A stretch of 64,000 bases of DNA, taken from positions 28,339-92,338 of the forward strand of contig CAIKXY010000002.1 of NCBI GenBank assembly GCA_903831595.1, read 5' to 3'. The notes below the pieces were generated by a model. That model was not told the DNA's origin and searched no databases. It saw only the letters and a program-made list of their open reading frames with translations. This DNA comes from an uncultured bacterium. Lineage in GTDB: Bacteria; Patescibacteriota; Minisyncoccia; Phycocordibacterales; GWA1-40-21. A program made the translations under genes and the position numbers. Position 1 is the stretch's first letter. Every line of letters starts with the position of its first letter. Shown piece by piece: positions 1 to 64,000 of this stretch.

Positions 1-615
1 ATTTTTAACTGGTATATCATATTCCCTGACATAATTAAGTAACATTTGGTCCATTTTTTTATATAAATCAAAATAATATTTCTTTGTTTTACTTAAAACT
101 GGTATTGCATTACCATGACTACCAACGAGATATTTGATTTTTGTACCTAGCATTTTTTCGTACCTTAATAAGTCCAACTGGGCTCCATATCCATAAATAT
201 TTAGTCTTTTTAATACTCCAATTAAATAGGTTGCAACCTCATCTGTTGGATTAGTGATAACAATTATAGGCACTGTTTTAGGAAATTTTTTTATTAGTGG
301 AAGCAGTGTATTTATTTCATATATAGAGCCATGTAATTCCTTGAGTCTAATTTCATAATTATTGTTTAAAGAAAAAATATACTCCATTCTTTTTTCGGGA
401 GTTATACCAGCCAAACTAATTACAATTAAATCAATTTGACTATATTCCTTTTCATTTTTAAAATAATCGAAAAAATATTTGTATTCTTTTTGATTGTTTT
501 GATTCTTGTTAATATAAAAGGAGTTAGCCCAATCTTTTATCTCATTAGCTATACCTTTCCCAACTCTTCCCATCCCCAGAAACAAAATTTTAGGTTTTTC
601 TACATTATTTATCAT
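1..615 (-). CDS. L-lactate/malate dehydrogenase family protein. The N-terminal 205 aa are present; the C-terminus lies beyond the left edge of the window.
   Basis: The minus-strand frame opens at ATG 615 as MINNVEKPKILFLGMGRVGKGIANE, a Rossmann GxGxxG motif. It continues with ITNPTDEVATYL and GAQLDLLRYEKML, matching the LDH/MDH NPVD and LDxxR motifs. The frame stays open to position 1. The ORF track omits it because it is truncated. Confidence 0.6.
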   Translation of the reverse strand, partial: MINNVEKPKILFLGMGRVGKGIANEIKDWANSFYINKNQNNQKEYKYFFDYFKNEKEYSQIDLIVISLAGITPEKRMEYIFSLNNNYEIRLKELHGSIYEINTLLPLIKKFPKTVPIIVITNPTDEVATYLIGVLKRLNIYGYGAQLDLLRYEKMLGTKIKYLVGSHGNAIPVLSKTKKYYFDLYKKMDQMLLNYVREYDIPVKN

Positions 616-872
616 ACAAAAAGTATAACAAATAAATATAATATGTATATACCTTTGTTCCTTTCCATAATTGAATTTATTCAAAAAAATGATAATTAAA
701 GTTTTTTTAAATGTATATCAAGGTTACAAGATAAAAACACGAATTTTCTTCGTGTTTTTTAATATGTAAGCGAGTCAGTGCCGTGAAAATTTTTGAATGA
801 CGATGAGAAAATTATTCCTAGCTGCACTAGTGTGCACTTAAATAAATTTAATAAACGTGATATTATTTATCT

Positions 873-2543
873 ATGATTACACAAGACCTATTAAATTATA
901 TTGAAAGTGAAATAACAAAAGGCACTCCACAGGATATTATTAAATCAAATCTATTATCTAACGGATGGGATGAGAAAGATATTGCTGAGGGTATGATAAA
1001 CACTCAAACAAAAATAAATAACAATGTGCCTAAACCACCAGAAAATAAGTCTGTTATCAATTCTAGTTTTATAGAGCTTTCAAAAACACAACCGATAATA
1101 TCTATTGAAAACCATAATACAAAAACAGAGCTATCAAATAAGTCTACTGCTAAAAAGAAATTTCTTGTCGTTTCATTGCCTATTTTGGCCGTGGTCATTA
1201 TCGTCGTTGCATACTTTGGCTATGGTTATTATGCTGCTAATCAAATAACTTTTGGTGGTGCCGTGATAAAAACAGTGCAAGCATTTTTCAGTAATCAAAT
1301 TAAGAGTGGTCAGTTATCGATATCTGGAGAATTTACTTCAAAAGACGTTGGTAATAATTTCTCTGATTTAATTCCATCAGTTGATGCACGACAGACAATT
1401 AATAAAATTAATGATGTTTCTATAAAATTAGATTATTCAAGTATAATACAAGAAAATGCTGACAATAATATTGAAACCGATGGCAATATTGCTGGTTCAC
1501 TGAGGTATTCTTATTTTGGTTTGCAGAGCACAACTTCTGTACAAGAATTTAGTTTAAAATTTAAATCTTTTGCAGATAAAACATATCTCAGCGTACAAAC
1601 ATTACCGGCGATTACTTCAGTGCTTATTTCTCCTGACGTAGTTAAGCGATACTTGAGTAGTTGGTTTTATATACCAAAAGATCTTATTAAGGCTTACTCT
1701 GGGCCACTTCTTAATAATGCATCTAATTCAACAATTATTAATCAAAATATAAAAAATGATTTAATTGATCTTTTTGATAAAAGTGGTGCCTTTATAGTCT
1801 TGGATAAGAAGTTTGAGGTCACCGGTAATGGTATGCCTGTTAATGCAATCTATTTTAAAATCGATTGGGATAAATATAGTGATGGGCTAATAAAAATTAC
1901 CAGGGATATTTCTGAGAATGTAAATATTAGCTACCAAAGTTCCTATGAGGATATGATAAAAAATGAGATCCAAGTTATAAAAGAATTTTCAGTTAAAAAT
2001 AGTGTGTTCAAGGTATTAATAGGTTCAGACGGCTATATTCATGGATATTATTCATATTCTGATTTATTGGATAAAAATAACAATAATATAGGCAGCTTAA
2101 AAATCAATGTTTCTGGAGATAGCTATAATAAATCATTTATAATTGATAGACCGAAAGATGCCAAAGACATTAAAGACGTATTTATTGATATTTCCAATTT
2201 TTTAAAAGAGAAGAATGGTCCCACATCTTTGTCCGTCTTAGATTCTTATAAAGCAAGGGAGGTTATGGGTGTTTTACAAAACATGAGAGCACAAAACGAA
2301 ATATATTATGATGAACACAATAACTCTTATGAGGGTCTTTGTACAACAAATAATATTTTTAAAATAGCTATAGATAAAATTAAACAAGATACTGGCAATG
2401 ATGTTTCGTGTTTTTCATCTCCAACTAAATGGTCAGCTTCTGTTAGATTACCAGAAACAACAGTAAATTTTTGTGTCGACTCAACAGCTTTTGGTAATAC
2501 AGTATCTTCACCAAAGGTAGGGCTTACTGGTAAATGTGATTAA
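873..2543 (+). CDS. Hypothetical membrane-anchored protein. It has an N-terminal cytoplasmic domain, one TM helix and a Cys-containing C-terminal domain.
   Basis: 556-aa ORF with a single hydrophobic segment, FLVVSLPILAVVIIVVAYFGYGYY. No family recognised. Confidence 0.55.
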   Translation: MITQDLLNYIESEITKGTPQDIIKSNLLSNGWDEKDIAEGMINTQTKINNNVPKPPENKSVINSSFIELSKTQPIISIENHNTKTELSNKSTAKKKFLVVSLPILAVVIIVVAYFGYGYYAANQITFGGAVIKTVQAFFSNQIKSGQLSISGEFTSKDVGNNFSDLIPSVDARQTINKINDVSIKLDYSSIIQENADNNIETDGNIAGSLRYSYFGLQSTTSVQEFSLKFKSFADKTYLSVQTLPAITSVLISPDVVKRYLSSWFYIPKDLIKAYSGPLLNNASNSTIINQNIKNDLIDLFDKSGAFIVLDKKFEVTGNGMPVNAIYFKIDWDKYSDGLIKITRDISENVNISYQSSYEDMIKNEIQVIKEFSVKNSVFKVLIGSDGYIHGYYSYSDLLDKNNNNIGSLKINVSGDSYNKSFIIDRPKDAKDIKDVFIDISNFLKEKNGPTSLSVLDSYKAREVMGVLQNMRAQNEIYYDEHNNSYEGLCTTNNIFKIAIDKIKQDTGNDVSCFSSPTKWSASVRLPETTVNFCVDSTAFGNTVSSPKVGLTGKCD

Positions 2544-2609
2544 ACAACATCGCTATAAGGTAGATAATATATATAATTTTCTTAATTAAAGATAATAAAC
2601 TTTTTTCTT

Positions 2610-2644
2610 GACATTTTTTTATGTATATGGTTATATGTATATGA
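2610..2644 (+). promoter_or_regulatory. Sigma70-like promoter: TTGACA, 17-nt spacer, TTATAT. A palindrome ATCCAC-TTT-GTGGAT sits next to the RBS.
   Basis: Consensus -35 hexamer and an AT-rich -10 lie upstream of the zinc-ribbon gene. The perfect inverted repeat is at about 2671-2685. Confidence 0.3.
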
Positions 2645-2704
2645 AATCGGAATAGAAATACTTCCGATAATCCACTTTGTGGATATCAGTTCATAGGAGG
2701 AATT

Positions 2705-2968
2705 ATGTATTGCCCAAGATGCAGAGTTGAAAAACTCAATGGAAGATTTTGTTCCGCGTGTGGGGTTAAACTAGATAAAATTCCCACATGTGGCTATTGC
2801 GGGACAGAAATCTGGAGCACTGCGAAATATTGCTCGGGTTGCGGAAAGAAAAAAGAGGACGCGCTCGACAAGGCAACATCAAATGAATCGATTCTAAAAG
2901 AAGCGGCAAGGCAAGAAGAAGTCGCTAAGAAAAAGAAAGGTTTCTTGAAGAGATTGCTTGGTATGTAA
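2705..2968 (+). CDS. Zinc-ribbon domain protein
   Basis: Two CxxC...CxxC pairs (CPRCRVEKLNGRFCSAC and CGYCGTEIWSTAKYCSGC), a Lys-rich tail, and an AGGAGG RBS 6 nt upstream. Confidence 0.6.
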   Translation: MYCPRCRVEKLNGRFCSACGVKLDKIPTCGYCGTEIWSTAKYCSGCGKKKEDALDKATSNESILKEAARQEEVAKKKKGFLKRLLGM

Positions 2969-2971
2969 GTT

Positions 2972-3008
2972 TTGGCTCTCGTGGATTTATTCCACGAGAG
3001 CTTTTTAA
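2972..3008. terminator. Rho-independent terminator hairpin between convergent genes
   Basis: Stem GGCTCTCGTGGA, loop TTTAT, stem TCCACGAGAGC, followed by TTTTT. Confidence 0.5.
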
Positions 3009-3013
3009 AATAA

Positions 3014-3304
3014 TTAATTTCCAAAAAATATTTTAATGGCAACTCTTGTAGCGTTCGAAAATTGCCCTGCTTCAATGCCAGCGATATCATCCTCGATTCG
3101 GACCTTTCTTGTTGTGCCGACATAATAAACATACTCGCCTTCAATATATGCAATTTTTTTACCGGTAGTGTGATCATAAATCAAATTTCCAGAAACATAG
3201 CCGATTTTTTTTGCCATATGATTGAAAAGGTAGCCGTCTTGAACCCAGCCAAGCTTTACTCCATTTCTAAATAAATCTACACCGTTTACTTTTATCATAT
3301 TCAA
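3014..3304 (-). CDS. Hypothetical protein (96 aa)
   Basis: ORF only. Gly/Tyr-rich, no recognised motif. Confidence 0.4.
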   Translation of the reverse strand: MNMIKVNGVDLFRNGVKLGWVQDGYLFNHMAKKIGYVSGNLIYDHTTGKKIAYIEGEYVYYVGTTRKVRIEDDIAGIEAGQFSNATRVAIKIFFGN

Positions 3305-3434
3305 ATTGTATCAGATGAAAAGACATAGTCAAACATCTAAAAACAAATTTAATATAGTGGTTGATAATATGTCCGATGTCTGCTAGATTTTTAGAGGAAG
3401 TTTAGACACCAATTAAATAAGGGGGAGGGAAATT

Positions 3435-3599
3435 ATGAAAATTTTCAAGATGGTCGTTCTTTTTTGTCTTATTCTTACAATGGTTGTATTGTGGCTGGAT
3501 AAAAAGATAGAAACATTTCCTGCAGCTCTTTTAGCTTTGTGTTTTGTTATTTTGCTGGTTGAAAAAATTTTTTGCAAAAAAGAAAAAAATTGTTTTTAA
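3435..3599 (+). CDS. Small hydrophobic peptide (54 aa), predicted membrane peptide
   Basis: ATG at 3435 is preceded by a very strong SD, GGGGGAGGGAAATT. The product is MKIFKMVVLFCLILTMVVLWLDKK..., one or two TM helices. It is below the ORF-track size cutoff. Confidence 0.35.
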   Translation: MKIFKMVVLFCLILTMVVLWLDKKIETFPAALLALCFVILLVEKIFCKKEKNCF

Positions 3600-3645
3600 C
3601 ATAAGTAAAATTCAAAAATCTTTCAAAGATAGGGGGGTGATAGGA

Positions 3646-3858
3646 ATGAGATTTTTAGAGGTTGTTGCTTTAGAAGGAAACATACCGTTAGAGAAATGGC
3701 AAAAGTTAGCAGAAGAAGTAAAAAAATTCTGCTCCCTACAGCATATAACGATAGTACGTCAGAAGGTTGATTCACAGGGGATAGAGTTTGCCGTAGATAT
3801 CGACCATGGAGCAAAAGTTAGAACTTACATCTATGCGAGACTTTTGAAAAAAATCTGA
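3646..3858 (+). CDS. Hypothetical protein (70 aa)
   Basis: ATG at 3646 is preceded by AGGGGGGTGATAGGA. The longer 3544 start lacks an RBS and overlaps the upstream peptide. Confidence 0.4.
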   Translation: MRFLEVVALEGNIPLEKWQKLAEEVKKFCSLQHITIVRQKVDSQGIEFAVDIDHGAKVRTYIYARLLKKI

Positions 3859-3874
3859 GCAAGGGGGAAAGTTT

Positions 3875-4255
3875 ATGAATAACATAGTTGTTTGGCAAGG
3901 ATTAAAATTCAAAAAAAACATCAAGACATGTTCAAGATTCCGGGAGGTATTTCAAAGCATAAACGTCCGCCTAAAAAAAGGGGACATAATTAAATGCTTC
4001 AGAAATATCTCTATGGCGCTGGTCATAGGTAAAGAAACCGATCATACTGATATTGTTAAGAGAGCTGCAAATGTTGGGCTGATTCTTGATAATGTTCAGA
4101 ACGGCTACCTTACGAGAATGAACGGTGCCTTTGGGAAATCAAAGGAAGTCGAGGGTCTTCATTTTGTGTTTTCTTCCGGAGACGAAAAAGATGTTGGTGT
4201 TTTTTTAAGGTATAAAGACCATCTCGATTTTGTGGCGAGATTGGCTGTTGCATAG
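3875..4255 (+). CDS. Hypothetical protein (126 aa)
   Basis: An AAGGGGGAAAG RBS precedes ATG 3875. No family recognised. Confidence 0.5.
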   Translation: MNNIVVWQGLKFKKNIKTCSRFREVFQSINVRLKKGDIIKCFRNISMALVIGKETDHTDIVKRAANVGLILDNVQNGYLTRMNGAFGKSKEVEGLHFVFSSGDEKDVGVFLRYKDHLDFVARLAVA

Positions 4256-4260
4256 TTTTA

Positions 4261-4300
4261 CACCTGCGCACTCATTTTGAGAGCGCAGGTGTATTTTTTT
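4261..4300 (+). terminator. Rho-independent terminator
   Basis: Stem CACCTGCGCACTC, loop, stem GAGCGCAGGTG, then TATTTTTTT. Confidence 0.6.
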
Positions 4301-4307
4301 GTTAAAA

Positions 4308-4715
4308 TTATAATGGCAAATCAACTGCAAGAGCTCCTGCGCCAAGGAAAATAAGAGAAAGTGCAATTCCAAAAATTAAAATATAAAAAGTGAGGTTTCT
4401 TCTTTGAAGAATTGGCTCTCTGTATTCAAGTACTGCTTCGCAAAAAAACAAAACTGCAAAAACCATCGCAGTAAGCTGTGTATAAGATCCTGCAATAAGC
4501 ATAAGCCCGCCGATTATTTCTATAAAAGCTAAAACTCTTAAAAAAATTCTTGAAGGATGAATATTTATTGTTTCAAAAAGTTCTTGCCAAGCAATTTTTT
4601 CACTAGTTAATTTTAAATATCCGAGATTGATAACAATAAAGCCTAAAATAACTCTCAATATGAGAGGTGAAAACATGCTGAACGTTAGCAAAGTTGGAAA
4701 TGTGTTTAATATCAT
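4308..4715 (-). CDS. DoxX-family membrane protein
   Basis: Four TM helices, RVILGFIVINLGYLKL near the N-terminus, and a C-terminal GAGALAVD that resembles the DoxX signature. Confidence 0.55.
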   Translation of the reverse strand: MILNTFPTLLTFSMFSPLILRVILGFIVINLGYLKLTSEKIAWQELFETINIHPSRIFLRVLAFIEIIGGLMLIAGSYTQLTAMVFAVLFFCEAVLEYREPILQRRNLTFYILIFGIALSLIFLGAGALAVDLPL

Positions 4716-4804
4716 ATTGAAAGTGTATCATATTTATTACAAAAGTTAAAAGAATTATATTATAGTTGGTGTTTTGTGATTACTTGTATTCTAATAATTG
4801 CTCT

Positions 4805-4840
4805 TGACAAGAATGTTTATTTAGTGTATACTTGTTTCTG
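4805..4840 (+). promoter_or_regulatory. Sigma70-like promoter: TTGACA, 17-nt spacer, TATACT
   Basis: Near-consensus hexamers about 120 nt upstream of the SPFH gene. Confidence 0.4.
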
Positions 4841-4961
4841 GTAAACAGTTTAAGAGTCCTAGATTTCCGAACAGGAAATAGGATTCTTTTTTTAAAAAAA
4901 ATGAAATATTCTTACTGATTAATGATTTCATCTAATCAGAAGAATGAAAAGGAGGAGTAAA

Positions 4962-5816
4962 ATGGCACAACCGAAAGAACCAATAAAATGGGAGGAAATG
5001 ACTGAAGAGCAGAAATTCAAGAAGGGCCTGAAAGTGTCGGGAATAATTGCCGGCTGTGTGTTGGGGGTGATTTTAGCTCTCAGCATTATTTTCGGCAGCT
5101 ATTTTCTTGTTCAGGTCGGTGAAGTCGGCGTTGTTTTTAACAAAATGTCCGGCAAAACCACAGTGTCGAATCAGGGACTGCACTTTAAGGTCCCGTTTTT
5201 TGAAAATGTCACAAAGTTTGATGTTCAGACACAGAGCATCAACTTGAACGAGGAGGGGTCCTCGAAAGATTTGCAGATAGTGAAAATAAACACTGTCTGC
5301 AACTTGCACTTACAGGTCGAGAGGGTCAATGATGTTTACATGAAGATTGGCCCGAACTGGATAGGGAAAGTGGTAAACCCTATCACGATCGAAGTGGTAA
5401 AATCTTTGTCAGCTGGTTATAACGTAGAAGAGATTATTGTTAAGAGAGACACTCTTCGCCAGCAGATAGAAAAGGAACTTCGGTCTAGGTTGCTCGAATA
5501 CAATATTATACTAGAGACAGTCAATCTAGTTAATATTGGCTTAACGAAGGAATATAATAACGTCGTTGAGCAGAAACAAATTGAGCAACAGAATATTCTC
5601 GTCAAGGAAAATATCCGCAAGCAGGCGGAAATTTCTAAGGCGACGAAGATTCTTGATGCGGAGGGCGAGGCTCGGAAAAATCAGCTGATGCAGTCATCAG
5701 CTACCGAGCAGATAATAGCGCTCGAGTGGATCAAGAAATGGAAGGGTGACCTTCCTACTACGATGCTGGGTGATGGAAAGAACATCATGATAAGCATCGA
5801 GCACGAAAAGAAATAA
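4962..5816 (+). CDS. SPFH/band-7 (prohibitin/HflC-like) membrane protein
   Basis: N-terminal TM helix followed by VGEVGVVFNKMSGK...GLHFKVPFFENV, typical of the SPFH fold, then a coiled-coil tail. GGAGGAG sits 6 nt before ATG 4962. The ATG at 4944 lies inside the SD. Confidence 0.7.
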   Translation: MAQPKEPIKWEEMTEEQKFKKGLKVSGIIAGCVLGVILALSIIFGSYFLVQVGEVGVVFNKMSGKTTVSNQGLHFKVPFFENVTKFDVQTQSINLNEEGSSKDLQIVKINTVCNLHLQVERVNDVYMKIGPNWIGKVVNPITIEVVKSLSAGYNVEEIIVKRDTLRQQIEKELRSRLLEYNIILETVNLVNIGLTKEYNNVVEQKQIEQQNILVKENIRKQAEISKATKILDAEGEARKNQLMQSSATEQIIALEWIKKWKGDLPTTMLGDGKNIMISIEHEKK

Positions 5817-5824
5817 CAGTTAGT

Positions 5825-5857
5825 GAGGAGCGGTTTATGAGGCCGCTCCTTTTTTAT
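5825..5857 (+). terminator. Rho-independent terminator
   Basis: Stem AGGAGCGG, loop TTTATGAGG, stem CCGCTCCT, then TTTTTT. Confidence 0.55.
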
Positions 5858-5902
5858 TGTCAAAATTTGCAATTTTATTGTATTAGACTAATATCATATT
5901 AA

Positions 5903-6391
5903 ATGAAAAAGGCAGAAAAATTAAAAAAAGTTGTAATACTCGATAACATAAGAAGCGTTTATAACGTTGGCTCCATTTTTCGTACTTCAGACGCGCTTGG
6001 AATTGATAAAATATATTTATGTGGTTGTACCCCAACGCCAACGGATAGATTTGGTAGAGCAAGAAAAGATTTGGCAAAAGTTGCGCTTGGTGCAGAAAAA
6101 GATATTGCTTGGGAGTATGTAAAAGAGACAAAAGAAATAATTAAAAAGTTAAAAAAAGAAAAATTTCAAATAATTGCTGTTGAACAAGATAAAAAATCTA
6201 TAAATTTCAAAAAAATTAAACCAAAATATCCCTTGGCAATTGTAATGGGCAATGAAGTTGGTGGAATTGATAAAAAAACTTTGAATTTGTGTGATTTGAT
6301 AGCCGAAATACCAATGATGGGGAATAAAGAATCATTAAATGTTTCAGTTTCTTTTGGAATTGCTGGGTATCAGATATTTGGTGATAAATAA
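5903..6391 (+). CDS. SpoU/TrmH-family RNA 2'-O-methyltransferase
   Basis: ILDNIRSVYNVGSIFRTSDALGI, then the C-terminal motifs VMGNEVGGI and ESLNVSVSFGIAGY, typical of SPOUT methyltransferases. Confidence 0.7.
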   Translation: MKKAEKLKKVVILDNIRSVYNVGSIFRTSDALGIDKIYLCGCTPTPTDRFGRARKDLAKVALGAEKDIAWEYVKETKEIIKKLKKEKFQIIAVEQDKKSINFKKIKPKYPLAIVMGNEVGGIDKKTLNLCDLIAEIPMMGNKESLNVSVSFGIAGYQIFGDK

Positions 6392-6500
6392 AATAAAAGC
6401 GTAATTTCGCGAAGCAAAAATGCCCAATAAAAAAGCCGCCTATCTTTCGACAAGCGGCTCAACCAACCTATTTAACCTTACACATTTGTTTCTGTTCCCT

Positions 6501-6695
6501 TTATTCCTCCCTTAATTTATTTGTGATTTCCAGCGAAATTAATATAACAAGAGCTGAGAAAGGATTGAACCTTTCCATTAAAGTCATATTACCTTTTGGG
6601 TAGATAATTTCTGATACTACAAAAAGTAGTATCATTATTCCTATCAACTTTCCGGTGTTTACGATGTTATTTCTAATTATTTTTTTCCAGTCCAT
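6501..6695 (-). CDS. Small membrane protein (64 aa), last gene of a three-gene small-protein operon
   Basis: One TM helix. Its start is preceded by GAGGAGG, which overlaps the stop codon of the upstream gene. Confidence 0.4.
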   Translation of the reverse strand: MDWKKIIRNNIVNTGKLIGIMILLFVVSEIIYPKGNMTLMERFNPFSALVILISLEITNKLREE

Positions 6696-6715
6696 TTTTT
6701 CCTCCTCAGGAAATT

Positions 6716-7039
6716 TTATTTTACTTCTGCAATTTTTGACTCTATTTTTTTTGGGATAGTTAATATGTACTTATGGCCAGCAACTAAATTTTCACTGGAA
6801 TAAGAAACATATGCTACATGTCCCCGTTCCCACCTACAGTCCCTGATAAGTGCGAACTTACCGTCTGTAAATAGGACTTCAAACTGATGACCACTAACTA
6901 TCGCATTTTCAATGGGGACATAAGTACCTGCCAGGTCTTTTTTAAAGGCAATAATAAACAGACATATCACTATTGCCACCATGACAGTAATAAGCATATT
7001 ACCCAAAAAGTTTTGATTAGCATCATTATTTTCTGTCAT
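6716..7039 (-). CDS. Small membrane-anchored protein (107 aa) with an MTEN N-terminus
   Basis: TM helix LITVMVAIVICLFIIAF. The same CCTGAGGAGGAAAT junction precedes its start. Confidence 0.45.
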   Translation of the reverse strand: MTENNDANQNFLGNMLITVMVAIVICLFIIAFKKDLAGTYVPIENAIVSGHQFEVLFTDGKFALIRDCRWERGHVAYVSYSSENLVAGHKYILTIPKKIESKIAEVK

Positions 7040-7048
7040 ATTTCCTCC

Positions 7049-7165
7049 TCAGGAAATTATTTTGATAAGCGCCAGCAATACAAGTAACACGGCACAAATT
7101 ATCATATCTCTTCTATTTTTCTTCATATCCTTCACTAATTTTTCTAACTGCTCATTTTCAGTCAT
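7049..7165 (-). CDS. Small TM peptide (38 aa) with an MTEN N-terminus
   Basis: ATG at 7165 on the minus strand is preceded by AAAAAAAAAGGGGGGGAT, a strong SD. The longer 7378 start lacks an RBS and is not hydrophobic. Confidence 0.4.
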   Translation of the reverse strand: MTENEQLEKLVKDMKKNRRDMIICAVLLVLLALIKIIS

Positions 7166-7430
7166 ATCCCCCCCTTTTTTTTTGTATTCAGAAGACTTGT
7201 AATATTTTTTTGACCCCTTTACTTGATGGGGTAACAAATGTGTTGTCAAAGAACTGTTTAATTTCTTTACCGTAATTCTGATAACAGTATAAAACATTTT
7301 TATGTAAATGTCAAGATACGTGACACACTTCATTTTCATTTTGTCACACATTTTTATTATAACCTTGATATTTGACACAAATTAGCCATTTTGATATACT
7401 AAATATGTTGTCATAAATCATGACAAAACT

Positions 7431-8186
7431 ATGAATAATGAAATAACTAAGGCATTACTAGATATTGGATTGTCCAAAGAAGAGGTAAATATTTACCTAG
7501 CTGGGCTTGAGCTTGGAGAAAGTTCTGTGCAAAATATAGCTAAGAAAGCTGATATAAAAAGACCAACGGCGTATCTTATTATTGATGATCTGATTAAAAA
7601 AGGTCTTTTTTATCAAACATTTAAAGGTAAAAAAAGATATTTTAGTGCACAAAGCCCAAAAGATTTGGAAATTGAGCTAAAAAGAAAAGCATTTGAGCTT
7701 ACAAAGGTAATGCCGGAGCTTAATTCTATTTATAATACTTTAGGATTCAAACCAAGAGTAAGATTTTATGAAGGAGTTGCAGGCGCTATGTCTGTATATA
7801 ATGATACGATTGATTCTACACCAGAAAATGGTGAAATTTTAGATTTTGCAGGAATTAAAAATCTTTTTGACACTTTTCCAAAAGAATTTGCAATAGAATA
7901 CTACACCAAACGAATTCGAAAGAATATTATTGATAAGGTAATTGCAGTTGATTGTGAAGAAAGTAGGGAATGGAAAAAAAATGCAGAAGAAGAGATGAGA
8001 GAAATATTTATTGTTCCCGAAGATCAGTTTAATTTCTCTGGGGATATGGAGATATATGGAGATAAGGTGGCTTTGATATCATATAAAGAAAATTTTATGG
8101 CTGTCGTGATAGAAAGTAAGGAAATTGCAAATATGCAAAGGCTTATGTTTAATTTGATTTGGAATAATTTGAAGGGGCAGAAATAA
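7431..8186 (+). CDS. TrmB-family transcriptional regulator (paralog 1 of 3)
   Basis: N-terminal wHTH LLDIGLSKEEVNIYLAGLELGESSVQNIAKKADIKRPTAYLIIDDLIKKGL plus a TrmB-like C-terminal domain. It shares the same architecture with 14478..15227 and 16853..17626. Confidence 0.6.
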   Translation: MNNEITKALLDIGLSKEEVNIYLAGLELGESSVQNIAKKADIKRPTAYLIIDDLIKKGLFYQTFKGKKRYFSAQSPKDLEIELKRKAFELTKVMPELNSIYNTLGFKPRVRFYEGVAGAMSVYNDTIDSTPENGEILDFAGIKNLFDTFPKEFAIEYYTKRIRKNIIDKVIAVDCEESREWKKNAEEEMREIFIVPEDQFNFSGDMEIYGDKVALISYKENFMAVVIESKEIANMQRLMFNLIWNNLKGQK

Positions 8187-8194
8187 GCGGTGGA

Positions 8195-8360
8195 AAAAAC
8201 GGAGGTCTCTCCTTGAGGAGGAGCATAGCGACGGGAAAAGGTGAGTCCTCGGTTTTTTTGAGCAGTAATTTTTTGAAGATTTTCCGAGGAGAGACCTTTT
8301 TAAATTCCCAAGGTCTCACCTCCAAAAATCTGGATTCCCGCCTGCGTGGGAATGACACAC
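8195..8360 (+). promoter_or_regulatory. GC-rich structured leader or small-RNA candidate upstream of the Mur ligase gene
   Basis: GGTCTCTCC (about 8211) pairs with GGAGAGACC (about 8290). AGGTGAGTCCT (about 8251) pairs with AGGTCTCACCT (about 8322). CCTCGG can pair with CCGAGG, and there is a terminal hairpin TTCCC-GCCTGCGT-GGGAA. These are mutually exclusive or pseudoknotted pairings in an otherwise AT-rich intergenic region. Confidence 0.3.
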
Positions 8361-8396
8361 TTTATAAAAACTTGAATTAGGGTTATTATGTAAATT

Positions 8397-9656
8397 ATGC
8401 AAAAAATACTTTCAATATTGAAAAAATTAGTGCCGAAGAAGTTGTTTAAGATGTTGCAACCAATTTATCACTATACTCTAGCTCTTGCGGGAGCGTTGCT
8501 ATATAGATTTCCCTCAAAACAAATTAATGTGGTGGCTGTGACTGGGACAAAAGGTAAGACCTCATCTGTTGAATTTGTAAATGCGATTTTAGAAGAAGCA
8601 GGTAAAAAAACCGCGCTTGCAGGAACCTTGAGATTTAAAATTGGTAATGAATCAAAACCAAATTTGTATAAAATGACAATGCCGGGAAGAATGTTTATAC
8701 AAAAGTTTTTAAGACAGGCTGTAGATGCTGGATGTGAATATGCTGTCATTGAAATCTCTTCAGAAGCTGCAAAACAATACAGAAACAAATTTATTGATTT
8801 GAATGCACTTATTTTTACAAATCTTGCACCAGAACATATTGAGTCTCATGGAAGTTATGAAAAATATGTTGAAGCAAAACTTTCTATTGCAAAAGAATTG
8901 GAAAAATCTTGTAAAAAAGATAAAGCATTGATTGTAAATGCTGATGATAAAGAAAGTGAGAAGTTTTTGAAAATAAATATCACAAACAAGATTGAATATT
9001 CATTATGCGAGGCGACTAACATTGTAATTTCCGAAGATTTTACAAAATTTACATATAATGGAGTGGAAATTGGAACTGTGTTACCGGGTAAATTTAATAT
9101 TTATAATATTTTAGGTGCAATAAAGTATGCTGAAGTAGAAAAAATAAATTTGGATGTGATAAAAAAAGCAATTTTGAAACTAAAAGAGATTGGTGGTAGG
9201 GCACAGCGAATCGAAGAAGGTCAGGATTTTAAAGTGATTGTTGATTATGCTCATACGCCTGATTCTTTGAAGGCGATTTATGAAGCGTATTCTGAAAGCA
9301 CAAAAATCGGGGTACTTGGGAGCTGCGGTGGAGGACGTGATAAATGGAAAAGAAAAGAAATGGCTGAAATTGCAGATAAATATTGCGAAAAGGTAATTCT
9401 CACCGATGAGGATCCTTATGATGATGAACCAAAAGAAATTGTGGAAGATATGGCAAAATATTTTGTTAGAAAAAAACCAGAAATAATTATGGACAGAAGA
9501 GAAGCGATTGCGACTGCGTTTAAATATGCAAAAAGTGGTGACGTAGTAATAATCACGGGAAAGGGAACGGACCCATACATAATGAGAAAAAATGGAGTGA
9601 AAGAAAAATGGAGCGATGCGGAGGTGGCCAGGGAGGAATTAAGAAAATTAAAATAA
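8397..9656 (+). CDS. Mur ligase family protein (MurE-like, short form lacking the N-terminal domain)
   Basis: ATP-binding VTGTKGKTS, the central-domain motif NLAPEHIESHGSYEKYVEAK, and a C-terminal VIVDYAHTPDSL that resembles the MurE signature. Confidence 0.65.
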   Translation: MQKILSILKKLVPKKLFKMLQPIYHYTLALAGALLYRFPSKQINVVAVTGTKGKTSSVEFVNAILEEAGKKTALAGTLRFKIGNESKPNLYKMTMPGRMFIQKFLRQAVDAGCEYAVIEISSEAAKQYRNKFIDLNALIFTNLAPEHIESHGSYEKYVEAKLSIAKELEKSCKKDKALIVNADDKESEKFLKINITNKIEYSLCEATNIVISEDFTKFTYNGVEIGTVLPGKFNIYNILGAIKYAEVEKINLDVIKKAILKLKEIGGRAQRIEEGQDFKVIVDYAHTPDSLKAIYEAYSESTKIGVLGSCGGGRDKWKRKEMAEIADKYCEKVILTDEDPYDDEPKEIVEDMAKYFVRKKPEIIMDRREAIATAFKYAKSGDVVIITGKGTDPYIMRKNGVKEKWSDAEVAREELRKLK

Positions 9657-9661
9657 AATTA

Positions 9662-9694
9662 AAAAGAGCGGCGCCGAAGGCGCCGCTCTTTTAA
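9662..9694. terminator. Bidirectional rho-independent terminator
   Basis: Stem AGAGCGGCGCC, loop GAAG, stem GGCGCCGCTCT, flanked by an A-run and a T-run. Confidence 0.6.
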
Positions 9695-9695
9695 T

Positions 9696-10559
9696 TTATT
9701 TTTTTAATTCACTTGCAATATATTTTTCAATTGCAATTGCAGTACTTGATGCCGCATATTCAATAAAACTATTTCTTGTGCTAGAGCTCAACATCATTGG
9801 TTCGTAAATATATGCATACTCAATGACAACTACGGGAACTTTTAAAGTGTCATAAACACCCGTTGCGATAAGTTCTTGATCTTCAATTATCAAATCTTTT
9901 TCTTGTAGCATATTGCTTGGTTTTTCTATTTTAGAAATTTCAGTATTTAAATAATTTGCAAATATTCTGCTTGATGAAGAGTTTGAATATTGATGTTCTG
10001 GAATATACATACAGTAACCGTGGAAAACTGGTTTGCCATTAATTTTTGGATTGCTGTTGAAGTGGACATGTAAAACTAAATCAATATTATTTTTTTCTAT
10101 CCATTTATTTGTTCCAAATAAATATAGAACAGCATTTGTTGCCGCATTATTATGTTTCATGTTTGGGTCTATCAATTCTATTTCTCCAGAATCAACTTTT
10201 CCGATCATTTTATTTTTCATCGCAGATGCCCATTCCATTATTGTGGTAGAACTTGTTTCAACATAATTTTTTAAATCAGGATTCCAACCGTTGTTGTCTC
10301 TCGCTATAATTATTTCAAGATTTGGATTGGCAGAAAGTATATCCTGTAAATCATTTGAAAGCTGAAGATTTAAATCTCTTTCTTTTATTGTTTTGAATTC
10401 ATCAGCACCACCAGCTTTTGGCTCATGACCTGCGACAATAAGTATTTTTGTTTTTTTATTTTGGAAAAACTTTTTGTTTGGTTCTTTAAATAAGGAAAAA
10501 ATGATAGCCAGAAGTATTAATGTTAAAAGTATTATTTTTATTGCAAGGTTTTTTTTCAC
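9696..10559 (-). CDS. N-acetylmuramoyl-L-alanine amidase (Amidase_3 family) with an N-terminal membrane anchor
   Basis: ILIVAGHEPKAGGA...ERDLNLQLSNDL...LVLHVHFNS, typical of Amidase_3 (AmiC/CwlD-like). N-terminal TM/signal segment. Confidence 0.6.
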   Translation of the reverse strand: MKKNLAIKIILLTLILLAIIFSLFKEPNKKFFQNKKTKILIVAGHEPKAGGADEFKTIKERDLNLQLSNDLQDILSANPNLEIIIARDNNGWNPDLKNYVETSSTTIMEWASAMKNKMIGKVDSGEIELIDPNMKHNNAATNAVLYLFGTNKWIEKNNIDLVLHVHFNSNPKINGKPVFHGYCMYIPEHQYSNSSSSRIFANYLNTEISKIEKPSNMLQEKDLIIEDQELIATGVYDTLKVPVVVIEYAYIYEPMMLSSSTRNSFIEYAASSTAIAIEKYIASELKK

Positions 10560-10599
10560 TATTATATTCTATGTTATTAAATGGATAAGTTCAATCAAT

Positions 10600-12318
10600 A
10601 TGATAAAATATATACATATGAAAAACATCAACAACAATTTTGAATCTAATAAAGAACAGCCAAAAGAAATTGAGAAGAAATTCCTAATAGAATCTTCACC
10701 TGAAAATCTAAATACTTTTCCTCATAAGGAAATCATTCAGGGATATATTGCTATTACCGAAGATGGGACTGAGGTTCGTTTAAGGAAGAAAAAAGATAAA
10801 TATTATCAAACTGTAAAATCTGGGTCAGGAAAAATAAGAACAGAAAATGAGGTAGAAATAACGAAAGAGCAGTTTGATGTTTTATGGGGTGCAACAGTTG
10901 GTAAAAGAATTAATAAAACACGATATGAAATCCCAGATAAAGCAGGTGTAATTGAGCTTGATATATACCATGAAGATTTAAATGGGCTTAAGACTGCTGA
11001 GATTGAATTTAATTCTGAAGAGGCGAGTTTGGATTTTGTCCCCCCAGTTTGGTTTGGAAAAGAAGTTACAGAAAATAAGGCGTATAAAAATCAAAATCTT
11101 GCTCGAAATGGGATTCCCCAAGAATCAATCAAAGCAATTCCAGAATATGAATTGAATATTGGTGTTGAAAAACTTATTCAAGAAGTAGAACAAAAAGTAT
11201 TAGAAAATAAGAATGGAACAATCATTGTTGAAATAGCGGGCGGTTCAGCTTCTGGAAAAACAAGCGCAGTTTCAAAAAAATTAATGGAGGCGTTCAACGA
11301 CGAAGCAGTTTTGATATCGATGGACGACTACTACTACGGGCAAACTTTTATGGATCACAAAAAAAATGAAGGCAATGAATTAAACTGGGATCAGCCGGAA
11401 GCTTTAAATATACCAGAACTTAGAAAAAATCTTGAAGATTTGAAACAAGGAAAAACAATTCAAAAACCAAAATATGATTTTAAAACGGGTGAACCAATTG
11501 GATCTGAAGAAATAATGCCAAGAAAGGTAATTGTAATTGAGGGACTATTTGCGTTAAATGATGAAATTAAAACCGAAGGCGATGTAAAAGTATTTGTTGA
11601 TATTGGTACACACGGAAGAATTATAAGAAGACTTCTTCGTGATGTTGTCACAAGAGGAAAAAAACCTGAAGATATAATTAGTTATTTTTCTGGAGTTGTT
11701 GAACCAATGCATGAAAAATATATTCAAAATACAAAACAAAATGCAGACATGGTAATAAAAAATGAATACAAACCTGAAGTTGAGGCTGAACGATCTGGTC
11801 TACATGAGATCCAGTTAAAATTTAAAGCAGATATAGATTTAGAAAACCTGAGAAAACTTGGGGTAGATAAATTGGGACAGACAACTCAAATTGATCACTA
11901 TTATAATCCTAAAGATAGAAATTTAACTGACACAGATGAAATATTGAGAATTAGAGAAGAAGGAAGTGCGACTATTTTAACTTATAAAGGACCTCGAATT
12001 AAGTCACAGTATCGAGATAGGCCAAAATTTGAATTCAATATTGATAGTGAAACTAAAACAAAATTTTTATCTATTTATGGCAATGAGTCAAAAAGTATAA
12101 AAAAAGAAAGAATACTATACCAATTGGATAGCATAGTATTTTCAGTAGATAAAGTCAGTAAGCTTGAAGGAGATATTGAAAAGATAATTGGCACGTATGT
12201 CGAAGTCCGTTCTACGGACAAATCTATTGATGAGAAAAAATTGAATGAGACGTTATCAAAACTTGGTTTAAATATCAAAGATGGAATAAAAGAAACATAT
12301 TTTGAACTTGCAGAATAA
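10600..12318 (+). CDS. CYTH - uridine kinase (PRK family) - CYTH tri-domain protein
   Basis: N-terminal EIEKKFLIES...YEIPDKAGVIELDIYHEDLNGLKTAEIEF, a CYTH/triphosphate-tunnel fold. Middle domain IVEIAGGSASGKTS...VLISMDDYYYG...NWDQPEALNIPELRKNLEDLKQGKTIQKPKYDF, a uridine kinase P-loop with its motifs. The C-terminal EIQLKFKAD...YYNPKDRNLTDTDEILRIREEG...ILTYKG is a second CYTH. The start could be 10600 or 10618. Confidence 0.6.
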   Translation: MIKYIHMKNINNNFESNKEQPKEIEKKFLIESSPENLNTFPHKEIIQGYIAITEDGTEVRLRKKKDKYYQTVKSGSGKIRTENEVEITKEQFDVLWGATVGKRINKTRYEIPDKAGVIELDIYHEDLNGLKTAEIEFNSEEASLDFVPPVWFGKEVTENKAYKNQNLARNGIPQESIKAIPEYELNIGVEKLIQEVEQKVLENKNGTIIVEIAGGSASGKTSAVSKKLMEAFNDEAVLISMDDYYYGQTFMDHKKNEGNELNWDQPEALNIPELRKNLEDLKQGKTIQKPKYDFKTGEPIGSEEIMPRKVIVIEGLFALNDEIKTEGDVKVFVDIGTHGRIIRRLLRDVVTRGKKPEDIISYFSGVVEPMHEKYIQNTKQNADMVIKNEYKPEVEAERSGLHEIQLKFKADIDLENLRKLGVDKLGQTTQIDHYYNPKDRNLTDTDEILRIREEGSATILTYKGPRIKSQYRDRPKFEFNIDSETKTKFLSIYGNESKSIKKERILYQLDSIVFSVDKVSKLEGDIEKIIGTYVEVRSTDKSIDEKKLNETLSKLGLNIKDGIKETYFELAE

Positions 12319-12341
12319 TAAAATAGTTTTACACTGCAAAT

Positions 12342-13274
12342 ATGCCCGAACTACCAGAAGCACAGACAACTGCGGATATATTAAACAGCAAGATAAAAGG
12401 CCTGCGGATTTTAGACGTGTGGACGGATTATGACTCTGTCTTTAATCGCGGCAAAAACAATGTAAAAGACAAAAATTATTTTCCATATTTTAAAAAAGAG
12501 GTATCAAATAAAACTATTTTGAGCGTTACAAGAAGGGCAAAAAACGTGTTAATCAATGTTTCACACAACCCTAATGTTGGTACACGGGCAGGCAAAACTA
12601 TTTTGGTACATATGAAGATGACAGGGCATTTACTATACGGAAAATATAAATTTGAAAACGGAAAATGGCTTCCCCCAAAAGATAGCTCACTTTCTGATCC
12701 GTACAACCGTTTCATCCACCTTGCGTTTAATTTATCTAATAAAAATACTTTGGTCCTATCTGACGCGAGAAAATTTGCAAAAGTTTTTGTCTTTGATACA
12801 GACAAAATAAATAAAATTTCTGACCTTGAAAAACTTGGACCGGAACCACTTGAAAAAAGTTTTACATACAAAGTATTTAAAGAAAAATTATATGAAAAAA
12901 CAAATGGTAAAATAAAAACAGTGATTATGGACCAGACAATTATTGCCGGTATTGGAAATATTTATTCTGACGAAACTCTTTGGTATAGCTGTATTCATCC
13001 GACAACAAAAGTGCAAGATATCAGTGAGGACAAATTAAAATTGCTTTATAAAAATATTATTAAGATTTTGAAAGAGTCTATAAAAGTTGGTGGAGATTCT
13101 ATGTCGGATTATAGAAATCCGTACGGTGAAAAAGGCGGTTATCAAGACCTTCATAAAGTTTACAGAAGAATTGGGGAAAAATGTAAAATGAAAAATTGTA
13201 ACGGTATAGTCCGTAGAATAAAAGTTGGTGGAAGGAGCGCACATTTTTGTGATGTGCACCAAAAGAGTATTTAG
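12342..13274 (+). CDS. mutM: Formamidopyrimidine-DNA glycosylase
   Basis: N-terminal MPELPEAQTT with catalytic Pro2, helix-two-turn-helix, and a C-terminal zinc finger CKMKNCNGIVRRIKVGGRSAHFCDVHQ. Confidence 0.8.
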   Translation: MPELPEAQTTADILNSKIKGLRILDVWTDYDSVFNRGKNNVKDKNYFPYFKKEVSNKTILSVTRRAKNVLINVSHNPNVGTRAGKTILVHMKMTGHLLYGKYKFENGKWLPPKDSSLSDPYNRFIHLAFNLSNKNTLVLSDARKFAKVFVFDTDKINKISDLEKLGPEPLEKSFTYKVFKEKLYEKTNGKIKTVIMDQTIIAGIGNIYSDETLWYSCIHPTTKVQDISEDKLKLLYKNIIKILKESIKVGGDSMSDYRNPYGEKGGYQDLHKVYRRIGEKCKMKNCNGIVRRIKVGGRSAHFCDVHQKSI

Positions 13275-13292
13275 TATCAAGTATTCAGTATT

Positions 13293-13327
13293 AAAAAAGG
13301 CGGGGCGTTTACGCCACGCCTTTTTAA
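13293..13327. terminator. Bidirectional terminator between mutM and ruvA
   Basis: Stem GGCGGGGCG, loop TTTA, stem CGCCACGCC, flanked by A-runs and T-runs. Confidence 0.5.
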
Positions 13328-13333
13328 TTTAAT

Positions 13334-13900
13334 TTATTTGCCTAATATTTTAAGTGCCTGTTTAATTCTGTCTCCAGTTTTTGTAATTTTCTTGTCTATA
13401 TTTGCAAGTGCATCACGTGCATCTTTTTGTGTGTAGCCAAGTGCCTTCAATCCTTCCACTGCATCAATCTCATCTCTAAATGTAATATCATTTTCATCGC
13501 TTGTAATATTTATTTTATCTTTAAGTTCAAGTACCATTTTTTCTGCAATCTTTTTTCCGATACCGGAAACTTTTGTAAGATGTGATGTATCGCCGGTCGA
13601 GATCGCTCTTTTTAGTGCGGTGACGGAACTTATATTTAAAACGTTGAGTGCAGTTTTTGGACCGATACCAGAAATGGAAATTAACATTTCAAAAAATTGT
13701 AATTCTTCTTCTGTAAAAAATCCGTAAAGGTCGAGGGCATCCTCTCGCACAACAAGATGTGTAAACAAAGAAATTTTACTTCCTTTTTGTGCAACTTCTT
13801 TTGTTTCTGCTGTAGAGAAAATTTTAAAACCAACACCACCAACTCCGACGGTAATGAATTTTTCATTTGTGTCCCAAACTATACCTTCGATTTTTGCTAT
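13334..13900 (-). CDS. ruvA: Holliday junction DNA helicase subunit RuvA
   Basis: MIAKIEGIVWD...GVGFKIF...HLVVREDALDLYGF, then the HhH motifs ISISGIGPKTALNVL and LTKVSGIGKKIAEKMVLEL. Confidence 0.8.
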   Translation of the reverse strand: MAKIEGIVWDTNEKFITVGVGGVGFKIFSTAETKEVAQKGSKISLFTHLVVREDALDLYGFFTEEELQFFEMLISISGIGPKTALNVLNISSVTALKRAISTGDTSHLTKVSGIGKKIAEKMVLELKDKINITSDENDITFRDEIDAVEGLKALGYTQKDARDALANIDKKITKTGDRIKQALKILGK

Positions 13901-14041
13901 CATACGTTTAATAATACTACGAAACACGGAAAATAAAAATTGTTTTTATACGTTGATTTCTTTAGACAAAGATGTTAATGTATAGACCTGTCAAAAAACA
14001 TCGTGTCTCGATTATTATTTGATAAATTAATTTAATTAAAA

Positions 14042-14314
14042 ATGCCTATAACATCATCAGCAAAAAAAGCATTAAGAGTCGCCAGCAAGAAAAAAATCTT
14101 TAACACAAGACGAAGTAATGCTGTAGACGGTGCATTGAAAAGCATCAAAAAGCTTATAAAAGAAAATAAAATAAAGGAAGCTGAAAAAATGCTACCAGAA
14201 GTTTATACAGCAATCGATAAAGCCGTTAAAATAAAATATTTGAAAAAGAATACAGGTGCAAGATACAAATCAAGAATCACACTGTTTTTAAACAAATCAA
14301 AAGCTAAAAAATAA
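14042..14314 (+). CDS. rpsT: 30S ribosomal protein S20
   Basis: 90 aa, Lys/Arg-rich. MPITSSAKKALRVASKKKIFNTRRSN matches the S20 N-terminus. Confidence 0.8.
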   Translation: MPITSSAKKALRVASKKKIFNTRRSNAVDGALKSIKKLIKENKIKEAEKMLPEVYTAIDKAVKIKYLKKNTGARYKSRITLFLNKSKAKK

Positions 14315-14322
14315 GAAAATTT

Positions 14323-14350
14323 TAAAAGCCGTCGAAAGACGGCCTTTAAA
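14323..14350 (+). terminator. Weak terminator hairpin after rpsT
   Basis: AAAGCCGTC, loop GAAA, GACGGCCTTT, then a short T-run. Confidence 0.35.
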
Positions 14351-14452
14351 ATACCAGGTTTTCTTTACGGTATATGAGTCCGCCACCGCGGATCTCAGAA
14401 CACAACTCGCTTCACTCAACTGATTACAGTTTCGCGAATCGATCTCCGTTAA

Positions 14453-14480
14453 GAAAAAACACCCATATGGGTGTTTTTTA
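14453..14480. terminator. Bidirectional terminator. It overlaps the stop codon of the minus-strand TrmB gene.
   Basis: AAAAAAC-ACCC-ATAT-GGGT-GTTTTTT. Confidence 0.5.
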
Positions 14481-15227
14481 CTCTTCTTTTATAGCATCCC
14501 ACATGATATTAAAATATTGTTTATGCATATCAACAATATTTTTGTTTTCAATGATTATTGAGATATACGGTTCAATCAATTGTGTGATATAAATCTTTGT
14601 TGGAATGATCGCGACATTTGCTTTTAAATCTAAATTTGATTCAAACATCTTTACTTTAAAATTATAGTTCTGTTCGTTTTTCTTATAAAATGCCCCCACA
14701 TCATTGTTTTGTAGTATTGTCCTAACTCTTATATTCAATTTTGCTCTTTTTTCAATGAATTTTGTAAAAAATTCCCTATCAATGTTTAAAAACTTTTTTA
14801 AATCAGAAGTAATTAAATATTCATCATTTGGTTTTAAGGAATTATATATATCTTCATATATGGTTTTAACCCCCTCAATCCCTTCATAATACTTAATCAA
14901 GCTCTCACCACCTTTTAGATTATATAAAGCAGAAAGCTCAGGAATCATACTATTAAGCCTATCTTTTTTCTGTTCAATTATTTTTTCGAGCTTATCTGGG
15001 CTTTCAGCAACAAAAAGGTTTTTTAAACCTTTTAATTCAATATTCATAATCCCTTTTCTTTTTAAACTTTCAATAACAGGATAAACAGTGGTGCGTTTTA
15101 CACCTGAATGTTTTGCTATTTTATTTACAGTAGATGGACCCAACATAATAGAGGAAAGGTAAACTAGTGCCTCATGTTCTGAGAGACCAAAATCTATAAG
15201 TATTTCTTTAATATCTTCTTTTTGCAT
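14478..15227 (-). CDS. TrmB-family transcriptional regulator (paralog 2)
   Basis: wHTH LIDFGLSEHEALVYLSSIMLGPSTVNKIAKHSGVKRTTVYPVIESLKRKG, and the same length and domain order as 7431..8186. Confidence 0.6.
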   Translation of the reverse strand: MQKEDIKEILIDFGLSEHEALVYLSSIMLGPSTVNKIAKHSGVKRTTVYPVIESLKRKGIMNIELKGLKNLFVAESPDKLEKIIEQKKDRLNSMIPELSALYNLKGGESLIKYYEGIEGVKTIYEDIYNSLKPNDEYLITSDLKKFLNIDREFFTKFIEKRAKLNIRVRTILQNNDVGAFYKKNEQNYNFKVKMFESNLDLKANVAIIPTKIYITQLIEPYISIIIENKNIVDMHKQYFNIMWDAIKEE

Positions 15228-15269
15228 AAAATGTCAAATCTTTTGACAACAATACTATCATATACCATA

Positions 15270-15352
15270 TAGTTTATTTAGTCAAATACAGTTATGTGTT
15301 AACATATTTGACTATATTACACAATATATTATAATATAGTCAAATCAGGTAG
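15270..15352. promoter_or_regulatory. Operator-like repeats TAGTCAAAT/ATTTGACTA in the divergent intergenic region
   Basis: TAGTCAAAT, an 18-nt spacer, then ATTTGACTA as a perfect 9-nt inverted repeat. A third copy, ATAGTCAAATC, lies downstream. Confidence 0.35.
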
Positions 15353-15404
15353 GATAGTAAAACCTGATAAAAAGAACCTTGACAATCCCATAGGAGGGAA
15401 AAAT

Positions 15405-16151
15405 ATGAAAAAATTACTTGTAGCTCTAACAGCGTTAGTTGTACTCGTTGGGGTCTCATCCGCGGATGGATGGGTTCCTAGCGGCAGTGTAACAACTGCC
15501 GTAAGCAGCAAGTTGCTTGTCCCAGTATTGGGATGGGTAAAGTACGAGAAGGCAGCATGTTTTACTGCCGACGTCACACTTAACTTGCCGGAAGGATTTA
15601 TTCTGGAAGTTACGGAATATGGCGGGGTTGATTTTAACCTCGACAGTGACGGCGCGGATGAATTGGACTTTATTCTTTGGAAAAAGTTCAATTTGTCTCA
15701 AGACTCTTATTTAAAATTAAGAGTTAAGTATGCCAATGGCTTCCCTTTATCGTTGATGAACGGGAATGACATGTGGTCATACGACCTATTTTTAGGTCAG
15801 ACTGTTAAAGTTAACAGTCAGATAAGTATGGTGGCAGAAATGCGTTTAGAGTATTGCCACTATGTTCGTAGTCTGGCTGAAGGTGTCTGGGTAGTAATGC
15901 CCAGCATCTCAGCTTCATATACAATTGATCCTACGTTTTCCATTTATGGAAAGGTGGGGGGATTGTATAACAGCAAGTTTCTTAGTTTTGGGGAACTTGT
16001 ATCGGGTCAGGCAAGTCTTGGTGTAAAAACCAAGGTTATGAAAAACCTGACCCTGGTGGTGGATGCATCTGGACTGCTGCTCGACGTTAAGAGCGGCGAT
16101 CCTCGGAAGAGCGATGTGGTTTATACCACGTCGCTAACACTAAACTACTAA
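15405..16151 (+). CDS. Secreted hypothetical protein, beta-rich, with a C-terminal aromatic residue, encoded in a higher-GC island
   Basis: Signal peptide MKKLLVALTALVVLVGVSSA. Alternating hydrophobic pattern. It ends in ...TSLTLNY. Local GC looks about 45-48%, against roughly 30% background. Confidence 0.5.
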   Translation: MKKLLVALTALVVLVGVSSADGWVPSGSVTTAVSSKLLVPVLGWVKYEKAACFTADVTLNLPEGFILEVTEYGGVDFNLDSDGADELDFILWKKFNLSQDSYLKLRVKYANGFPLSLMNGNDMWSYDLFLGQTVKVNSQISMVAEMRLEYCHYVRSLAEGVWVVMPSISASYTIDPTFSIYGKVGGLYNSKFLSFGELVSGQASLGVKTKVMKNLTLVVDASGLLLDVKSGDPRKSDVVYTTSLTLNY

Positions 16152-16155
16152 GTTT

Positions 16156-16190
16156 AGTGACACGCCAGTCTAAAAGACTGGCGTGTATTA
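16156..16190 (+). terminator. Rho-independent terminator
   Basis: ACACGCCAGTC, loop TAAAA, GACTGGCGTGT, then ATT. Confidence 0.5.
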
Positions 16191-16230
16191 TTAAAATCAC
16201 CTAACAAAGCTTGATCCCAAGGAGGGAGAT

Positions 16231-16647
16231 ATGAAAAATACAGCAAACGTGTTTTTTGTAAGGTATGGTTCATACGTAAATGGTTTCCTAAGCAAAAAAG
16301 GTGAACAAGAAGCTGCAAAAGCTGGGAAAAAAATATTCAAATACTTGAAAGGCGAAGGTGCTACAGTAATAGTGACGTCTCCACTAACTCGTGCGGTGCA
16401 GACAACATCAGTTATGGCGAAATACCTTAGGGTGGAATTGATTCAAACTGAAAATTTTCTTAACTATGAGGTGTATTGCAACCGCAAGAAAAATTTTGAA
16501 AGAGTAAAATCTAGTCTTGCCAAAGCTGGATATGAAAATATTGTTTTTGTATCACACCAGCCAATCCTAGACGGGTTTGGCGTAATGGGAAGTGGTACTG
16601 GCGACGCCTATGTGTTAATAAAGGGCGTTGTAAAAAAATTGAAGTAG
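16231..16647 (+). CDS. Histidine phosphatase superfamily protein (SixA-like phosphohistidine phosphatase)
   Basis: VFFVRYGS (the RHG motif with Tyr in place of His), ...VIVTSPLTRAVQT...VFVSHQPIL. Length about 138 aa, as in SixA. AAGGAGGGAGAT RBS. Confidence 0.5.
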   Translation: MKNTANVFFVRYGSYVNGFLSKKGEQEAAKAGKKIFKYLKGEGATVIVTSPLTRAVQTTSVMAKYLRVELIQTENFLNYEVYCNRKKNFERVKSSLAKAGYENIVFVSHQPILDGFGVMGSGTGDAYVLIKGVVKKLK

Positions 16648-16659
16648 TTTGTATTGTAT

Positions 16660-16701
16660 AGCCCGTTCAAATCATTTATGATTTGAACGGGCTTTTTTTA
16701 T
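16660..16701. terminator. Strong terminator with a 16-bp perfect stem
   Basis: AGCCCGTTCAAATCAT, loop TTA, TGATTTGAACGGGCT, then TTTTTTT. Confidence 0.6.
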
Positions 16702-16709
16702 TGTACTTG

Positions 16710-16781
16710 TCCTCTCAGTAGGAATCGAACCTACATCTAACCCTTCGCAAGGGTTTGTCCTATCCATTGAACGATGAGAGG
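16710..16781 (-). tRNA. tRNA-Arg with anticodon GCG (as read)
   Basis: Cloverleaf on the minus strand: acceptor CCTCTCA/TGAGAGG, D-stem GTTC/GGAC, anticodon stem AACCC/GGGTT with loop TTGCGAA, T-arm GTAGG-TTCGATT-CCTAC. Confidence 0.6.
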
Positions 16782-16852
16782 ATGTGCAATTAGCAGTTTA
16801 AGCTAGATATGTTAAAAAGTAAAATATATTTGTCTAATATAAACCTTATAAA

Positions 16853-17626
16853 TTAAATATTACCATTTCCCAATAGTTCCCAAGTGCATAGGAAAAAAGA
16901 TTTAATCATTTGTACAATTGTTTTTGACTCTATAATCATAGAAATTGGATCTTTTTTATCAAGAGAAAACAACGCAATTTTATCTCCATAAATATATAAA
17001 GAACCCTGAAAGACAGACCCTTCCGGTAAAGTACGTACTTCTCTAAAAGCATCACTCTTAAAATACGAACCTAACTCTGATTTATCTGGGATAAGTATCA
17101 TTTTTGTGTAAATTTTATTTTGTTTTTTTATTTCATCTAATTTTGTAGGCAAATTTGGTGGGAGTAACTTACTTAATAAGGTATTAGTAAGCACATAAAT
17201 GTCTTTATATTTAGTCATTTCATTTTTATCAAACATTTCATCATATACTTTTTCAAGACTTCCATTTCCACGATATGTTCTTGTTGCAAAATTTGTTTCT
17301 TGGTTTTCGGCAAGATTTTTTATATCAGACAATATGGATTTGAAAATTTCACGTTTTTTATCCAATGATTTTTCGATTCGCATTGGATTTTCAGCCAAAA
17401 AATGTTTTTTGTTATTTATTGTATATGGGGAAATCAATTCTTTTTTTATTAGCCTTTCAATATATAGATAGACCGAGCTTCTAGGTATTGAAAGATTTTT
17501 TCCAACAGCAAAAGCAGTATTATCTTTCTTGTTGGAGCCAACTTTTGTAAGATAAAGATATATCTCAGCTTCTTGTCTATCAAGACCAAGTTCTATTAGA
17601 GATTCAATTGTTTTTGAGTTTTCCAT
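16853..17626 (-). CDS. TrmB-family transcriptional regulator (paralog 3)
   Basis: wHTH LIELGLDRQEAEIYLYLTKVGSNKK...SVYLYIERLIKKELI, and the same domain layout as the other two paralogs. Confidence 0.55.
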   Translation of the reverse strand: MENSKTIESLIELGLDRQEAEIYLYLTKVGSNKKDNTAFAVGKNLSIPRSSVYLYIERLIKKELISPYTINNKKHFLAENPMRIEKSLDKKREIFKSILSDIKNLAENQETNFATRTYRGNGSLEKVYDEMFDKNEMTKYKDIYVLTNTLLSKLLPPNLPTKLDEIKKQNKIYTKMILIPDKSELGSYFKSDAFREVRTLPEGSVFQGSLYIYGDKIALFSLDKKDPISMIIESKTIVQMIKSFFLCTWELLGNGNI

Positions 17627-17786
17627 AAAAAGTCATCATTTATGACTACTAATTCTAGCAATTATACATAAATAAATCAATGATAGAATTGTATATAGAT
17701 AATAACTGTCTAAAAAATATAGACAATATGTAATCTAAATGTTATTGTTTAGTTATTATTAATTTATTAATTAATTTATAAATATT

Positions 17787-18866
17787 ATGAAAAAAACATT
17801 TACTATCGCCGCCATCATATTTGTTGTCATTATTCTTGGTTTATATTTTGTAAACAAAAATCAAAAGAACATTACAAGTCAGCCCATCAAAATTGGTGTA
17901 ATACTTCCATTGACAGGCCCTGCTCAATCGGCTGGAGAGGCTGGTAGAAAGTCCGTTGAGCTTGCTATATCAAATCTTCCAGAAAACATTAGAAAAAATA
18001 TTCAAATAGTTTATGAGGATGATCAATCTGATACAAAACTTACAGTAACTGCAGCACAAAAACTAATTGAGGTTGATAAAGTTAAATCTTTAATTACGTA
18101 AAGTTCAGCTTCGTCTGTTGCGGCTTCGTATGTCGCTGAAAAAAGTTCTATTCCAATGATTGGACTTGGAAGTTCAGCAGATATTAATGCAAATAAACAG
18201 TGGGTAGTTCGATACGTACCAAGTTCATCATTGCTTATTAGTGCAATGGAAAAACAAATTCTTAACAGTAAGTATAAAAGAGTGGCAATAATTTGGAATC
18301 AAGCTGATGGCCCAAAAGCAAATGCTGAACAAACTGTTAAAACACTAACCGCTGCTGGTTATAATATTGTTGCGAATGAGTCAGTCGCTAAAGGAGAAAC
18401 TGATTTTAGAACATCAGTTACAAAAATAAAGTCCGCCAATCCTGAAGTGGTCATTGTTTTATTGTCTCCACAAGCTGGTGCATTCGCTAAACAGGTCCAA
18501 GATGTGGGCTGGAAAATACCTTTGGTCGGTATAATAAATTTTGAATCAACGGGACAAATTAAGATAGCCAACGGAGGATTAGATAATCAATTATATGTTG
18601 GAGATAAAAATGCTAATTTCCTTGATGAATATTACACCAAATACAACATGTACCCAGCAACCGCCGGAGACAATTTGTATGACGCCGTAATACAATTATC
18701 TAAAGCAAACATAGCAAGTAATGGGTCTAATTTGTCTGTGATGAAATATTTGAAGAAAGATTTCGTTGGAGTTTCTGGTGAATATAAATATTTGGGTGAT
18801 GGTTCCTACGACATTAGGCAGGTTGTCAAAACATGGAATGGCACTAAATTTATTGAGATAATATAG
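17787..18866 (+). pseudogene. Periplasmic substrate-binding protein (Leu/Ile/Val-binding, Peripla_BP_6-like) interrupted by an in-frame TAA
   Basis: ORFs 17787..18101 and 18156..18866 share a frame, and translation reads through the TAA at 18099-18101. The N-terminal part is IKIGVILPLTGPAQSAGEAGRKSVELAI, the typical start of a type-I binding protein. No ABC permease or ATPase genes are adjacent. Confidence 0.55.
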
Positions 18867-18867
18867 C

Positions 18868-18904
18868 TAGATTAAAAAACCACCAGCCTGCGGATGGTGG
18901 TTTT
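18868..18904. terminator. Bidirectional terminator hairpin
   Basis: AAAAACCACCAGCCTGCGGATGGTGGTTTTT. Confidence 0.45.
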
Positions 18905-19386
18905 TAAAATCCTAGTTTTTCCATTATTTTTTGGGATAAAGGTTCATGCATCTCTACTTCTGGAAGGTACTTTAGTAAAAATTCTCTCACATCTAAATGA
19001 TGATGTTCTTCAAGTGGTATTGAAATAAGTGTCATTGCTAATTTTTTTGATTTAAAAATTATTTTTTGATTATCTTTATCCATATTTTCTACCCAAAAAG
19101 ATTCAAGTGTCGCAAAAGGATATACTTCTTTTCCTACAGTAACACCTTTTTGATTGATACTTATATCAACGACTTTTGGCGCAATAATTGAAAATGACAT
19201 CAGAATTACTGTGGAAATAATTACAAGGATTGCAAAGAAACCATTGTGTGTAAAAAATGCACCAATAACAATTGCAAGCGCAATAAGAATTACTGCCCAG
19301 TACCAATCAGCAGTTTTATCTTTTCTTTTATATTCGAGTGCTTTCCAAGAAATTTTGTTTTCCATGAAATTAAAATTATTTAACAT
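18904..19386 (-). CDS. Hypothetical membrane protein (two TM helices followed by a soluble domain)
   Basis: WYWAVILIALAIVIGAFF and FFAILVIISTVILMSFSIIAP. No family assigned. Confidence 0.45.
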   Translation of the reverse strand: MLNNFNFMENKISWKALEYKRKDKTADWYWAVILIALAIVIGAFFTHNGFFAILVIISTVILMSFSIIAPKVVDISINQKGVTVGKEVYPFATLESFWVENMDKDNQKIIFKSKKLAMTLISIPLEEHHHLDVREFLLKYLPEVEMHEPLSQKIMEKLGF

Positions 19387-19428
19387 GGTTAATTATACCA
19401 AACTTTTTTAAAATGGTATAATCGATCC

Positions 19429-20190
19429 ATGTCTAACAAGTTAATTATTGCAAATTGGAAGATGAATCCCGCTTCTCTAGATATGGCAAAAGAGATAATT
19501 ACTGAAATCAACAAGGAATCAAAGCATTTTGGAGATGTGAATCTAGTTGTCTGTCCGCCGTTTGTCTATTTAAATGAAGTTACGGGTGTTATTCATAATT
19601 CTAAAAAAATTGTTTTGGGTGCTCAGGATGTTTTTGTTGGTGAAGGAGTGTCGCATACGGGTGAAGTTGGTATTAAATTGCTTAAAAAAGCTGGAGTAGA
19701 ATATGTTTTGGTTGGACATTCCGAAAGACGAGAATTGCTTGATACTGATCAGATCGTGAAAGAAAAAATGATTGCGTCAATGAAAGGTGGATTAAAAGTG
19801 GTCCTTTGTGTTGGGGAAAAAGAGAGGAGTGAACATGGTGACCATTATCATGAAGTAAAAAGACAAATTGAAAATGCAATTATTAAACTTCCCAAAAAAT
19901 TAATTAAAAATTTGATAATTGCGTATGAACCTGTTTGGGCGATAGGAAAATCTGAGGAAGAAGCGATAAAACCCGAGCAGCTTCACGAGATTACAATTTT
20001 TATTAAGCGACTGATAAATGATATTTTGGGTTCGAAAGAATTGAAGAAAGTAAAAATACTTTATGGTGGTTCTGTCACGAAAAATAATGCAAAAGAGATA
20101 ATTGGGAAAGGAAATGTTGATGGATTACTTATTGGAAGAGAAAGTTTAAAAGTTAAAAATTTTGTCGAGCTGATAAAACAAATAAAATAA
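19429..20190 (+). CDS. tpiA: Triosephosphate isomerase
   Basis: IIANWKMN, VGHSERR, AYEPVWAIG and YGGSV, the canonical TIM motifs. Confidence 0.85.
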   Translation: MSNKLIIANWKMNPASLDMAKEIITEINKESKHFGDVNLVVCPPFVYLNEVTGVIHNSKKIVLGAQDVFVGEGVSHTGEVGIKLLKKAGVEYVLVGHSERRELLDTDQIVKEKMIASMKGGLKVVLCVGEKERSEHGDHYHEVKRQIENAIIKLPKKLIKNLIIAYEPVWAIGKSEEEAIKPEQLHEITIFIKRLINDILGSKELKKVKILYGGSVTKNNAKEIIGKGNVDGLLIGRESLKVKNFVELIKQIK

Positions 20191-20196
20191 TAAAAT

Positions 20197-20232
20197 TAAA
20201 AGGCGGGTTTGCGAAGCAAACCCGCCTTTTAA
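20197..20232 (+). terminator. Rho-independent terminator
   Basis: GGCGGGTTTGC, loop GAA, GCAAACCCGCC, then TTTT. Confidence 0.6.
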
Positions 20233-20253
20233 TTTATCTGCTATAATATCCAA

Positions 20254-21981
20254 ATGAAAAATTATTCAGTCAGAAATGAAATTTCAGAAAAAGCTAGTAA
20301 AGAATTGGCAAAATACCCAGAAATTTTACGTAAACTCCTATTCTATAGAGGAATTAAAAAAGAAAAAGACGCTATAGTATTTTTGAGCCCAGTCTTCGAA
20401 GACAATTATGATCCATATTTAATGAAAGATATGGATATTGCAGTTGAGAGAATACTAAAAGCCGTAGAAAAAAATGAAAAGGTAATCATTTATAGCGATT
20501 ATGATGCCGATGGAATACCAGGCGCTGTAATTTTGCATGATTTTTTTAAAAAAATAGGTTTCAAAAATTTTGAAAATTATATTCCACACCGAGTGCTTGA
20601 AGGTTTTGGTCTTAATGACGAAGCGATTGATGAATTTGCAAAAAATGGAGTTAATTTAATCATTACAGTTGATTGTGGCATTGCCGATGTTGAAGAAGCT
20701 GAAAAAATTAAGAAACACAAAATAGATTTGGTAATTACGGATCATCATTTACCAAGAATTTCTGAAAAAAATAAAGAGGAATTACCTCATGCACTCGCAA
20801 TATTAAATACAAGGCAATCAAAGTGTAAATATCCTGATAAAAATATTTGTGGAGCTGGCGTTGTATTCAAACTTGTGCAAGCACTCATAAAAAAGTCTGG
20901 GAAAAAGTTTGACATAGTAGATGGATGGGAAAAATGGCTTCTTGATATGGTGGCAATCGGGACAATTTCAGATATGGTTCCTTTAGTCGGTGAAAATAGA
21001 TTATTAGCACATTATGGTTTGAAAGTTTTGAGAAAATCTAGAAGACCTGGATTGCAAAGTCTTTTTTCTGTAACAAAAATTGACCAAAAAAATATTACAG
21101 AAGATGATATTGGCTTTATGATTTCTCCACGTATAAATGCAGCTTCAAGAATGGGTTTGCCTGAGGACGCATTTAATATGCTTGTGGCACAAAATGAAAT
21201 AGATGCTGTTAAATATGCACTTCATTTAAATAAAATAAACGATGATAGAAAAGTAATTGTAGCTCAAATGGTGAAAGAAATCCGCAAACACTGGGAAAAA
21301 TTTGACCCAGATAAAAAAAGAAAAGTTCTTGTCGCTGGAAATCCAGATTGGAAGCCATCACTTCTCGGACTTGTTGCAAACTCACTAATGGATGAACATG
21401 ATGGACCTGTATTTCTTTGGGGAAGAGAGGAAGGAAAAACTTTGAAAGGTTCTTGTCGTTCCGATGGATGTGTCGATATTGTCGCCATGATGCGAGAATC
21501 TGGAAATCTTTTAGAAGAATATGGTGGACACTCTGCTTCAGGGGGTTTTTCGATTAGTTTAGAAAAAGTTGATTTACTCGCCGATGGGCTTGAAGTCGCA
21601 TATCAAAAACTTTCTATTATTGGCAAAGAAAAAGAATTAATTGCTGATGTTGAAATAAAAATAGATGATGTAAATAATAATTTAGAAAGGCAAGTCAGCC
21701 AGCTTGCACCTTTTGGAATGGATAACCCCAAACCAATTTTTGCACTCCCAAATATTGAAATACATGATGTAAAGATTTTTGGAAAGAAAAATGACCACTT
21801 AAAAATCAATTTTAAAAATAGTAAAGGACAAATTATTTCTGCCATTGGATTTTTTATGAAGCCGACTGATTTTGATGCAAAAATAGAAAAAGGAGAAAAA
21901 ATAAATTTGCTTGCAAACTTGGAGAAAAGTTTCTTTGGCGGAAGGGAGGAAGTAAGGCTTAGAATCGTTGATTTGTCGTAA
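20254..21981 (+). CDS. recJ: Single-stranded-DNA-specific exonuclease RecJ
   Basis: DHH-family motifs DYDADGI and VITDHHLP, a DHHA1 region and a C-terminal OB-like domain. 575 aa. Confidence 0.8.
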   Translation: MKNYSVRNEISEKASKELAKYPEILRKLLFYRGIKKEKDAIVFLSPVFEDNYDPYLMKDMDIAVERILKAVEKNEKVIIYSDYDADGIPGAVILHDFFKKIGFKNFENYIPHRVLEGFGLNDEAIDEFAKNGVNLIITVDCGIADVEEAEKIKKHKIDLVITDHHLPRISEKNKEELPHALAILNTRQSKCKYPDKNICGAGVVFKLVQALIKKSGKKFDIVDGWEKWLLDMVAIGTISDMVPLVGENRLLAHYGLKVLRKSRRPGLQSLFSVTKIDQKNITEDDIGFMISPRINAASRMGLPEDAFNMLVAQNEIDAVKYALHLNKINDDRKVIVAQMVKEIRKHWEKFDPDKKRKVLVAGNPDWKPSLLGLVANSLMDEHDGPVFLWGREEGKTLKGSCRSDGCVDIVAMMRESGNLLEEYGGHSASGGFSISLEKVDLLADGLEVAYQKLSIIGKEKELIADVEIKIDDVNNNLERQVSQLAPFGMDNPKPIFALPNIEIHDVKIFGKKNDHLKINFKNSKGQIISAIGFFMKPTDFDAKIEKGEKINLLANLEKSFFGGREEVRLRIVDLS

Positions 21982-22025
21982 GCGCGCCTGTTTTTAAACA
22001 TAAGCTATTGTTGTATAATTAAATT

Positions 22026-25000
22026 ATGGAACAAGAATCTCAATTAGTTGATGCCGGTCTTAATGAGGAAATAAGCAAAGAAGCGATTAAAAGGCAAGAA
22101 GACGAAGCCAAATTTATTAGTGGTTATATAAAATCGACAGAAAATATTAATCAAGAAATTTCTAAATTAGAAATAACAATTAAAAGAATATTTGGTATTT
22201 TTTCTACTGAAATTAATAAAAATGACTATTTGCAATCGCTGCCTGATATAGAAAAAAGCCTAAAAGATTTACAATTGAATGGCAATAAAGATATTAATTA
22301 TTTTATCGAACAATCCCCAATAATATTATGTAGCCTTAAGAAACTAAAAGAATCAACTGAAATAAATTTAGAAGCTGACAATCAAACTAAAATAAATAAA
22401 GAAAAAATTAAAAAAATTGAAGAAGAGATTGCATCACTAAAAGAGTATAATTTTTTCAAAAAAATAGTAAGGTCAGCAGACTCAAAAATCAAAAAACTAG
22501 AATCTGATAAACAGCAGCTAGTTAGTATTAATAATGAAGCTTCAAGAATTAGTACAGAAAATGTTAAACTTAATAAAGAAATAGGCAAAACTTTGCTTGA
22601 AGTTGAAAAAACAATTTCAAATATCGCCCAAAATGAGATTACAGAAAAATTGGGCAAAGAAGTAAAAATGGCGATTAATAAGTCTTGGGAATTAATGCAA
22701 GACATAAATTCAAACGGTCTTAGCTTATCAATTGGTGAATCATATATAAAAAATATTGCCTTACCATCTATTAATGGTTCTGTGGACAAAAATCTTGAAA
22801 ATAAATTATTTACTGAGTATAAATTATATACAGAAAGCGGGTATGAGGAGTACACAAAACATAAAAATAATGTAATTGATCTAGCTGACGAATTAAAGAT
22901 AATAAGACCAAATGAGCTTTTTAATATTGACAACGATGCACTGGGGCTATTGTTTTCAATAGATGTCTCAGAAAAAATCTCTAATTTAAAAAATACATTT
23001 ATTAATCTACAACAAACATTAAGCAAAAGTAATGCTGTAAATAATAGTTTTATATTATCAGATAGAGACATAGAAAATAACTTTGGTCTAGAAATTCGTA
23101 CCTCAAGTCAATATAATCAAATTATTCTTGATATGGAGATGGAAAAACAACCACTCCTTAAAAAATTAGGCTATCATGAAATAAAAGATTGGCAGGCAGT
23201 AAAAAAATCCCAATTGGTTAATTCAATTTTTGGAGAAAAAGTTAAGCGTGTTGATGATGCAATATATAAATATCTAATTCCTCAAGTTACAACTAGTTTT
23301 GATGACTCTGCGTTAATATTTTCATTAAATTACTATAAAACACCAGAAGCTGTACGTGCAGCTTTATTATTGAGCATATCTAACAAGTATTATTGCTCGC
23401 GTGAAGCCAACTTTCTCATTAATAGTTTGTCAAAGGATAAAAAATGGTTAGAAGTTTTGGATAACACAGAAAAAAAATATCCATATTTAAAACCTTTACA
23501 TGAGATATTAGCCAAATGGAATGAGTCTGATTTTGATAGTAGCTCAATTTTTTCAAGAAATCCTAAAATTAATAATAATTTGCTACAAAATCTTGTTACT
23601 TCCATAGCTGAAAACGAGAATAATAAAAGTGAATTGGGTAAAAAAACAACAACGTTGGCCTTTAATTCTCTGGGAGCAGATCAAATGGTTCCGTTTTTAG
23701 AAAAAAACGATTTGATTTCAAAAGATGAAAAAGCAAAAATAGAAAGTCTTTTTGTATCATGGCCAGATAACCATAATTTGAAGATTAAATTAAAAGATTG
23801 TTTTTATGCAATGCTATGTAATAAATATGAGAATGAAGATACCAAAGATGAACATGAAAAAATGGATTTCTATTTAAAAATTTTTGATTCCTATAAGGAA
23901 AGTTTTTCTAAGTACAATAAATTTGATGAGGAAAAAATAATCACATCTTTTATTGATTTAGTAAATAAAAATAGATTAACAAAAGATAGGGTATTGGAAT
24001 TGGCTAATCCAATTAAAACGAAAAATGGTGTGGTAAATTTTATGAATCTTGAATCAAATGCAGGAGCTCTAGATGCACCTGAACTTTTTTTAGATAGTAA
24101 TGATGGTTTAGATATATTTACTCATTTAGAAAAAAAAGGAATCGATTCAATAGATCCAAGATTAGATGGTGTAATTGGAGACAAACTAATCCATAGTGAC
24201 ATAAAAGATTATTTAATAAAAGATACAATTAATTATGTTAATTCAAGATTTGTCAATAATAATTTAGATGGCAATTTAGAAATAACAAAAAATAATTGGA
24301 AATCATTATTACTAAATTATATTCAATCTAATAACTGGGATTTTAATTTGGCGACTGGGCCAGCAAAAGGATTACACGAAAAAATATATTATATTTTTTC
24401 TTTGGACGGCTCAAAAGATTTATGTCTTAATGAAATGAAAAAAACCTGGATTCAATACTTGAATAGTTCAGATAAAAATAAATTTCCCTTATCGTCAAGT
24501 ATTATTGCTCAATCTATTAAAAATAATGGTGGTGCTGGACCGCTTAGCCAAATTGCATCACTTGGTTTTTTCCAAGATAATTATTCACTGGTTATTGCCA
24601 GTGAGCAAATTACAGAAAAAACAAAGAATCAACTTTTTGATGGTATGAAAATGATGGAGGAGAAATTTATTAAAGAAAAATGGTCGAACGAGGACACCAC
24701 AAATTTCTATAATATATCCAGAGACATTTTATCTGTTGCACCGAGCTTATTCTCAACATACCTTGAGGTTTTTGTGAAGCTTAAACAAAAAGATACCAAG
24801 ACATTCTTGCAAGATATATTCCCATTACACAGGGCAGTACTTTCGCTTATAGAAAAAAAAGATGGAGATGGACACAGAACATTTGCTAAGAGGGGGTTGG
24901 CTGGGATAAGAAAAAATTTTGTAAGATCAATTTTGGATGAGTCTGGATCTATTAAGCCATTCTCTGAACAAAAAAAAGAGCTCACTGATTTTATATTGGA

Positions 25001-26633
25001 AAATTTTAAAAATAAATTTGGAATAATTAAAGTTAAGGAAAATTTTACTCCAGAACACCTTCGTTCGACGAGTAATATTTCAATGTATTGGTCAAATTTT
25101 AATCGTAAGAGTGATACATATTTTGAAAAAGTAATGAGTGTTTATTTAGCCCTAATGATTAATGATAAGTGGGATGATTATAAAAAAGGAGAAAAAATAA
25201 ATTTTGAAGAATTATTGACTCAAGAAAGAGCATCTTTTGCTAATAATCTAAGTAAGGATAAATTAGAAATGAATCCAATTATACAGCAAAATTTAGGTAT
25301 AAATGAAAAGGATTTGCCAGAGTTTTATAATATTTTAAGTTCAGAAGTGGGAAATATAGTAATTGGAAACGTTGAAACAATAGATAACAAGCTAAATAAT
25401 GTTATTTTAAATTTAGATAGTCTTAAAGATTTGGATTTATATCCACCAGATTCATTAGATAGGCAAAGAATGAAAATACTATTGGATTATGGAAGCAAAA
25501 AAATTGGTGAAGTAGTTGCAAAAACTTATCAATCACTAATAAAGACGAAAGGGGACATCAAATTCTCGGCGGACGAACAAAGTATCAAAAATGAAATAGA
25601 ATCTATATTAAAGATTAACAATTTAGAAATAAACACAGCAAATATTAAGAAAGTATTTCAAGAAGAGATGAGACCATTTTCTACTGTCATTAATATGTTT
25701 AGTTTTGTGGAAGAGATTGGAGTTAAAAACGACATATCAGAACTCAGAGAATTATTGAAACCTTCATCAGAAATAATCTCTATTTTTAATAAATTAGGTG
25801 AAGAATTTAAACAGACATCTGGTGCTATGGCCCTATCCCAGGATTTGGGATATTTGGAAAGTGTAATTAGTAAAAATGAAGATAAAATATCTAGTGAAGA
25901 AAATTCGTCAGTAAAAAAATACTTAGATGAGATAAATAAAAAATTAACAAAACTTGAAGATAACTATAAAAAGATTATTGATAAATTTAAAAATGTAAAG
26001 CAAGGGCATGGAGTTGTCGAAAACAAGTCATTAAAAGATAGACTTAATAATATAGACAAAATTATTAACTTGCCAGATGATCAGGTTGTAGTAACGAGCG
26101 GCATAACGTCAAATTTAAATTATATTATAGAAAATATAAGAAATTGTTTATCTTGTGTGACTAATGGTGTTAATAATGATACCAATTTGACCTTTGGCGA
26201 TCAAAACAAGTTTTATTTGTATAGCAAAACCAATCAAGGGCCAAAATCAATCTCAGATCAAATTTTGTTTCTTGAGCCAGTAAAATATGATGGTGTATCT
26301 GAAATGTCTTTTGTTTTTGATAAAGTATATGGTACAAAAACCCCAACGATTTTATTGAACCAAATTGAAGTTGTAATAAAAAAATATAAAGAAATTAAAA
26401 AGAAATTTCCGGATTCAAGACTTTCTTTATTCGTTACTAATGCAGCCTTAGAATCTTCTGGTTTATCTGTCGAATCTCTTAAGCGCGATCTACCAAATAT
26501 GAAGTGTGGGACAAAAACTATTAATATAAACGTTTTAAAATCCCCAGTGGCTGATCACTATATTGAAATTGGTAGCGGAAGTAGTAGGTCATCTGGTGGT
26601 GAGATGGTTGTTAACGGAGTGTTATTAAAATAG
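22026..26633 (+). CDS. Giant hypothetical protein (1535 aa), coiled-coil-rich and Lys/Asn-rich, with no signal peptide
   Basis: Uninterrupted ORF. The N-terminal 250 aa have strong heptad-like patterns. No recognisable catalytic motifs. It is flanked by a duplicated recJ 3' end; see findings. Confidence 0.55.
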   Translation: MEQESQLVDAGLNEEISKEAIKRQEDEAKFISGYIKSTENINQEISKLEITIKRIFGIFSTEINKNDYLQSLPDIEKSLKDLQLNGNKDINYFIEQSPIILCSLKKLKESTEINLEADNQTKINKEKIKKIEEEIASLKEYNFFKKIVRSADSKIKKLESDKQQLVSINNEASRISTENVKLNKEIGKTLLEVEKTISNIAQNEITEKLGKEVKMAINKSWELMQDINSNGLSLSIGESYIKNIALPSINGSVDKNLENKLFTEYKLYTESGYEEYTKHKNNVIDLADELKIIRPNELFNIDNDALGLLFSIDVSEKISNLKNTFINLQQTLSKSNAVNNSFILSDRDIENNFGLEIRTSSQYNQIILDMEMEKQPLLKKLGYHEIKDWQAVKKSQLVNSIFGEKVKRVDDAIYKYLIPQVTTSFDDSALIFSLNYYKTPEAVRAALLLSISNKYYCSREANFLINSLSKDKKWLEVLDNTEKKYPYLKPLHEILAKWNESDFDSSSIFSRNPKINNNLLQNLVTSIAENENNKSELGKKTTTLAFNSLGADQMVPFLEKNDLISKDEKAKIESLFVSWPDNHNLKIKLKDCFYAMLCNKYENEDTKDEHEKMDFYLKIFDSYKESFSKYNKFDEEKIITSFIDLVNKNRLTKDRVLELANPIKTKNGVVNFMNLESNAGALDAPELFLDSNDGLDIFTHLEKKGIDSIDPRLDGVIGDKLIHSDIKDYLIKDTINYVNSRFVNNNLDGNLEITKNNWKSLLLNYIQSNNWDFNLATGPAKGLHEKIYYIFSLDGSKDLCLNEMKKTWIQYLNSSDKNKFPLSSSIIAQSIKNNGGAGPLSQIASLGFFQDNYSLVIASEQITEKTKNQLFDGMKMMEEKFIKEKWSNEDTTNFYNISRDILSVAPSLFSTYLEVFVKLKQKDTKTFLQDIFPLHRAVLSLIEKKDGDGHRTFAKRGLAGIRKNFVRSILDESGSIKPFSEQKKELTDFILENFKNKFGIIKVKENFTPEHLRSTSNISMYWSNFNRKSDTYFEKVMSVYLALMINDKWDDYKKGEKINFEELLTQERASFANNLSKDKLEMNPIIQQNLGINEKDLPEFYNILSSEVGNIVIGNVETIDNKLNNVILNLDSLKDLDLYPPDSLDRQRMKILLDYGSKKIGEVVAKTYQSLIKTKGDIKFSADEQSIKNEIESILKINNLEINTANIKKVFQEEMRPFSTVINMFSFVEEIGVKNDISELRELLKPSSEIISIFNKLGEEFKQTSGAMALSQDLGYLESVISKNEDKISSEENSSVKKYLDEINKKLTKLEDNYKKIIDKFKNVKQGHGVVENKSLKDRLNNIDKIINLPDDQVVVTSGITSNLNYIIENIRNCLSCVTNGVNNDTNLTFGDQNKFYLYSKTNQGPKSISDQILFLEPVKYDGVSEMSFVFDKVYGTKTPTILLNQIEVVIKKYKEIKKKFPDSRLSLFVTNAALESSGLSVESLKRDLPNMKCGTKTININVLKSPVADHYIEIGSGSSRSSGGEMVVNGVLLK

Positions 26634-26727
26634 GAAAAGGAGAAAGAATTAATTTTCTTGTGAACTTAGAAAAAAGTTTTTTGGTTTAAGGGAAGAGTTG
26701 AGATTAAGAATTATAGATATAGTTTAA
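26634..26727 (+). repeat. Decayed duplicate of the recJ 3' terminus (gene-end remnant)
   Basis: About 70% nt identity by eye to 21886-21981. One frame reads ...ELRKKFFGLREELRLRIIDIV*, against NLEKSFFGGREEVRLRIVDLS* in recJ. Confidence 0.5.
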
Positions 26728-26867
26728 ATTTTGCTAATCTAAAATCATTAATCCACATATCAGCAAAGGCTGATATTGCTGGAGGAAATTTTTTTGTAAT
26801 ATATAACTTTTTTACTTGCGAATTGAGCAATTTTAGGGTAAATTAATGCTTGTTTGGGAAAAAACAC

Positions 26868-26965
26868 GGAGAGGTGTCAGAGTGGGATAAAAGTGAACTG
26901 CTTTACTTTTATCCACAAACGAAGTTTGGGCGGCAACCAATCTGACACTATTCCGAAGGACGACA
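26868..26965 (+). other. Structured element that begins with an exact 18-nt copy of the tRNA-Ser 5' end (a tRNA-fragment-derived element)
   Basis: GGAGAGGTGTCAGAGTGG is identical to 26992-27009. It is followed by nested stems: GTGGGATAAAAG pairs with CTTTTATCCAC, and GTGTCAGA pairs with TCTGACAC. It does not fold as a tRNA. Confidence 0.3.
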
Positions 26966-26991
26966 AATTTGAGTGACAACGAAATATATTT

Positions 26992-27078
26992 GGAGAGGTG
27001 TCAGAGTGGTTGAATGAACCGGTCTTGAAAACCGGAAGGCCGGAAACGGTCTCGCGAGTTCGAATCTCGCCCTCTCCG
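26992..27078 (+). tRNA. tRNA-Ser (anticodon TGA)
   Basis: Acceptor GGAGAGG/CCTCTCC, 3-bp D-stem, anticodon loop CTTGAAA, long variable arm, T-arm GCGAG-TTCGAAT-CTCGC, discriminator G. Confidence 0.7.
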
Positions 27079-27084
27079 CATAAC

Positions 27085-27118
27085 AAAAAGCGCCGCGGAT
27101 TACCGCGGCGCTTTTATT
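27085..27118. terminator. Terminator after tRNA-Ser
   Basis: AAGCGCCGCGG, loop ATTA, CCGCGGCGCTT, then TTATT. Confidence 0.55.
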
Positions 27119-27356
27119 ATTTTGCAATATCTTTATTTTTCCTACCTTTTATATATAGATATACCAAATAGATTATCTCTATAATTCCCGCTGTGTTTAA
27201 AAATCCTAAAATTATAAAAATAGTCAAATGGTTATTTTTTACCGCTTTCCACGAAGCAATAAGCTTCCAAACTATTGACCAAACTAATAAAATAATCACC
27301 CAAGGATTTGCACTCATATAGGAGCTGATTGCCCCGTTTACTATTTGTGTGTTCAT
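27117..27356 (-). CDS. Small membrane protein (79 aa, two TM helices)
   Basis: WVIILLVWSIVWKLIASW and IFIILGFLNTAGIIEIIYLVYLYI. Confidence 0.45.
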   Translation of the reverse strand: MNTQIVNGAISSYMSANPWVIILLVWSIVWKLIASWKAVKNNHLTIFIILGFLNTAGIIEIIYLVYLYIKGRKNKDIAK

Positions 27357-27552
27357 AAGATAATTATAACATAGATGTCTATATTTTGAATACTTGCACC
27401 ATATTTTGTATTATTTTGTGAATTATAGAATGACAAAAGTTGTATATATCTAAAAAATATGAATACTCTTTTAATTTTCAAAAAAAGTGTTACTATTAAT
27501 TAAGATAATAGCTTGATTTTTTGCTATTATTTTTTATATTATTTAACTAAAG

Positions 27553-30500
27553 ATGAATTTAAGAAACATCAAAATAAATCTATCGAATATCTTTAGAAAA
27601 AATATTGGAGAAAGAGTAAAAGTGTGGATAAAAAATCCAATATTCTCCGTTGTAATTGTGGCACTACTTTTTTTTGTAATGGCCGCAGTTTTTATTTTAC
27701 CCAGTTATTCTATTCATAAAGATAATGTAATTAAAAATCTTTCCATTACCCAACTCCCATCTACTCCTGGCCAACCAATAAAATGGATAAAGAAAATTGC
27801 TGTAAATCAAATTAATGAAGACACACATTTGGTGGAGATTCCAAAAATTGCAACAAAAGTTTCAATTTCTACTTCAACAATAAAAAATATCTCCCCAGTA
27901 AAAACCTCTAAACTTACAAACGCAGATAGAAAGAAGCTTTCAGCATTAGCTGCACAAAGAGTAAATTCTACTTCCACACTTCAACTTGCAGAAAAAATAA
28001 AACAACAAAAAATTGAATCAACTAAAAAATTAACTTTTTTTCAAAAAATATTCCGTGCCATTAGAAATTCAATTTCAAATATGTTTGCTACCGTTGAGGA
28101 CGCAGTGGCACCTGCACCTGAGACAACCATTATAGATGTTGCTCCAGTAGTTTCTCTGACACAAGATCAAACACAAACACCAGTATCAACAGATAATTCT
28201 TCAACTCCAATAGCAGATAATTCATCCACAACAACTTCTCCTGATAATTCTATACCAGTACAATCTACATCAACAGATAGCTCTCAATCCACATCCACAG
28301 CTCCCGCTACTCCAGAGATTTCAACAACAAGCGCATCAACAACACAAGATCAATCAGTTTCAACATCATCCACATCAGCTTCAGCACAAAGTACTTCCGC
28401 ATCTACTACATCAACAAGTTCTGACCAATCAATAGCCACTTCTACTGGAACATCCACAGCACTTGTAAATGCATCATCCACAGCATCAACGACGGTAGAT
28501 GTTATATACGAAACTCCAGCACCAACTATCACCGAAGCAAATACTGACACTGGAAAAATTGTCACCATTTCTGCTACGGATACTTCTGACACACCAATAA
28601 CAAACGTCTTAGCTTATGCAAACATCCCAAAAATATATAAAGTAGGCCAAGAAGATAAGATAAAAATAAAATGGGTGAACAACGGCGACCAAAATGTTGT
28701 TTTTAAGGCATATGACTTAAACAAAGATGGATGGCTCGACTACGTAGAATGGACAGTTCCACACCTTTCAACACAAACATTTGAAATTATTTTCATATCA
28801 AAAGCTTTCCAGCTTGATACAGACCAAAGTATTCTCGCAGATATTTATGATTCAGTAAAAACAAAAGATGGGAACTACGCGACAATCAGCGACGGACAAT
28901 ATGTCAGAACAACTTTCAATCAAATTTTGACCAAAGGAAATGACATCACTATTTATGCAAAGCCAACAAACACAAGTGGCTCGGCAAGTATTGAAGTTTA
29001 TCCCGTCTATGTTGACGCAGAAGGTAATCAAACAGAAGGAGACAAGCTTACACTAGTAAATGATGATGTTAATTCAAATTTCGATAATATCAATCACACT
29101 GGCAAATACAGAATTTTGCTAAAAAATCTCGTCACCCCAACAAACATTTTTGACCTAAAAGTCACTGGAAACATAGATATAGATTATATTGTTGACCCTG
29201 TCCCGACACCTTTTATCTCAACATGGGATACAAGAAATACTTCCTCTGGTTCAAGTGCAGACAATCAAATACATATTCCTCTCATAGATCCAGGCCGATT
29301 TGGTAATAATAATACTGATACACAATATGGTTTTACAGTTGATTGGGGAGATGGGAACACCGATACTATTACATCATTCGATGACCCAAATACCACACAC
29401 ACATATTCAACAGCTGGTGTTTATACACTTACGATAACTGGTACGCTTGTCGGTTGGAGTTTTGCGCTGGCCCCTATAAATGATAGTAAAAAAATTATTG
29501 AAATAAGTCAGTGGGGTTCTCTAGTTTTGCTTAATACACTCAATGACAATGATTTTATAAATGGTTGGGCTTCTTATTATTACATAGGCTATTTTGCAGG
29601 GACATCAAATTTAAGCATTACTGCAACTGATACACTCAATACTGCTAGTACAACAGAAATGATGAGCGCTTTTGATGGAAGTGGTATTAGCACTGTTCCC
29701 TCTATGAATAGTTGGGATATGTCAAATGTTAGAAGTATGAACAGTATGTTTGCAAATACTCCAAATTTTAATCAACCTATTGGAAATTGGAAAACCTCAA
29801 ATGTATGGATAATGAAAGATATGTTTGCAAATGCCACGGCGTTTAATCAACCAATTGGGAATTGGGATGTAGGTTCACTTCAAATGGATTCATGCCAAGG
29901 AATGTTTAGAAATGCAACATCTTTTAATCAACCACTAAATGGTTGGCATTTTAGGGCGCCCAATGATTTTAGGTGGATGTTTTCTGGTGCGACTTCATTT
30001 GACCAAAATATTAGTACATTTGATTTTACTAATTTGGGCGGGATTTATTTAGCAGGTATGTTTGATGGAGTTACGCTTTCTACAACAACTTATGATGCCA
30101 TATTGATGGGATGGGGAAATCCAGAACATAACGCAGGTAATTGGCCAACGGGAGTCACTTTTTCCGCTGGCAGTTCCACTTACGACTATTCTGCATCTTT
30201 AGCAAGACAACATCTTGTAAATACTTTGGGTTGGACAATTACTGACGGTGGTCCATCTTGGCCTGCATCAGACGCAACATTACTTATTGCAGCTACAACT
30301 ACAGCTCAGGGTCTAATAGATGCAAATGCACCAGAGTCGACGGATATTCCAGGCAATCATTTACCAGGTTCTCTCGCTACACTTCAAACTGCGCTTGGTG
30401 CAGTATATGCGGATATTAGCTATCCACAAAGCGTCGTCGATGAACAAACTCTTGCACTAAATACTGCCATTGATACTTACAATACATCCCTTGTTTTACC

Positions 30501-33500
30501 ATCAAATGTTGATGCACTAAACAGTGCGAGAAATGACGCTTCTACAATTCTTCTTAATTACTGTAATGATGATTATCGACCTGGTTGTTATCCTGGTTGG
30601 CTTTTTTCTACTCTCAACGGTGTCGTAGAACAATATTCCGCTGTAGATAATACTTACACCCAAGGTGCTGTTGACTGGGCGGCTGGTGCTATACGAGGTG
30701 CAATTGATACTTTTTCTTGGTCACAAATACAACCATCTTATACTGGAAATCTTGAAGGTGCTAGATCACGGGCCCAGGGTACCCTAAATAATTGTAGTAG
30801 TTATGATCAACCAACCTGTTATCCCCCAAGCTCTTTTGAAAGCCTTAGTAGTACTCTGAATTCTTACTCTAGTGTTGATAGCAATTCGCCGCAAGGAGAT
30901 GTTGATAGTGCAACCAATGTAATAAATGATGCATGTAATTCTTTTGATGCCACACAAATACCGCTATCTTACACTGGAAATCTTGACTCTAATCGTCAGT
31001 GGGCTCAATGGATGTGTTGGGACGGCTGTGGTAGTTCCGGACAACATTATTGTTCAGACCGTGATGCTATATGTAGTGCTGCGGGTTCATATTGGGCAGG
31101 TCCCTATGACCCACAAGGTTATGTTGAGAGTATGGCACAACAGATTCAGGCTGCCATAGACACTTATAATTCCTCTCCTTTAATTCCCTACGCTGATACG
31201 TCTGGACTCGATTTTGCTAAAAGTCAAGCTCAAGATTTAATAAATCAAAATGCTCCAGAATCGAGTACACCCGGTGACCATATAGTTGGCTCACTTCAGA
31301 TACTTTCCGGCATTTTATGGTCAAATTATTGGCCTGATATTAACTATCAAAGCAGTGTTGACGCAGCAACAGCGGCAATTAATGATGCGATATCAGCTTA
31401 TTATGCAGCAATCGTGCCATCATCAGATGTTACTGACCTGAACTTTGCTATAAGTGTGGCTCAAACTTTTATTACAGAAAACGCACCAGAGTCTTACACC
31501 CTAGGTAATCATATGCCCGGCTCACTCAGTGCACTTTCTTTGGTCCTTGCATCTGCTACCTCAACGGTAAATGATCCTCAATCTGTTGTCTACACACAAA
31601 CATCTGACTTAAATAATGCTATTAAAATATACAACGCATCTGTAATCAGTGCGTTTATGCCAGATGCATCAAGCGATATAGAATTATCACAGCAGGCTGT
31701 AATTTCAAACAGCATAACAAATCTTTCTGGTATCCTTACACAAAATCAAAGTGTCCATAATCTTATTTTAGGTACGGGTGGATATTTGGATTTGGCTGGT
31801 CACACGTTGACTATATCGGGTACATACACAAATAATGGTGGAACACTTACTGATAGTGTTGGTGGAGGAGCAATGAACATTTCAGGTGCGCATTGGTGGG
31901 AGTATTCAAACGCATCAGAAGTAATAAATGGTGCGACAATAAATTATTTGCCAAATAGCGATGATGTAAACAGCGATGTTTCAATAGGTAGTGATGTTAA
32001 TACAAAGTTATTATTGCATATGGATGGTACAAATGGTTCAAATAATTTTGTTGATAGCGAATTAACCCCTAAAACTGTTACCGCAAATGGCAGTGCACAA
32101 ATAAGTACGACGCTATCAAAATTTGGGGCAAGCGGACAATTTAATGGTTCAACGGATTATTTAACTATTCCGGCAAGTAATGATTTTAATTTTGGAACCG
32201 GAGATTTTACTATTGACGGATGGTTCTATTTTAATAGTCTTGGTACACAAATAATAGCAAGTGATTACAATGCAAATAATGAATGGGGAGATGCTGGTTG
32301 GGCAATGTTTATTGAGTGGGGGCAATTCTCTTTTCTTTCAGCCTCCAGTCATGGGTGGGATAATTGGTCCGTTTATCATTCATCTTTTGTTCCACAAATT
32401 CACACGTGGACACATCTAGCAGTTGTAAGGCATGGAAATGTCTTTACTCTTTATGCAAATGGGCAAAGTGTTATGTCCGGGACATATAATGATGGAACTG
32501 GCAATTATTCTGGGCAACTGGTAATTGGAGCAAGATCCAATGGGAGTGCTTCATTTGATGGTTATATGGATGAATTAAGAATTTCAAAAGGGGTTGCCCG
32601 TTGGACAGATAATTTTACACCATCTAGCTCACCATATGGTTCTGATACAAAAAATATTTCTCTATTTAGAGATTCATATATCAGGAATATTGCCATAAAT
32701 GCAGGCAGTACATTAAATTTGGCTGGTCACTCATTAACTATTTCAGGTACATATACAAATTCTGGAGGAACTCTTACTGATAGTGTTGGTGGTGGTTCAA
32801 TTGATTATGCAGGACCATGGTGGATGCCTATTAATGTTGGCGGAAGTGGTATCACTGTAAATTATTCGGCAAATAGTAGTGAAGTCATCAGTGATTTAGT
32901 TCTAAGTACAAGCACCAGGCTTTATAGAGATGCATATATTCATAATCTTACTTTAGCGACCGGTGGAACTTTAGATTTGAATGGTCACACACTAAATATT
33001 TCTGGACATTGGTGGAATTTTAATAACACAGGTGGAACATTAATTAAAAATGGTGGAACAATAAATTATATATCCAAAATTCCTTATCCTTTAGATACTG
33101 TAAGCGATGCAACAATTGATACATCGATTACTCTTGATAGAGACCAAAGTGTAAACAATCTCACCCTTGCAAGCGGTGGAACTTTAGATTTAAATGGTCA
33201 TACATTAAACGTTTCAGGTAATTGGACAAATTCAGGCGGAACACTTATAAACCATGGTGGCACAGTTAATCTTACTGGAACAAACCAAAGTATTTTGGGT
33301 ACAAACACATTTGCAAATTTAGTTAAACAAACACCTGTTAGTGATTCATTATATTTTGATGGAACTGCATCAACCACTATTACTGACAGTATATCTTTAA
33401 ACGGAAGTTTGGGGAATTTGTTAACAATAAAACCAATAAGTGGAATTAGCAACGGCCTAATCTTGTCCCTCCCTTTTAATTCTCCAAATCCGACAGTCGA

Positions 33501-35544
33501 TATGTCATCCAATAATAACAATATTGTGGTGAGTGGGGCTACATATAATAGTACCGGTGGAATTGATAGTAGTGGAGCATATACATTTAATGGCAGTAAT
33601 GTAATAACCATACCTTCTCTCACTCAAGTCTTTGGTACAAACAATTCATTTACTTTTACTGCTTGGATAAAAGTCCCAAATCCTTGCACTGGTGGCAATG
33701 TAATATTTACAAAATCTGTTGCTTATCAGGATAATGTCGGTGATATGATACTTCAAACTGGTACCAATTGCCATTTGTATGCCACAGTTCAATCAAATTC
33801 AGGATGGTATCCAGGTTTTTTATCTCCATTAGGAACAGCGACATTAACAAGTGATTGGACTTTTGTCGCTTTAACTATAAGTCAAAACAGTTTCAAAACT
33901 TATGTCAATGGACAATTAGATATTAACCGGCCAGGAGTTTCTTTTACAGAAAATATAAATAGCAAGCATTATATTCGCTTGGGTACACAAGGTTCTTCAA
34001 ATAGTGAATTTGGTGAAAGGCCGTCGATGGTTGGTACTATAGATGGAGTAAAAATATTTAATCGACAACTTTCGCAAGAAGAAATATCTTCAATTTATAA
34101 TGCAAGAGAAAGATCAGCAGGAACATTTAGTATTTTAAAGACTGGTTCTGGTAACGTTTCTCTATCACACCTTAGTGTCGCAAGCTCTACAAACTTGAGT
34201 TCAAGTCCATTCGTGTGTACAAAATGTATTAATGGTGGAGGAAACACAAACTGGACATTCACTGCACCAGAGGCCCTTACATCTGTGATTATCTCACCTA
34301 TAAGTCCTACGGTATATGTTGGGGCAACTACAACATTTAGTGCGACAACACTCGACCAATATCAAAATCCGTTTACAGCAACAACTACATGGACAAGTTC
34401 TGCGTCATCTATTGGTACTATAAGTTCATCGACAGGTTTATTTAATGCACTTGCGATTGGTACTACGACAGTCACAGCAACAGCAGGAAATGTCTCATCG
34501 TCAACGCTAGTTACTGTCTCAAGGGTACCACCAAGATTGGGCTCAATTACTATTTCACCTTTATCTCAGACAGTAGGGGTTGGTTCTACTATAGCATTTA
34601 CGTACCATGCACTTGATCAATATGGTGCACCATATAATACTTCAGTTTCATGGACAAGCTCTAATAATTCTGTCGGTTCAATTGATAGTAGTGGATTCTT
34701 TACAGCTGTATCTTCTGGTGCAACTACTATTACGGCGACAGCAGGTAATCTATCAAATTATACATCTGTGATAGTAACGGCACGTGGGAAAAGAGTTTCT
34801 TTGACAGGTGTTGGTGGTGATACTGACACTTCAACATCAACGGCTTCTTCGACCATTTTTAGTGATATTGGTAATGCTATCACAAATCTATTAACGCCAA
34901 AAGAAAAAGTTTTGACCCCAATAAACACGATTGAAATTCCAGTATCAGTGCCAGCTTCATTAAAACTTCCCGAGCTACCAACATTTGCTGGGACATCGAC
35001 AAATTCTTTCACATTTGAGCCAATCATAAATACATTCCTTTCAGCCGCATTACCAGAAGATATTTCAAGCGCTTTAAGTAAATCAAAAGAATTGAAAAAT
35101 TATTTGGCTACAGTTGGTGTGGCAAAAATTCAAGATTTCGTTTCACTTGATCGTAAACCAATAACTGTAGTTGGCTCAACAGTTCCAACTGATTTGTTCT
35201 CTGTGCTAAATGGAACAACAACAATAAAAACTTACATAACAAATGATATAAATTATAAAATAATTCAGACTGTTCGTGTAGCGTCTGGGACGGAACTTAC
35301 GGTTTCTTTTAAGCCAAAGGACAACGACCTAATAACTGGAAAATGGAATGGCAATAAGGTCTCTTTTGTACAGCAAGGAAAACAAGCAGTATTAAAGATA
35401 ATAGCACCTTCAATGCCTGGTAAATATTATTTGAGTACGTCAGCTTCGCCATTACCACTTGTCGTTGAGGTACTTGATCTTAAAACAATACCAATCGCCA
35501 AAACAACTTGGGTGTCGAGGGTTTTGGGGTGGTTTGGGTTGTAG
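27553..35544 (+). CDS. Giant cell-surface protein (2663 aa). It has an N-terminal TM anchor, a Ser/Thr-rich linker, DUF285-type repeats, LamG/concanavalin-like domains, beta-helix-like repeats and two Big_2 Ig-like domains.
   Basis: Signal anchor IFSVVIVALLFFVMAAVFIL. STS-rich tract around aa 200-300. The repeated FANTPNFNQPIGNW.../FANATAFNQPIGNWDV... matches the DUF285/BspA-like type. LLLHMDGTNGSNNFVD...DELRISKGVARWTDNFTP is LamG. The GGTLDLNGHTLNISG repeats look like beta-helix. ISPISPTVYVGATTTFSATTLDQYQNPF... is Big_2, and occurs twice. Confidence 0.65.
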   Translation: MNLRNIKINLSNIFRKNIGERVKVWIKNPIFSVVIVALLFFVMAAVFILPSYSIHKDNVIKNLSITQLPSTPGQPIKWIKKIAVNQINEDTHLVEIPKIATKVSISTSTIKNISPVKTSKLTNADRKKLSALAAQRVNSTSTLQLAEKIKQQKIESTKKLTFFQKIFRAIRNSISNMFATVEDAVAPAPETTIIDVAPVVSLTQDQTQTPVSTDNSSTPIADNSSTTTSPDNSIPVQSTSTDSSQSTSTAPATPEISTTSASTTQDQSVSTSSTSASAQSTSASTTSTSSDQSIATSTGTSTALVNASSTASTTVDVIYETPAPTITEANTDTGKIVTISATDTSDTPITNVLAYANIPKIYKVGQEDKIKIKWVNNGDQNVVFKAYDLNKDGWLDYVEWTVPHLSTQTFEIIFISKAFQLDTDQSILADIYDSVKTKDGNYATISDGQYVRTTFNQILTKGNDITIYAKPTNTSGSASIEVYPVYVDAEGNQTEGDKLTLVNDDVNSNFDNINHTGKYRILLKNLVTPTNIFDLKVTGNIDIDYIVDPVPTPFISTWDTRNTSSGSSADNQIHIPLIDPGRFGNNNTDTQYGFTVDWGDGNTDTITSFDDPNTTHTYSTAGVYTLTITGTLVGWSFALAPINDSKKIIEISQWGSLVLLNTLNDNDFINGWASYYYIGYFAGTSNLSITATDTLNTASTTEMMSAFDGSGISTVPSMNSWDMSNVRSMNSMFANTPNFNQPIGNWKTSNVWIMKDMFANATAFNQPIGNWDVGSLQMDSCQGMFRNATSFNQPLNGWHFRAPNDFRWMFSGATSFDQNISTFDFTNLGGIYLAGMFDGVTLSTTTYDAILMGWGNPEHNAGNWPTGVTFSAGSSTYDYSASLARQHLVNTLGWTITDGGPSWPASDATLLIAATTTAQGLIDANAPESTDIPGNHLPGSLATLQTALGAVYADISYPQSVVDEQTLALNTAIDTYNTSLVLPSNVDALNSARNDASTILLNYCNDDYRPGCYPGWLFSTLNGVVEQYSAVDNTYTQGAVDWAAGAIRGAIDTFSWSQIQPSYTGNLEGARSRAQGTLNNCSSYDQPTCYPPSSFESLSSTLNSYSSVDSNSPQGDVDSATNVINDACNSFDATQIPLSYTGNLDSNRQWAQWMCWDGCGSSGQHYCSDRDAICSAAGSYWAGPYDPQGYVESMAQQIQAAIDTYNSSPLIPYADTSGLDFAKSQAQDLINQNAPESSTPGDHIVGSLQILSGILWSNYWPDINYQSSVDAATAAINDAISAYYAAIVPSSDVTDLNFAISVAQTFITENAPESYTLGNHMPGSLSALSLVLASATSTVNDPQSVVYTQTSDLNNAIKIYNASVISAFMPDASSDIELSQQAVISNSITNLSGILTQNQSVHNLILGTGGYLDLAGHTLTISGTYTNNGGTLTDSVGGGAMNISGAHWWEYSNASEVINGATINYLPNSDDVNSDVSIGSDVNTKLLLHMDGTNGSNNFVDSELTPKTVTANGSAQISTTLSKFGASGQFNGSTDYLTIPASNDFNFGTGDFTIDGWFYFNSLGTQIIASDYNANNEWGDAGWAMFIEWGQFSFLSASSHGWDNWSVYHSSFVPQIHTWTHLAVVRHGNVFTLYANGQSVMSGTYNDGTGNYSGQLVIGARSNGSASFDGYMDELRISKGVARWTDNFTPSSSPYGSDTKNISLFRDSYIRNIAINAGSTLNLAGHSLTISGTYTNSGGTLTDSVGGGSIDYAGPWWMPINVGGSGITVNYSANSSEVISDLVLSTSTRLYRDAYIHNLTLATGGTLDLNGHTLNISGHWWNFNNTGGTLIKNGGTINYISKIPYPLDTVSDATIDTSITLDRDQSVNNLTLASGGTLDLNGHTLNVSGNWTNSGGTLINHGGTVNLTGTNQSILGTNTFANLVKQTPVSDSLYFDGTASTTITDSISLNGSLGNLLTIKPISGISNGLILSLPFNSPNPTVDMSSNNNNIVVSGATYNSTGGIDSSGAYTFNGSNVITIPSLTQVFGTNNSFTFTAWIKVPNPCTGGNVIFTKSVAYQDNVGDMILQTGTNCHLYATVQSNSGWYPGFLSPLGTATLTSDWTFVALTISQNSFKTYVNGQLDINRPGVSFTENINSKHYIRLGTQGSSNSEFGERPSMVGTIDGVKIFNRQLSQEEISSIYNARERSAGTFSILKTGSGNVSLSHLSVASSTNLSSSPFVCTKCINGGGNTNWTFTAPEALTSVIISPISPTVYVGATTTFSATTLDQYQNPFTATTTWTSSASSIGTISSSTGLFNALAIGTTTVTATAGNVSSSTLVTVSRVPPRLGSITISPLSQTVGVGSTIAFTYHALDQYGAPYNTSVSWTSSNNSVGSIDSSGFFTAVSSGATTITATAGNLSNYTSVIVTARGKRVSLTGVGGDTDTSTSTASSTIFSDIGNAITNLLTPKEKVLTPINTIEIPVSVPASLKLPELPTFAGTSTNSFTFEPIINTFLSAALPEDISSALSKSKELKNYLATVGVAKIQDFVSLDRKPITVVGSTVPTDLFSVLNGTTTIKTYITNDINYKIIQTVRVASGTELTVSFKPKDNDLITGKWNGNKVSFVQQGKQAVLKIIAPSMPGKYYLSTSASPLPLVVEVLDLKTIPIAKTTWVSRVLGWFGL

Positions 35545-35610
35545 TAGTGTTGTAAAATAGGAATTGTGATATAATATTTATAAGTTATTAATTAAAATTT
35601 ATTTAAACAT

Positions 35611-35994
35611 ATGAAATTTGAATCAGGAGTTTTAGACAGAGCACGCTTATTTTCAAACTTTCTTTTGATACTTCTTGTTGCTGGAAATATTTTTTTCAGT
35701 ATTCAATATATTACAAATTTACAACAGCAAAATAATGCCCAGACAGACAATACTGTTACAAGAATACAAGCATCAAAATTATTAAAGCTGTTTATTGATG
35801 TGGTGTTAAACACGGAAGGTAAGACTATCTCATACGCAGACCGTGTAGCTCTTGAGAATGATGTTGTTCAAATGAATGATTCAGATATCACAAAAAAATG
35901 GGATACTTTCGTAGCTAGTGCCGATGCAAAATCTGCTCAGTCAAATGCCGTGACACTTATGAAAGCTTTGACCAATAAGTTGTTGTTGAATTAA
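35611..35994 (+). CDS. Hypothetical membrane-anchored protein (127 aa)
   Basis: N-terminal TM helix FLLILLVAGNIFFSIQYI. Otherwise polar. Confidence 0.4.
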   Translation: MKFESGVLDRARLFSNFLLILLVAGNIFFSIQYITNLQQQNNAQTDNTVTRIQASKLLKLFIDVVLNTEGKTISYADRVALENDVVQMNDSDITKKWDTFVASADAKSAQSNAVTLMKALTNKLLLN

Positions 35995-36003
35995 AAAAAT
36001 AAT

Positions 36004-36038
36004 AAAGAGCGGCGCCGCAGGCGCCGCTCTTTTTTGTT
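36004..36038 (+). terminator. Rho-independent terminator. Its stem is identical to the one at 9662-9694.
   Basis: AGAGCGGCGCC, loop GCAG, GGCGCCGCTCT, then TTTTTT. Confidence 0.6.
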
Positions 36039-36048
36039 TAGTATTTGC

Positions 36049-36101
36049 TATATCAGCCATGGCTGATATAACTTGAAGTCAATTACGCCACGGCGTAATT
36101 G
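36049..36101. repeat. Two palindromes downstream of the terminator
   Basis: TATATCAGCCATGGCTGATATA is a perfect 22-nt palindrome. CAATTACGCC-AC-GGCGTAATTG has 10-nt arms. Confidence 0.4.
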
Positions 36102-36157
36102 AGGAAACGATTTCTATATTTAAATAAATCGAATATTATCTCCTCCTTTTATTTTTA

Positions 36158-39100
36158 TTGATTATTACTTATAATGTATATGTGAATTTACTCAAAACAA
36201 AAATTAAGTTGCCAGTCTTTGTTCTCATCTGTGTTTTATTTGTTTTAGCGATTACTCTAGTCATTTCTAACCCAAAATTTAATTGGAAATGTGTTTTTGG
36301 TGGGAACAATTTTGCCACGGCATATATTCCACCAGTTAACCCGTCGGGGTTTACTGTTATAAAAGAATCTGGATCAGCTTTTGTTCCAGCAACTACGACA
36401 AATAATTTTGCATTTAAGATCTATTCTTATAAAAATACTCAATATGGTAGGGTTTATTCAAATAATTATAGTAGTGGGGATGTAACAGCTTATGGCGGAA
36501 CAATTACTGGAGTCAGTACAACAACTATTTTTGGTGGGGGTGGTTATAGTGTCGGAGATATTTTGACTGTGCAAGGGGGAAATAATGATGCAACGGTAAA
36601 AGTCTTAAGCACGTCAACTGGCGATGGCCATATAATTGGTTACAGTATTGCCTCGTCCTCCGGTTGGGTTGTGGGGCATAATTTTGATTTTAAAAGTCCA
36701 CTAGAAAATAGTGGTGGATTACCAGCCAGTTTTATTGTTGATAGTGTAAATAAAATATGGGGATCAATTTCTGGAGTTATTATTTCGGATCCTGCACATG
36801 CTGGCTATAGTTATAAAGTCGGAGATGAAATAACTGTTGATGCATGTCCATTAGGGGGGGGAGGAAAGATTGTTGTTGACTCAGTGTTTTTGGGAATAAT
36901 CAGAAGTTTATTTGTTTATGAGCCTGGTAGCAATTATAAAGTAGGGGACCAATTAACTTTACCTCAAACTAATAGTAGCAATGATGCTACAGCGGCTGTT
37001 TCATCCGTTGATGAGAATGGCGGTATTTCTGGAGTTAGTGTACAAAATGGCGGTACAGGTTATTGTAGTATAAATGCATCATATTGTCAGATAAATAATA
37101 ATCAAAAAATAATTAATCCAACTGGTGGAAGTGGAAGTGGCGCCAAATTGCTTGTCGATCAATCTGATGGCACAATTGGGGCTATTATTTCTTCTCATCC
37201 ATCTGCGACTTCGCCAGGGTCAGGATATGTTGGCTGCCAATTTTGTCCTTTTGGAAATAATATCCAAGCAACTGTATGCGCAAATACTGGTGGAATTATT
37301 ACAGCTTCTCATATGACATCTGGAGGAACTGGATTTCATGTTGGAGAATACTCATCGTCTAACACATCTTACGGAAATAACACTCCAGTAACGATTAATA
37401 TAAGCTCTGTTGATGCAATAGGTAAAGCAGATACCGTACAATTATTAAATGGTGGAACTGGTTATCAAACTGGCACTTATAGTCTTAGTGGTGGAAATAA
37501 TTCAGCAACGGTACAAGTAAATTCTGTAAACGTTGATAATTCTCCATACGAAATAAAATTAAATTGGGATGCGGTTTCAGGAGCCGATGGGTATAAAGTT
37601 GTCGTAGCGCAAGATTCAGTAAATGGATACAACAATAATTATTCTTTTGATACAGTAAACAATTCTTTTACTTATATCGGTGCAACTGCGAGTGGTACAG
37701 TAGGCACAATAACTGGAAATTGGTGGAATACCGCTGGAACGTTATTGAACAATAATGCCATTATTAATAATGGAACAACAACACTTACTGAAAATGAATA
37801 TGTTAATGATTTGACACTTGCGGTCGGTGGGACTTTAGATTTAGCTGGCCATACATTAAGTGTCGGTGGTAATTGGACAAATACCGGAGGAGTTCTTTTG
37901 AATAATGGTGGCACAATAAATTTTGTTGGAGTCAATCAAAGTATTTTTGGGGCAAATACATTTGAAAATTTAACAAAGAATTCATCCATAACCTCATCAT
38001 TATATTTTGATTCTACGGCAACGACTACAGTTACCGGGCAATTAAATTTGAATGGTGTAGCAGGAAAACTCTTAACAATTAGTAGCCAAAATGTTGATAA
38101 TGGAAGTATTGTTGCCCATTATTTGATGAATGACGCAACCAGTTCAACTATTATAGATAGTATCAACGGTTATAATGGGTTTACTTTAAGTGGAATCAAT
38201 ACCGGCAATTATTATGCGGACCATTATCCAATTTTGGGGAAGATTAATTCTTCATTCTATAGCGAGACTTATGGAGGAACATGGATTCCATATAATGATA
38301 ATTTTAATTTATCAAACACTAACTTTACAATAACCGCTTGGGTAAAACCAAATGGCGCTTCATCGATTTTAGATCAGTATGGTGGCTGGAAACTTGCAAT
38401 CGTAGCAAATCGTGTAATTGAATTCGGTTCATATCCATATATATCAGTTAATTTACCAAACTCATTTCAAAATAATCAATGGAATTTTATTTCTGTTATG
38501 TACGCGAATGGGGAATATACATTTCAAATAAATGATACCGTCTTGGATTCTGTAGCTGGTTCGTCGCCAACAAATACAAATAATAATATTAATATTGCAA
38601 ATGGTATTGGTATTGATGATTTAAGAATATTTAGAAATGCTCTCTCTCAGGATTCAATTGACTTTATCTATAATAATGGGAATGGCACAGAACTTGAATT
38701 ACCAAATAGTAGTTTTAATATTAAATTATCTGACTCAGCTGTAGCTTCTTTATCATACTTAAATGTATTTAATTCAAACAACGTGAGCACAAAGCCTCTC
38801 GTTTGCAATACTGAGTGTATTAATGGTGGAGGAAACACTAATTGGACATTACCAACGCAGAGCCGTGCAAGGAAAACTCTACAATTAAATATGTTGGCAC
38901 AGAATTCTGCAACAACTACTGTCGCTTTACATGTTATTGCCACCAGCACTGATTTGCTAATTTCTCCTGAGCAGTCTGGTACTTACTCTAAGGATACAGC
39001 AGATGGAAAAATAATTATTGATGTCCCGATAAATGCAATTCAGAGCACAACAACCTTTAGTGTAATTTCAGCAACAACAACCACGACTACAACAACATCT

Positions 39101-40660
39101 TCTTCCACAGAAATAAAACTTGCTGGGAACGAGACTTTTGATGTTGTAGCAAAAGATACTGATGGAAATAATATTCACACTTTTACTTTTCCATTAACAA
39201 TTACTATCCCAATACCAGCTGATGTGACAAGTACAGAAAATCTCGGAGTATATTATTTTGATGAAACGACAAGTCAGTGGGTTTTAGTACCGGATGCGAC
39301 ATTTTTAGATGGTAATGCGGTGTTCCAGGTTAGTCATCTAACAAAATTTGCAATATTTAGTGTTGTTAAAGAGATCACTATCCCAAAAAATAATTTGGCC
39401 ACAACAACTGAAGCAACAAGCACTATCCCAGCTCAATCAAAAAATAGAAAACAAATAATTATTTCAAATGAAGAGGCTTCAAGCTTTGAAAATATTGGTG
39501 TTAGTAGTTCAACAGAAAGTTCAGTGAGTGAGACAAACAAAACCGACATAAATTCTCAGGCATCATCTAGTTCGATTATTCAAAATTCATCAACAACTGA
39601 AAAACAAGCTGAGGTTTCAACAACTCCTTCAACTATTGCTGAATCAGTTAAACAGGCCTACGAACAGACGACAACTGCCGTAAGCGACATAGTTAGTAGT
39701 CCAACAGGAAATACGGTAACAAAGGTTGTTTCAACTGTCGGTATTGTCGCCGGTGCTTCAGCCTCAGTAGGAGCGGTTGCTTTTGCTACACCACTTTCAC
39801 TTGCTGAAATATGGCTAATTCCAGCTAGAATTTTTGGTTTATTTATCGGTGCATTGGGTGCTAGAAGAAAAAATAGACAGTGGGGGACAGTGTATGATTC
39901 AATAACGAAACGGCCACTTGATCCTGTTTATGTTTCACTTATTAACACAGAGACTGACAAAGAAGTCGCGAGCGCTATTACAGATATTGACGGCAGATAT
40001 GGTTTCTTAGTACTTCCTGGAAAATATCGAATCGTCGCAAATAAAACAAACTATACGTCACCATCTATCATTATGAAAGGTAAATCTTTTGATGAAGTTT
40101 ATAATGATTTGTATTTTGGAGAAGAGATTGTTGTTACTGATGAAAGTCAAACAATCACGAAAAATATTCCGATGGATTCCATGTCTTTTGATTGGAATGA
40201 GTTTGCAAAAACAAAAATGAATGTCAACACCTTCATGAAAGGAAAAGACATACAAAGGGCTAAAATTTCAAAAATATTATTTACGCTTGGTGCGGCTGTT
40301 TCACTTATATCTTTGATTTTTGCCCCATCGCCATACAACCTTATAATCGCTGCTTTTTACATTATCACTTACTTATTTAATTATTTTGTTTCAAACACAA
40401 AGAAATCTGGAAGTATCACAGAAAAGAATACAAATGCTCCACTTTCCTTTGCTATCGTGAAAATATTTAGAGAGGGAGAAGATACACCAGTTACAAAAAA
40501 GGTTGCTGATAAATTTGGTGCTTATTATGCTCTTGTTCCAAAAGGAAAATATTATGTTGAGATTGAAAAAAAGAATGATGATAGTACATACACCGAAGCA
40601 TTCAAATCTGAAATAATTGACGCAAACAGAGGAATAATTAACTATAATTTTAGTTTGTAA
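36158..40660 (+). CDS. Giant cell-surface protein 2 (1500 aa). It has an N-terminal TM anchor, beta-helix-like repeats, a LamG-like domain, a Ser/Thr-rich region, and a C-terminal membrane-embedded region that holds two carboxypeptidase-regulatory-like beta-sandwich domains.
   Basis: TM helix LPVFVLICVLFVLAITLVI. The segment GGTLDLAGHTLSVGGNWTNTGGVLLNNGGTINFVGVNQSIFGANTF is paralogous to gene 27553. The CNTECINGGGNTNWTL motif is shared with the first giant protein. At the C-terminus, DGRYGFLVLPGKYRIV and FGAYYALVPKGKYYVEI lie between 3-4 hydrophobic helices. Confidence 0.65.
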   Translation: MIITYNVYVNLLKTKIKLPVFVLICVLFVLAITLVISNPKFNWKCVFGGNNFATAYIPPVNPSGFTVIKESGSAFVPATTTNNFAFKIYSYKNTQYGRVYSNNYSSGDVTAYGGTITGVSTTTIFGGGGYSVGDILTVQGGNNDATVKVLSTSTGDGHIIGYSIASSSGWVVGHNFDFKSPLENSGGLPASFIVDSVNKIWGSISGVIISDPAHAGYSYKVGDEITVDACPLGGGGKIVVDSVFLGIIRSLFVYEPGSNYKVGDQLTLPQTNSSNDATAAVSSVDENGGISGVSVQNGGTGYCSINASYCQINNNQKIINPTGGSGSGAKLLVDQSDGTIGAIISSHPSATSPGSGYVGCQFCPFGNNIQATVCANTGGIITASHMTSGGTGFHVGEYSSSNTSYGNNTPVTINISSVDAIGKADTVQLLNGGTGYQTGTYSLSGGNNSATVQVNSVNVDNSPYEIKLNWDAVSGADGYKVVVAQDSVNGYNNNYSFDTVNNSFTYIGATASGTVGTITGNWWNTAGTLLNNNAIINNGTTTLTENEYVNDLTLAVGGTLDLAGHTLSVGGNWTNTGGVLLNNGGTINFVGVNQSIFGANTFENLTKNSSITSSLYFDSTATTTVTGQLNLNGVAGKLLTISSQNVDNGSIVAHYLMNDATSSTIIDSINGYNGFTLSGINTGNYYADHYPILGKINSSFYSETYGGTWIPYNDNFNLSNTNFTITAWVKPNGASSILDQYGGWKLAIVANRVIEFGSYPYISVNLPNSFQNNQWNFISVMYANGEYTFQINDTVLDSVAGSSPTNTNNNINIANGIGIDDLRIFRNALSQDSIDFIYNNGNGTELELPNSSFNIKLSDSAVASLSYLNVFNSNNVSTKPLVCNTECINGGGNTNWTLPTQSRARKTLQLNMLAQNSATTTVALHVIATSTDLLISPEQSGTYSKDTADGKIIIDVPINAIQSTTTFSVISATTTTTTTTSSSTEIKLAGNETFDVVAKDTDGNNIHTFTFPLTITIPIPADVTSTENLGVYYFDETTSQWVLVPDATFLDGNAVFQVSHLTKFAIFSVVKEITIPKNNLATTTEATSTIPAQSKNRKQIIISNEEASSFENIGVSSSTESSVSETNKTDINSQASSSSIIQNSSTTEKQAEVSTTPSTIAESVKQAYEQTTTAVSDIVSSPTGNTVTKVVSTVGIVAGASASVGAVAFATPLSLAEIWLIPARIFGLFIGALGARRKNRQWGTVYDSITKRPLDPVYVSLINTETDKEVASAITDIDGRYGFLVLPGKYRIVANKTNYTSPSIIMKGKSFDEVYNDLYFGEEIVVTDESQTITKNIPMDSMSFDWNEFAKTKMNVNTFMKGKDIQRAKISKILFTLGAAVSLISLIFAPSPYNLIIAAFYIITYLFNYFVSNTKKSGSITEKNTNAPLSFAIVKIFREGEDTPVTKKVADKFGAYYALVPKGKYYVEIEKKNDDSTYTEAFKSEIIDANRGIINYNFSL

Positions 40661-40666
40661 AATATA

Positions 40667-40700
40667 AAAGTGCGGCAGGCTATGCCTGCCGCACTTTTAT
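40667..40700 (+). terminator. Rho-independent terminator
   Basis: GTGCGGCAGG, loop CTATG, CCTGCCGCAC, then TTTT. Confidence 0.6.
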
Positions 40701-40729
40701 ATTTTTCTTTTACATAGTAGTATATAGGT

Positions 40730-41503
40730 ATGAAATATTTAGGTATTGATTATGGAGAAAAAAATGTTGGGGTTGCTATTTCTGATGTTGAAGGAAAAGT
40801 CGCATTCCCTAAAATTGTGTTGCAAAATAACCCTGAATTAGCAGAAAAGATTTTAGATATTTGTAAAGAATCAAAAATTGAGGCTATTGTTATTGGGGAA
40901 TCAAAAGATTATAAAGGAGAAGATAATAAGATTAGCCCAAAGGTAATTTCTTTTAAGAGAGAATTATTATCTTTAATAAAACTTCCAATTTCACTTGAAC
41001 CAGAATTTATGTCTTCAATGCAAGTTGAGAAGACTTTTGGAAAGACAGAAATGATTGACGCTTCTGCCGCTTCAATAATTCTTCAAACATTTATGGACAA
41101 AGAGAAAAGCAGAAAAATTGCAAAGGCAAAAAATGAAGAAGGGCTGAAAAAAAAAGACGTAAAAGTTGAGAATAAAAAAATAACTTACGATGATTTTAAA
41201 AAAGTCCAAATGAAAGTCGGAAAAATACTTTCTGCTGAAGCTGTAGTCGGTTCCGATAAGCTTTATAAGCTTTCAGTCGATTTTGCCGAAGAAAAACCAA
41301 GACAAATAGTCTCTGGTATAGCAAAATATTTTCCTGACGCAACAGAAATAGTTGGTAAAAAAGTTGCTTTTGTTACAAACCTTGAAGCACGACCACTTAT
41401 GGGACTAATAAGCGATGGAATGATACTTGCAGTAAAGTCAGATGACAAACTTGCGATTATGGAAGTTCCAGATTTTATAAAAGAGGGGACAGAATTGAGC
41501 TAA
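40730..41503 (+). CDS. Fusion of a YqgF/RuvC-like putative pre-16S rRNA nuclease (Holliday-junction-resolvase-like) with a C-terminal tRNA-binding (Myf/CsaA/EMAP-like) domain
   Basis: N-terminal LGIDYGEKNVGVAISD...IEAIVIGES, an RNase H-like YqgF. C-terminal KVGKILSAEAVVGSDKLYKLSVDFAEEKPRQIVSGIAKYF...VAFVTNLEARPLMGLISDGMILA, a tRNA_bind OB fold. A Lys-rich linker lies between them. Confidence 0.55.
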   Translation: MKYLGIDYGEKNVGVAISDVEGKVAFPKIVLQNNPELAEKILDICKESKIEAIVIGESKDYKGEDNKISPKVISFKRELLSLIKLPISLEPEFMSSMQVEKTFGKTEMIDASAASIILQTFMDKEKSRKIAKAKNEEGLKKKDVKVENKKITYDDFKKVQMKVGKILSAEAVVGSDKLYKLSVDFAEEKPRQIVSGIAKYFPDATEIVGKKVAFVTNLEARPLMGLISDGMILAVKSDDKLAIMEVPDFIKEGTELS

Positions 41504-41507
41504 AGAC

Positions 41508-42107
41508 ATGACAAATATTTTTCACATGCTTGATCCAATGATAATAATTAAGACACTTGGTCTTATTGGTGTTTTAATAATTGTTTTTGCAGAATCCGGA
41601 TTGTTTTTTGGTTTTTTCTTTCCAGGTGATTCTTTGCTTTTTACCGCAGGCTTACTTGCTTCTCAACATCTCATAAATATTGAGACCCTTGTCATAGGGG
41701 CTTTTGTTTGCGCAGTACTTGGGGATAGTGTTGGTTACTGGTTTGGGAAAAAAGTTGGGCCAAAAATTTTTACAAAAGAAGATTCAATTTTCTTTCACAA
41801 AAAACATATAGAAAGAGCCCAAAATTTTTATAATGAATATGGAAATAAAACCATATTTTTAGCCAGATTTGTGCCAATTGTTAGAACTTTTGCACCGATT
41901 GTGGCTGGAGTCGGCCAGATGAAATATCGAAATTTTTTAACTTACAATATTATTGGAGGATTTGTTTGGGCTTTCGGAATGACGCTAGGGGGATATTTTT
42001 TGGGTGAAGCAATACCAAACATAGACAAATATATACTGCCAATAATTTTGTTAATTGTCTTACTTTCAATAATGCCAATCATTATTGAAGGTTTCAAGAA
42101 AAGATAG
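41508..42107 (+). CDS. DedA-family (SNARE-associated) membrane protein
   Basis: GLFFGFFFPGDSLLFTAG...FLARFVPIVRTFAPIVAGVGQMKYRNFLTYNIIGG, the DedA signature. Confidence 0.7.
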   Translation: MTNIFHMLDPMIIIKTLGLIGVLIIVFAESGLFFGFFFPGDSLLFTAGLLASQHLINIETLVIGAFVCAVLGDSVGYWFGKKVGPKIFTKEDSIFFHKKHIERAQNFYNEYGNKTIFLARFVPIVRTFAPIVAGVGQMKYRNFLTYNIIGGFVWAFGMTLGGYFLGEAIPNIDKYILPIILLIVLLSIMPIIIEGFKKR

Positions 42108-42176
42108 TTTGTTTATTGTTTGTTACCATTGCTATTTCCGAAAGGCGTTATTTTTTGTTATAATTACGCATAGTTT

Positions 42177-43277
42177 ATGAAGGTCAATTTTTTGAAAAAA
42201 TTATTATATATACCAAATTACTTATCTTTGCCAGTTGCTGGGATAGAGGTATGTAATAAATCTATTAAATATATAGAATTTTTAGATTATAAGGGTAATA
42301 CTTCTATTAAAAAATTTGGTGAAATCGTACTAGCTCCTGATATTGTAAAAGATGGCGATATTTTGAACAGAAATGCTTTGGTAAAGGCGCTCACTGAGGT
42401 GAAAAAAAATATTTCATCAGATTTTGTTAAGGTATCTATTCCTGAAGAAAAAACTTATATTTTTGATGTTCTAATCCCTAGAGAAGCAAAAGATCATATT
42501 AGAGATGCACTTGAGTTTAGAATAGAAGAAAATGTGCCGTTGAAACTTGAAGAATCTTGTTTTGAATATGAAATAGTTGATGAAGACAGTTGTGAAAAAG
42601 ATATGGTAGTAAATGTTTCTGTAGTTTCAAAAAGGGTCATCGCAGATTTTTCTGAAGCGTTTGACCAAGCAGGTTTGTACCCTGTTTCTTATGAAATAGA
42701 GTCAAAAATGATTGCGAACTCTGTAATAGGAAAGGGAGATAAAAAAAGTACAATAATATTAAATATTAAAGACGATTCAACCACTCTTGTCGCGGTTGTT
42801 GATGGTTTTGTAAGGCTATCGTCATCTGTTTCAATAGGTGAAAACACTATAGTTGATACACTTTTTAAAACTGGTTTATTTAAAAATAGAGCGGAAATTG
42901 GTAAGTTTTTTGAAAATGATTTTTCTTTTGAAACAATATACACCAAAGAGTCCTATCTTTCTCTTGTGAATATATTTTCTATTTATAAAGATGAAGTAGA
43001 AAAATTTAATGAATACATATTAAATAAATTCCCAGGTATAAAACTATCTCCCCGTGGGAGTGTCGACAAAATAGTTTTGTGCGGGAAAAGTTCTTCATTA
43101 CCAGGATTAACAAAACACATAAATCAAAATATAAAGACGGATATAGTTTTGGCAAATACAATAAGTAATGTTTGTGATGTTAATGAATGTACCTCAAATA
43201 TAAAATTTCAAGATTCGTTGAATTTTGTAACGCCAATAGGTTTGGTGTTAGCTTCATATAGACAAGCAAATGCTTAA
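42177..43277 (+). CDS. pilM: Type IV pilus assembly protein PilM-like (actin-like ATPase fold)
   Basis: 366 aa. VAGIEVCNKSIKYIEF, and position directly upstream of PilN-like and PilO-like genes. The identity is weak, so the call is inferred mainly from length and context. Confidence 0.5.
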   Translation: MKVNFLKKLLYIPNYLSLPVAGIEVCNKSIKYIEFLDYKGNTSIKKFGEIVLAPDIVKDGDILNRNALVKALTEVKKNISSDFVKVSIPEEKTYIFDVLIPREAKDHIRDALEFRIEENVPLKLEESCFEYEIVDEDSCEKDMVVNVSVVSKRVIADFSEAFDQAGLYPVSYEIESKMIANSVIGKGDKKSTIILNIKDDSTTLVAVVDGFVRLSSSVSIGENTIVDTLFKTGLFKNRAEIGKFFENDFSFETIYTKESYLSLVNIFSIYKDEVEKFNEYILNKFPGIKLSPRGSVDKIVLCGKSSSLPGLTKHINQNIKTDIVLANTISNVCDVNECTSNIKFQDSLNFVTPIGLVLASYRQANA

Positions 43278-43812
43278 TTTTTTACAACAAAAAAATAAAA
43301 AACAAATCATCATTGAATACTTGCTAAGGGCATTTGTTTTACTGCTTTCATCCATTTTAATTATTAGTTTAGTTATCACTATTCTATTTTTACCATCTTT
43401 TTTCTTTTCTAAATATAAAAACATTAGTTTAAATAATCAATTACAATCTGTAAAAACAGAAAGTTCGTCATTAATAGACGACCCAATACTTTTAATAAAA
43501 AATACCAACAAGTTTGTTCAAATATTTGCACAAGATAACATTTCCCCCATAAAATCAACTGACATTATAAATAAAATTACCTCTTTAAAAAATAAGGATA
43601 TAAAAATATTATCAATAAATATTAGGGCTAGTGCAGACATTAACTTTGCTCGCACGATACAAATTTCTGGTGTAGCAAACACTAGGGATAGCCTAACTTT
43701 ATTTGAAAAGGCTATAAAGGATGATGGATTTTTTTATAGTGTTATTTTTCCAGTAGCAAATTTTATAAAGAGTACAGATTCTGCATTCACAGCAACTCTA
43801 ACTTTAAAATAA
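43270..43812 (+). CDS. PilN-like pilus assembly protein (single TM helix)
   Basis: 180 aa. TM helix LLLSSILIISLVITILFL. Overlaps the pilM stop codon. Confidence 0.45.
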   Translation: MLNFLQQKNKKQIIIEYLLRAFVLLLSSILIISLVITILFLPSFFFSKYKNISLNNQLQSVKTESSSLIDDPILLIKNTNKFVQIFAQDNISPIKSTDIINKITSLKNKDIKILSINIRASADINFARTIQISGVANTRDSLTLFEKAIKDDGFFYSVIFPVANFIKSTDSAFTATLTLK

Positions 43813-43813
43813 T

Positions 43814-44371
43814 ATGCCCAAAAAAGAAACAAAAAAATTATTAATTATACTCATATTCATTAACTTATTATCTATAAGTGTTTTTGTATTTTTGTATAAA
43901 TATACAAATAATATGATCAAGGAATCGATAAATGATGAAAGTGCCATAAAGTTGGAATTACAAAAACAGGATGCTAGAATTTTAATGAAAAGTGACTTGT
44001 CACAAAGCGATATGTATCAAAAAGAACTTACGGATTACTTTGTTCCAAGTGGTGGCACTGTAGATTTTATTAAAACGATTGAGAAAATAGTTTCAAATAG
44101 TAATATTAAATCTGACATTAAGACCGTTACTTCGGAAAGCAATGATAAAACCAATGTTGTTGGTGCCGAATTACTAAAAATAAATATGGATGTAATAGGG
44201 GAATGGAAAAATATTCAATTTTTTATAAACTTACTTGAAAATTATCCATTAAAAATTGAAATAAAAAGTGTTTCTCTGAATAAGTTTTCTGATAGTATGA
44301 TAAAGGGTAAAAGTGTCCCACAATGGGCGGGGAATTTTGAATTTACCGTATTGAAACTTAAAGACAAATAA
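43814..44371 (+). CDS. PilO-like pilus assembly protein (single TM helix)
   Basis: 185 aa. TM helix LLIILIFINLLSISVFVFLY, coiled-coil, then a C-terminal domain. Immediately follows PilN. Confidence 0.4.
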   Translation: MPKKETKKLLIILIFINLLSISVFVFLYKYTNNMIKESINDESAIKLELQKQDARILMKSDLSQSDMYQKELTDYFVPSGGTVDFIKTIEKIVSNSNIKSDIKTVTSESNDKTNVVGAELLKINMDVIGEWKNIQFFINLLENYPLKIEIKSVSLNKFSDSMIKGKSVPQWAGNFEFTVLKLKDK

Positions 44372-44378
44372 AAATATT

Positions 44379-44705
44379 ATGGAAAATCCTTCAAAAAATA
44401 TTAAAATTTCAAATAACACTCAAGCATCCAAAAAATTTTGGTCTAGTAAAATTATTAAACCAAAAAGAGACTGGAGGAGTATTCTTGTTATTTCAATTAC
44501 ACTTTTAATATTTGCTTTAGGTTTTGATTTTTATATTTATGAACAAATCTCGAGTGGAGAGATGTATGTTAATGTTAATAGGGCAGATCTTTCCGTACAA
44601 AGTTTAATGAAAAACGAGTTACAAAAAATACTTGACGCTTTTGAAGCGAAAAAACAAGTAATAACAACACTAAAAGTAAAAAATTTAGTTGACCCATCAA
44701 TATAA
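44379..44705 (+). CDS. Small TM protein (108 aa)
   Basis: TM helix ILVISITLLIFALGFDFYIY. Last gene of the pilMNO-strand cluster. Confidence 0.4.
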   Translation: MENPSKNIKISNNTQASKKFWSSKIIKPKRDWRSILVISITLLIFALGFDFYIYEQISSGEMYVNVNRADLSVQSLMKNELQKILDAFEAKKQVITTLKVKNLVDPSI

Positions 44706-44750
44706 AGTTGATATAGTGTTTTGGCTTAATTATTAAAAGTTTACTATCCT

Positions 44751-44822
44751 GCCCTTGTAGTTCAATGGATAGAACAGAGCTCTTCTAAGGCTTTGATGTA
44801 GGTTCGATTCCTGCCAAGGGCA
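44751..44822 (+). tRNA. tRNA-Arg (anticodon TCT)
   Basis: Acceptor GCCCTTG/CAAGGGC, D-arm GTTC-AATGGATA-GAAC, anticodon loop CTTCTAA, T-arm GTAGG-TTCGATT-CCTGC. Confidence 0.7.
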
Positions 44823-44832
44823 CAAATGACAG

Positions 44833-44862
44833 AAAAACCCGGACTGCTCCGGGTTTTTCTTT
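44833..44862 (+). terminator. Terminator after tRNA-Arg
   Basis: AAACCCGGA, loop CTGCT, CCGGGTTT, then TTCTTT. Confidence 0.5.
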
Positions 44863-45060
44863 ACATGAGTGAGACGGAGCTATGTTTTGTGAGCACGCAA
44901 AACTGGCGAGTCATGGTCGAAACTTTTTCTGAGCGACGGCGAAGAAAAAAGTTGTGACCAATATAAAACCGCTAAAAAGATAAGCGAAGTGGTCCTGCCT
45001 CGTGTATTCGTGTTTTGAGTTTGGGATGGGCCCCAAAGAAATAAGCAAGTCCAGTTTTTT
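44863..45060. repeat. GC-rich noncoding repeat (copy X), related to 53965-54130
   Basis: Shared blocks: GTGAGACGGA, CTGAGCG-NN-G-GCGAAG, and AAAAGTTGTG(A/G)CC followed by (A/G)ATAAAA. Confidence 0.35.
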
Positions 45061-45074
45061 ATTTCACAACAATT

Positions 45075-45230
45075 TTATTGTTGTGTAGTAGTTGATATTG
45101 TTGTCGCTGTTGTTGTGGTAGATGTTGTCGTTGATACAGTCTGGCTATTATTAGAATGAGTAACAATATATCCATAAACCAAAGCGATAACGATAATAAT
45201 AATTATTGATACAATAATTTTTTTTGACAT
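45075..45230 (-). CDS. Small secreted or TM Thr-rich peptide (51 aa)
   Basis: MSKKIIVSIIIIIVIALVYGYIV then TVSTTTSTTTTATTISTTTQQ. No clear RBS. Speculative. Confidence 0.25.
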   Translation of the reverse strand: MSKKIIVSIIIIIVIALVYGYIVTHSNNSQTVSTTTSTTTTATTISTTTQQ

Positions 45231-45243
45231 AATCATTTATAAT

Positions 45244-45579
45244 TTATTTTTGATCTGATTTCTTTGTATCAGACGGTTCTTCTCTAGAACCAAACTTTGT
45301 CATCATTTCATAATACCCATCAAAATAACCTTCACGGTGTGCACCTCGTCTAATAAATACATAAAGTGGATATAACAGCATTACAAGCCCAACCAAAACA
45401 AGCAATTTGTTTTGTACAAAGAGAATTACTGCAATACCAGCGACAGAGATTAATAGAAGCCCAAAAGCGCTCATTTCGTTAACATTTTTTTTAGCAGCTT
45501 TATACTCTTCGTGTAATTTACCAAGCTCTTCCTTAGTTGCCTTTTGTATTTTCTTAACATCTTTCTTTTTAAATTCCAT
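45244..45579 (-). CDS. Hypothetical membrane protein (111 aa, two TM helices)
   Basis: Coiled-coil N-terminus, then GLLLISVAGIAVILFV and LVLVGLVMLLYPLYVFI. Confidence 0.45.
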   Translation of the reverse strand: MEFKKKDVKKIQKATKEELGKLHEEYKAAKKNVNEMSAFGLLLISVAGIAVILFVQNKLLVLVGLVMLLYPLYVFIRRGAHREGYFDGYYEMMTKFGSREEPSDTKKSDQK

Positions 45580-45733
45580 TTTTTTAGTTAATTTATTAAT
45601 AATTTTATAAAAATTTGACCTTTTCTTCTACTTAAGCCGTTTCTCTCGTAAAAACATTACAAGTTGGTAGTTGTAATGTTTATCAACATGAAACGGCAGC
45701 ATACCAGGAATTTTTACTAATAATAAATAAAAT

Positions 45734-46102
45734 ATGAATTTAAAAAATCACACAAATATTGTAAGTAAGTTATTTTTAGCTGCTGCCATAATTATGCTCC
45801 TTAGTTACCCTGGATTTAAAATATTTTTACCACAATACCCAATTTTTATGATCGGAGCAATTACTCTATTGTCTGTCATGGCCGGACTTACCAATTTGAA
45901 GGGAAAATGGTTGGCACTTATCAATATCGTTATATCAATTATTGCAATAATCTATTTTGAAAGTCACGCGATTATGTTTGTGAGAGTCCCCAATCTCATA
46001 GGTATATTTCTCATAGACGAAATACTTACATTGATATTTGTTCTCGCACTTTACTTTAGTATCAAGACTTTTAGAATAAAATCACCAGAAATAAAAGTCT
46101 AG
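45734..46102 (+). CDS. Hypothetical polytopic membrane protein (122 aa)
   Basis: Four hydrophobic segments. Confidence 0.45.
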   Translation: MNLKNHTNIVSKLFLAAAIIMLLSYPGFKIFLPQYPIFMIGAITLLSVMAGLTNLKGKWLALINIVISIIAIIYFESHAIMFVRVPNLIGIFLIDEILTLIFVLALYFSIKTFRIKSPEIKV

Positions 46103-46104
46103 TT

Positions 46105-46620
46105 TTAAACATTGTTATATAAAGCTTTTAATTTTTCCAGCCCTCTATAAAGTTGTACTGCCATAGCGTTTTTTGATTGCCCAGTTATAAGTGACATTTC
46201 TTTAAGCGACAAATCTTGAATATACTTCATACGCATGATTTTCTGGTATTTTTCTGGAAGGCGTTGAATCAAAATAAGAGCAGCTTTTCCATCTAAAACA
46301 TTTAAAAGATTTTCAGGATGAATATCTTTTGGTTCATATCCTTTTTCAACTAAAACATCGAGTGATGTTGTTTTGTGTTTTCTATACTCATCTACAATAA
46401 GATTATTTAAAATATGATAAAGAAAAGCTCTCATGATATCTATCTTGCCACCTTTCGCAAGATAGCTCCAAGTTTTCATAAAAGTATTTTGTACCAAATC
46501 TTCTCCAAGCTCATGGTCATGAACTTTAAAAAATGCACGAGAATTAAGCCCCTTTTCAAAGTCGTGGTGAGCTACGGTGAGGATTTCTTGCCTATCCTTT
46601 TTTTGTTTTGGAGTCATCAT
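46105..46620 (-). CDS. ECF-type RNA polymerase sigma factor (sigma-70 regions 2 and 4)
   Basis: Region 2: LVQNTFMKTWSYL...FLYHILNNLIVDEYRK. Region 4 HTH: LPEKYQKIMRMKYIQDLSLKEMSLITGQSKNAMAVQLYRGLEKLK. The start is taken at MMTPKQ, so the exact position is uncertain. Confidence 0.6.
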   Translation of the reverse strand: MMTPKQKKDRQEILTVAHHDFEKGLNSRAFFKVHDHELGEDLVQNTFMKTWSYLAKGGKIDIMRAFLYHILNNLIVDEYRKHKTTSLDVLVEKGYEPKDIHPENLLNVLDGKAALILIQRLPEKYQKIMRMKYIQDLSLKEMSLITGQSKNAMAVQLYRGLEKLKALYNNV

Positions 46621-47021
46621 AATATTTTTTGACTTTTTATAACAATTGAGCTGACTGTATGAGTAGCATATTACACACCTATTACAAAGTTTTGTAATAG
46701 ATTCTAATATGTCCATATGATTGTGTACTTAGTTATATTCGAAGAGTGAGTTTTTATTACACGAACATTACAAAATGTTCGGTGCTTGAGAGTAAGTAAA
46801 ATAACCTACCTAGAATTATAGCACACAATACATCTATTAGTAAGTTGTAATGATTATGTAGTTTTGACGGCTTTATAAGTATAAACTCATTAGAAATGGG
46901 TTAAATAGCTTATAACAAGTCTTAGTAGTCTTTTTTGAGTGATTTTAAAAAGAATACTAGACGTAAAAATGTTTTTATTTATAAACAATCACTCAAATTA
47001 TTAGTTTTAATAAAAAAAAGT

Positions 47022-48284
47022 ATGAAAATATTTAATAAAAGTTTGATAACAATAATAAGTCTTGCATTTGGTCTATCTGGATCAATTACAGCATTTGCAG
47101 CAGGGCCAGCAGCCGTAAATCTTGGGTCAGCAGTAAATTTTGAAATTTTAGCAAAAACAGGAATCTCAACAACAGGAACTACTTTGGTCGTTGGTGATAT
47201 TGGAGTTAGTCCAGCCGAAGCAACTTATATTACTGGATTTGGTTTAATTCTTCCTGCGGCAGGTTCATATTCAACAACTCCATTGGTTGTTGGAAAAGTA
47301 TATGCACCAAGTTATGCAAATCCAACTCCTTCAAATATGTCTACAGCAGTTAGTAATATGGAGACAGCTTATACTGATGCAGCTGGAAGAACAAATCCAA
47401 CAACAACCGAGCTCGGTGCTGGAAATATTGGTGGAATGACACTTGCCCCAGGACTTTATAAGTGGGGAACTAGTTTGACAATACCTTCAAATGTTACTTT
47501 ATCAGGTAGTGCAAATGATGTTTGGATTTTTCAGATAGCTGGAAATCTAAATATTAGTTCAGATGTAAAGGTTATATTAAGTGGTGGTGCACAAGATAGT
47601 AATATTTTCTGGCAAGTTGCTGGACAAGCTACTCTTGAAACAACATCTGTTTTTCACGGAAATATATTAAGTCAAACGGCAATAGTATTAAATACTGGTG
47701 CAAAATTATATGGTAGAGCTTTGGCTCAGACTGCCGTTACTCTAGATTCAAACTCTGTAAATATTCCAGTTGTTGTTAAGACTCCTGCAACACCAGCAGT
47801 ACCAACAGTAAGCTCAGCAATTCCAGCTACTCCAGCGGTATCAGCTAATTCATCATCAAATAATAATAGTGGTGGAAGTGTTACTTATTCAAATTCATTA
47901 CTAACTTCACAGCAACAAAAACAATACGATCAACTTATTTCTACTGGTGTAAATTCAAGTAATGCATTAAAAGCAGTAAATCTTCTTTCAAATCCAGCTT
48001 CAATTTCTACGCTCTCAGCATCTGCTTTTGGTCAATTAGTTAAAATAATTTCAAAAAATCTTGCACAAGGTGGTCGCGGTGATGATATAAAAACCCTTCA
48101 ACAGTTTTTAATTTCTCAAGGTAAAGGTTCAGCAGCCCAAGCTTTATCAAAAATCGGCGCAACAACTTACTTTGGAGCTTTGACTCGTGCAGCGCTCGCT
48201 GAGTTTCAAGCAAATGTAGGAATTAATCCTGCTCTTGGAAATTTTGGTTCAATAACTCGAGCTTATCTAAGTTCGCATTATTAA
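47022..48284 (+). CDS. Secreted DUF3494 (ice-binding-like beta-helix) protein with a C-terminal peptidoglycan-binding (PG_binding_1-like) domain
   Basis: Signal peptide MKIFNKSLITIISLAFGLSGSITAFA. AVNLGSAVNFEILAKTGISTTGTTLVVGDIGVSPAEATYITGF matches the conserved DUF3494 start. C-terminal GGRGDDIKTLQQFLISQG...ALTRAALAEFQANVGI. Confidence 0.6.
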   Translation: MKIFNKSLITIISLAFGLSGSITAFAAGPAAVNLGSAVNFEILAKTGISTTGTTLVVGDIGVSPAEATYITGFGLILPAAGSYSTTPLVVGKVYAPSYANPTPSNMSTAVSNMETAYTDAAGRTNPTTTELGAGNIGGMTLAPGLYKWGTSLTIPSNVTLSGSANDVWIFQIAGNLNISSDVKVILSGGAQDSNIFWQVAGQATLETTSVFHGNILSQTAIVLNTGAKLYGRALAQTAVTLDSNSVNIPVVVKTPATPAVPTVSSAIPATPAVSANSSSNNNSGGSVTYSNSLLTSQQQKQYDQLISTGVNSSNALKAVNLLSNPASISTLSASAFGQLVKIISKNLAQGGRGDDIKTLQQFLISQGKGSAAQALSKIGATTYFGALTRAALAEFQANVGINPALGNFGSITRAYLSSHY

Positions 48285-48303
48285 TTTATTAATTAAAAAA
48301 TAT

Positions 48304-50601
48304 ATGAAAAATTTTGGTAAAAATTTAATATCAACAGTAATCATTTCTCTATCATTTGCTATTATTGGGCCGATTTCTGCATTTGCGGTAACGACACCAA
48401 ACCTTGGAGCCGCAACTACTTATGGTATTCTTGGTGGTACTTATACAAATACAACAGTTGGAGGAACCACGATTACTAACGGAGACGTCGGATATACTAC
48501 TCCGCCGGCGGCAGTACCTACTATGGTTGGAGGTACGATTTATGGAAATGTTCCACCCACTCCTGCTGCAAGAACAGACGCAACCGCAGCTTTGACTACC
48601 TTAAATGCGATGACATGTCCGCCAGCTAATAATTTAGGTACTACAGTTGATTTATCATTAGTACACAGTGCTTCATATACACCAGGTGTTTATTGTAGTA
48701 CTGGTGCCATGTCTATAGGAACTGCAGGAATTACTCTTAATGGTGCAGGAACTTATGTTTTTAGAGCCGATGGAACTTTTGGTACAGTTGTAGATTCTGT
48801 TGTTACGCTGGCAGGTGGTGCGTCTGCTTGCGATGTCTTTTGGACACCAACAGGAGCAACTACACTTGCTGCTAACACAACACCAGCAACGACATTTTAT
48901 GGAACTATAATTGATAATAATAATTTTATTACCGTTGGTATAAATGTTGGGTGGCTAGGAAGAGCACTTTCATTACTTGCGGGAACAGTTACGACAGACA
49001 CTGATTCAATTACTGTCCCATCTGGATGTACGTCCGATGTTACTCCACCAGTGATTACTTTGGTCGGGACTTCTCCAATTACAAAAGAATTTGGTTCAAC
49101 TTATACAGATGTCGGAGCTACAGCGGCAGATAACATTGACGGAAATATTACAGCAAATATCGTAACCGTTAACCCAGTCAACACTTCAATTCTTGGTGCG
49201 TATACAGTTACTTATAACGTTTCAGATTTAGCAGGAAATCCTGCTACTCAAGTTACAAGAACGGTTAATGTTATTGATACCGCGATACCAGTAATTACAA
49301 GGCTAGGTTTAAACCCAGTCTCAATAGTAATCGGTACAGTATATACAGATGCTGGAGCTACAGCGGCAGATAATGTTGATGGAAATATTACCCCAAGTAT
49401 TATAACTGTTAATCCAGTAAATAAAGATGTTGTAGGCACTTACACAGTTACTTACAACGTTACTGATTCATCAGGAAATCATGCAGCTCAAGTTATAAGA
49501 ACGGTTAAGGTGATCGCTGCTATTGATAATGTACCACCAGTTATTACAGTTGTGGGTTCAAGCACAGTGTCATTGACAGCCAGTACTGCATATACAGATG
49601 CTGGAGCAACAGCGTTAGATGATGTTGATGGAGATATCACAACTAACATTGTTACTGTTAATCCAGTAAATATTAATTTAATTGGAACTTACACAATCAC
49701 TTACGACGTTGTTGATTCATCTGGGAACCATGCTATTCAAAAAATAAGAACAGTTAATGTTGTTGGTGTTGCACACAAAAGACCAACTTCTACGACAGCG
49801 CCAATTGTACCAATAATCGGTATATTAAAAGTACCTTCACCACTTAATTTACCGCAAGGAGCTGGAAAAGTCCTATATAATTATTCAGTTTGGAATGTTG
49901 CAAAATTACAACAATTAATTGACGTCACGGTTGTTGATGATAAATGCAATCCTGTAGTTTTAGTTTCCGGTGACGCAAATAATAATGGAAAACTTGATAT
50001 TGATGAAACTTGGAAATATACTTGTACTTCAACACTTGCAAACACTACTACAAATACTGCGATAGCAACTGCTCATAGTAGTGATGGTTATTACAATACA
50101 GCAATAGCAACTGCAATTACTACAGTTGTTGTCGGTGCACCGATACAACCACCACTTATTCATGTAATAAAAGTTCCTAGTCAATTGACCCCATTCCCAT
50201 TTGGAGGTGGTGAGGTTACCTACACATACACCATAACAAATCCTGGTTTAGTTTCATTAAACAACGTTGTTGTTACTGATGATAAATGTCCCACAGTTTC
50301 CTATGTTTCTGGTGATGCAAATAATAATAATTTGCTTGATGTAGGTGAGTCATGGATTTATGCTTGCAAACAAAATATTAAAGTTTCAACTGGAAATGTT
50401 GCTACAGCTACAGGTAAAGCAAATGGTTTAACTGCTGTAGCTTATGCTTTTGTAAATGTTCTTGTCTCTTCTCCATCTCTCCCAGATACAGGATTGATTC
50501 CTGAGTTAAATAATACCTCATGGATTATTGCTACTCTTGCTGGTGTAATTATTATTCTTTCAATCTCACTCACTGTAGTTTTAAAGAAAAAGAAAGTTTA
50601 G
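48304..50601 (+). CDS. LPXTG-anchored surface protein. It has a DUF3494-like N-terminal domain, three tandem DUF5011-like Ig repeats, two DUF11-like repeat domains, and a sortase sorting signal.
   Basis: Signal peptide. PNLGAATTYGILGGTYTNTTVGGTTITNGDVG. Three copies of about 80 aa, P(P)VIT.VG...YTD.GATA.D..DG.IT..IVTVNPVN...G.YT(V/I)TY.V.D..GN.A. A C-terminal LPDTG, then hydrophobic WIIATLAGVIIILSISLTVVL, then KKKKV. Confidence 0.65.
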   Translation: MKNFGKNLISTVIISLSFAIIGPISAFAVTTPNLGAATTYGILGGTYTNTTVGGTTITNGDVGYTTPPAAVPTMVGGTIYGNVPPTPAARTDATAALTTLNAMTCPPANNLGTTVDLSLVHSASYTPGVYCSTGAMSIGTAGITLNGAGTYVFRADGTFGTVVDSVVTLAGGASACDVFWTPTGATTLAANTTPATTFYGTIIDNNNFITVGINVGWLGRALSLLAGTVTTDTDSITVPSGCTSDVTPPVITLVGTSPITKEFGSTYTDVGATAADNIDGNITANIVTVNPVNTSILGAYTVTYNVSDLAGNPATQVTRTVNVIDTAIPVITRLGLNPVSIVIGTVYTDAGATAADNVDGNITPSIITVNPVNKDVVGTYTVTYNVTDSSGNHAAQVIRTVKVIAAIDNVPPVITVVGSSTVSLTASTAYTDAGATALDDVDGDITTNIVTVNPVNINLIGTYTITYDVVDSSGNHAIQKIRTVNVVGVAHKRPTSTTAPIVPIIGILKVPSPLNLPQGAGKVLYNYSVWNVAKLQQLIDVTVVDDKCNPVVLVSGDANNNGKLDIDETWKYTCTSTLANTTTNTAIATAHSSDGYYNTAIATAITTVVVGAPIQPPLIHVIKVPSQLTPFPFGGGEVTYTYTITNPGLVSLNNVVVTDDKCPTVSYVSGDANNNNLLDVGESWIYACKQNIKVSTGNVATATGKANGLTAVAYAFVNVLVSSPSLPDTGLIPELNNTSWIIATLAGVIIILSISLTVVLKKKKV

Positions 50602-50725
50602 TTTAAGTTCTATTATTAAAATTAATTAACCCGCTAAAGTTTTGACTGATGTAAAATCAAAGATTTTACGGGCATTAAACAAAAAGTTTAATGCGTCAGT
50701 CAAAATTTTCTCGGGTAAAAAAAAT

Positions 50726-50866
50726 ATGCTTACAACAATCGCATTTGTGCTTATAGTTTTGTGGCTCGTTGGATTTATTGCTTTTCCTGTGATAGGAGGA
50801 TTTATTCATATTCTTCTTGTGATTGCTGTTATTACAATTCTAATAAGGGTTATCAGAGGTAAATAA
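50726..50866 (+). CDS. lmo0937-family small membrane protein (46 aa)
   Basis: MLTTIAFVLIVLWLVGFIAFPVIGGFIHILLVIAVITILIRVIRGK matches the conserved pattern of this small-protein family. Confidence 0.4.
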   Translation: MLTTIAFVLIVLWLVGFIAFPVIGGFIHILLVIAVITILIRVIRGK

Positions 50867-50893
50867 ATCTAAAAATAATTTATAATCAAAAAA

Positions 50894-51559
50894 ATGGGAT
50901 TAAAAATTTCATCAAAAATATTTCTGCTTATTATTATTTTTGTAATAGTTTCATTTTTTGTGATTTTGCTTTTCTTTCCAACATCAAATGTTCAAAACCA
51001 AATTTCTTACGCAGAATCAATACCAATTCCATCTGTTGTTGTGCAAACTTTAAAAAATATTGTTAGCACCACTTCCAAAGTGCAAACAAATTTATCCGCA
51101 GTAGGACAGGTAGGAATAGGACTTCCGATCAGTTTAAAAATTCCCAAAATTAATGTTGATGCCACGTTTGAATACAAGGGACTTACATCTGGTGGAGCAA
51201 TGGATGTGCCAAAAGGCCCTGATAACGTCGCATGGTTTAGTCTAGGAACACTTCCTGGTAATATAGGTTCTGCTGTTGTGGCAGGGCATTATGGTTGGAA
51301 AGACGGCATACCAGCAGTGTTTGATGATTTACACACCTTACAAAAAGGAGACAAAATATATGTTGAGAATGATATGGGAAAGACAATAACTTTCGTTGTG
51401 AAAGAAATCGGAATATATGGCGAAAATAGCGATGCTTCAAATGTATTTGGTTCAAATGATGGAAAAGCACACCTAAATCTGATTACTTGTGAAGGAATTT
51501 GGGATGCATATAAAAAAAGTTACTCAAACCGTACAGTCGTATTTACTGATATGGAATAG
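50894..51559 (+). CDS. Sortase (transpeptidase) with an N-terminal membrane anchor
   Basis: TM helix. LKIPKINVDATFEYKG...VVAGHYG...LHTLQKGDKIYVE...NLITCEG, the catalytic TLxTC motif with its His and Arg context. Confidence 0.65.
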   Translation: MGLKISSKIFLLIIIFVIVSFFVILLFFPTSNVQNQISYAESIPIPSVVVQTLKNIVSTTSKVQTNLSAVGQVGIGLPISLKIPKINVDATFEYKGLTSGGAMDVPKGPDNVAWFSLGTLPGNIGSAVVAGHYGWKDGIPAVFDDLHTLQKGDKIYVENDMGKTITFVVKEIGIYGENSDASNVFGSNDGKAHLNLITCEGIWDAYKKSYSNRTVVFTDME

Positions 51560-51622
51560 AAAAATATCAAGCAAAATATAAACAATTTGTAATAATATGA
51601 GTTCTCTAACGTCTTAATAAAT

Positions 51623-52177
51623 ATGAAAACCCCCACAAAAAAGATAGATTTCGTTGAAAATTTTTTAGGAGAAAGTTGGACATATATAAAAACTGTAGTG
51701 GATGTTATGCGGGAACCAATTTTGATTCTTGATAAAGATTTAAGAGTAATGGCGGCCAACGAATCTTTTTATAGAGTGTTCCAAGTTGAACAAAAAGACA
51801 CCGAAAAGAAAGTTGTATATGAGCTTGGAGATGGTCAGTGGAATATTCCTGCATTAAGAAAACTTCTTGAAGATATTTTACCTAAAAACACATTTTTTAA
51901 AGGATTTGAAGTTATTCACGAGTTTCCATTTATAGGAAAAAAAGTGATGATTTTAAATGCACGACAAATTCATTTTAAAGAAGAATCTGTTTCAAAATTA
52001 TTTCCATCAATTATACTTTTAGCAATGGAGGATATTACCGACATGATGGTTGTTGCTGAAACACTTGCTGGTCATGCAAATCATTTAGAAACAAGATTTA
52101 CAGAAAGAACACAAAAGTTGAGTACCGATATTGTAAAATTAGAAAAAGAAATTATTCAACTAAAAAAGAAAGTATAA
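51623..52177 (+). CDS. PAS-domain protein with a C-terminal coiled-coil
   Basis: VMREPILILDKDLRVMAANESFYRVF...ELGDGQWNIPALRKLLEDIL is a PAS fold. No output domain. Confidence 0.5.
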   Translation: MKTPTKKIDFVENFLGESWTYIKTVVDVMREPILILDKDLRVMAANESFYRVFQVEQKDTEKKVVYELGDGQWNIPALRKLLEDILPKNTFFKGFEVIHEFPFIGKKVMILNARQIHFKEESVSKLFPSIILLAMEDITDMMVVAETLAGHANHLETRFTERTQKLSTDIVKLEKEIIQLKKKV

Positions 52178-52263
52178 ATTTACATACTCCGAAAAATCAC
52201 TGTTTAAGCCGCAGTGGTTTTTTATTTGTTTTTCCCATTTTTTCGTGTATATTACATATGTTT

Positions 52264-52337
52264 GGGCGCTTAGCTCAGTTGGTTAGAGCACCTCATTTAC
52301 ACTGAGGGGGTCAGGGGTTCGAATCCCTTAGCGCCCA
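52264..52337 (+). tRNA. tRNA-Val (anticodon TAC)
   Basis: Acceptor GGGCGCT/AGCGCCC, D-arm TAGCTCAGTTGGTTAGAGCA, anticodon stem CCTCA/TGAGG with loop TTTACAC, T-loop TTCGAAT. Confidence 0.7.
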
Positions 52338-52375
52338 CAAAAATATCCGCCGCGGATTTTTTTGTGGGCGCTAAC
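52338..52375 (+). terminator. Terminator after tRNA-Val. It includes an inverted copy of the tRNA 3' acceptor strand.
   Basis: ATCCGCCGCGGAT hairpin plus a T-run. The outer stem GCGCCCAC...GTGGGCGC reuses the tRNA 3' end. Confidence 0.45.
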
Positions 52376-52527
52376 ACGCAAACTTCTTTGCGTGTGTAAG
52401 GGATTTGAAAGACTTTTCCGTACGAGCAAAGCGAGGTGGAAAAGTACCCGCGACGGTAGTCGAGAATCCCAGAATTATTGTAAATAGCAGTTATCACAAA
52501 TCTATGCTAAATTATTAAAATATCTCT

Positions 52528-53256
52528 ATGAAAATCCCCATTCTCTATGAAGATAAAAATGTCGTTGTGATAAATAAGCCAGCAGGGCTTATTGTTCATC
52601 CAGATATAAAAACCAAAGAAAAAACTTTGGTTGATTGGATTTTGAAAAAATATCCTAAAATAAAAAATGTTGGGGAGCCGATTATCCTTTCAGATGGCAC
52701 AAAAATATTGAGACCTGGGATTGTGCATAGGATTGATAGAGATACGACAGGTGCTCTTATTATTGCAAAAAACCAAAAAGCGTATGAATTTTTGAAAGGG
52801 CAATTTAAAGTTAGAAAAGTCCATAAAGTTTATCAGGCGTTTATTTACGGTGATTTAAAAGATGAAAGAGGAATGATAGATAGACCTATAGGTAGAAGCT
52901 CAACGGATTTTAGAAAATGGACATCGCAAAGAGGTGCTCGTGGGGAGATGCGAGAGGCAGTAACATATTTTAAAGTTTTGGGAAATAAAAATAATATTAC
53001 TTTTGTTGAAGCAATGCCAAAAACAGGTAGGACGCATCAAATAAGAGTACATTTTAGCGCCATAAATCATCCTCTGGTACAAGATAAACTTTATGCATCA
53101 GATTTTTTTCTAAAAAAGAGGCAACAGTTTGGTTTTAAAAGAACTGCGCTCCATGCAAAAGAATTGGAGATTACATTACCTGATGGTAAATTGCTAAAAA
53201 TTACAGCTCCATATCCAGAAGATTTTGCGGATGCAATGAAAAAAATGAACAAATAA
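52528..53256 (+). CDS. RluA-family 23S rRNA/tRNA pseudouridine synthase
   Basis: [14 protein letters not shown], the catalytic-Asp motif [16 protein letters not shown], and the downstream RTHQIRVH. Confidence 0.75.
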
Positions 53257-53279
53257 GGCCGTGGTTTTTCTTGCGAAAA

Positions 53280-53753
53280 ATGACCTTATGTGCTAAATTA
53301 CTACAACTTATGCAATTAAAAAATATTAAGATTTCACCTATAGATATGGAAGCCAGAAAGAAGATTGATATGAGATCTGGCGATACTGTTCGTGTATGGC
53401 AAAAAATTAAAGAAGGAGAAAAAACAAGACTTCAAGCTTTTGAAGGAATGATTTTGGCTATAAAACACGGAAAAGAAAATGGCGGAACTTTTACTGTAAG
53501 AAAAGTTATAGATGAAGTTGGAGTAGAAAGAATCTTCCCTTTATATTCTCCAATCATTGATTCAGTTGAAGTTTTGAAGAGAGCAAAAGTTAGAAGAGCA
53601 AAATTATATTACATTAGAGAAAAAGCAGCCAAAGAGCTCAAGAGACATTTGAAGAGTGAGCTCCTAAGTGCAAGACAAGAAAGCAACACTGATACAAAGA
53701 GAGTAGAAAAAGCAGAGAAAGCAGAAAAGGCTGAAAAAGAAGAAACAAAATAA
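53280..53753 (+). CDS. rplS: 50S ribosomal protein L19 with a Lys/Glu-rich C-terminal extension
   Basis: [82 protein letters not shown] matches the L19 core. The start is ambiguous among 53271 (TTG), 53280 and 53310. Confidence 0.75.
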
Positions 53754-53804
53754 ATTAAAAAATCCCGTGGCAAACGGGATTTTTTGTTTGAAAAAAAATG
53801 GTTT

Positions 53805-53962
53805 TAGTATATTATGAACTCCGATGCTCGGGTGGCGAAACTAGAAGACGCACTACCTTGAGGTGGTAGCGGGAGCAATCCTATGCAGGTGCAAGTCCTG
53901 TCCCGAGCACAAACTGCAAATAATTGAAAATCGCCTAGTAATGATAGGGCGATTTTCTTTTG
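53805..53962 (+). ncRNA. Candidate structured small RNA, unidentified, ending in a terminator-like hairpin
   Basis: Closing helix TGCTCGGG...CCCGAGCA. Internal hairpins CTACC-TTGAGG-TGGTAG and CAGG...CCTG. A 3' hairpin CAAACTGCAAA...AAATCGCC-TAGTAATGATA-GGGCGATTT, then TCTTTTGCAGTTTG. Locally GC-rich. No match to RNase P, tmRNA or SRP consensus by eye. Confidence 0.25.
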
Positions 53963-53964
53963 CA

Positions 53965-54130
53965 GTTTGTGAGACGGACTGAGCGTAGCGAAGGAGTCGG
54001 GGGCTGCGACTTTGCTTTGAGTTCACGAAAAGCAAAAGTTGTGGCCCAGATAAAAATATCAAACAAGCCTGTCCCGTGTATGAAAAAACATACAACAAGC
54101 CTGTCTCGAACACATTTTATAAAGAGTTTT
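53965..54130. repeat. GC-rich noncoding repeat (copy Y), related to 44863-45060
   Basis: Same ordered blocks as copy X: GTGAGACGGA, CTGAGCGTAGCGAAGGA, AAAAGTTGTGGCCCAGATAAAAATA. Plus a duplicated AACAAGCCTGTC(C/T)CG. Confidence 0.35.
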
Positions 54131-54177
54131 AATGATATTTTAGATGTGGTCTAGAACTTTCGTGTTATAATTTTATT

Positions 54178-54735
54178 ATGAATAATACATATATTTTTTT
54201 ACGTCACGGTGAGACAATAAAAGATCCAGCAGTTCATCCAAAAGAATGGAAACTTACTCCAAAAGCTCTAACGGTGATTAATGAGTATCTTAATTTAGAT
54301 ATATTTAAACAAGTTAATTTTATTTATTCATCAACAGAAAATAAATCAATTGCAACTTTAAAACCGATTGCTAATTTTTTGTCTAAGAAAATAATTGAAG
54401 TTGAAAATTTTGTAGAAATAGGCAGAAGCCCAAAATTTTTAAGTGACGAAGAATTTTTGGTTCAAAAGAAAAGACAACTAACTGAGTTTCAGGTGGAGGT
54501 AGATGGCGGCGAATCTGCGGAGCATGCCCTCAACCGTTTTAAAGAAGGAATAGGACAAATTGAAAAATATTATAATAACAAAGTCGTTTTGATTGGAAGT
54601 CATGGAACTGTTTTAAGCCTATATTTTGCTAATATTTTAAATAAAATGGACCAGGCTTATGAGCGCTGGGGGAAATTACCATTTTGCGCATACGGTGTAA
54701 TACGAGATGGTAGGGTTGAAAAAGACATCATTTGA
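54178..54735 (+). CDS. Histidine phosphatase family protein (phosphoglycerate-mutase-like)
   Basis: IFLRHGET, the RHG catalytic motif, and the C-terminal VLIGSHGTVLSLYF. Confidence 0.6.
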   Translation: MNNTYIFLRHGETIKDPAVHPKEWKLTPKALTVINEYLNLDIFKQVNFIYSSTENKSIATLKPIANFLSKKIIEVENFVEIGRSPKFLSDEEFLVQKKRQLTEFQVEVDGGESAEHALNRFKEGIGQIEKYYNNKVVLIGSHGTVLSLYFANILNKMDQAYERWGKLPFCAYGVIRDGRVEKDII

Positions 54736-54838
54736 TTTTTTTAATATTAGGACTATTATTTATACAGATAAAAGTTGTTATTTAAAGTCGATTTATTAAC
54801 AAAAATTAAGTCCATTCCATAGCGAGTGGCAAAATATT

Positions 54839-55105
54839 ATGGTAAAAGCAGTCAAAAAAGAAAAACCAATTGGCGTAATAAGTCATTGGTATGGCAATAT
54901 AAACGTTGCAGTTATTAAACTTACTGGCGCATTAGCAGTTGGTGATAAAATAAAAGTTAAAAAAGGCGATGTAGAATTTGAAGAAGTTATTGAATCAATG
55001 CAATTAAATCACGAGGCAATAAAATCTGGTAAAAAAGGACAAGATATTGCAATCAAACTCGCTGGATTAACAAAAGAAGGCGCAGAAATTTATAAAGTAA
55101 AATAA
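54839..55105 (+). CDS. Hypothetical small protein (88 aa), beta-barrel-like
   Basis: ORF with an acceptable start. The Gly/Lys/Val pattern resembles translation-factor-type beta-barrel domains. The assignment is weak. Confidence 0.35.
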   Translation: MVKAVKKEKPIGVISHWYGNINVAVIKLTGALAVGDKIKVKKGDVEFEEVIESMQLNHEAIKSGKKGQDIAIKLAGLTKEGAEIYKVK

Positions 55106-55106
55106 A

Positions 55107-55646
55107 ATGTCTCAAACAAAAAGGGGTGATGATGGGAAGACAAATCTCTATGGTTGCGACCAAAGAATTTCAAAAAGCTCGGCTATTACCGAGGCACTTG
55201 GGTGTTTGGATGAGATAAATTCTTATCTTGGTGTTGTAAAGGCAAATCTAAAAAAAGAAATATTAGGGAAAGAGGAAATTTCTGGCATTATTCATGGTAT
55301 TCAAAATGATTTGTTTATTGTTCAAGCACAAGTGGCCGGTGCGGACAAAAAAATAAGTGAAAATAATGTTAAATATATTGAGGATATTATTTCAGAAATT
55401 GAGAAAAAATTACCCCCGATAAAATCTTTTCTTGTTTCTGGTGCAAATAATATTTCTGCATATTTTGATTTTGCGCGAACACTTGCAAGAAGAGCAGAAA
55501 GAAGAGTCGTTGCTGTGAGCGAGGAGGGAATAGCAAAAATCGACCCCAAAACCCTTGTTTTTTTAAACCGTCTATCGAGTCTTTTGTATGTGTTCGCAAG
55601 ATACTTTGCCTTAAAAAATGGAGATGAGGTAGCTCCAAAGTATTAA
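55107..55646 (+). CDS. ATP:cob(I)alamin adenosyltransferase, PduO-type (MMAB family)
   Basis: TKRGDDGKTNLYGCDQRISKSSAITEALGCLDEINSYLGV and IQNDLFIVQAQVA match the PduO-type N-terminal signature. Confidence 0.65.
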   Translation: MSQTKRGDDGKTNLYGCDQRISKSSAITEALGCLDEINSYLGVVKANLKKEILGKEEISGIIHGIQNDLFIVQAQVAGADKKISENNVKYIEDIISEIEKKLPPIKSFLVSGANNISAYFDFARTLARRAERRVVAVSEEGIAKIDPKTLVFLNRLSSLLYVFARYFALKNGDEVAPKY

Positions 55647-55680
55647 ACCTAGATTTAATCGTAAAAATCTGTTATAAATA

Positions 55681-55806
55681 GTTTGTTTGATGGTGGCTAC
55701 GGTGAGAGGTAGCAGTTATGCTTGTTATTAGACAGTTTGTTTGATGTTCATTTGTATTTGATGGTGACTACGGTAGGAGGTAGCAGTTATGCTTGTTATG
55801 AGACAG
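55681..55806 (+). repeat. Two tandem degenerate copies of the 5' part of tRNA-His with its upstream leader
   Basis: Copy 1, about 55681-55736: GTTTGTTTGATGGTGGCTACGGTGAGAGGTAGCAGTTATGCTTGTTATTAGACAG. Copy 2, about 55751-55806: TTTGATGGTGACTACGGTAGGAGGTAGCAGTTATGCTTGTTATGAGACAG. The genuine leader plus 5' half is TTTGATGGTGGCTATGGTGTAGCGGTAGCA. Confidence 0.45.
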
Positions 55807-55835
55807 CTGTTTTGAGGTTCGTTATGTTGTTTGAT

Positions 55836-55907
55836 GGTGGCTATGGTGTAGCGGTAGCACAGAAGCCTGTGGAGCTTTTAGTTCGGGTTCAACTCCCGAT
55901 AGCCACC
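55836..55907 (+). tRNA. tRNA-His (anticodon GTG) with an encoded G-1
   Basis: The extra 5' G pairs with discriminator C. Acceptor GTGGCTA/TAGCCAC. Anticodon stem GAAGC/GCTTT with loop CTGTGGA. T-arm TCGGG-TTCAACT-CCCGA. The D-stem is short (3 bp). Confidence 0.6.
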
Positions 55908-56144
55908 CAATTGACAGCAGTCAGAAAGTGTGACCTGATTGCGTCGTGTTCGCGAATTTTCGTTCTAGACTCGTACGGTTCAAATCGTGAAAGGGACCCA
56001 AGAGTCAGCGATTGGTTTTCAGACCGGTACGCGTCAGTTTTATAGAATTTTGGTTCTAGACCAATACAGTTAAAAAACTATGAAAATAAAAAACTGGCGT
56101 AGGTTAGTGACGTCAGTTTTTCAATGTTATAACTTTGTTATATT

Positions 56145-56507
56145 TTATCTACCTAAACATTCAGGGAGATAAAGTAAGTTATCTCTTTTTGTTTCATCTG
56201 CAATCGTTTTGACATACCTTGTTCCCTCGTGTATCGCTACCATAAGTCGTGCTCGAGTTAGTCCTGATGAAACGTATGCTTCTCCTCCTTTGATTACGAA
56301 GTCATACATTTGCAATCTAGTACTCCAACCGACTTGTCCTGTGATATCATTTGTCCAACCAAGACCTCTAATTGCCTTATGTGGATTCTGATGATACCCA
56401 GCGTCTTTATTGATACATGTAATTTTAATAGCCATTTTTGTATTGTGTGTGTTTGTATCCCGATACTTGTTAATATTCAGCCTTTTAGTTATTATACTAA
56501 GGGTCAT
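56145..56507 (-). CDS. DUF3892-family protein
   Basis: MAIKITCINKDAGYHQNPHKAIRGLGW...YDFVIKGGEAYV...GTRYVKTIADETKRDNLLYLPEC matches the DUF3892 pattern that is common in mobile-element contexts. Confidence 0.5.
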   Translation of the reverse strand: MTLSIITKRLNINKYRDTNTHNTKMAIKITCINKDAGYHQNPHKAIRGLGWTNDITGQVGWSTRLQMYDFVIKGGEAYVSSGLTRARLMVAIHEGTRYVKTIADETKRDNLLYLPECLGR

Positions 56508-56665
56508 TCAATCGAGTTCTAACCAAATCCCAATCATAGACTCTCATCAGCGTAGTATCAGATTCTTGTCGATGAGACCTAACAAAAATAGGAAGTCGTT
56601 TCTTTCGCGAGCAACATCTTCCGCATTTTCGTGCTTACCACGGTTTTCACCATGTTATATCTATA

Positions 56666-56713
56666 TTATCAAATTGATAAACGCTTGTCAAATCATTTTG
56701 ATAAGTGTATAAT
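56666..56713 (+). promoter_or_regulatory. Operator palindrome TTATCAA-A-TTGATAA followed by the promoter TTGTCA, 17-nt spacer, TATAAT. It drives a leaderless XRE transcript.
   Basis: The 7-nt arms form a perfect inverted repeat at 56666-56680. The -10 box ends 6 nt before ATG 56720. Confidence 0.45.
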
Positions 56714-56719
56714 GCCAGT

Positions 56720-57061
56720 ATGAAAAATGAAGAAAATAAAGGGTCATCTATAGGTTCTCGAATTAGAAGTGCTCGTGAGGAAATGGGTTATTCACAACTT
56801 GATCTAGCTAAGAAGCTGGATTTTGAGTCTGCAACAGCAATCTCACTCATTGAGAGCGGGGAACGTAATATTACTATCAATAATCTAGAAAAAATTGCTG
56901 GCATCCTCCATCGAAGTGTTAATTATTTTCTAGGGAAGCCAGAAAAAGATAATGTTACAGTTGAATATGCTCTTCGTGCTGATAAACATCTTTCTCCAGA
57001 TGCAAAAAAGGCTATTCTCCAATTCATAGAATTAGCAAAAAATAACAAGAATGGAAAATGA
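56720..57061 (+). CDS. XRE-family helix-turn-helix transcriptional regulator
   Basis: IGSRIRSAREEMGYSQLDLAKKLDFESATAISLIESGERNITINNLEKIAGIL is an HTH_3 domain. Confidence 0.7.
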   Translation: MKNEENKGSSIGSRIRSAREEMGYSQLDLAKKLDFESATAISLIESGERNITINNLEKIAGILHRSVNYFLGKPEKDNVTVEYALRADKHLSPDAKKAILQFIELAKNNKNGK

Positions 57062-57551
57062 TCCTATTAATCTTGGCCCACGAAAAACGGCAGCAAAAAA
57101 TCTTGCTAAGAAGCTTATTAAAGACACAAAAATAAGCGAAGCTCCAGTTTCTCTTCAAACGATTATTGAACATTTACAGTCTACGTACACTATTTCTGTA
57201 CAGAGAGTTAATTTTCCAACAGAGGTATCCGGTTTGCTTGTTAAGTGTAAAGAAGTTGATGGGGAATATTACACGATTGGTTTTAACGAAAACCACCCAT
57301 GGTGTCGTCGTCGATTTACCATAGCTCATGAAATCGGGCATCTACTTTTCGGTCATGTTTGCAAAAAGGGGCAAAAAGATGAGACGGATGACGAAAAAGA
57401 AGCGGATGCTTTTGCCGGAGAATTATTAATTCCTACAATATTAATAAAAAAAGATTTTGGAAAAATTAAGAAAGTTCCAGAACTTTCAAAATTATATCGT
57501 GTTAGTGCAGAGGCTCTCACTATAAAATTAATGGATGCACGTTTATTGTAA
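57051..57551 (+). CDS. ImmA/IrrE-family zinc metallopeptidase (COG2856)
   Basis: HEIGHLLFGH zinc-binding motif. Overlaps the XRE stop by 11 nt, the canonical XRE-ImmA pairing. Confidence 0.7.
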   Translation: MENDPINLGPRKTAAKNLAKKLIKDTKISEAPVSLQTIIEHLQSTYTISVQRVNFPTEVSGLLVKCKEVDGEYYTIGFNENHPWCRRRFTIAHEIGHLLFGHVCKKGQKDETDDEKEADAFAGELLIPTILIKKDFGKIKKVPELSKLYRVSAEALTIKLMDARLL

Positions 57552-57553
57552 TT

Positions 57554-58894
57554 CTAGTTTTGTAGAATAATTTTTCTGTCATCTAACACGATTTTATTCT
57601 TTAATTGTTCGAGTAACTCCCGTTTCTCATAAATCGTTCCTTCTCTAAGTATATATTTAGCATATGCTCGTATATCAACTTCTTTTTCTTTTATTTTTTT
57701 ATCATCTTTTATTCCAAATACGTTTGAACGTAGTTTGTTATGTTTTTCGATCTCTCTATCAATGATATGTCTTGCACCAATCTGATTGATATCAAGTTTG
57801 TCGATAATTTCTTCAAGCTGAGTTATTAAATTATCTTCTCTGATATATGGATTTTTGCAAAACATATCATTATGCCTTGTACAACTGTAGTAAATGTATG
57901 AATGCACACTCCCATCGCTAATATTTTTATGTTTTTCCTGTGCTGTTATTCCTGATCCACATTTTCCGCAAGTCATTAGTTTAGTAAATGTAAACTCATG
58001 ATAAAGTTTTTTACTCTTACTTCGTTCTTCTGCCATATTTTCTTGTACACGCTGGAAAAGTTCTTTGGTTATAATCGGCTGATGTTTCCCCTCGTACCAG
58101 TTACCGCTTCCACGCGGATATTCGAATGTTCCAGTGTAGAAAGAGTTTTTTAATAGGTTGTATATTGTACTTAAGTTTAGATTTTTATTATTTTTCGTTT
58201 TGAATTTCATATCATCTCTCAGCCAATGATATAATTTTCGTCCACTCCATCTTTCATATGCAACTTTTTCAAATACTTGTTTTATGATTGGAGCTCTAAT
58301 CGGATCTACTATTACATAGCACTCTCTACCGATAATTTTCTCATTCGTATATCCTACCGAAGCCACTGATGGCCACAATCCCATCTCTGCCCGTGCTTTG
58401 AGTCCACGTTTTACATTTACGCTCTTGTTGTCATTCTCAAGCTTCGCCTGTGAGCCAAGAATCATCAACAAGAACTTTTCATTAGGGGAGTCAGTGAACT
58501 TTTGACTGTAGGTTCTTATCTCAACTAATTTCTTTTGATCAATAAGATCGACTATCATTCCAAGATCCCCACCATTTCTTGAAAGTCTGTCTGGTGCCCA
58601 CGTCAATATTCCATTAAACATTCCTTTTCGGATGTCCTCAAGAAGTTGTACGAAAACCGGTCTTGAACCACTAGCTTTCGCCGAATGACTCTCTTTACGA
58701 ATTTCAGTTATGTTTAAACCATCTCGTTGGGCAAGCTCTAGCATCTCCTTGATTTGAGAATCAATTGATAACGCTTGCAATTCATCCGCCTCACTGCTCT
58801 TACGTGCGTATAGGCAGTATTTGATTGTCACATCCGCCTTTTGTTCTCCACGAGCCACTTGTGCCCCTGAAAACCCTTGTTTCGCCTGTTGCAT
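57554..58894 (-). CDS. Large serine recombinase (resolvase/invertase N-terminal domain, recombinase domain and zinc-ribbon)
   Basis: N-terminal YARKSSEADELQALSIDSQ with the catalytic Ser, DRLSRN, a recombinase domain, and the Cys cluster CGKCGSGITAQ...YYSCTRHNDMFCKN. Confidence 0.8.
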   Translation of the reverse strand: MQQAKQGFSGAQVARGEQKADVTIKYCLYARKSSEADELQALSIDSQIKEMLELAQRDGLNITEIRKESHSAKASGSRPVFVQLLEDIRKGMFNGILTWAPDRLSRNGGDLGMIVDLIDQKKLVEIRTYSQKFTDSPNEKFLLMILGSQAKLENDNKSVNVKRGLKARAEMGLWPSVASVGYTNEKIIGRECYVIVDPIRAPIIKQVFEKVAYERWSGRKLYHWLRDDMKFKTKNNKNLNLSTIYNLLKNSFYTGTFEYPRGSGNWYEGKHQPIITKELFQRVQENMAEERSKSKKLYHEFTFTKLMTCGKCGSGITAQEKHKNISDGSVHSYIYYSCTRHNDMFCKNPYIREDNLITQLEEIIDKLDINQIGARHIIDREIEKHNKLRSNVFGIKDDKKIKEKEVDIRAYAKYILREGTIYEKRELLEQLKNKIVLDDRKIILQN

Positions 58895-59021
58895 ATTTAT
58901 TATTCTTTAATATCTTTTAAATTCGACTACATACATCAATGACGCAACCCTTTCGTGGAGTCCAGAGAGGGTAAGTTGGTAAGAAGTAGATAACTAGCGA
59001 GCTCTTTATTTTTCTTCAATT

Positions 59022-60227
59022 TTGTTGTACTTTTATGTAATAATATCAATTATGGATTTTCAACAATATTTTCAATCGAAAAATCTCACAAAAACCCCAA
59101 TGGAGGGTGTTCATTATGAGCAAAAAATTACACCAGATTTATTGTGGTGTGTTGCTTATGTCGTCTCAGATCTTATCAAGGATGATCCCGAAAAGATATT
59201 TACTGATAGTGATGTGAGAGAATCTCCAATTTTTAATTCATTAACACAGGATTATTTTTCGAAGGCACCCCAAGAAAATGCCGAAAATGAATATAATAAA
59301 TTCAGCTCATATCAACTCGGTGTTTTGTCTTTTGCTGGTATCTTTGAACAAATTTCAGGCCGCCCTAAAAAATATAGAGTAAACAATTTAGAAGCTTTAA
59401 AATATATTGCAATAAATGATTTTAATGCCGCAAGATTTTTAGGGGAATATACAGAAAAATTTATTCTTGATAATGGTCTTAATGGTATTTTTGAAATTTA
59501 TCATCAAAATCCAAATCAGGATAATTATCTGCGTGTAAAAGAAGCTTATTGGAATTGGGCAAAAATAAATACAGCAATAAAAGGTACTGATAGAAAACAC
59601 ACTTATCGTGTCTTCAATAAAATGTTTAATGTTTTTTGTTACAAGAATCATTTACCAGGGGAGGATGGTTCAAATATAATAAATGGTCCATGTCCATATT
59701 CCTTTTTACTATATAATCGAACAAATTTTAGAGATGTAGATATGCCCTCTGGTATGACAAGACAGCAATATCAGGAAGAAGTACTTTCAGAAGTCGAGCA
59801 AGGGGGTTTGGTTGAAACTCTATTACAAAAAGTTAAGGAGGCTGTAAAAATAAAAAGTGGTAATAGTAGTGAAATTAAAGATATTGACTGGGGATATGCT
59901 CCCAATGATGGTGGTATTCATGTTCATCACATACTTCCTCGTCATTCATATCCTCAATTCTCAATTGCAAAAGAAAATTTAATAGCTTTAACTCCCGGTC
60001 AGCACCTTTCGTATGCTCACGTAGAAGCAAATACTAGAACAATAAATCATGAGTTCCAAATTATTTGTTTAAAGAGAAAATTTGAAGCTGTAAGGGCATC
60101 TTTAGAAGCAGGAGATGGCTTCTATGACTTAAAACAATTTATAAGAATGTTCAATACTTGTTTTAACTGGACTATCAGTGAAAATTCTTCTGTCGATCAA
60201 GTTGGTTCAGCACTTGCAACTGTTTAG
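59022..60227 (+). CDS. HNH-motif nuclease, a putative Type II restriction endonuclease partner of the adjacent methyltransferase
   Basis: C-terminal GGIHVHHILPRHSYPQF...ENLIALTPGQHLSYAH is an HNH. It is convergent with and adjacent to the methyltransferase gene. Confidence 0.5.
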   Translation: MLYFYVIISIMDFQQYFQSKNLTKTPMEGVHYEQKITPDLLWCVAYVVSDLIKDDPEKIFTDSDVRESPIFNSLTQDYFSKAPQENAENEYNKFSSYQLGVLSFAGIFEQISGRPKKYRVNNLEALKYIAINDFNAARFLGEYTEKFILDNGLNGIFEIYHQNPNQDNYLRVKEAYWNWAKINTAIKGTDRKHTYRVFNKMFNVFCYKNHLPGEDGSNIINGPCPYSFLLYNRTNFRDVDMPSGMTRQQYQEEVLSEVEQGGLVETLLQKVKEAVKIKSGNSSEIKDIDWGYAPNDGGIHVHHILPRHSYPQFSIAKENLIALTPGQHLSYAHVEANTRTINHEFQIICLKRKFEAVRASLEAGDGFYDLKQFIRMFNTCFNWTISENSSVDQVGSALATV

Positions 60228-60229
60228 TC

Positions 60230-62749
60230 TTATCTTTTAACTCCAAAAAAGAATACAGAATTGTTATCAATATTGAGAGATCGAGTACCATGATTTCTTG
60301 CTACTCTATAAAACTCAGTAAATTCTTCCGTACCAAAGTAATCTAAATCATTTTTTGTTATTTTTGCTTCATTTTCTTTTAGGGTAAGGATAGCCACTGA
60401 TCCATCAACAAGTGTATTCTCTGGCAGAAATGAGGCTCGTGGGGCGTATGTTAGATTTGGCACTAAAACACTATTTTCTTTATTCCAAAATTTCGAAATA
60501 GATAAACCGTCCAGTGAATCAACGTAAGAATCATAATTGGGAATATTTAATATTTCGTTCCGTCCAATATTTCTTGATTTTAATATTCTTATCCTACCTT
60601 CATTTTTTGTTATTTTCTTGGTAATTTGACGATCCCTGTATGAAATAAAAATATTAAATCGAAGTTTTTTTGCTATAGAATCAAAAAAGGCATTTCTATA
60701 TACTAACCAATAAGGAAAATCTTTTGAACATATATAAGATTGATCTTTATACTCAATTATATTTTTAACATAAGACTCCACCAGTGTTCGTGTGCCTTTG
60801 TTTTGAGTATTAATAATTAAACTTATCGTCTCAATTTTTACACCCTTGAATCCCTTTTCTCCGTAATCTGTAATTTTTTCAATAGCAAAAGATGAAACAA
60901 GTTCTCTTGTCTTGTTAAATTCTGGCGCTGAAAGAAAACTTTTAGGAATAATAAGACCAACAGTATTTCCCAATTGGATTGTTTTTTCAAGGAAAAAAGA
61001 AAAAAGATTATTTGTTTCTGTATTATATTTATTTTTTTTATATAGATTTAATAATTCTTTATTTTCAGATATGTCTCCGAATGGAGGGTTACCGATAATA
61101 ATGTCATATCGTTTTGATTGATTGAATAAGTTTGTTTCTCCATATAGTAAAAAGTCAGCATTAATCAAGTTGATGATAATATTTTTAGGAATGTTTAGTT
61201 TTTTCAGTAAGAGTTTTAATATTTCAATCGCATTTTTATCAATATCAATCACATCGATATGAACTTCTTTAACTGTTTTATATTTTTCGATAAGAAGAGG
61301 AAGAAAATTTCCAGCCCCAACGGATGGTTCTAATATCGAAAGCTTTTCGAATTTAGATGTGTCGGGTAAATCTTTCACAATGGTAAAACAAATATCTTGT
61401 CTTGTGTAATATGCCGCGTGTTGAAGACGTTGGGCGTTTGCAAGCTCAACAATTTTTACTAGTTCAGGATAAGTCAAATCATTTATATTTTTTTTAATAA
61501 AATTTTTTAGATTTTCCTCAATATCAAGTCTCTTATCTACAATAAGTTTTTTTATTTGGGTTTCGTTTTTATTATTATTTTTTAGTTTTAAATTTATATT
61601 TTTAGCAATACCTTTAAATATAACTGTTGGTACAGCTTCACCAAGAGACTGTCTAATATTTATCTCTTCTTTTTTAAGAATTTTTCTTTTTTCTTCAACC
61701 GATAATTTATTTAATATATTGAGTGGTGTTGATACCCAATTAAAAGAATCTGGTACTGACATCATTCGCATCAATTCTCTTATACTGAAAACTCTATTAT
61801 CCTTTGGGTGAACTGTGGCTTGGCTTGCCAAAATATCATTTCTTGTGTGAACACATGGTGCAACCTTATCCCAATAACAACGTGAATATTTATCTGCATT
61901 CTTGTTTTCATTACAAACAATTTTTCCATTTATAATCTGATGTGGTCGTCTTTTTGGATCAATGTTATCGAAAGCTGACTGTCCCTCTTTGATGTTCTCA
62001 ATCCAAGGAAGCATATGTTCCCCATATGATCTAAAATTATGATAAATATCTTTCTTATCAATTTTTCCCATTATTTTAAGAGAAGTAAGATCGCCAATTG
62101 CATCACGTAATGTACCTCCATTTTTTAAATTAGGCATAAGGTCAAGAGGTGTAACTTCCTGTATGTCTTTTCTTACCCCAATAACTAGTGTTCGTGTTCT
62201 ACTTGATGGATTTCCATAATCTTTAAAATTTATTATTTGATAGTGGATATTATATTTTCCGCCAAGGTTCAATTCAATTGCTTCTCGAATTTTTTTCTGT
62301 TTTTTGTCGGTATCAGTGCAAAGACTAGAAAGAAATGCTCTAACATTCTCAAAAATAAATACTTTTGGTCTAATTTGATCTACAAGTTTAATTGATTCTA
62401 CGACAAGAGAATTTCTGGCAAGCTCGTCTCCTTTTTTGTGATTAGCAACAGACATACCCTGACAAGGTGGAGTTGCTAGTAAGACATCAATTTCTTTAAT
62501 TCCTTTTTTTGATTTCCATAAATCGATTTCTGAGAATATTTTTTCTTTTGCAGATTTTTTTGTAATATCATCCGCTATATAGCCACTTGGATATAAACAT
62601 TTATTATTATGTTTTTGGACATCTAAACGTCTATTAATCAATTCAATAGTTGCGACACAATCAAAATTTTCCTGAGAAAATCCGTAACATCCAACACCTG
62701 CACTACTGAATAAACTAATGTATGTTAATTTTTTCTCGTTGCTTTTCAT
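60230..62749 (-). CDS. Fused DNA methyltransferase. The N-terminal half is a C5-cytosine MTase and the C-terminal half an N6-adenine MTase.
   Basis: C5 motifs: I LFSSAGVG, IV PPCQGMSVAN, VI FIFENVRAF. N6A motifs: ILEPSVGAGNF (motif I) and IIGNPPFG (motif IV). 839 aa. Confidence 0.75.
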   Translation of the reverse strand: MKSNEKKLTYISLFSSAGVGCYGFSQENFDCVATIELINRRLDVQKHNNKCLYPSGYIADDITKKSAKEKIFSEIDLWKSKKGIKEIDVLLATPPCQGMSVANHKKGDELARNSLVVESIKLVDQIRPKVFIFENVRAFLSSLCTDTDKKQKKIREAIELNLGGKYNIHYQIINFKDYGNPSSRTRTLVIGVRKDIQEVTPLDLMPNLKNGGTLRDAIGDLTSLKIMGKIDKKDIYHNFRSYGEHMLPWIENIKEGQSAFDNIDPKRRPHQIINGKIVCNENKNADKYSRCYWDKVAPCVHTRNDILASQATVHPKDNRVFSIRELMRMMSVPDSFNWVSTPLNILNKLSVEEKRKILKKEEINIRQSLGEAVPTVIFKGIAKNINLKLKNNNKNETQIKKLIVDKRLDIEENLKNFIKKNINDLTYPELVKIVELANAQRLQHAAYYTRQDICFTIVKDLPDTSKFEKLSILEPSVGAGNFLPLLIEKYKTVKEVHIDVIDIDKNAIEILKLLLKKLNIPKNIIINLINADFLLYGETNLFNQSKRYDIIIGNPPFGDISENKELLNLYKKNKYNTETNNLFSFFLEKTIQLGNTVGLIIPKSFLSAPEFNKTRELVSSFAIEKITDYGEKGFKGVKIETISLIINTQNKGTRTLVESYVKNIIEYKDQSYICSKDFPYWLVYRNAFFDSIAKKLRFNIFISYRDRQITKKITKNEGRIRILKSRNIGRNEILNIPNYDSYVDSLDGLSISKFWNKENSVLVPNLTYAPRASFLPENTLVDGSVAILTLKENEAKITKNDLDYFGTEEFTEFYRVARNHGTRSLNIDNNSVFFFGVKR

Positions 62750-63124
62750 TTGTTACATTATAACTTTTATATTTTTTCTTGGGAAGGCCTAAAACAATAA
62801 TGACTGAATATAGTTAATTGGTCTAGTGGCATTGTTGGTAACTTTGCTTCGCAAACTCTCTAATCTAAGCTAGGGTATGGAGTAATACCTAATTTTTTGG
62901 TATTATGTTATTTACAATTAAATAAAAGACGACCTAACCCCTTTAGAAATAGAGGATATGGTTGCAAAACCCGCTAGAGAACAAAGGACTCCTCGTCAGA
63001 GTCACTCTAGCGGGTCATATTGGGAAACTGATATGGGTGAGGCTGAAAGGTTTCATCGCGATGGCGGGGAGCTCTTTGTTTATATAAAGACTCACCTCTA
63101 TCGATTAAAACCCGCTAGAGTTTT

Positions 63125-63769
63125 ATGAATGATCAAAACCAGTCTTTCGAGATTAAGACTAAAAAACAAGTCTCAAATATCAATCTATTATTAAGCTGGG
63201 CATTTGGAATATTTTTTATTTTGTGCGGAATAGGACTTATATTTACAAGCATTGTATCGGGAATTATTTTTATTGTTGGTGGCTTAATATTACTACCTAC
63301 AATAGCTGAAAAAATAGAAAAAACTTATAAAGTTTCTTTTTCTAGAAATATGAAAGTATCTATTGTATTTTTAGTGATTATATTATCTGCAGTGTTATCA
63401 TCAATAACTGATAAAAAAGATGACTCGCCTTCTCTATCTAAGGTCCAAGAAGTAAAAACAGAAACAATTAATAATCAAAATTCTATATCTAAAGAAAGTG
63501 CTCAAAAAGATTTAGATGAAATAATTTCATTAGGTAAAAAAGCAGGACTGATAGTTTCTTACGAGTTTTCAGATAAAGCTACTGTAGTATATATTGGAAG
63601 TACATGGTATACACAAACTGTAGCATTCAAAAAAGATTTTATGGCTAAAATCGCATCACTAAAAAAAGTCATAACTGGATATAATCATTTTGAAGCCAGA
63701 GACGCTTATTCAAATGAAAAAGTAGCTGAAGTGACAGCTTTCTCAAATTCTATAGAGGTATATAAATAA
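63125..63769 (+). CDS. Hypothetical membrane protein (214 aa)
   Basis: Two TM helices (WAFGIFFILCGIGLIFTSIVSGIIFIVGGLILL) and a third (VSIVFLVIILSAVLSSI), then a soluble C-terminal domain. Confidence 0.45.
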   Translation: MNDQNQSFEIKTKKQVSNINLLLSWAFGIFFILCGIGLIFTSIVSGIIFIVGGLILLPTIAEKIEKTYKVSFSRNMKVSIVFLVIILSAVLSSITDKKDDSPSLSKVQEVKTETINNQNSISKESAQKDLDEIISLGKKAGLIVSYEFSDKATVVYIGSTWYTQTVAFKKDFMAKIASLKKVITGYNHFEARDAYSNEKVAEVTAFSNSIEVYK

Positions 63770-63772
63770 TAT

Positions 63773-64000
63773 ATGGGAAAACGATTAAACATAATAAAAC
63801 TTTCTTCCTTAGTACTGATATTATTTTTTATTGTTTGGATATTTTCTAACATAGATACAAAAGTTGAAATTCAAAACGAGGAAATAACCGCGTCCTCTAA
63901 TGTAACGATATCTACTACAACAGATAAAAATGTTCAGCAAGATTTAGTGTCTGTCATTTCTGTTGTAGACGGAGATACAATAAAAGTTTTAATTGAAGGA
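63773..64000 (+). CDS. Thermonuclease (SNase-like) family protein, N-terminal part; continues beyond the window
   Basis: Signal/TM segment, then VISVVDGDTIKVLIEG, the SNase N-terminal signature. Confidence 0.45.
   Translation, partial: MGKRLNIIKLSSLVLILFFIVWIFSNIDTKVEIQNEEITASSNVTISTTTDKNVQQDLVSVISVVDGDTIKVLIEG

Follow-up and report, generated by a model that had tools for sequence, protein, structure and literature searches.

The tRNA fragment displaced by an integrating element is normally the 3′ part of the gene, which overlaps the attachment site, and it includes no promoter or leader DNA of the host. Displaced fragments mark islands in tRNA genes (Islander, PMC4383910), and accretion has been described for additive tRNA-proximal islands and tycheposons (bioRxiv 10.1101/2020.12.28.424599). 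For misannotated prokaryotic tRNA pseudogenes and fragments, the two sources in the dataset of PMC9897764 were element integration and CRISPR spacers. Minisatellite-like arrays in intergenic DNA, which form by slipped-strand events or unequal crossing-over, are characterized by head-to-tail copies of constant period, a repeated junction and colinear flanks, and are confined to one lineage.

Here, we analysed a window of 64,000 nt (the whole stretch of DNA under study) from a small-genome bacterium of the Patescibacteria type, in which an intact tRNA-His gene is preceded by two degenerate partial copies and followed by a serine-recombinase island (Table 1). As at the integration hotspots of PMC4383910 and bioRxiv 10.1101/2020.12.28.424599, truncated copies lie beside an intact gene, and the locus is a demonstrable hotspot for site-specific recombinase islands. 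However, the units found here consist of the 5′ part of the gene together with host promoter and leader sequence, lie 47–50 nt apart and have no element between them. The likeness to the pseudogenes of PMC9897764 is that these are non-functional partial tRNAs close to a canonical gene; they differ in that they apparently stem from nothing more than a local duplication, and in being so degenerate that tRNA finders do not call them. A minisatellite-like array has the same organization, but the segment repeated here takes in a promoter together with the initial third of a tRNA gene, and tRNA pseudo-fragments and a leader of about 150 nt have been created as a result. Literature searches returned nothing on tandem 5′-half tRNA copies. 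Overall, the array looks like an ordinary, lineage-private local duplication, and not like the footprint of a mobile element or a working decoy RNA. As tRNA pseudo-fragments the units have an unusual composition, with promoter, leader and the 5′ third of the gene closely repeated, but the kind of event is an ordinary one.

Table 1. Features of the tRNA-His locus and the adjoining island, with positions in the 64,000 nt window
Feature	Position	Strand	Basis or remark
Putative tRNA-His promoter: TAGATT (-35-like, 55650-55655), 17-nt spacer, extended -10 TGTTATAAA (55670-55678)	55650..55678	+	Consensus and conservation
Leader copy A, GTTTGTTTGAT; ancestral-type short leader	55681..55691	+	Alignment to the leaders of L014 and L010 (one copy each)
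Pseudo 5′ half A, GGTGGCTACGGTGAGAGGTAGCA; tRNA-His nt -1..24	55692..55714	+	21/24 positions as in true 5′ half
Tail 1: decayed copy of -10 (TGTTATTAGACA) and leader (GTTTGTTTGATG), with 17-nt insertion	55715..55762	+	Local alignment to 55669-55692
Pseudo 5′ half B, GGTGACTACGGTAGGAGGTAGCA	55763..55785	+	20/23 as in half A; 18/24 as in true 5′ half
Tail 2: another decayed copy of -10 (TGTTATGAGACA) and leader, which has become the proximal leader of the intact gene	55786..55835	+	Copy alignment
Functional tRNA-His(GUG), encoded G-1 at 55836	55836..55908	+	ARAGORN; Rfam tRNA model, 63 bits; folding z -2.76
Module 1, TTGACAGCAGTCA... ending CGTTCTAGAC; follows tRNA-His in syntenic recombinase-bearing genomes	55909..55970	+	Common to L025 and L030
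Decayed tRNA-His T-loop and 3′ acceptor end, ACGGTTCAAATCGTGAAAGGGACCC	55975..55999	+	Local alignment modest, p ~0.03; 17/25 matches
Module 2, AAGAGTCAGCGATTGG...GGTTCTAGACC; second tRNA-proximal island terminus	56000..56062	+	Aligns directly 3′ of tRNA-His in L022 and L027
DUF3892 gene, island cargo	56145..56507	-	Pfam PF13031
XRE-type HTH regulator, 56705-57061	within 56705..57551	+	Pfam PF01381
ImmA/IrrE M78 peptidase, 57051-57551	within 56705..57551	+	Pfam PF06114
Large serine recombinase, 3′ end facing tRNA 3′ end	57554..58894	-	Pfam Resolvase, Recombinase, Zn_ribbon_recom
401-aa protein (+), family unassigned by Pfam, and 839-aa fused C5/N6 DNA methyltransferase (-)	59022..62749	.	Methyltransferase PF00145, PF07669, PF02384

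The initial annotation had described a staircase of two units of approximately 55 nt, each followed by the same tail and ending in the functional gene. The strings it quoted are real, and each occurs exactly and only once in the window: TTTGATGGTGGCTACGGTGAGAGGTAGCA at 55686–55714, TTTGATGGTGACTACGGTAGGAGGTAGCA at 55757–55785 and, in the genuine gene, TTTGATGGTGGCTATGGTGTAGCGGTAGCA at 55830–55859. The tail GTTATGCTTGTTAT(T/G)AGACAG follows both units (55715–55735 and 55786–55806) and is found nowhere else across the 64 kb, where 0 occurrences are expected by chance. Almost none are expected of the shared tail GTTATGCTTGTTATKAGACAG, which occurs twice in the 64 kb, both times in the array, or of the motif TTTGATGGTGGCTAYGGT, which occurs three times in the array and 0 times elsewhere. 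The sequences are unique to this spot in the window, and are not part of the genome-wide dispersed repeat that had been named as speaking against a tRNA-His origin. The period is longer than was stated. TRF returned a tandem repeat at 55686–55859 with a period of 71 (2.4 copies, 82% matches, score 234), and a repeat search of the window found a 67 nt pair with 87% identity and a spacing of 71, as well as a three-member, head-to-tail family with spacings of 71 and 73 nt.

In its natural register the repeat begins about 20 nt farther upstream, at approximately 55661. The copies are then A (55661–55714), B (55715–55785) and C (55786–55859), with C running on into the gene, and in this register they align with one another and with the single-copy regions of two related loci, L014 and L010. 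Copies B and C are 80% identical, and across the array the copies differ by 13–39%. The longest exact repeat is 23 nt (GAGGTAGCAGTTATGCTTGTTAT) and spans the junction, and a further 13-nt exact repeat at 55680/55734 includes the leader 12-mer GTTTGTTTGATG. There is no ORF and no element DNA in the short spacers between the partial tRNA copies.

The repeated unit consists of the extended -10 of the tRNA-His promoter (TGTTATAAAT), the leader and tRNA nt -1..24. It is present three times, and in the third alone it runs on into a complete tRNA-His gene. The units had been taken for the leader plus 5′ half of tRNA-His, which is correct for those parts; the tail, too, turned out to be a decayed copy of promoter and leader. 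Tail 1 (55715–55756) and the DNA just upstream of unit 1 match in 22 of 24 aligned columns, of which one is a 1-nt gap (TGTTA-TAAATAGTTTGTTTGATG versus TGTTATTAGACAGTTTGTTTGATG). The alignment with the promoter-leader segment 55669–55692 scored 31 compared with 13.8±2.4 for shuffled sequence, and 0/2000 shuffles reached it. A first MAFFT alignment in which the units were treated as whole degenerate tRNAs, with the tail GTTC placed on the T loop, was rejected, as the tails match promoter and leader instead. Indeed, neither tail resembles the anticodon and T arms, i.e. the 3′ two-thirds of the tRNA (local alignment, p ~0.94). ARAGORN did not call the units as tRNAs and they have no Rfam match even at E≤10; only the true tRNA passes. 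It has a normal tRNA-His(GTG) body at 55837–55908 (ARAGORN, Rfam), and its encoded G-1 is of the bacterial type. The staircase does end in a functional gene. A sub-threshold match to the fluoride riboswitch at 55611–55706 (23.3 bits, gathering score 34) overlaps the end of a coding gene and the promoter, and was treated as chance.

Halves A and B have three derived changes in common relative to the true half and to the tRNAs of relatives, namely U8>C, a 1-nt deletion in the D-loop and C>A, and these are also the changes that separate half A from tRNA-His nt -1..24. Both tails have the same decayed -10 (TATKAG) and the insertion of approximately 17 nt. The internal -10 copies, TATTAG and TATGAG, have both lost the final T of the hexamer and have no -35-like TAGATT upstream. 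Both units end sharply at the same point of the tRNA, between nt 24 and 25.

The gene upstream of the array encodes a PduO-type cobalamin adenosyltransferase, and it was used to retrieve related loci from genomes and metagenomes. All 14 loci compared (L001, L002, L004, L010, L011, L012, L014, L020, L022, L023, L025, L027, L029 and L030; L013 and L024 are duplicates of L012 and L023 and were not counted) have a single copy of tRNA-His, whether or not a recombinase island is present, and seven of them have a homologous island. The array is therefore private to this lineage. In L001, L010, L011, L012, L013, L014 and L020 the flanking DNA is 80–91% identical, and these loci and the more distant L002 share a conserved promoter, a short leader and one tRNA-His. 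The local score for a 5′ copy was 29 in the window and at best 14 in the related tRNA-His loci. When the first 25 nt of each tRNA were compared with the 400 nt upstream, the values were 13 for tRNA-His and 18 for tRNA-Ser in the window, and 3–8 for all 46 other tRNAs compared. No intermediate with one extra copy was found among the relatives examined.

The promoter block is conserved ahead of tRNA-His in every syntenic relative; TAGATT..TCTGTTATAAATA is present in L001, L002, L010, L011, L014, L020 and L025, and has diverged in L029. The 41 nt that include the distal promoter in the window (55640–55680) have 0 changes relative to L010. The pseudo 5′ half beside it has three changes in 24 nt, though the contrast between 0/41 and 3/24 is only marginal (hypergeometric p ~0.05). 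Among close relatives the tRNA-His leader is hypervariable, with lengths of 8 nt in L010, 14 in L014, 31 in L012 and 42 in L020, yet tail 1 carries the leader 12-mer of its own lineage (GTTTGTTTGATG, 12/12 nt), and thus the source of the copy was local DNA. In L001, L011 and L020 the leader contains a small, 11-nt tandem duplication of the -10 region (TGTTATAAATA/YGTTATAACTA). Judging by these sequences, the leader is a spot that appears prone to small tandem changes.

We put at about 70% the probability that the array arose in two rounds of local tandem duplication and that the gene is still transcribed from the conserved distal promoter. The features of local tandem duplication are all present: head-to-tail copies with a constant period, colinearity with a single novel junction, and one copy in sister lineages. 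The segment first duplicated would have been approximately 55–70 bp, extending from just upstream of the extended -10, through the short leader, to tRNA nt 24 at the end of the D-arm. The first round would have produced the promoter, leader and an orphan 5′ half, followed by a second -10, a second leader and the complete tRNA gene. Subsequently, the orphan 5′ half would have acquired U8>C, the 1-nt deletion and C>A, while decay turned the internal -10 into TATKAG and about 17 nt were added to the internal leader. In a second round, the altered 5′ half with the internal -10 and leader would have been duplicated by slippage or unequal crossing-over, which would also have copied the novel junction, GGTAGCA/GTTATGCTTGTTAT, that is now found once per unit. 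Lacking a 3′ half, the upstream copies would be unable to form tRNAs, and they are best regarded as pseudogene fragments that may well be neutral.

The block at 55650–55678 probably acts as the promoter. As this distal promoter is intact and the internal copies lack both a -35-like element and the last T of the -10, we infer that transcription starts near 55685; on sequence grounds the internal copies look like poor promoters. The tRNA-His transcript probably initiates from the -10 at 55670–55678 and reads through both fragments. It would have a precursor leader of about 150 nt that includes the two fragments, and RNase P would remove it.

One observation sits uneasily with a simple slip. The tRNA-Ser gene in the window also has a copy of its 5′ end upstream, an exact 18-nt match located 124 nt away, which is paired with an inverted partial copy in a predicted hairpin (-39.2 kcal/mol, z -4.79). 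The spacer of tRNA-Ser has no significant similarity to its own upstream DNA or to the small elements found 3′ of tRNAs, so the tRNA-Ser case is not explained by the model for tRNA-His. The two cases together suggest, if faintly, that such copying recurs and was not a single slip.

The initial annotation had also placed the 3′ side of tRNA-His against a serine-recombinase element and had linked the repeated partial duplication to successive insertion or excision events. The first point is borne out. The island resembles ImmR/ImmA-type large serine recombinase elements in combining a Resolvase/Recombinase/Zn-ribbon protein with an XRE regulator, an M78 peptidase and defence-like cargo. It differs from them in that the target here is a tRNA gene, with a specificity that tracks divergence of the recombinase, first His and then Gly. 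Homologues of the recombinase are abundant in Patescibacteria. In 6/6 homologue groups with at least 71% identity the recombinase adjoins tRNA-His, including P0003, P0007, P0010, P0011 and P0015 (71–81% identity), and homologues P0023 and P0085 (60–66% identity) are found beside tRNA-Gly(TCC). The 3′ end of the recombinase gene faces the 3′ end of the tRNA in every locus examined. From these adjacencies, the recombinase family does target tRNA genes, namely tRNA-His, with a switch to tRNA-Gly in more distant members. Literature searches returned nothing on recombinases targeting tRNA-His in Patescibacteria. The 401-aa protein and the methyltransferase beyond the recombinase are probably restriction-modification cargo, and homologous islands carry restriction-modification systems in the same position.

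Two of the related loci, L025 and L030, share the gene order of the window (adenosyltransferase, L19, pseudouridine synthase) and have islands at the same tRNA-His. In L029, the same island and tRNA body are present at 99.96% identity behind an upstream region that is homologous but different, made up of TAGATTTTTAAACGTTTTTCTGGTATAAAT and a 22-nt leader, and there are no units. L029 is thus close to a natural control: the same island without the staircase. The left end of the island appears to lie at or within the tRNA, and relatives differ immediately 3′ of the tRNA. A right end was looked for in the window and not found. A displaced 3′ fragment of tRNA-His was not found at the far end of the island by a pattern search up to position 64000, and local alignment of tRNA nt 25–76 with 56100–64000 gave nothing above shuffle level.

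The 3′ side of the gene has a layered structure. The segment from the T loop to the motif GGTTCTAGAC is present twice, 91 nt apart (repeat D6). The first copy comprises the true 3′ end of the tRNA and a spacer of the type found in L025 and L030. The second comprises the decayed 3′ end, only 62 nt from the true gene, and a spacer like the one immediately after the intact tRNA in L022 and L027. The match of the decayed end is modest; aligned with L022 and L027, it keeps the register of their intact tRNA 3′ ends, and the module 2 sequence comes next. Scans of IMG/VR with the module 2 motif and with the 21-mer of the units returned no match. Taken together, 55909–56062 resembles the footprints of successive integrations in which a module of about 91 nt has been duplicated, and this side of the locus appears to fit the pattern of fragments at integration hotspots.

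It could be argued that the units on the 5′ side have the same origin, with each one left behind when the serine recombinase, through integration or illegitimate exchange, brought in a replacement promoter, leader and 5′ part with a crossover at nt 24/25. The recombinase family is tRNA-targeted, accretion appears to have occurred on the 3′ side, where two island termini are accompanied by a degenerate 3′ end of the tRNA, and a unit boundary that is sharp and repeated is also what a site-specific event is expected to leave. Moreover, the match to L029 starts at about nt 6 of the tRNA, which means that island-linked DNA extends into the 5′ part of the gene. As the DNA shared with L029 begins somewhere between nt 6 and the 3′ end, there is room for a recombinase-related illegitimate exchange at nt 24/25. 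However, the copies are only 47–50 nt apart, without element DNA between them, and the tails are homologous to the host promoter and the lineage-specific leader and unlike the upstream region of L029. In addition, 5′ copies were found in 0/7 of the other recombinase-bearing tRNA-His loci, nor were any found in L029 with its identical island. The islands elsewhere are indeed beside tRNA-His, as the initial annotation had supposed, but they are not accompanied by similar fragments. Successive integrations also predict that the distal, chromosomal promoter should be the one decaying, and it is the distal promoter that is intact and the proximal copies that are degenerate. Finally, known element-derived tRNA fragments bracket the element (PMC4383910; bioRxiv 10.1101/2020.12.28.424599), whereas the recombinase here is on the opposite, 3′ side of the gene from the units. 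The units contain nt -1..24 with the host -10 and leader, and not the part overlapping the attachment site, and no comparable fragments accompany the same recombinase family elsewhere. We consider an origin of the 5′ copies in recombinase activity unlikely, and of the link originally drawn, the duplication stands and the connection to insertion or excision is not supported.

Local duplication also accounts for the units better than a function in RNA, the other proposal made in the initial annotation, which saw a possible array of tRNA-like decoy transcripts. The units might act in cis as a leader or decoy, with the pseudo 5′ acceptor strands competing for the 3′ acceptor strand of the tRNA and so tuning its maturation, or the hairpin of unit 1 and the U-rich tract might attenuate transcription. 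The predicted minimum-energy fold of the precursor (55681–55911) does pair GGUGGCUACGG in unit 1 with the true 3′ acceptor and T-stem strand, at -63.4 kcal/mol compared with -54.5 when the cloverleaf is enforced, and U8>C strengthens both this alternative pairing and a local hairpin. A terminator scan flagged GCTACGGTGAGAGGTAGC followed by AGTTATGCTT, and the upstream 5′ copy at tRNA-Ser lies within the very stable structure described above. However, the method misses the cloverleaf even for the isolated tRNA, and so the strand-competition result is weak. Shuffled sequence folds as well as the units do (z -0.36 and +1.80 for the units, compared with -2.76 for the true tRNA), the whole precursor has a z of -0.58, and unit 2 has already lost its acceptor complementarity through G4>A. 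As the units are also absent from every relative examined, nothing about them is conserved. A regulatory role thus has no positive support, and a function of the units as a leader or decoy RNA is very unlikely.

It is extremely unlikely that the assembly of a mixed population created the array, or its link to the island, as an artefact. In GCA_903938855.1 the unit-bearing contig (L021, the only one with an exact adenosyltransferase match) breaks off after 9 nt of the tRNA, and on the contig with the island (L029) a different upstream sequence leads into the tRNA. The tRNA and the island are thus common to two or more variants, and the join across the tRNA in the window could be chimeric. However, the array is present in L021 at 100% identity over 1698 nt and its copies, which differ by 13–39%, have at most 23 exact bases in common, which makes a k-mer loop created by the assembler improbable, and the recombinase islands at this tRNA-His in the syntenic L025 and L030 make the linkage of array and island plausible. 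The risk of a chimera concerns that linkage only, and not the array.

Copies of tRNA ends are not confined to the tRNA-His and tRNA-Ser genes. In the window, tRNA-Val and tRNA-Arg are each followed by a strongly structured element, as are tRNA-His, tRNA-Leu and tRNA-Arg in relatives. Every such element is made up of a terminator, two copies of the 3′ end of its own tRNA, one inverted and one direct, and a three-way junction between the two, and none has an Rfam match. In relatives that are free of the recombinase, a 40-nt motif with GGTTCTAC and TATAAT precedes successive genes downstream of tRNA-His and has the character of a cassette-junction motif. A LOOT RNA is located at 62931–63054 in the window.

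The tRNA-His units may belong to a wider and so far undescribed phenomenon in Patescibacteria, in which copies of tRNA termini are built into the flanks of the same genes, but we regard this as distinctly unlikely. If such tRNA-end mimics act in precursor processing, or are sites of recombination or cassette junctions, the units at tRNA-His could represent their degenerate counterpart on the 5′ side, and might then be retained because they modulate maturation of tRNA-His. The hairpins that mimic tRNA ends merit more follow-up than the array does.

On its own, the array matters little: it is a private duplication that left two pseudo-fragments and a longer leader for tRNA-His. It does provide a worked example of why partial copies next to a tRNA that carries an island should not simply be taken for scars of integration. 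What decides such cases is the content of the spacers, here host promoter and leader, together with control loci that carry the same island. The locus also documents a lineage of large serine recombinases in Patescibacteria that targets tRNA genes, and that brings probable restriction-modification or defence cargo into a hypervariable hotspot.

When the related locus L029 (GCA_903938855.1, CAJAET010000163.1) was compared with window positions 55834-58187, the tRNA-His body and the island that follows it were found to be 99.96% identical. The promoter and leader that precede tRNA-His in L029 are homologous to those in the window but different. As a near-identical tRNA body and island lie behind a different promoter and leader, the island-linked DNA appears to begin inside tRNA-His. 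In the same comparison, a C>T change at nucleotide 5 of the tRNA produces a U5·G68 wobble, which suggests that this tRNA-His is a hybrid gene. GCA_903938855.1 contains two coexisting variants.

On the 3' side of tRNA-His is a tandem module of approximately 91 nt, made up of the T loop and 3' acceptor end, approximately 45 nt of spacer and then AATTTTNGTTCTAGAC. The second copy opens with a decayed tRNA 3' end. Spacer 1 matches the island terminus of L025 and L030, and spacer 2 that of L022 and L027, all four being tRNA-His loci with homologous recombinase islands; the two spacers thus correspond to the termini of islands from different lineages. In relatives that lack the recombinase, an approximately 40 nt motif, CTTTGCGTTTTCGGTTCTACCCGAGTATAATTTKGGTATG, is repeated downstream of tRNA-His ahead of successive, mutually different genes, and a T-loop-like variant of it, GGTTCTAGACC, forms the end of the tRNA-proximal module in the recombinase islands. 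In its placement it resembles an att-core motif or the junction of a gene cassette.

A family of strongly structured, non-coding elements was found downstream of tRNA genes in the window and its relatives (see table). Each is composed of a terminator hairpin, the 3' end of the neighbouring tRNA copied in inverted orientation, a three-way junction (..TTGAAAGAC.., ..GAGTCGGG.. and a GTGACC hairpin), and that tRNA 3' end once more in direct orientation. The arms of the elements differ according to the adjacent tRNA. No match to these elements was found in Rfam.

Coordinates of features in the window and in related loci
Feature	Locus	Positions	Context
tRNA-Ser	window	26992-27079
Structured spacer	window	26868-26991	upstream of tRNA-Ser
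Structured element	window	44824-44965	after tRNA-Arg-TCT
Structured element	window	52339-52475	after tRNA-Val
Structured element	L010	3655-3937
Structured elements	L013	3668-3852 and 4776-4960
Structured element	L014	2720-2913
Structured element	L020	321-532
Structured elements	L001, L010, L012, L025		after tRNA-Leu and tRNA-Arg
Phosphatase segment	window	53913-54729	gene at 54178-54735
Fluoride-riboswitch match	window	55611-55706
Tandem module	window	55909-56062	3' of tRNA-His
Decayed tRNA 3' end	window	55975-55999	second module copy
~40 nt motif or variant	window	55961, 56052
~40 nt motif or variant	L001	4796, 7607
~40 nt motif or variant	L013	5008
~40 nt motif or variant	L014	2960
~40 nt motif or variant	L020	579, 1665
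401 aa protein	window	59022-60227
839 aa methylase fusion	window	60230-62749
LOOT RNA (RF03000)	window	62931-63054 (+)
tRNA-Gly-TCC	L031	11455-11526	adjoins recombinase homologue
tRNA-Gly-TCC	L032	12130-12201	adjoins recombinase homologue
tRNA-His	L022, L023, L025, L027, L030		adjoins recombinase homologue

In the spacer upstream of tRNA-Ser, 124 nt ahead of the gene, is an 18 nt exact duplicate of its 5' end, GGAGAGGTGTCAGAGTGG, which pairs with a partial inverted copy, TCTGACACTATTCC, and encloses an inner hairpin. The spacer folds at -39.2 kcal/mol (z -4.79; 0/200 shuffles equally stable). It has no match in Rfam and no significant similarity to its own upstream DNA.

Among close relatives, the tRNA-His leader ranges from 8 to 42 nt. 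Directly 5' of tRNA-His in L001, L011 and L020, the -10 region is duplicated in tandem (11 nt; TGTTATAAATA and YGTTATAACTA). The leader is thus a hotspot for small-scale duplications and indels. A fluoride-riboswitch match in the window, which covers the last part of the adenosyltransferase gene and also falls on the promoter and on unit 1 (the first of the decayed partial copies ahead of tRNA-His), is below threshold (23.3 bits; gathering score 34) and is probably due to chance. Further upstream, a histidine-phosphatase-family gene and its upstream DNA vary among relatives. This segment is found in L018 and L021 and is missing from L010, L011, L012 and L014, where tRNA-Leu is followed by approximately 200 nt and then an 88 aa gene.

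Within the window island, a 401 aa protein with no Pfam match is encoded next to an 839 aa fusion of a C5 cytosine methylase and an Eco57I/N6-type methylase domain, and the two are probably an unusual restriction-modification pair. Directly past the methyltransferase gene is a LOOT RNA (73.5 bits; gathering score 46.4), close to the candidate right edge of the island.

Cargo around the recombinase homologues includes restriction-modification, Shedu-like (SduA_C), PIN or T5orf172 genes. In every case (L022, L023, L025, L027, L030, L031 and L032), the tRNA and recombinase genes are convergent. Homologues that share at least 71% identity are located at tRNA-His and those that share 60-66% identity at tRNA-Gly(TCC). 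The choice of target tRNA follows the divergence of the recombinase.

Follow-up and report, generated by a model that had tools for sequence, protein, structure and literature searches.

A probable genomic island at tRNA-His of a Patescibacteria chromosome and its relatives with a large serine recombinase, terminase genes and the LOOT RNA

Large serine recombinases (LSRs) that work as integrases, such as CcrB of SCCmec, XisF and the A118/phiC31-type enzymes, combine Resolvase, Recombinase and zinc-ribbon domains, have the catalytic serine in a Y-x-R-x-S motif and are encoded at the edge of the inserted block. A survey of 2168 genomes counted 297 cases for serine integrases, of which just 14 involved t(m)RNA genes; no earlier report of serine integrases at such genes was known to its authors (PMC7192596). 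Tycheposons and other PICI-like elements are tRNA-adjacent, can have more than one module per contig and carry a site-specific integrase and terS or packaging genes with no full virion module. Among those described with terS a few have LSRs, and tyrosine recombinases were found in 910 of 937 tycheposons (10.1101/2020.12.28.424599). P4-type satellites have defence hot spots, and the cargo of these elements, adaptive or defensive, is variable. Location, modules, gene content and variable cargo of this kind are shared by the island family described here. We have analyzed a stretch of 64,000 nucleotides from an uncultured bacterium (the window), in which an LSR gene is found close to a tRNA-His gene (Table 1), and 99 further LSR loci were fetched for comparison.

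Table 1. Coordinates of the features found from tRNA-His to the end of the window
Feature	Position	Strand	Evidence and remarks
tRNA-His(GTG)	55837..55908	+	ARAGORN; Rfam tRNA 63 bits; host-side junction of the probable island
End unit U1	55910..56000	+	arm (ATTGACAGCAGTCA...GTGACC), core TTCGTTCTAGAC at 55959-55970
End unit U2	56001..56090	+	arm (GAGTCAGCG...AGACCGG), core TTGGTTCTAGAC at 56050-56061
DUF3892 gene (listed length 120 aa; public gene calls give 96 aa)	56145..56507	-	Pfam PF13031, E 3e-8
Divergent control region	56663..56713	.	promoter-like sites both ways, palindrome, extra half-site
XRE-family HTH repressor, CapH-like	56720..57061	+	Pfam HTH_3 E 6e-13; PADLOC capH E 2e-13
ImmA/IrrE-type M78 metallopeptidase, CapP-like	57051..57551	+	Pfam Peptidase_M78 E 4e-16; PADLOC capP E 2e-23
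LSR, 446 aa	57554..58894	-	Resolvase, Recombinase and Zn_ribbon_recom domains; intact; convergent with tRNA-His
Type II restriction endonuclease	59022..60227	+	C-terminal HNH-like motif (HVHHILP...N...H); PADLOC REase_II PDLC03488
Fused m5C + m6A Type II methyltransferase, 839 aa	60230..62749	-	Pfam DNA_methylase E 7e-41, Eco57I E 5e-16
LOOT RNA	62931..63085	+	Rfam RF03000, model part 62931-63054, plus 3' extension
Second AAAACCCGCTAGAG copy (LOOT P3 5' strand)	63107..63120	+	ends 4 nt before ATG 63125
214-aa membrane protein, first gene after LOOT	63125..63769	+	no confident family match
274-aa membrane-anchored SNase-type nuclease, start	63773..64000	+	runs off the window

The tRNA-His(GTG) gene from which the original prediction started was confirmed, and synteny with related genomes breaks there. 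The blastn alignments with two relatives, one with a CobAT 95% identical to that of the window host (L005) and the other with a CobAT identity of 66% and a complete chromosome of 682 kb (L006), end at 55908, the last base of the tRNA. Downstream of this point neither of the two has a match, protein level included; both have other genes there, common to the two, and no LSR is found at their tRNA-His. What is observed is a presence/absence polymorphism with a sharp edge at a conserved host gene. In three other assemblies the same tRNA-His locus is occupied, and the empty site that had been proposed as a check was not found for the same species among the recovered contigs.

In the other direction, a contig of another assembly (L003), whose first 200 nt and overlapping proteins are identical to those of the window, continues past the window with a TerS-like gene (PHROG 4044, E 5e-9), a ParB_N+N6_N4 methyltransferase gene, a LexA-like gene (TIGR00498, 141.8 bits) and then the housekeeping gene murC. 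The element had been predicted to end at 63124; the three genes before murC lie beyond that position, and two of them, the TerS-like and ParB-methyltransferase genes, belong to the core of the island family described below. The island is closed at no more than 14.6 kb by murC, which is found some 6.5 kb after the end of the window. The gene after tRNA-His in L005 or L006 is not murC, so that a rearrangement is possible. The best explanation of the whole, which we consider quite probable, is that positions 55909-63124 make up the left half, next to the tRNA, of an island measuring about 11-14.5 kb in a Patescibacteria chromosome, and that the LSR would have placed this island, or its ancestor, at the 3' flank of tRNA-His. 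Of the integrated element originally proposed, genome comparison upholds an LSR-bearing island with restriction-modification cargo, but not its limits. Nor did it prove distinct in composition, with a GC of 0.3333 against 0.3332 for the window; 47% of the windows taken from the flanks equalled or exceeded this GC, and 41% showed a tetranucleotide distance as large or larger. A lack of difference from the flanks had been named as a ground for giving up the integrated element, and it is what we found, yet synteny backs an island.

The 446-aa LSR has the three domains expected, Resolvase (PF00239, E 8e-24, aa 28-173), Recombinase (PF07508, E 1e-16) and zinc ribbon (PF13408, E 3e-9), and the serine of YARKSS that had been taken as catalytic, S33, is invariant in an alignment of 22 sequences. 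Homologues are very numerous (>8000); the best NCBIfam matches, CcrB (E 8e-32) and XisF (E 5e-25), fell well short of their cutoffs. The LSRs of three other loci, L019, L046 and L020, from genomes that are far more divergent, are 81%, 81% and 71% identical to that of the window and also convergent to tRNA-His, at distances of 1.3 kb, about 0.13 kb and 5.3 kb, respectively. This clade differs from known LSR integrases in that it often adjoins a tRNA gene (for His, Gln, Trp, Ser, Glu, Asp and others), without exception convergently, and in that its LSR is the last gene of a methyltransferase-terminase operon and not part of a lysogeny module. Downstream sequence of 250 nt or more was available for 88 copies; a tRNA gene was found downstream of the LSR in 27 and was convergent in all of them, and the sequence at hand for the other 61 contained no tRNA. 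The nearest LSR neighbour had the same tRNA type in 21 of these 27 cases.

A unit of about 90 nt directly after the tRNA is common to all four His-type LSR loci (the window, L019, L046 and L020); it is absent in L006, and what L005 retains of it is a decayed core-like stretch. The four loci have the arm on the tRNA side conserved, and share a (G)AGACCGA motif with the Trp and Asp types. The window has two units. The repeat GTTCTAGAC, predicted to occur twice in the left noncoding arm, was indeed found at 55962 and 56053, and is part of these two tandem 91-nt end units, which are conserved in related islands. U1 most resembles the unit abutting tRNA-His in L020, and U2 the single unit abutting it in L019. 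At 55976-56001 U1 includes a stretch that agrees with the tRNA-His 3' end at 19 of 26 positions, more than any other site in 71 kb apart from the tRNA-His gene (19 versus a background of at most 17), and the core of U2, TTGGTTCTAGAC, appeared solely next to tRNA-His in the first 20 loci fetched. The tandem arrangement of U1 and U2 is not accounted for by a single LSR integration. In the search for a second att site, neither the arm beside the tRNA nor the tRNA 3' end had a rightward match that rose above background; a diverged copy of the core, GGTTCAAGACC, at the window-equivalent position 70217, is a right-hand candidate of modest support that aligns with gaps only. Integration by the LSR is what we infer, as are the exact crossover, the right end and any present-day mobility.

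The same data have to be weighed against a locus that never moved, that is, a vertically inherited, fast-evolving defence locus in which the recombinase would act locally, by inversion or cassette shuffling. The composition equal to that of the flanks, the failure to find an attR or an empty site, and a cargo that varies even between LSRs 81-88% identical would all agree with this; action as invertases has been described for serine recombinases of defence islands (PMC12529663). However, the LSR is missing at tRNA-His in L005, at 95%, as well as in L006. Besides, the LSR of L020 is better conserved (71%) than the host proteins flanking it (49-62%), the host flank of L019 differs from that of the window, LSR clades track the tRNA species and the set of domains is a complete one of integrase type. 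We regard a non-mobile locus as quite unlikely.

The islands of the family have a recurrent gene order: ParB_N-N6/N4 methyltransferase, TerS, TerL (PHROG 38, E 3e-76 in the relatives) and LSR. Variable cargo, with restriction and defence genes, is found at hot spots upstream of this core, in the gap between TerL and the LSR and in the gap that separates the LSR from the tRNA. While relatives have TerL, the window island lacks it, and its place is taken by two cassettes, the restriction-modification pair and one headed by LOOT. Since TerL is missing and a recombination directionality factor was not identified in the window island either, this copy may be immobile.

A terminase invites comparison with phages. 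TerS and TerL are phage hallmark genes, 69 of the relatives are in IMG/VR viral contigs, and LexA/CI-like repressors and ParB-methyltransferases are common in temperate phages, so the island might be a temperate prophage, intact or recently decayed, with the LSR as its integrase, TerS/TerL as its packaging module and the structural genes in another part of the element; several unannotated ORFs may hide very divergent structural proteins. Nevertheless, capsid genes were not found in the islands of the family. Specifically, there is no capsid, portal or tail gene between tRNA-His and the murC that closes the island, and none turned up in as much as 10 kb of flanking sequence of L072, L077, L104, L110 and L118, or in the complete 16.7-kb interval between two LSR cores (L108/L085); the window island, moreover, is devoid of TerL. 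A prophage appears unlikely.

A core of TerS, TerL and integrase free of structural genes, 11-17 kb in size and adjacent to a tRNA, is rather reminiscent of a phage satellite (PICI- or tycheposon-like), which would excise, be packed in the capsids of a helper and carry defence genes as cargo. Two core modules were found on one contig in six IMG/VR contigs, the defence cargo is in fixed hot spots, and integrase, LexA-like repressor and TerS are all present in the window island. Against this, no replication module was recognised in the window island, no helper phage is known and the window copy has lost TerL. There are also differences from the tycheposons and PICI-like elements: here the integrase is an LSR, the core consists of both terminase subunits and the ParB-methyltransferase, neither a primase nor a replicase was recognised, the host belongs to Patescibacteria and LOOT heads a cargo cassette. 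A satellite is possible but doubtful.

The gap between the LSR and the tRNA holds a module of three genes, the CapH/CapP-like XRE and ImmA and the divergent DUF3892 gene. An overlapping HTH repressor and M78 peptidase, divergent from a small gene and with a palindrome in the promoters, are likewise found in CapH/CapP, ImmR/ImmA and DdrO/IrrE. The minus-strand gene matches DUF3892 (PF13031), as predicted, and ImmA overlaps XRE by 11 nt. DUF3892 and XRE diverge across overlapping promoter-like sites, TTGACA-17-TAATAT leftward (56691 to 56663) and the predicted TTGTCA-17-TATAAT rightward (56685-56713), with 11 of 12 positions and the best score of the region; promoter-like sites overall were not enriched (26 found versus 32 expected). 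The ATG of XRE, at 56720, is 6 nt past TATAAT, which makes a leaderless mRNA plausible, and the gene is probably leaderless as originally proposed. The palindrome TTATCAAATTGATAA is present (56666-56680) with an extra half-site TTGATAA at 56698-56704; by itself it is not rare, as it appeared in 6% of shuffles and there are 58 in the window. The elements of a CapH/CapP-type pair, an HTH repressor adjacent to an M78 peptidase and divergent promoter-like sites with a palindrome, are all there, although the gene faced is DUF3892 and not a recognised defence effector. In ICEBs1, immR-immA-int form one operon, whereas here XRE/ImmA do not share an operon with the recombinase. XRE and ImmA are probably the controllers of the divergent DUF3892 gene, and the pair bears more resemblance to a CapH/CapP-type regulator of that gene than to the master switch of the element.

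The restriction-modification cargo resembles the systems of the Alw26I/Eco31I/Esp3I kind, the methyltransferases of which are natural m6A/m5C fusions and of which R.Eco31I has an HNH active site; in both cases m5C and m6A domains are in one polypeptide beside an endonuclease with an HNH-like motif. The endonuclease, with a start at 59052 in public gene calls, is matched over aa 29-386 by PADLOC's model for Type II restriction enzymes (E 2e-46). As regards its previous designation as an HNH nuclease, there was a weak match to a PHROG HNH family (E 4e-4, aa 298-330) and no Pfam or NCBIfam match. The methyltransferase has the two domains announced, C5 and Eco57I/N6, and matches PADLOC MTase_II (PDLC03277, E 5e-230) over its full length. 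The two genes converge, their stop codons separated by 2 nt, and are adjacent as in a Type II system. The pair appears closest to the Alw26I/Eco31I/Esp3I kind, from which it differs in the order of domains (C5 then N6) and in a family score far below the cutoff (NCBIfam m6A model TIGR02987, 63.8 bits, E 1e-17, versus 353.5).

The second cassette runs the opposite way and comprises LOOT, a membrane protein and then a secreted or anchored SNase nuclease. The LOOT match scored 73.5 bits versus a gathering score of 46.4 over the full model (positions 1-121). GAAA tetraloops close three of the four modelled hairpins, and the folding z-score was -5.1. Past the model, a tail GGCGGGGAG (63063-63071) pairs with CTCCTCGTC (62989-62997) and is followed by a U-rich run. 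This long-range helix, which the Rfam model does not include, was paired in 93.7% of the cells of an alignment of 14 sequences, with compensatory changes in 6 of its 9 pairs. LOOT was, to our knowledge, previously known only from metagenomic fragments with no assigned organism. Here it is in Patescibacteria and in IMG/VR loci of one island family: together with the window, 26 other loci of the family reached the gathering score (27 in total), and LOOT is a regular part of this LSR island family.

The repeat AAAACCCGCTAGAG of the right end was found as predicted, with direct copies at 62966 and 63107 and an inverse one at 63005. The reading of the ACCCGCTAGAG repeats as attR or recombinase-binding sites has to be abandoned, since two of them are the strands of the LOOT stem P3 (62969-62979 paired with 63005-63015) and the third, a copy that co-varies, lies just ahead of the following start codon. 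A self-contained element of 7.2 kb (55908-63124) with its right end marked by these repeats had in its favour that the repeats exist and that the LSR and restriction-modification genes are inside those coordinates. However, two of the repeats are inside the full-length LOOT match and the third is 53 nt past the Rfam-modelled end, they co-vary as RNA helices across loci, the core TerS-like and ParB-methyltransferase genes are further right, and relatives have LOOT in the island interior, up to several kb from any tRNA. Such an element is very improbable.

Returning to the RNA, Rfam types LOOT as a stand-alone sRNA gene, while in the islands it is found upstream of an ORF on the same strand, at 20-57 nt from the extended RNA end and usually at 20-40 nt. 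In the window the distance is 39 nt (70 nt from the end of the Rfam model). The protein encoded there has a homologue, 74% identical, that follows LOOT in L052. The nuclease after it matches Pfam SNase (according to the public annotation of L003), a PHROG nuclease (E 1e-31) and PADLOC SNc+LTD (E 8e-48). Besides the long-range helix and the U-rich tail, a subgroup differs from the Rfam model in the P3 copy at the start site, which is present and co-varying in 6 of 14 loci; such copies were found ahead of the downstream ATG in L072, L052, L055, L039 and L037. This copy can pair alternatively with the P3 3' strand, so that, with the 5' strand repeated at the next start, the LOOT fold and the sequestration of the start region would be mutually exclusive. 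The fixed position upstream of the ORF and the start-site copy point to a cis function rather than to a trans-acting sRNA, and LOOT may act as a switch. Tentatively, LOOT could be a cis RNA switch that gates a cargo cassette, of nucleases or membrane proteins, in an undescribed and very abundant family of tRNA-targeting LSR islands in Patescibacteria, which would be phage satellites with their own terminase. If so, a sensed ligand, protein or phage product would determine whether the LOOT fold forms or the start site is sequestered.

With the neighbouring cobalamin adenosyltransferase as query against species-representative genomes, we found two relatives without the large serine recombinase (LSR) at tRNA-His: L005, a close relative (95% protein identity), and L006, a complete chromosome of 682 kb (66%). 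Both share with the window the upstream order pseudouridine synthase, L19, tRNA-Leu, adenosyltransferase and tRNA-His, and at the nucleotide level they align to it as far as 55908, where the tRNA ends. Downstream they carry other genes, common to both, which gave no match to the window or to the 7.4 kb beyond it, even at the protein level. The LSR has more than 8000 homologues in the database at E < 1e-20, and the few with an organism label belong to Minisyncoccota, Paceibacterota or Patescibacteria, with one in Caldisericia. In three other loci (L019, L046 and L020) recombinases 81%, 81% and 71% identical to this one are again found beside tRNA-His and convergent with it. The host flank of L019 differs from that of the window, and the housekeeping proteins flanking the island in L020 are only 49-62% identical to the window's. 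The boundary at tRNA-His is sharp and related LSRs recur at the same tRNA in diverged hosts. Presumably the island was inserted by the LSR at the 3' end of tRNA-His or immediately beyond it. Composition was discarded as a sign of foreign origin. The original prediction, a 7.2-kb element at 55908-63124, had ascribed to it a higher coding GC, and actually the values were 0.3333 for the element and 0.3332 for the whole window, with 47% of the same-size flank windows at least as high and an ordinary tetranucleotide usage.

Just upstream of tRNA-His there are two 71-nt tandem repeats (55686-55752 and 55757-55823), each starting with a copy of the tRNA's 9 upstream nucleotides and a degenerate tRNA 5' half (GGTGGCTACGGTG.GGTAGCA). 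They are also present in L001 and L002, other assemblies with this locus, and the stretch fails to align with L005 or L006. The window contains a second tRNA-adjacent variable region, about 7.4 kb (44824-52263) between tRNA-Arg(tct) and tRNA-Val(tac), that is reduced to 35 nt in L006 and 0.6 kb in L005; it codes for an ECF sigma factor, Ice_binding/Ig-like surface proteins and a sortase, and no integrase was seen in it. Besides, some 4.6 kb (~36100-40690) have no counterpart in the otherwise collinear L005.

Features of the tRNA-His island (positions past 64,000 are window-equivalents, i.e. positions of contig L003 in extended window numbering)
Feature	Position	Strand	Description
tRNA-His(GTG)	55837-55908		
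U1, first tandem end unit	55910-56000		resembles that of L020
U2, second tandem end unit	56001-56090		resembles that of L019
DUF3892 gene		minus	Pfam E 3e-8
Palindrome TTATCAAATTGATAA	56666-56680		between rightward promoter and leftward promoter-like site
Promoter TTGTCA-17-TATAAT	56685-56713		
XRE HTH and ImmA/IrrE-type M78 peptidase genes			11-nt overlap
LSR	57554-58894	minus	446 aa; Resolvase, Recombinase and zinc-ribbon domains
401-aa ORF			convergent with the methyltransferase; PADLOC Type II restriction-enzyme model PDLC03488, aa 29-386, E 2e-46
839-aa methyltransferase			C5 cytosine methyltransferase domain joined to Eco57I/N6 adenine methyltransferase domain
Conserved ACAAtTtAATA	62912-62925		about 10 nt upstream of first LOOT base
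LOOT (RF03000)	62931-63054	plus	Rfam, full-length, 73.5 bits (gathering score 46.4)
ACCCGCTAGAG	62969		5' strand of third LOOT stem (P3)
Inverted copy of ACCCGCTAGAG	63005		3' strand of P3
CTCCTCGTC	62989-62997		apical part of P3, paired with tail
GGCGGGGAG	63063-63071		tail, paired with P3
AAAACCCGCTAGAG	63107		copy of P3 5' strand, 4 nt before ATG
214-aa gene	63125		
SNase-type nuclease			first gene after the 214-aa gene
Terminase-small-like HTH protein			next; PHROG 4044, E 5e-9
ParB_N + N6/N4 methyltransferase, small zinc-ribbon ORF			next, in this order
LexA-like S24 repressor			next; TIGR00498, 141.8 bits, above cutoff
Three small ORFs			next
351-aa protein	69134-70189		L003 7627-8682; rich in CxxC motifs
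TAATTTGGTTCAAGACCGTAGTTTAACC	70217		candidate right end
murC			follows the 351-aa protein

All the genes listed in the original prediction were found where it had placed them, and S33 of the LSR, the serine of YARKSS, was invariant in an alignment of 22 homologues. The predicted restriction-modification cargo is well supported by the PADLOC matches of its two members, which in the case of the methyltransferase run from end to end (MTase_II, PDLC03277, E 5e-230). The methyltransferase also matched the NCBIfam Alw26I/Eco31I/Esp3I adenine-methyltransferase model, but far under the cutoff of the model. The 401-aa ORF, with no match in Pfam or NCBIfam, had been described as an HNH nuclease; its HNH nature is plausible, given a weak match of the C-terminal HVHHILP...N...H stretch to a PHROG HNH family (E 4e-4). 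The pair would protect the host and stabilise the island. Two independent assemblies break at one point inside the methyltransferase gene (~61507, where L001 ends and L003 starts), in the low-complexity linker that joins the C5 domain to the N6 domain.

The element does not end at 63124 as had been proposed. L003, a contig of 9.9 kb from another assembly, overlaps the window from 61508 and extends 7.4 kb past its end, and there the island continues through the terminase-small-like, ParB-methyltransferase and LexA-like genes toward murC. Since murC is a housekeeping gene, the island ends before window-equivalent 70497, and its length is at least 10.6 kb, counted to the end of the ParB-methyltransferase, and at most 14.6 kb. 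The 351-aa protein close to this end had no match in Pfam (precomputed), PHROG, NCBIfam or PADLOC. It has at least 486 homologues, and members of its family were found near LSR cores in six other loci (L015, L017, L079, L108, L110 and L139).

Directly after tRNA-His, the window, L019, L046 and L020 have in common a unit of about 90 nt, in which an arm GTCA...N10-12...GACC is followed after 27 nt by a core (T/C)(G/C)GTTCTAGAC. The unit is missing in L006. The GTTCTAGAC repeats that the sequence alone had suggested in the left arm are thus real and meaningful, as they belong to a unit conserved in all four occupied loci. The window has two such units in tandem, and at the end of U1 the 3' end of tRNA-His is repeated with 19 of 26 positions matching. 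We read this as a likely relic of an earlier integration, but it is not explained by a single serine-recombinase event. In L005 only a decayed core-like stretch is seen (TTTTTCGGTTCTACCCGAGTA, ~10798-10820), about 48 nt after its LSR-less tRNA-His, that could be either an attB-like sequence or the relic of a lost island. At the other side, the 307-nt spacer before murC contains TAATTTGGTTCAAGACCGTAGTTTAACC, a diverged copy of the end-unit core and a candidate for the right end of the island; gaps are needed to align it with the left-end cores, and the degenerate 10-mer has two unrelated copies in 71 kb. The candidate site as a whole spans window-equivalent 70210-70245 (L003 8703-8738). When the window, L003 and the relatives were scanned without gaps, the tRNA-side arms and the tRNA-His 3' end gave only background matches in either orientation, direct or inverted. 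Viral contigs scanned for the exact pattern of the His-type end unit gave a single match, L021, judged to be due to chance.

The repeats that had been proposed to mark the right end as attR or recombinase-binding sites are of a different nature. Two of them are the strands of P3 in a LOOT RNA, and the third, before the next ATG, repeats the P3 5' strand. LOOT was found at the Rfam gathering score in 26 further loci of the island family, including Patescibacteria-type and IMG/VR contigs. Its transcription always runs away from the core operon, and its place is immediately upstream of either the LSR or the ParB-methyltransferase. An ORF starts 20-57 nt after the extended end of the RNA (usually 20-40; 39 in the window, equivalent to 70 nt from the end of the Rfam model), the exceptions being one locus with a 5-nt overlap and another without an ORF in the available sequence. 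This ORF often codes for a PD-(D/E)xK, NucS-like or VRR-NUC nuclease, or for a membrane protein. Outside the Rfam model, the apical part of P3 forms a helix with a tail located about 10 nt past the last hairpin, and a U-rich run follows (63072-63085 in the window). In an alignment of 14 sequences 93.7% of the cells of this helix were paired, with compensatory changes in 6 of the 9 pairs, values that equal the best local helix.

The P3 copy before the ATG also lies outside the model. In L072, L052, L055, L039 and L037 the sequence of P3 is different, and in each of them a copy matching it appears 1-5 nt before the downstream ATG, with a further one after the ATG in L039. The longest were 16 nt (L052) and 12 nt (L039), with p values from ~0 to 0.08 in tail shuffles, and the copy was absent in the other eight loci examined. 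Because a copy of the P3 5' strand precedes the downstream ATG, the 3' strand (63005-63015 in the window) can pair with either partner, at the start site through 63110-63120, suggesting that the layout may work as a translational switch or as an sRNA with a cis-encoded target. LOOT may control the membrane-protein and nuclease cassette. The conserved ACAAtTtAATA upstream of LOOT has equivalents in L015, L017 and L020 and is probably a -10 region, therefore LOOT would be the 5' end of its transcript. In the literature searched we found no discussion of the genomic context of LOOT. A LOOT sequence pattern gave 23 matches in viral contigs, and only L039 and L037 were real LOOT by nhmmer and, separately, by Rfam. 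Other weak Rfam matches, all below threshold (a fluoride aptamer at 55611-55706 with 23.3 bits vs 34, PreQ1 at 56044-56087 and snoRNA-like ones), were considered chance.

Regarding the control region next to DUF3892, the TTGTCA-17-TATAAT promoter proposed before is indeed the best consensus match of the region, and it is overlapped by a leftward promoter-like TTGACA-17-TAATAT that faces DUF3892. The palindrome between them is present as described, but we dropped it as proof of an operator since similar ones appeared in 6% of the spacer shuffles and 58 times in the window, so that alone it is statistically unexceptional. CapH/CapP and ImmR/ImmA are pairs of repressor and peptidase in which the peptidase removes the repressor. 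By analogy, the XRE/ImmA pair (capH/capP in PADLOC) may keep the divergent promoter of DUF3892 repressed for as long as the peptidase leaves the repressor in place. Relatives of the pair are found in L089 (7664-8809, 56-60% identical) and L108 (492-2367, 38-46%), and the genes that they face differ from the window's: a homologue of the 89-aa ORF in L089, and in L108 a ParB-methyltransferase operon with a gene of the 351-aa family downstream.

To describe the family we used a scripted survey (tRNA search, nhmmer and tblastn) of 30 loci from a metagenome scan with the LSR and 69 from a viral-contig scan with the LSR alignment. The recurrent order was ParB_N-methyltransferase, often a second methyltransferase, small terminase subunit (TerS), large terminase subunit (TerL) and LSR, with TerL confidently identified (PHROG 38, E 3e-76 in L017 and 2e-46 in L072). 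There were 88 LSR copies followed by 250 nt or more of sequence. In 27 of these the locus includes a tRNA gene downstream of the LSR, convergent in all 27, and in 21 of them the nearest LSR neighbour has the same tRNA type. The distance was within 300 nt in seven copies, plus L120 (125 nt), whose contig was just under the length cut-off; these compact cases involve tRNAs for Trp, Gln, Asp, Glu and Ser. In the His, Trp and Asp types the element-side arm has in common a (G)AGACCGA, at some 22-30 nt from the end of the tRNA. Of the 297 cases of serine integrases in Mageeney et al. (PMC7192596), only 14 were at t(m)RNA genes, and these authors knew of none reported before. We found no literature on serine recombinases in Patescibacteria.

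Cargo is located in three places that may act as hot spots: ahead of the core, in the gap between TerL and LSR, and past the LSR. It includes Type I and Type III restriction-modification systems, a reverse transcriptase, GmrSD, Fic, an AEP-TOTE conflict-system protein, a Dcm/Z1/HATPase set and nucleases. No capsid, portal or tail genes were detected in any flank examined, including a complete interval of 16.7 kb that separates two cores of the same contig. In the window island TerL is missing and its usual place is occupied by the restriction-modification pair and the LOOT cassette; the same variant, with LOOT divergent from the LSR and TerL absent or partial, appears in L093, L094, L103 and L107. 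The LSR looks intact and the island might still move, but TerL is lost, no directionality factor was recognised and the right att site is a candidate. In L045, which has the closest LSR (88% identical), the place of XRE/ImmA/DUF3892 is taken by a 212-aa membrane protein (4167-4805, PHROG 23442), with no tRNA in the 825 nt available. Cargo thus turns over after the LSR even between near-identical recombinases. Upstream of the ParB-methyltransferase operon no regulator family was dominant, S24 and XRE types being found in a few loci each, and therefore we hold the idea of its SOS induction only loosely. Two family LSRs coexist on the single contig that contains L108 and L085 (IMGVR_UViG_3300014205_009253) and on each of five other IMG/VR contigs, and in those examined in detail a full ParB-methyltransferase, TerS and TerL core precedes both. 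In L108 the stop of the first LSR is 3 nt from the next gene and there is no tRNA between the modules.

The element as originally predicted is an ordinary finding, and partly wrong. Its parts are of known kinds: an LSR, a Type II restriction-modification system, a CapH/CapP-like pair and LOOT. The closest in concept to the whole island are tycheposons, PICI-like satellites and satellites with defence hot spots. Unlike them, the island uses an LSR, has a methyltransferase-terminase-LSR operon as its core, targets tRNA genes with a serine integrase and carries LOOT. The interest comes from the family-level association of a clade of serine integrases with tRNA genes. These enzymes are workhorses of genome engineering and, to our knowledge, have been thought to avoid tRNA genes. 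A large natural LSR clade tracking tRNA species would yield many new attB/attP pairs and would test how site choice evolves in serine integrases. In the case of LOOT, this is a first genomic context, with additional structure and a possible cis target for an orphan RNA; the host lineage, the neighbours, the extra helix and the likely cis target make the motif testable at the bench. As far as we know, the genomes of Patescibacteria are tiny and few mobile elements have been described in them. The way in which these bacteria swap defence genes would be explained by a common type of island whose core is fixed and whose restriction and defence cassettes are interchangeable.
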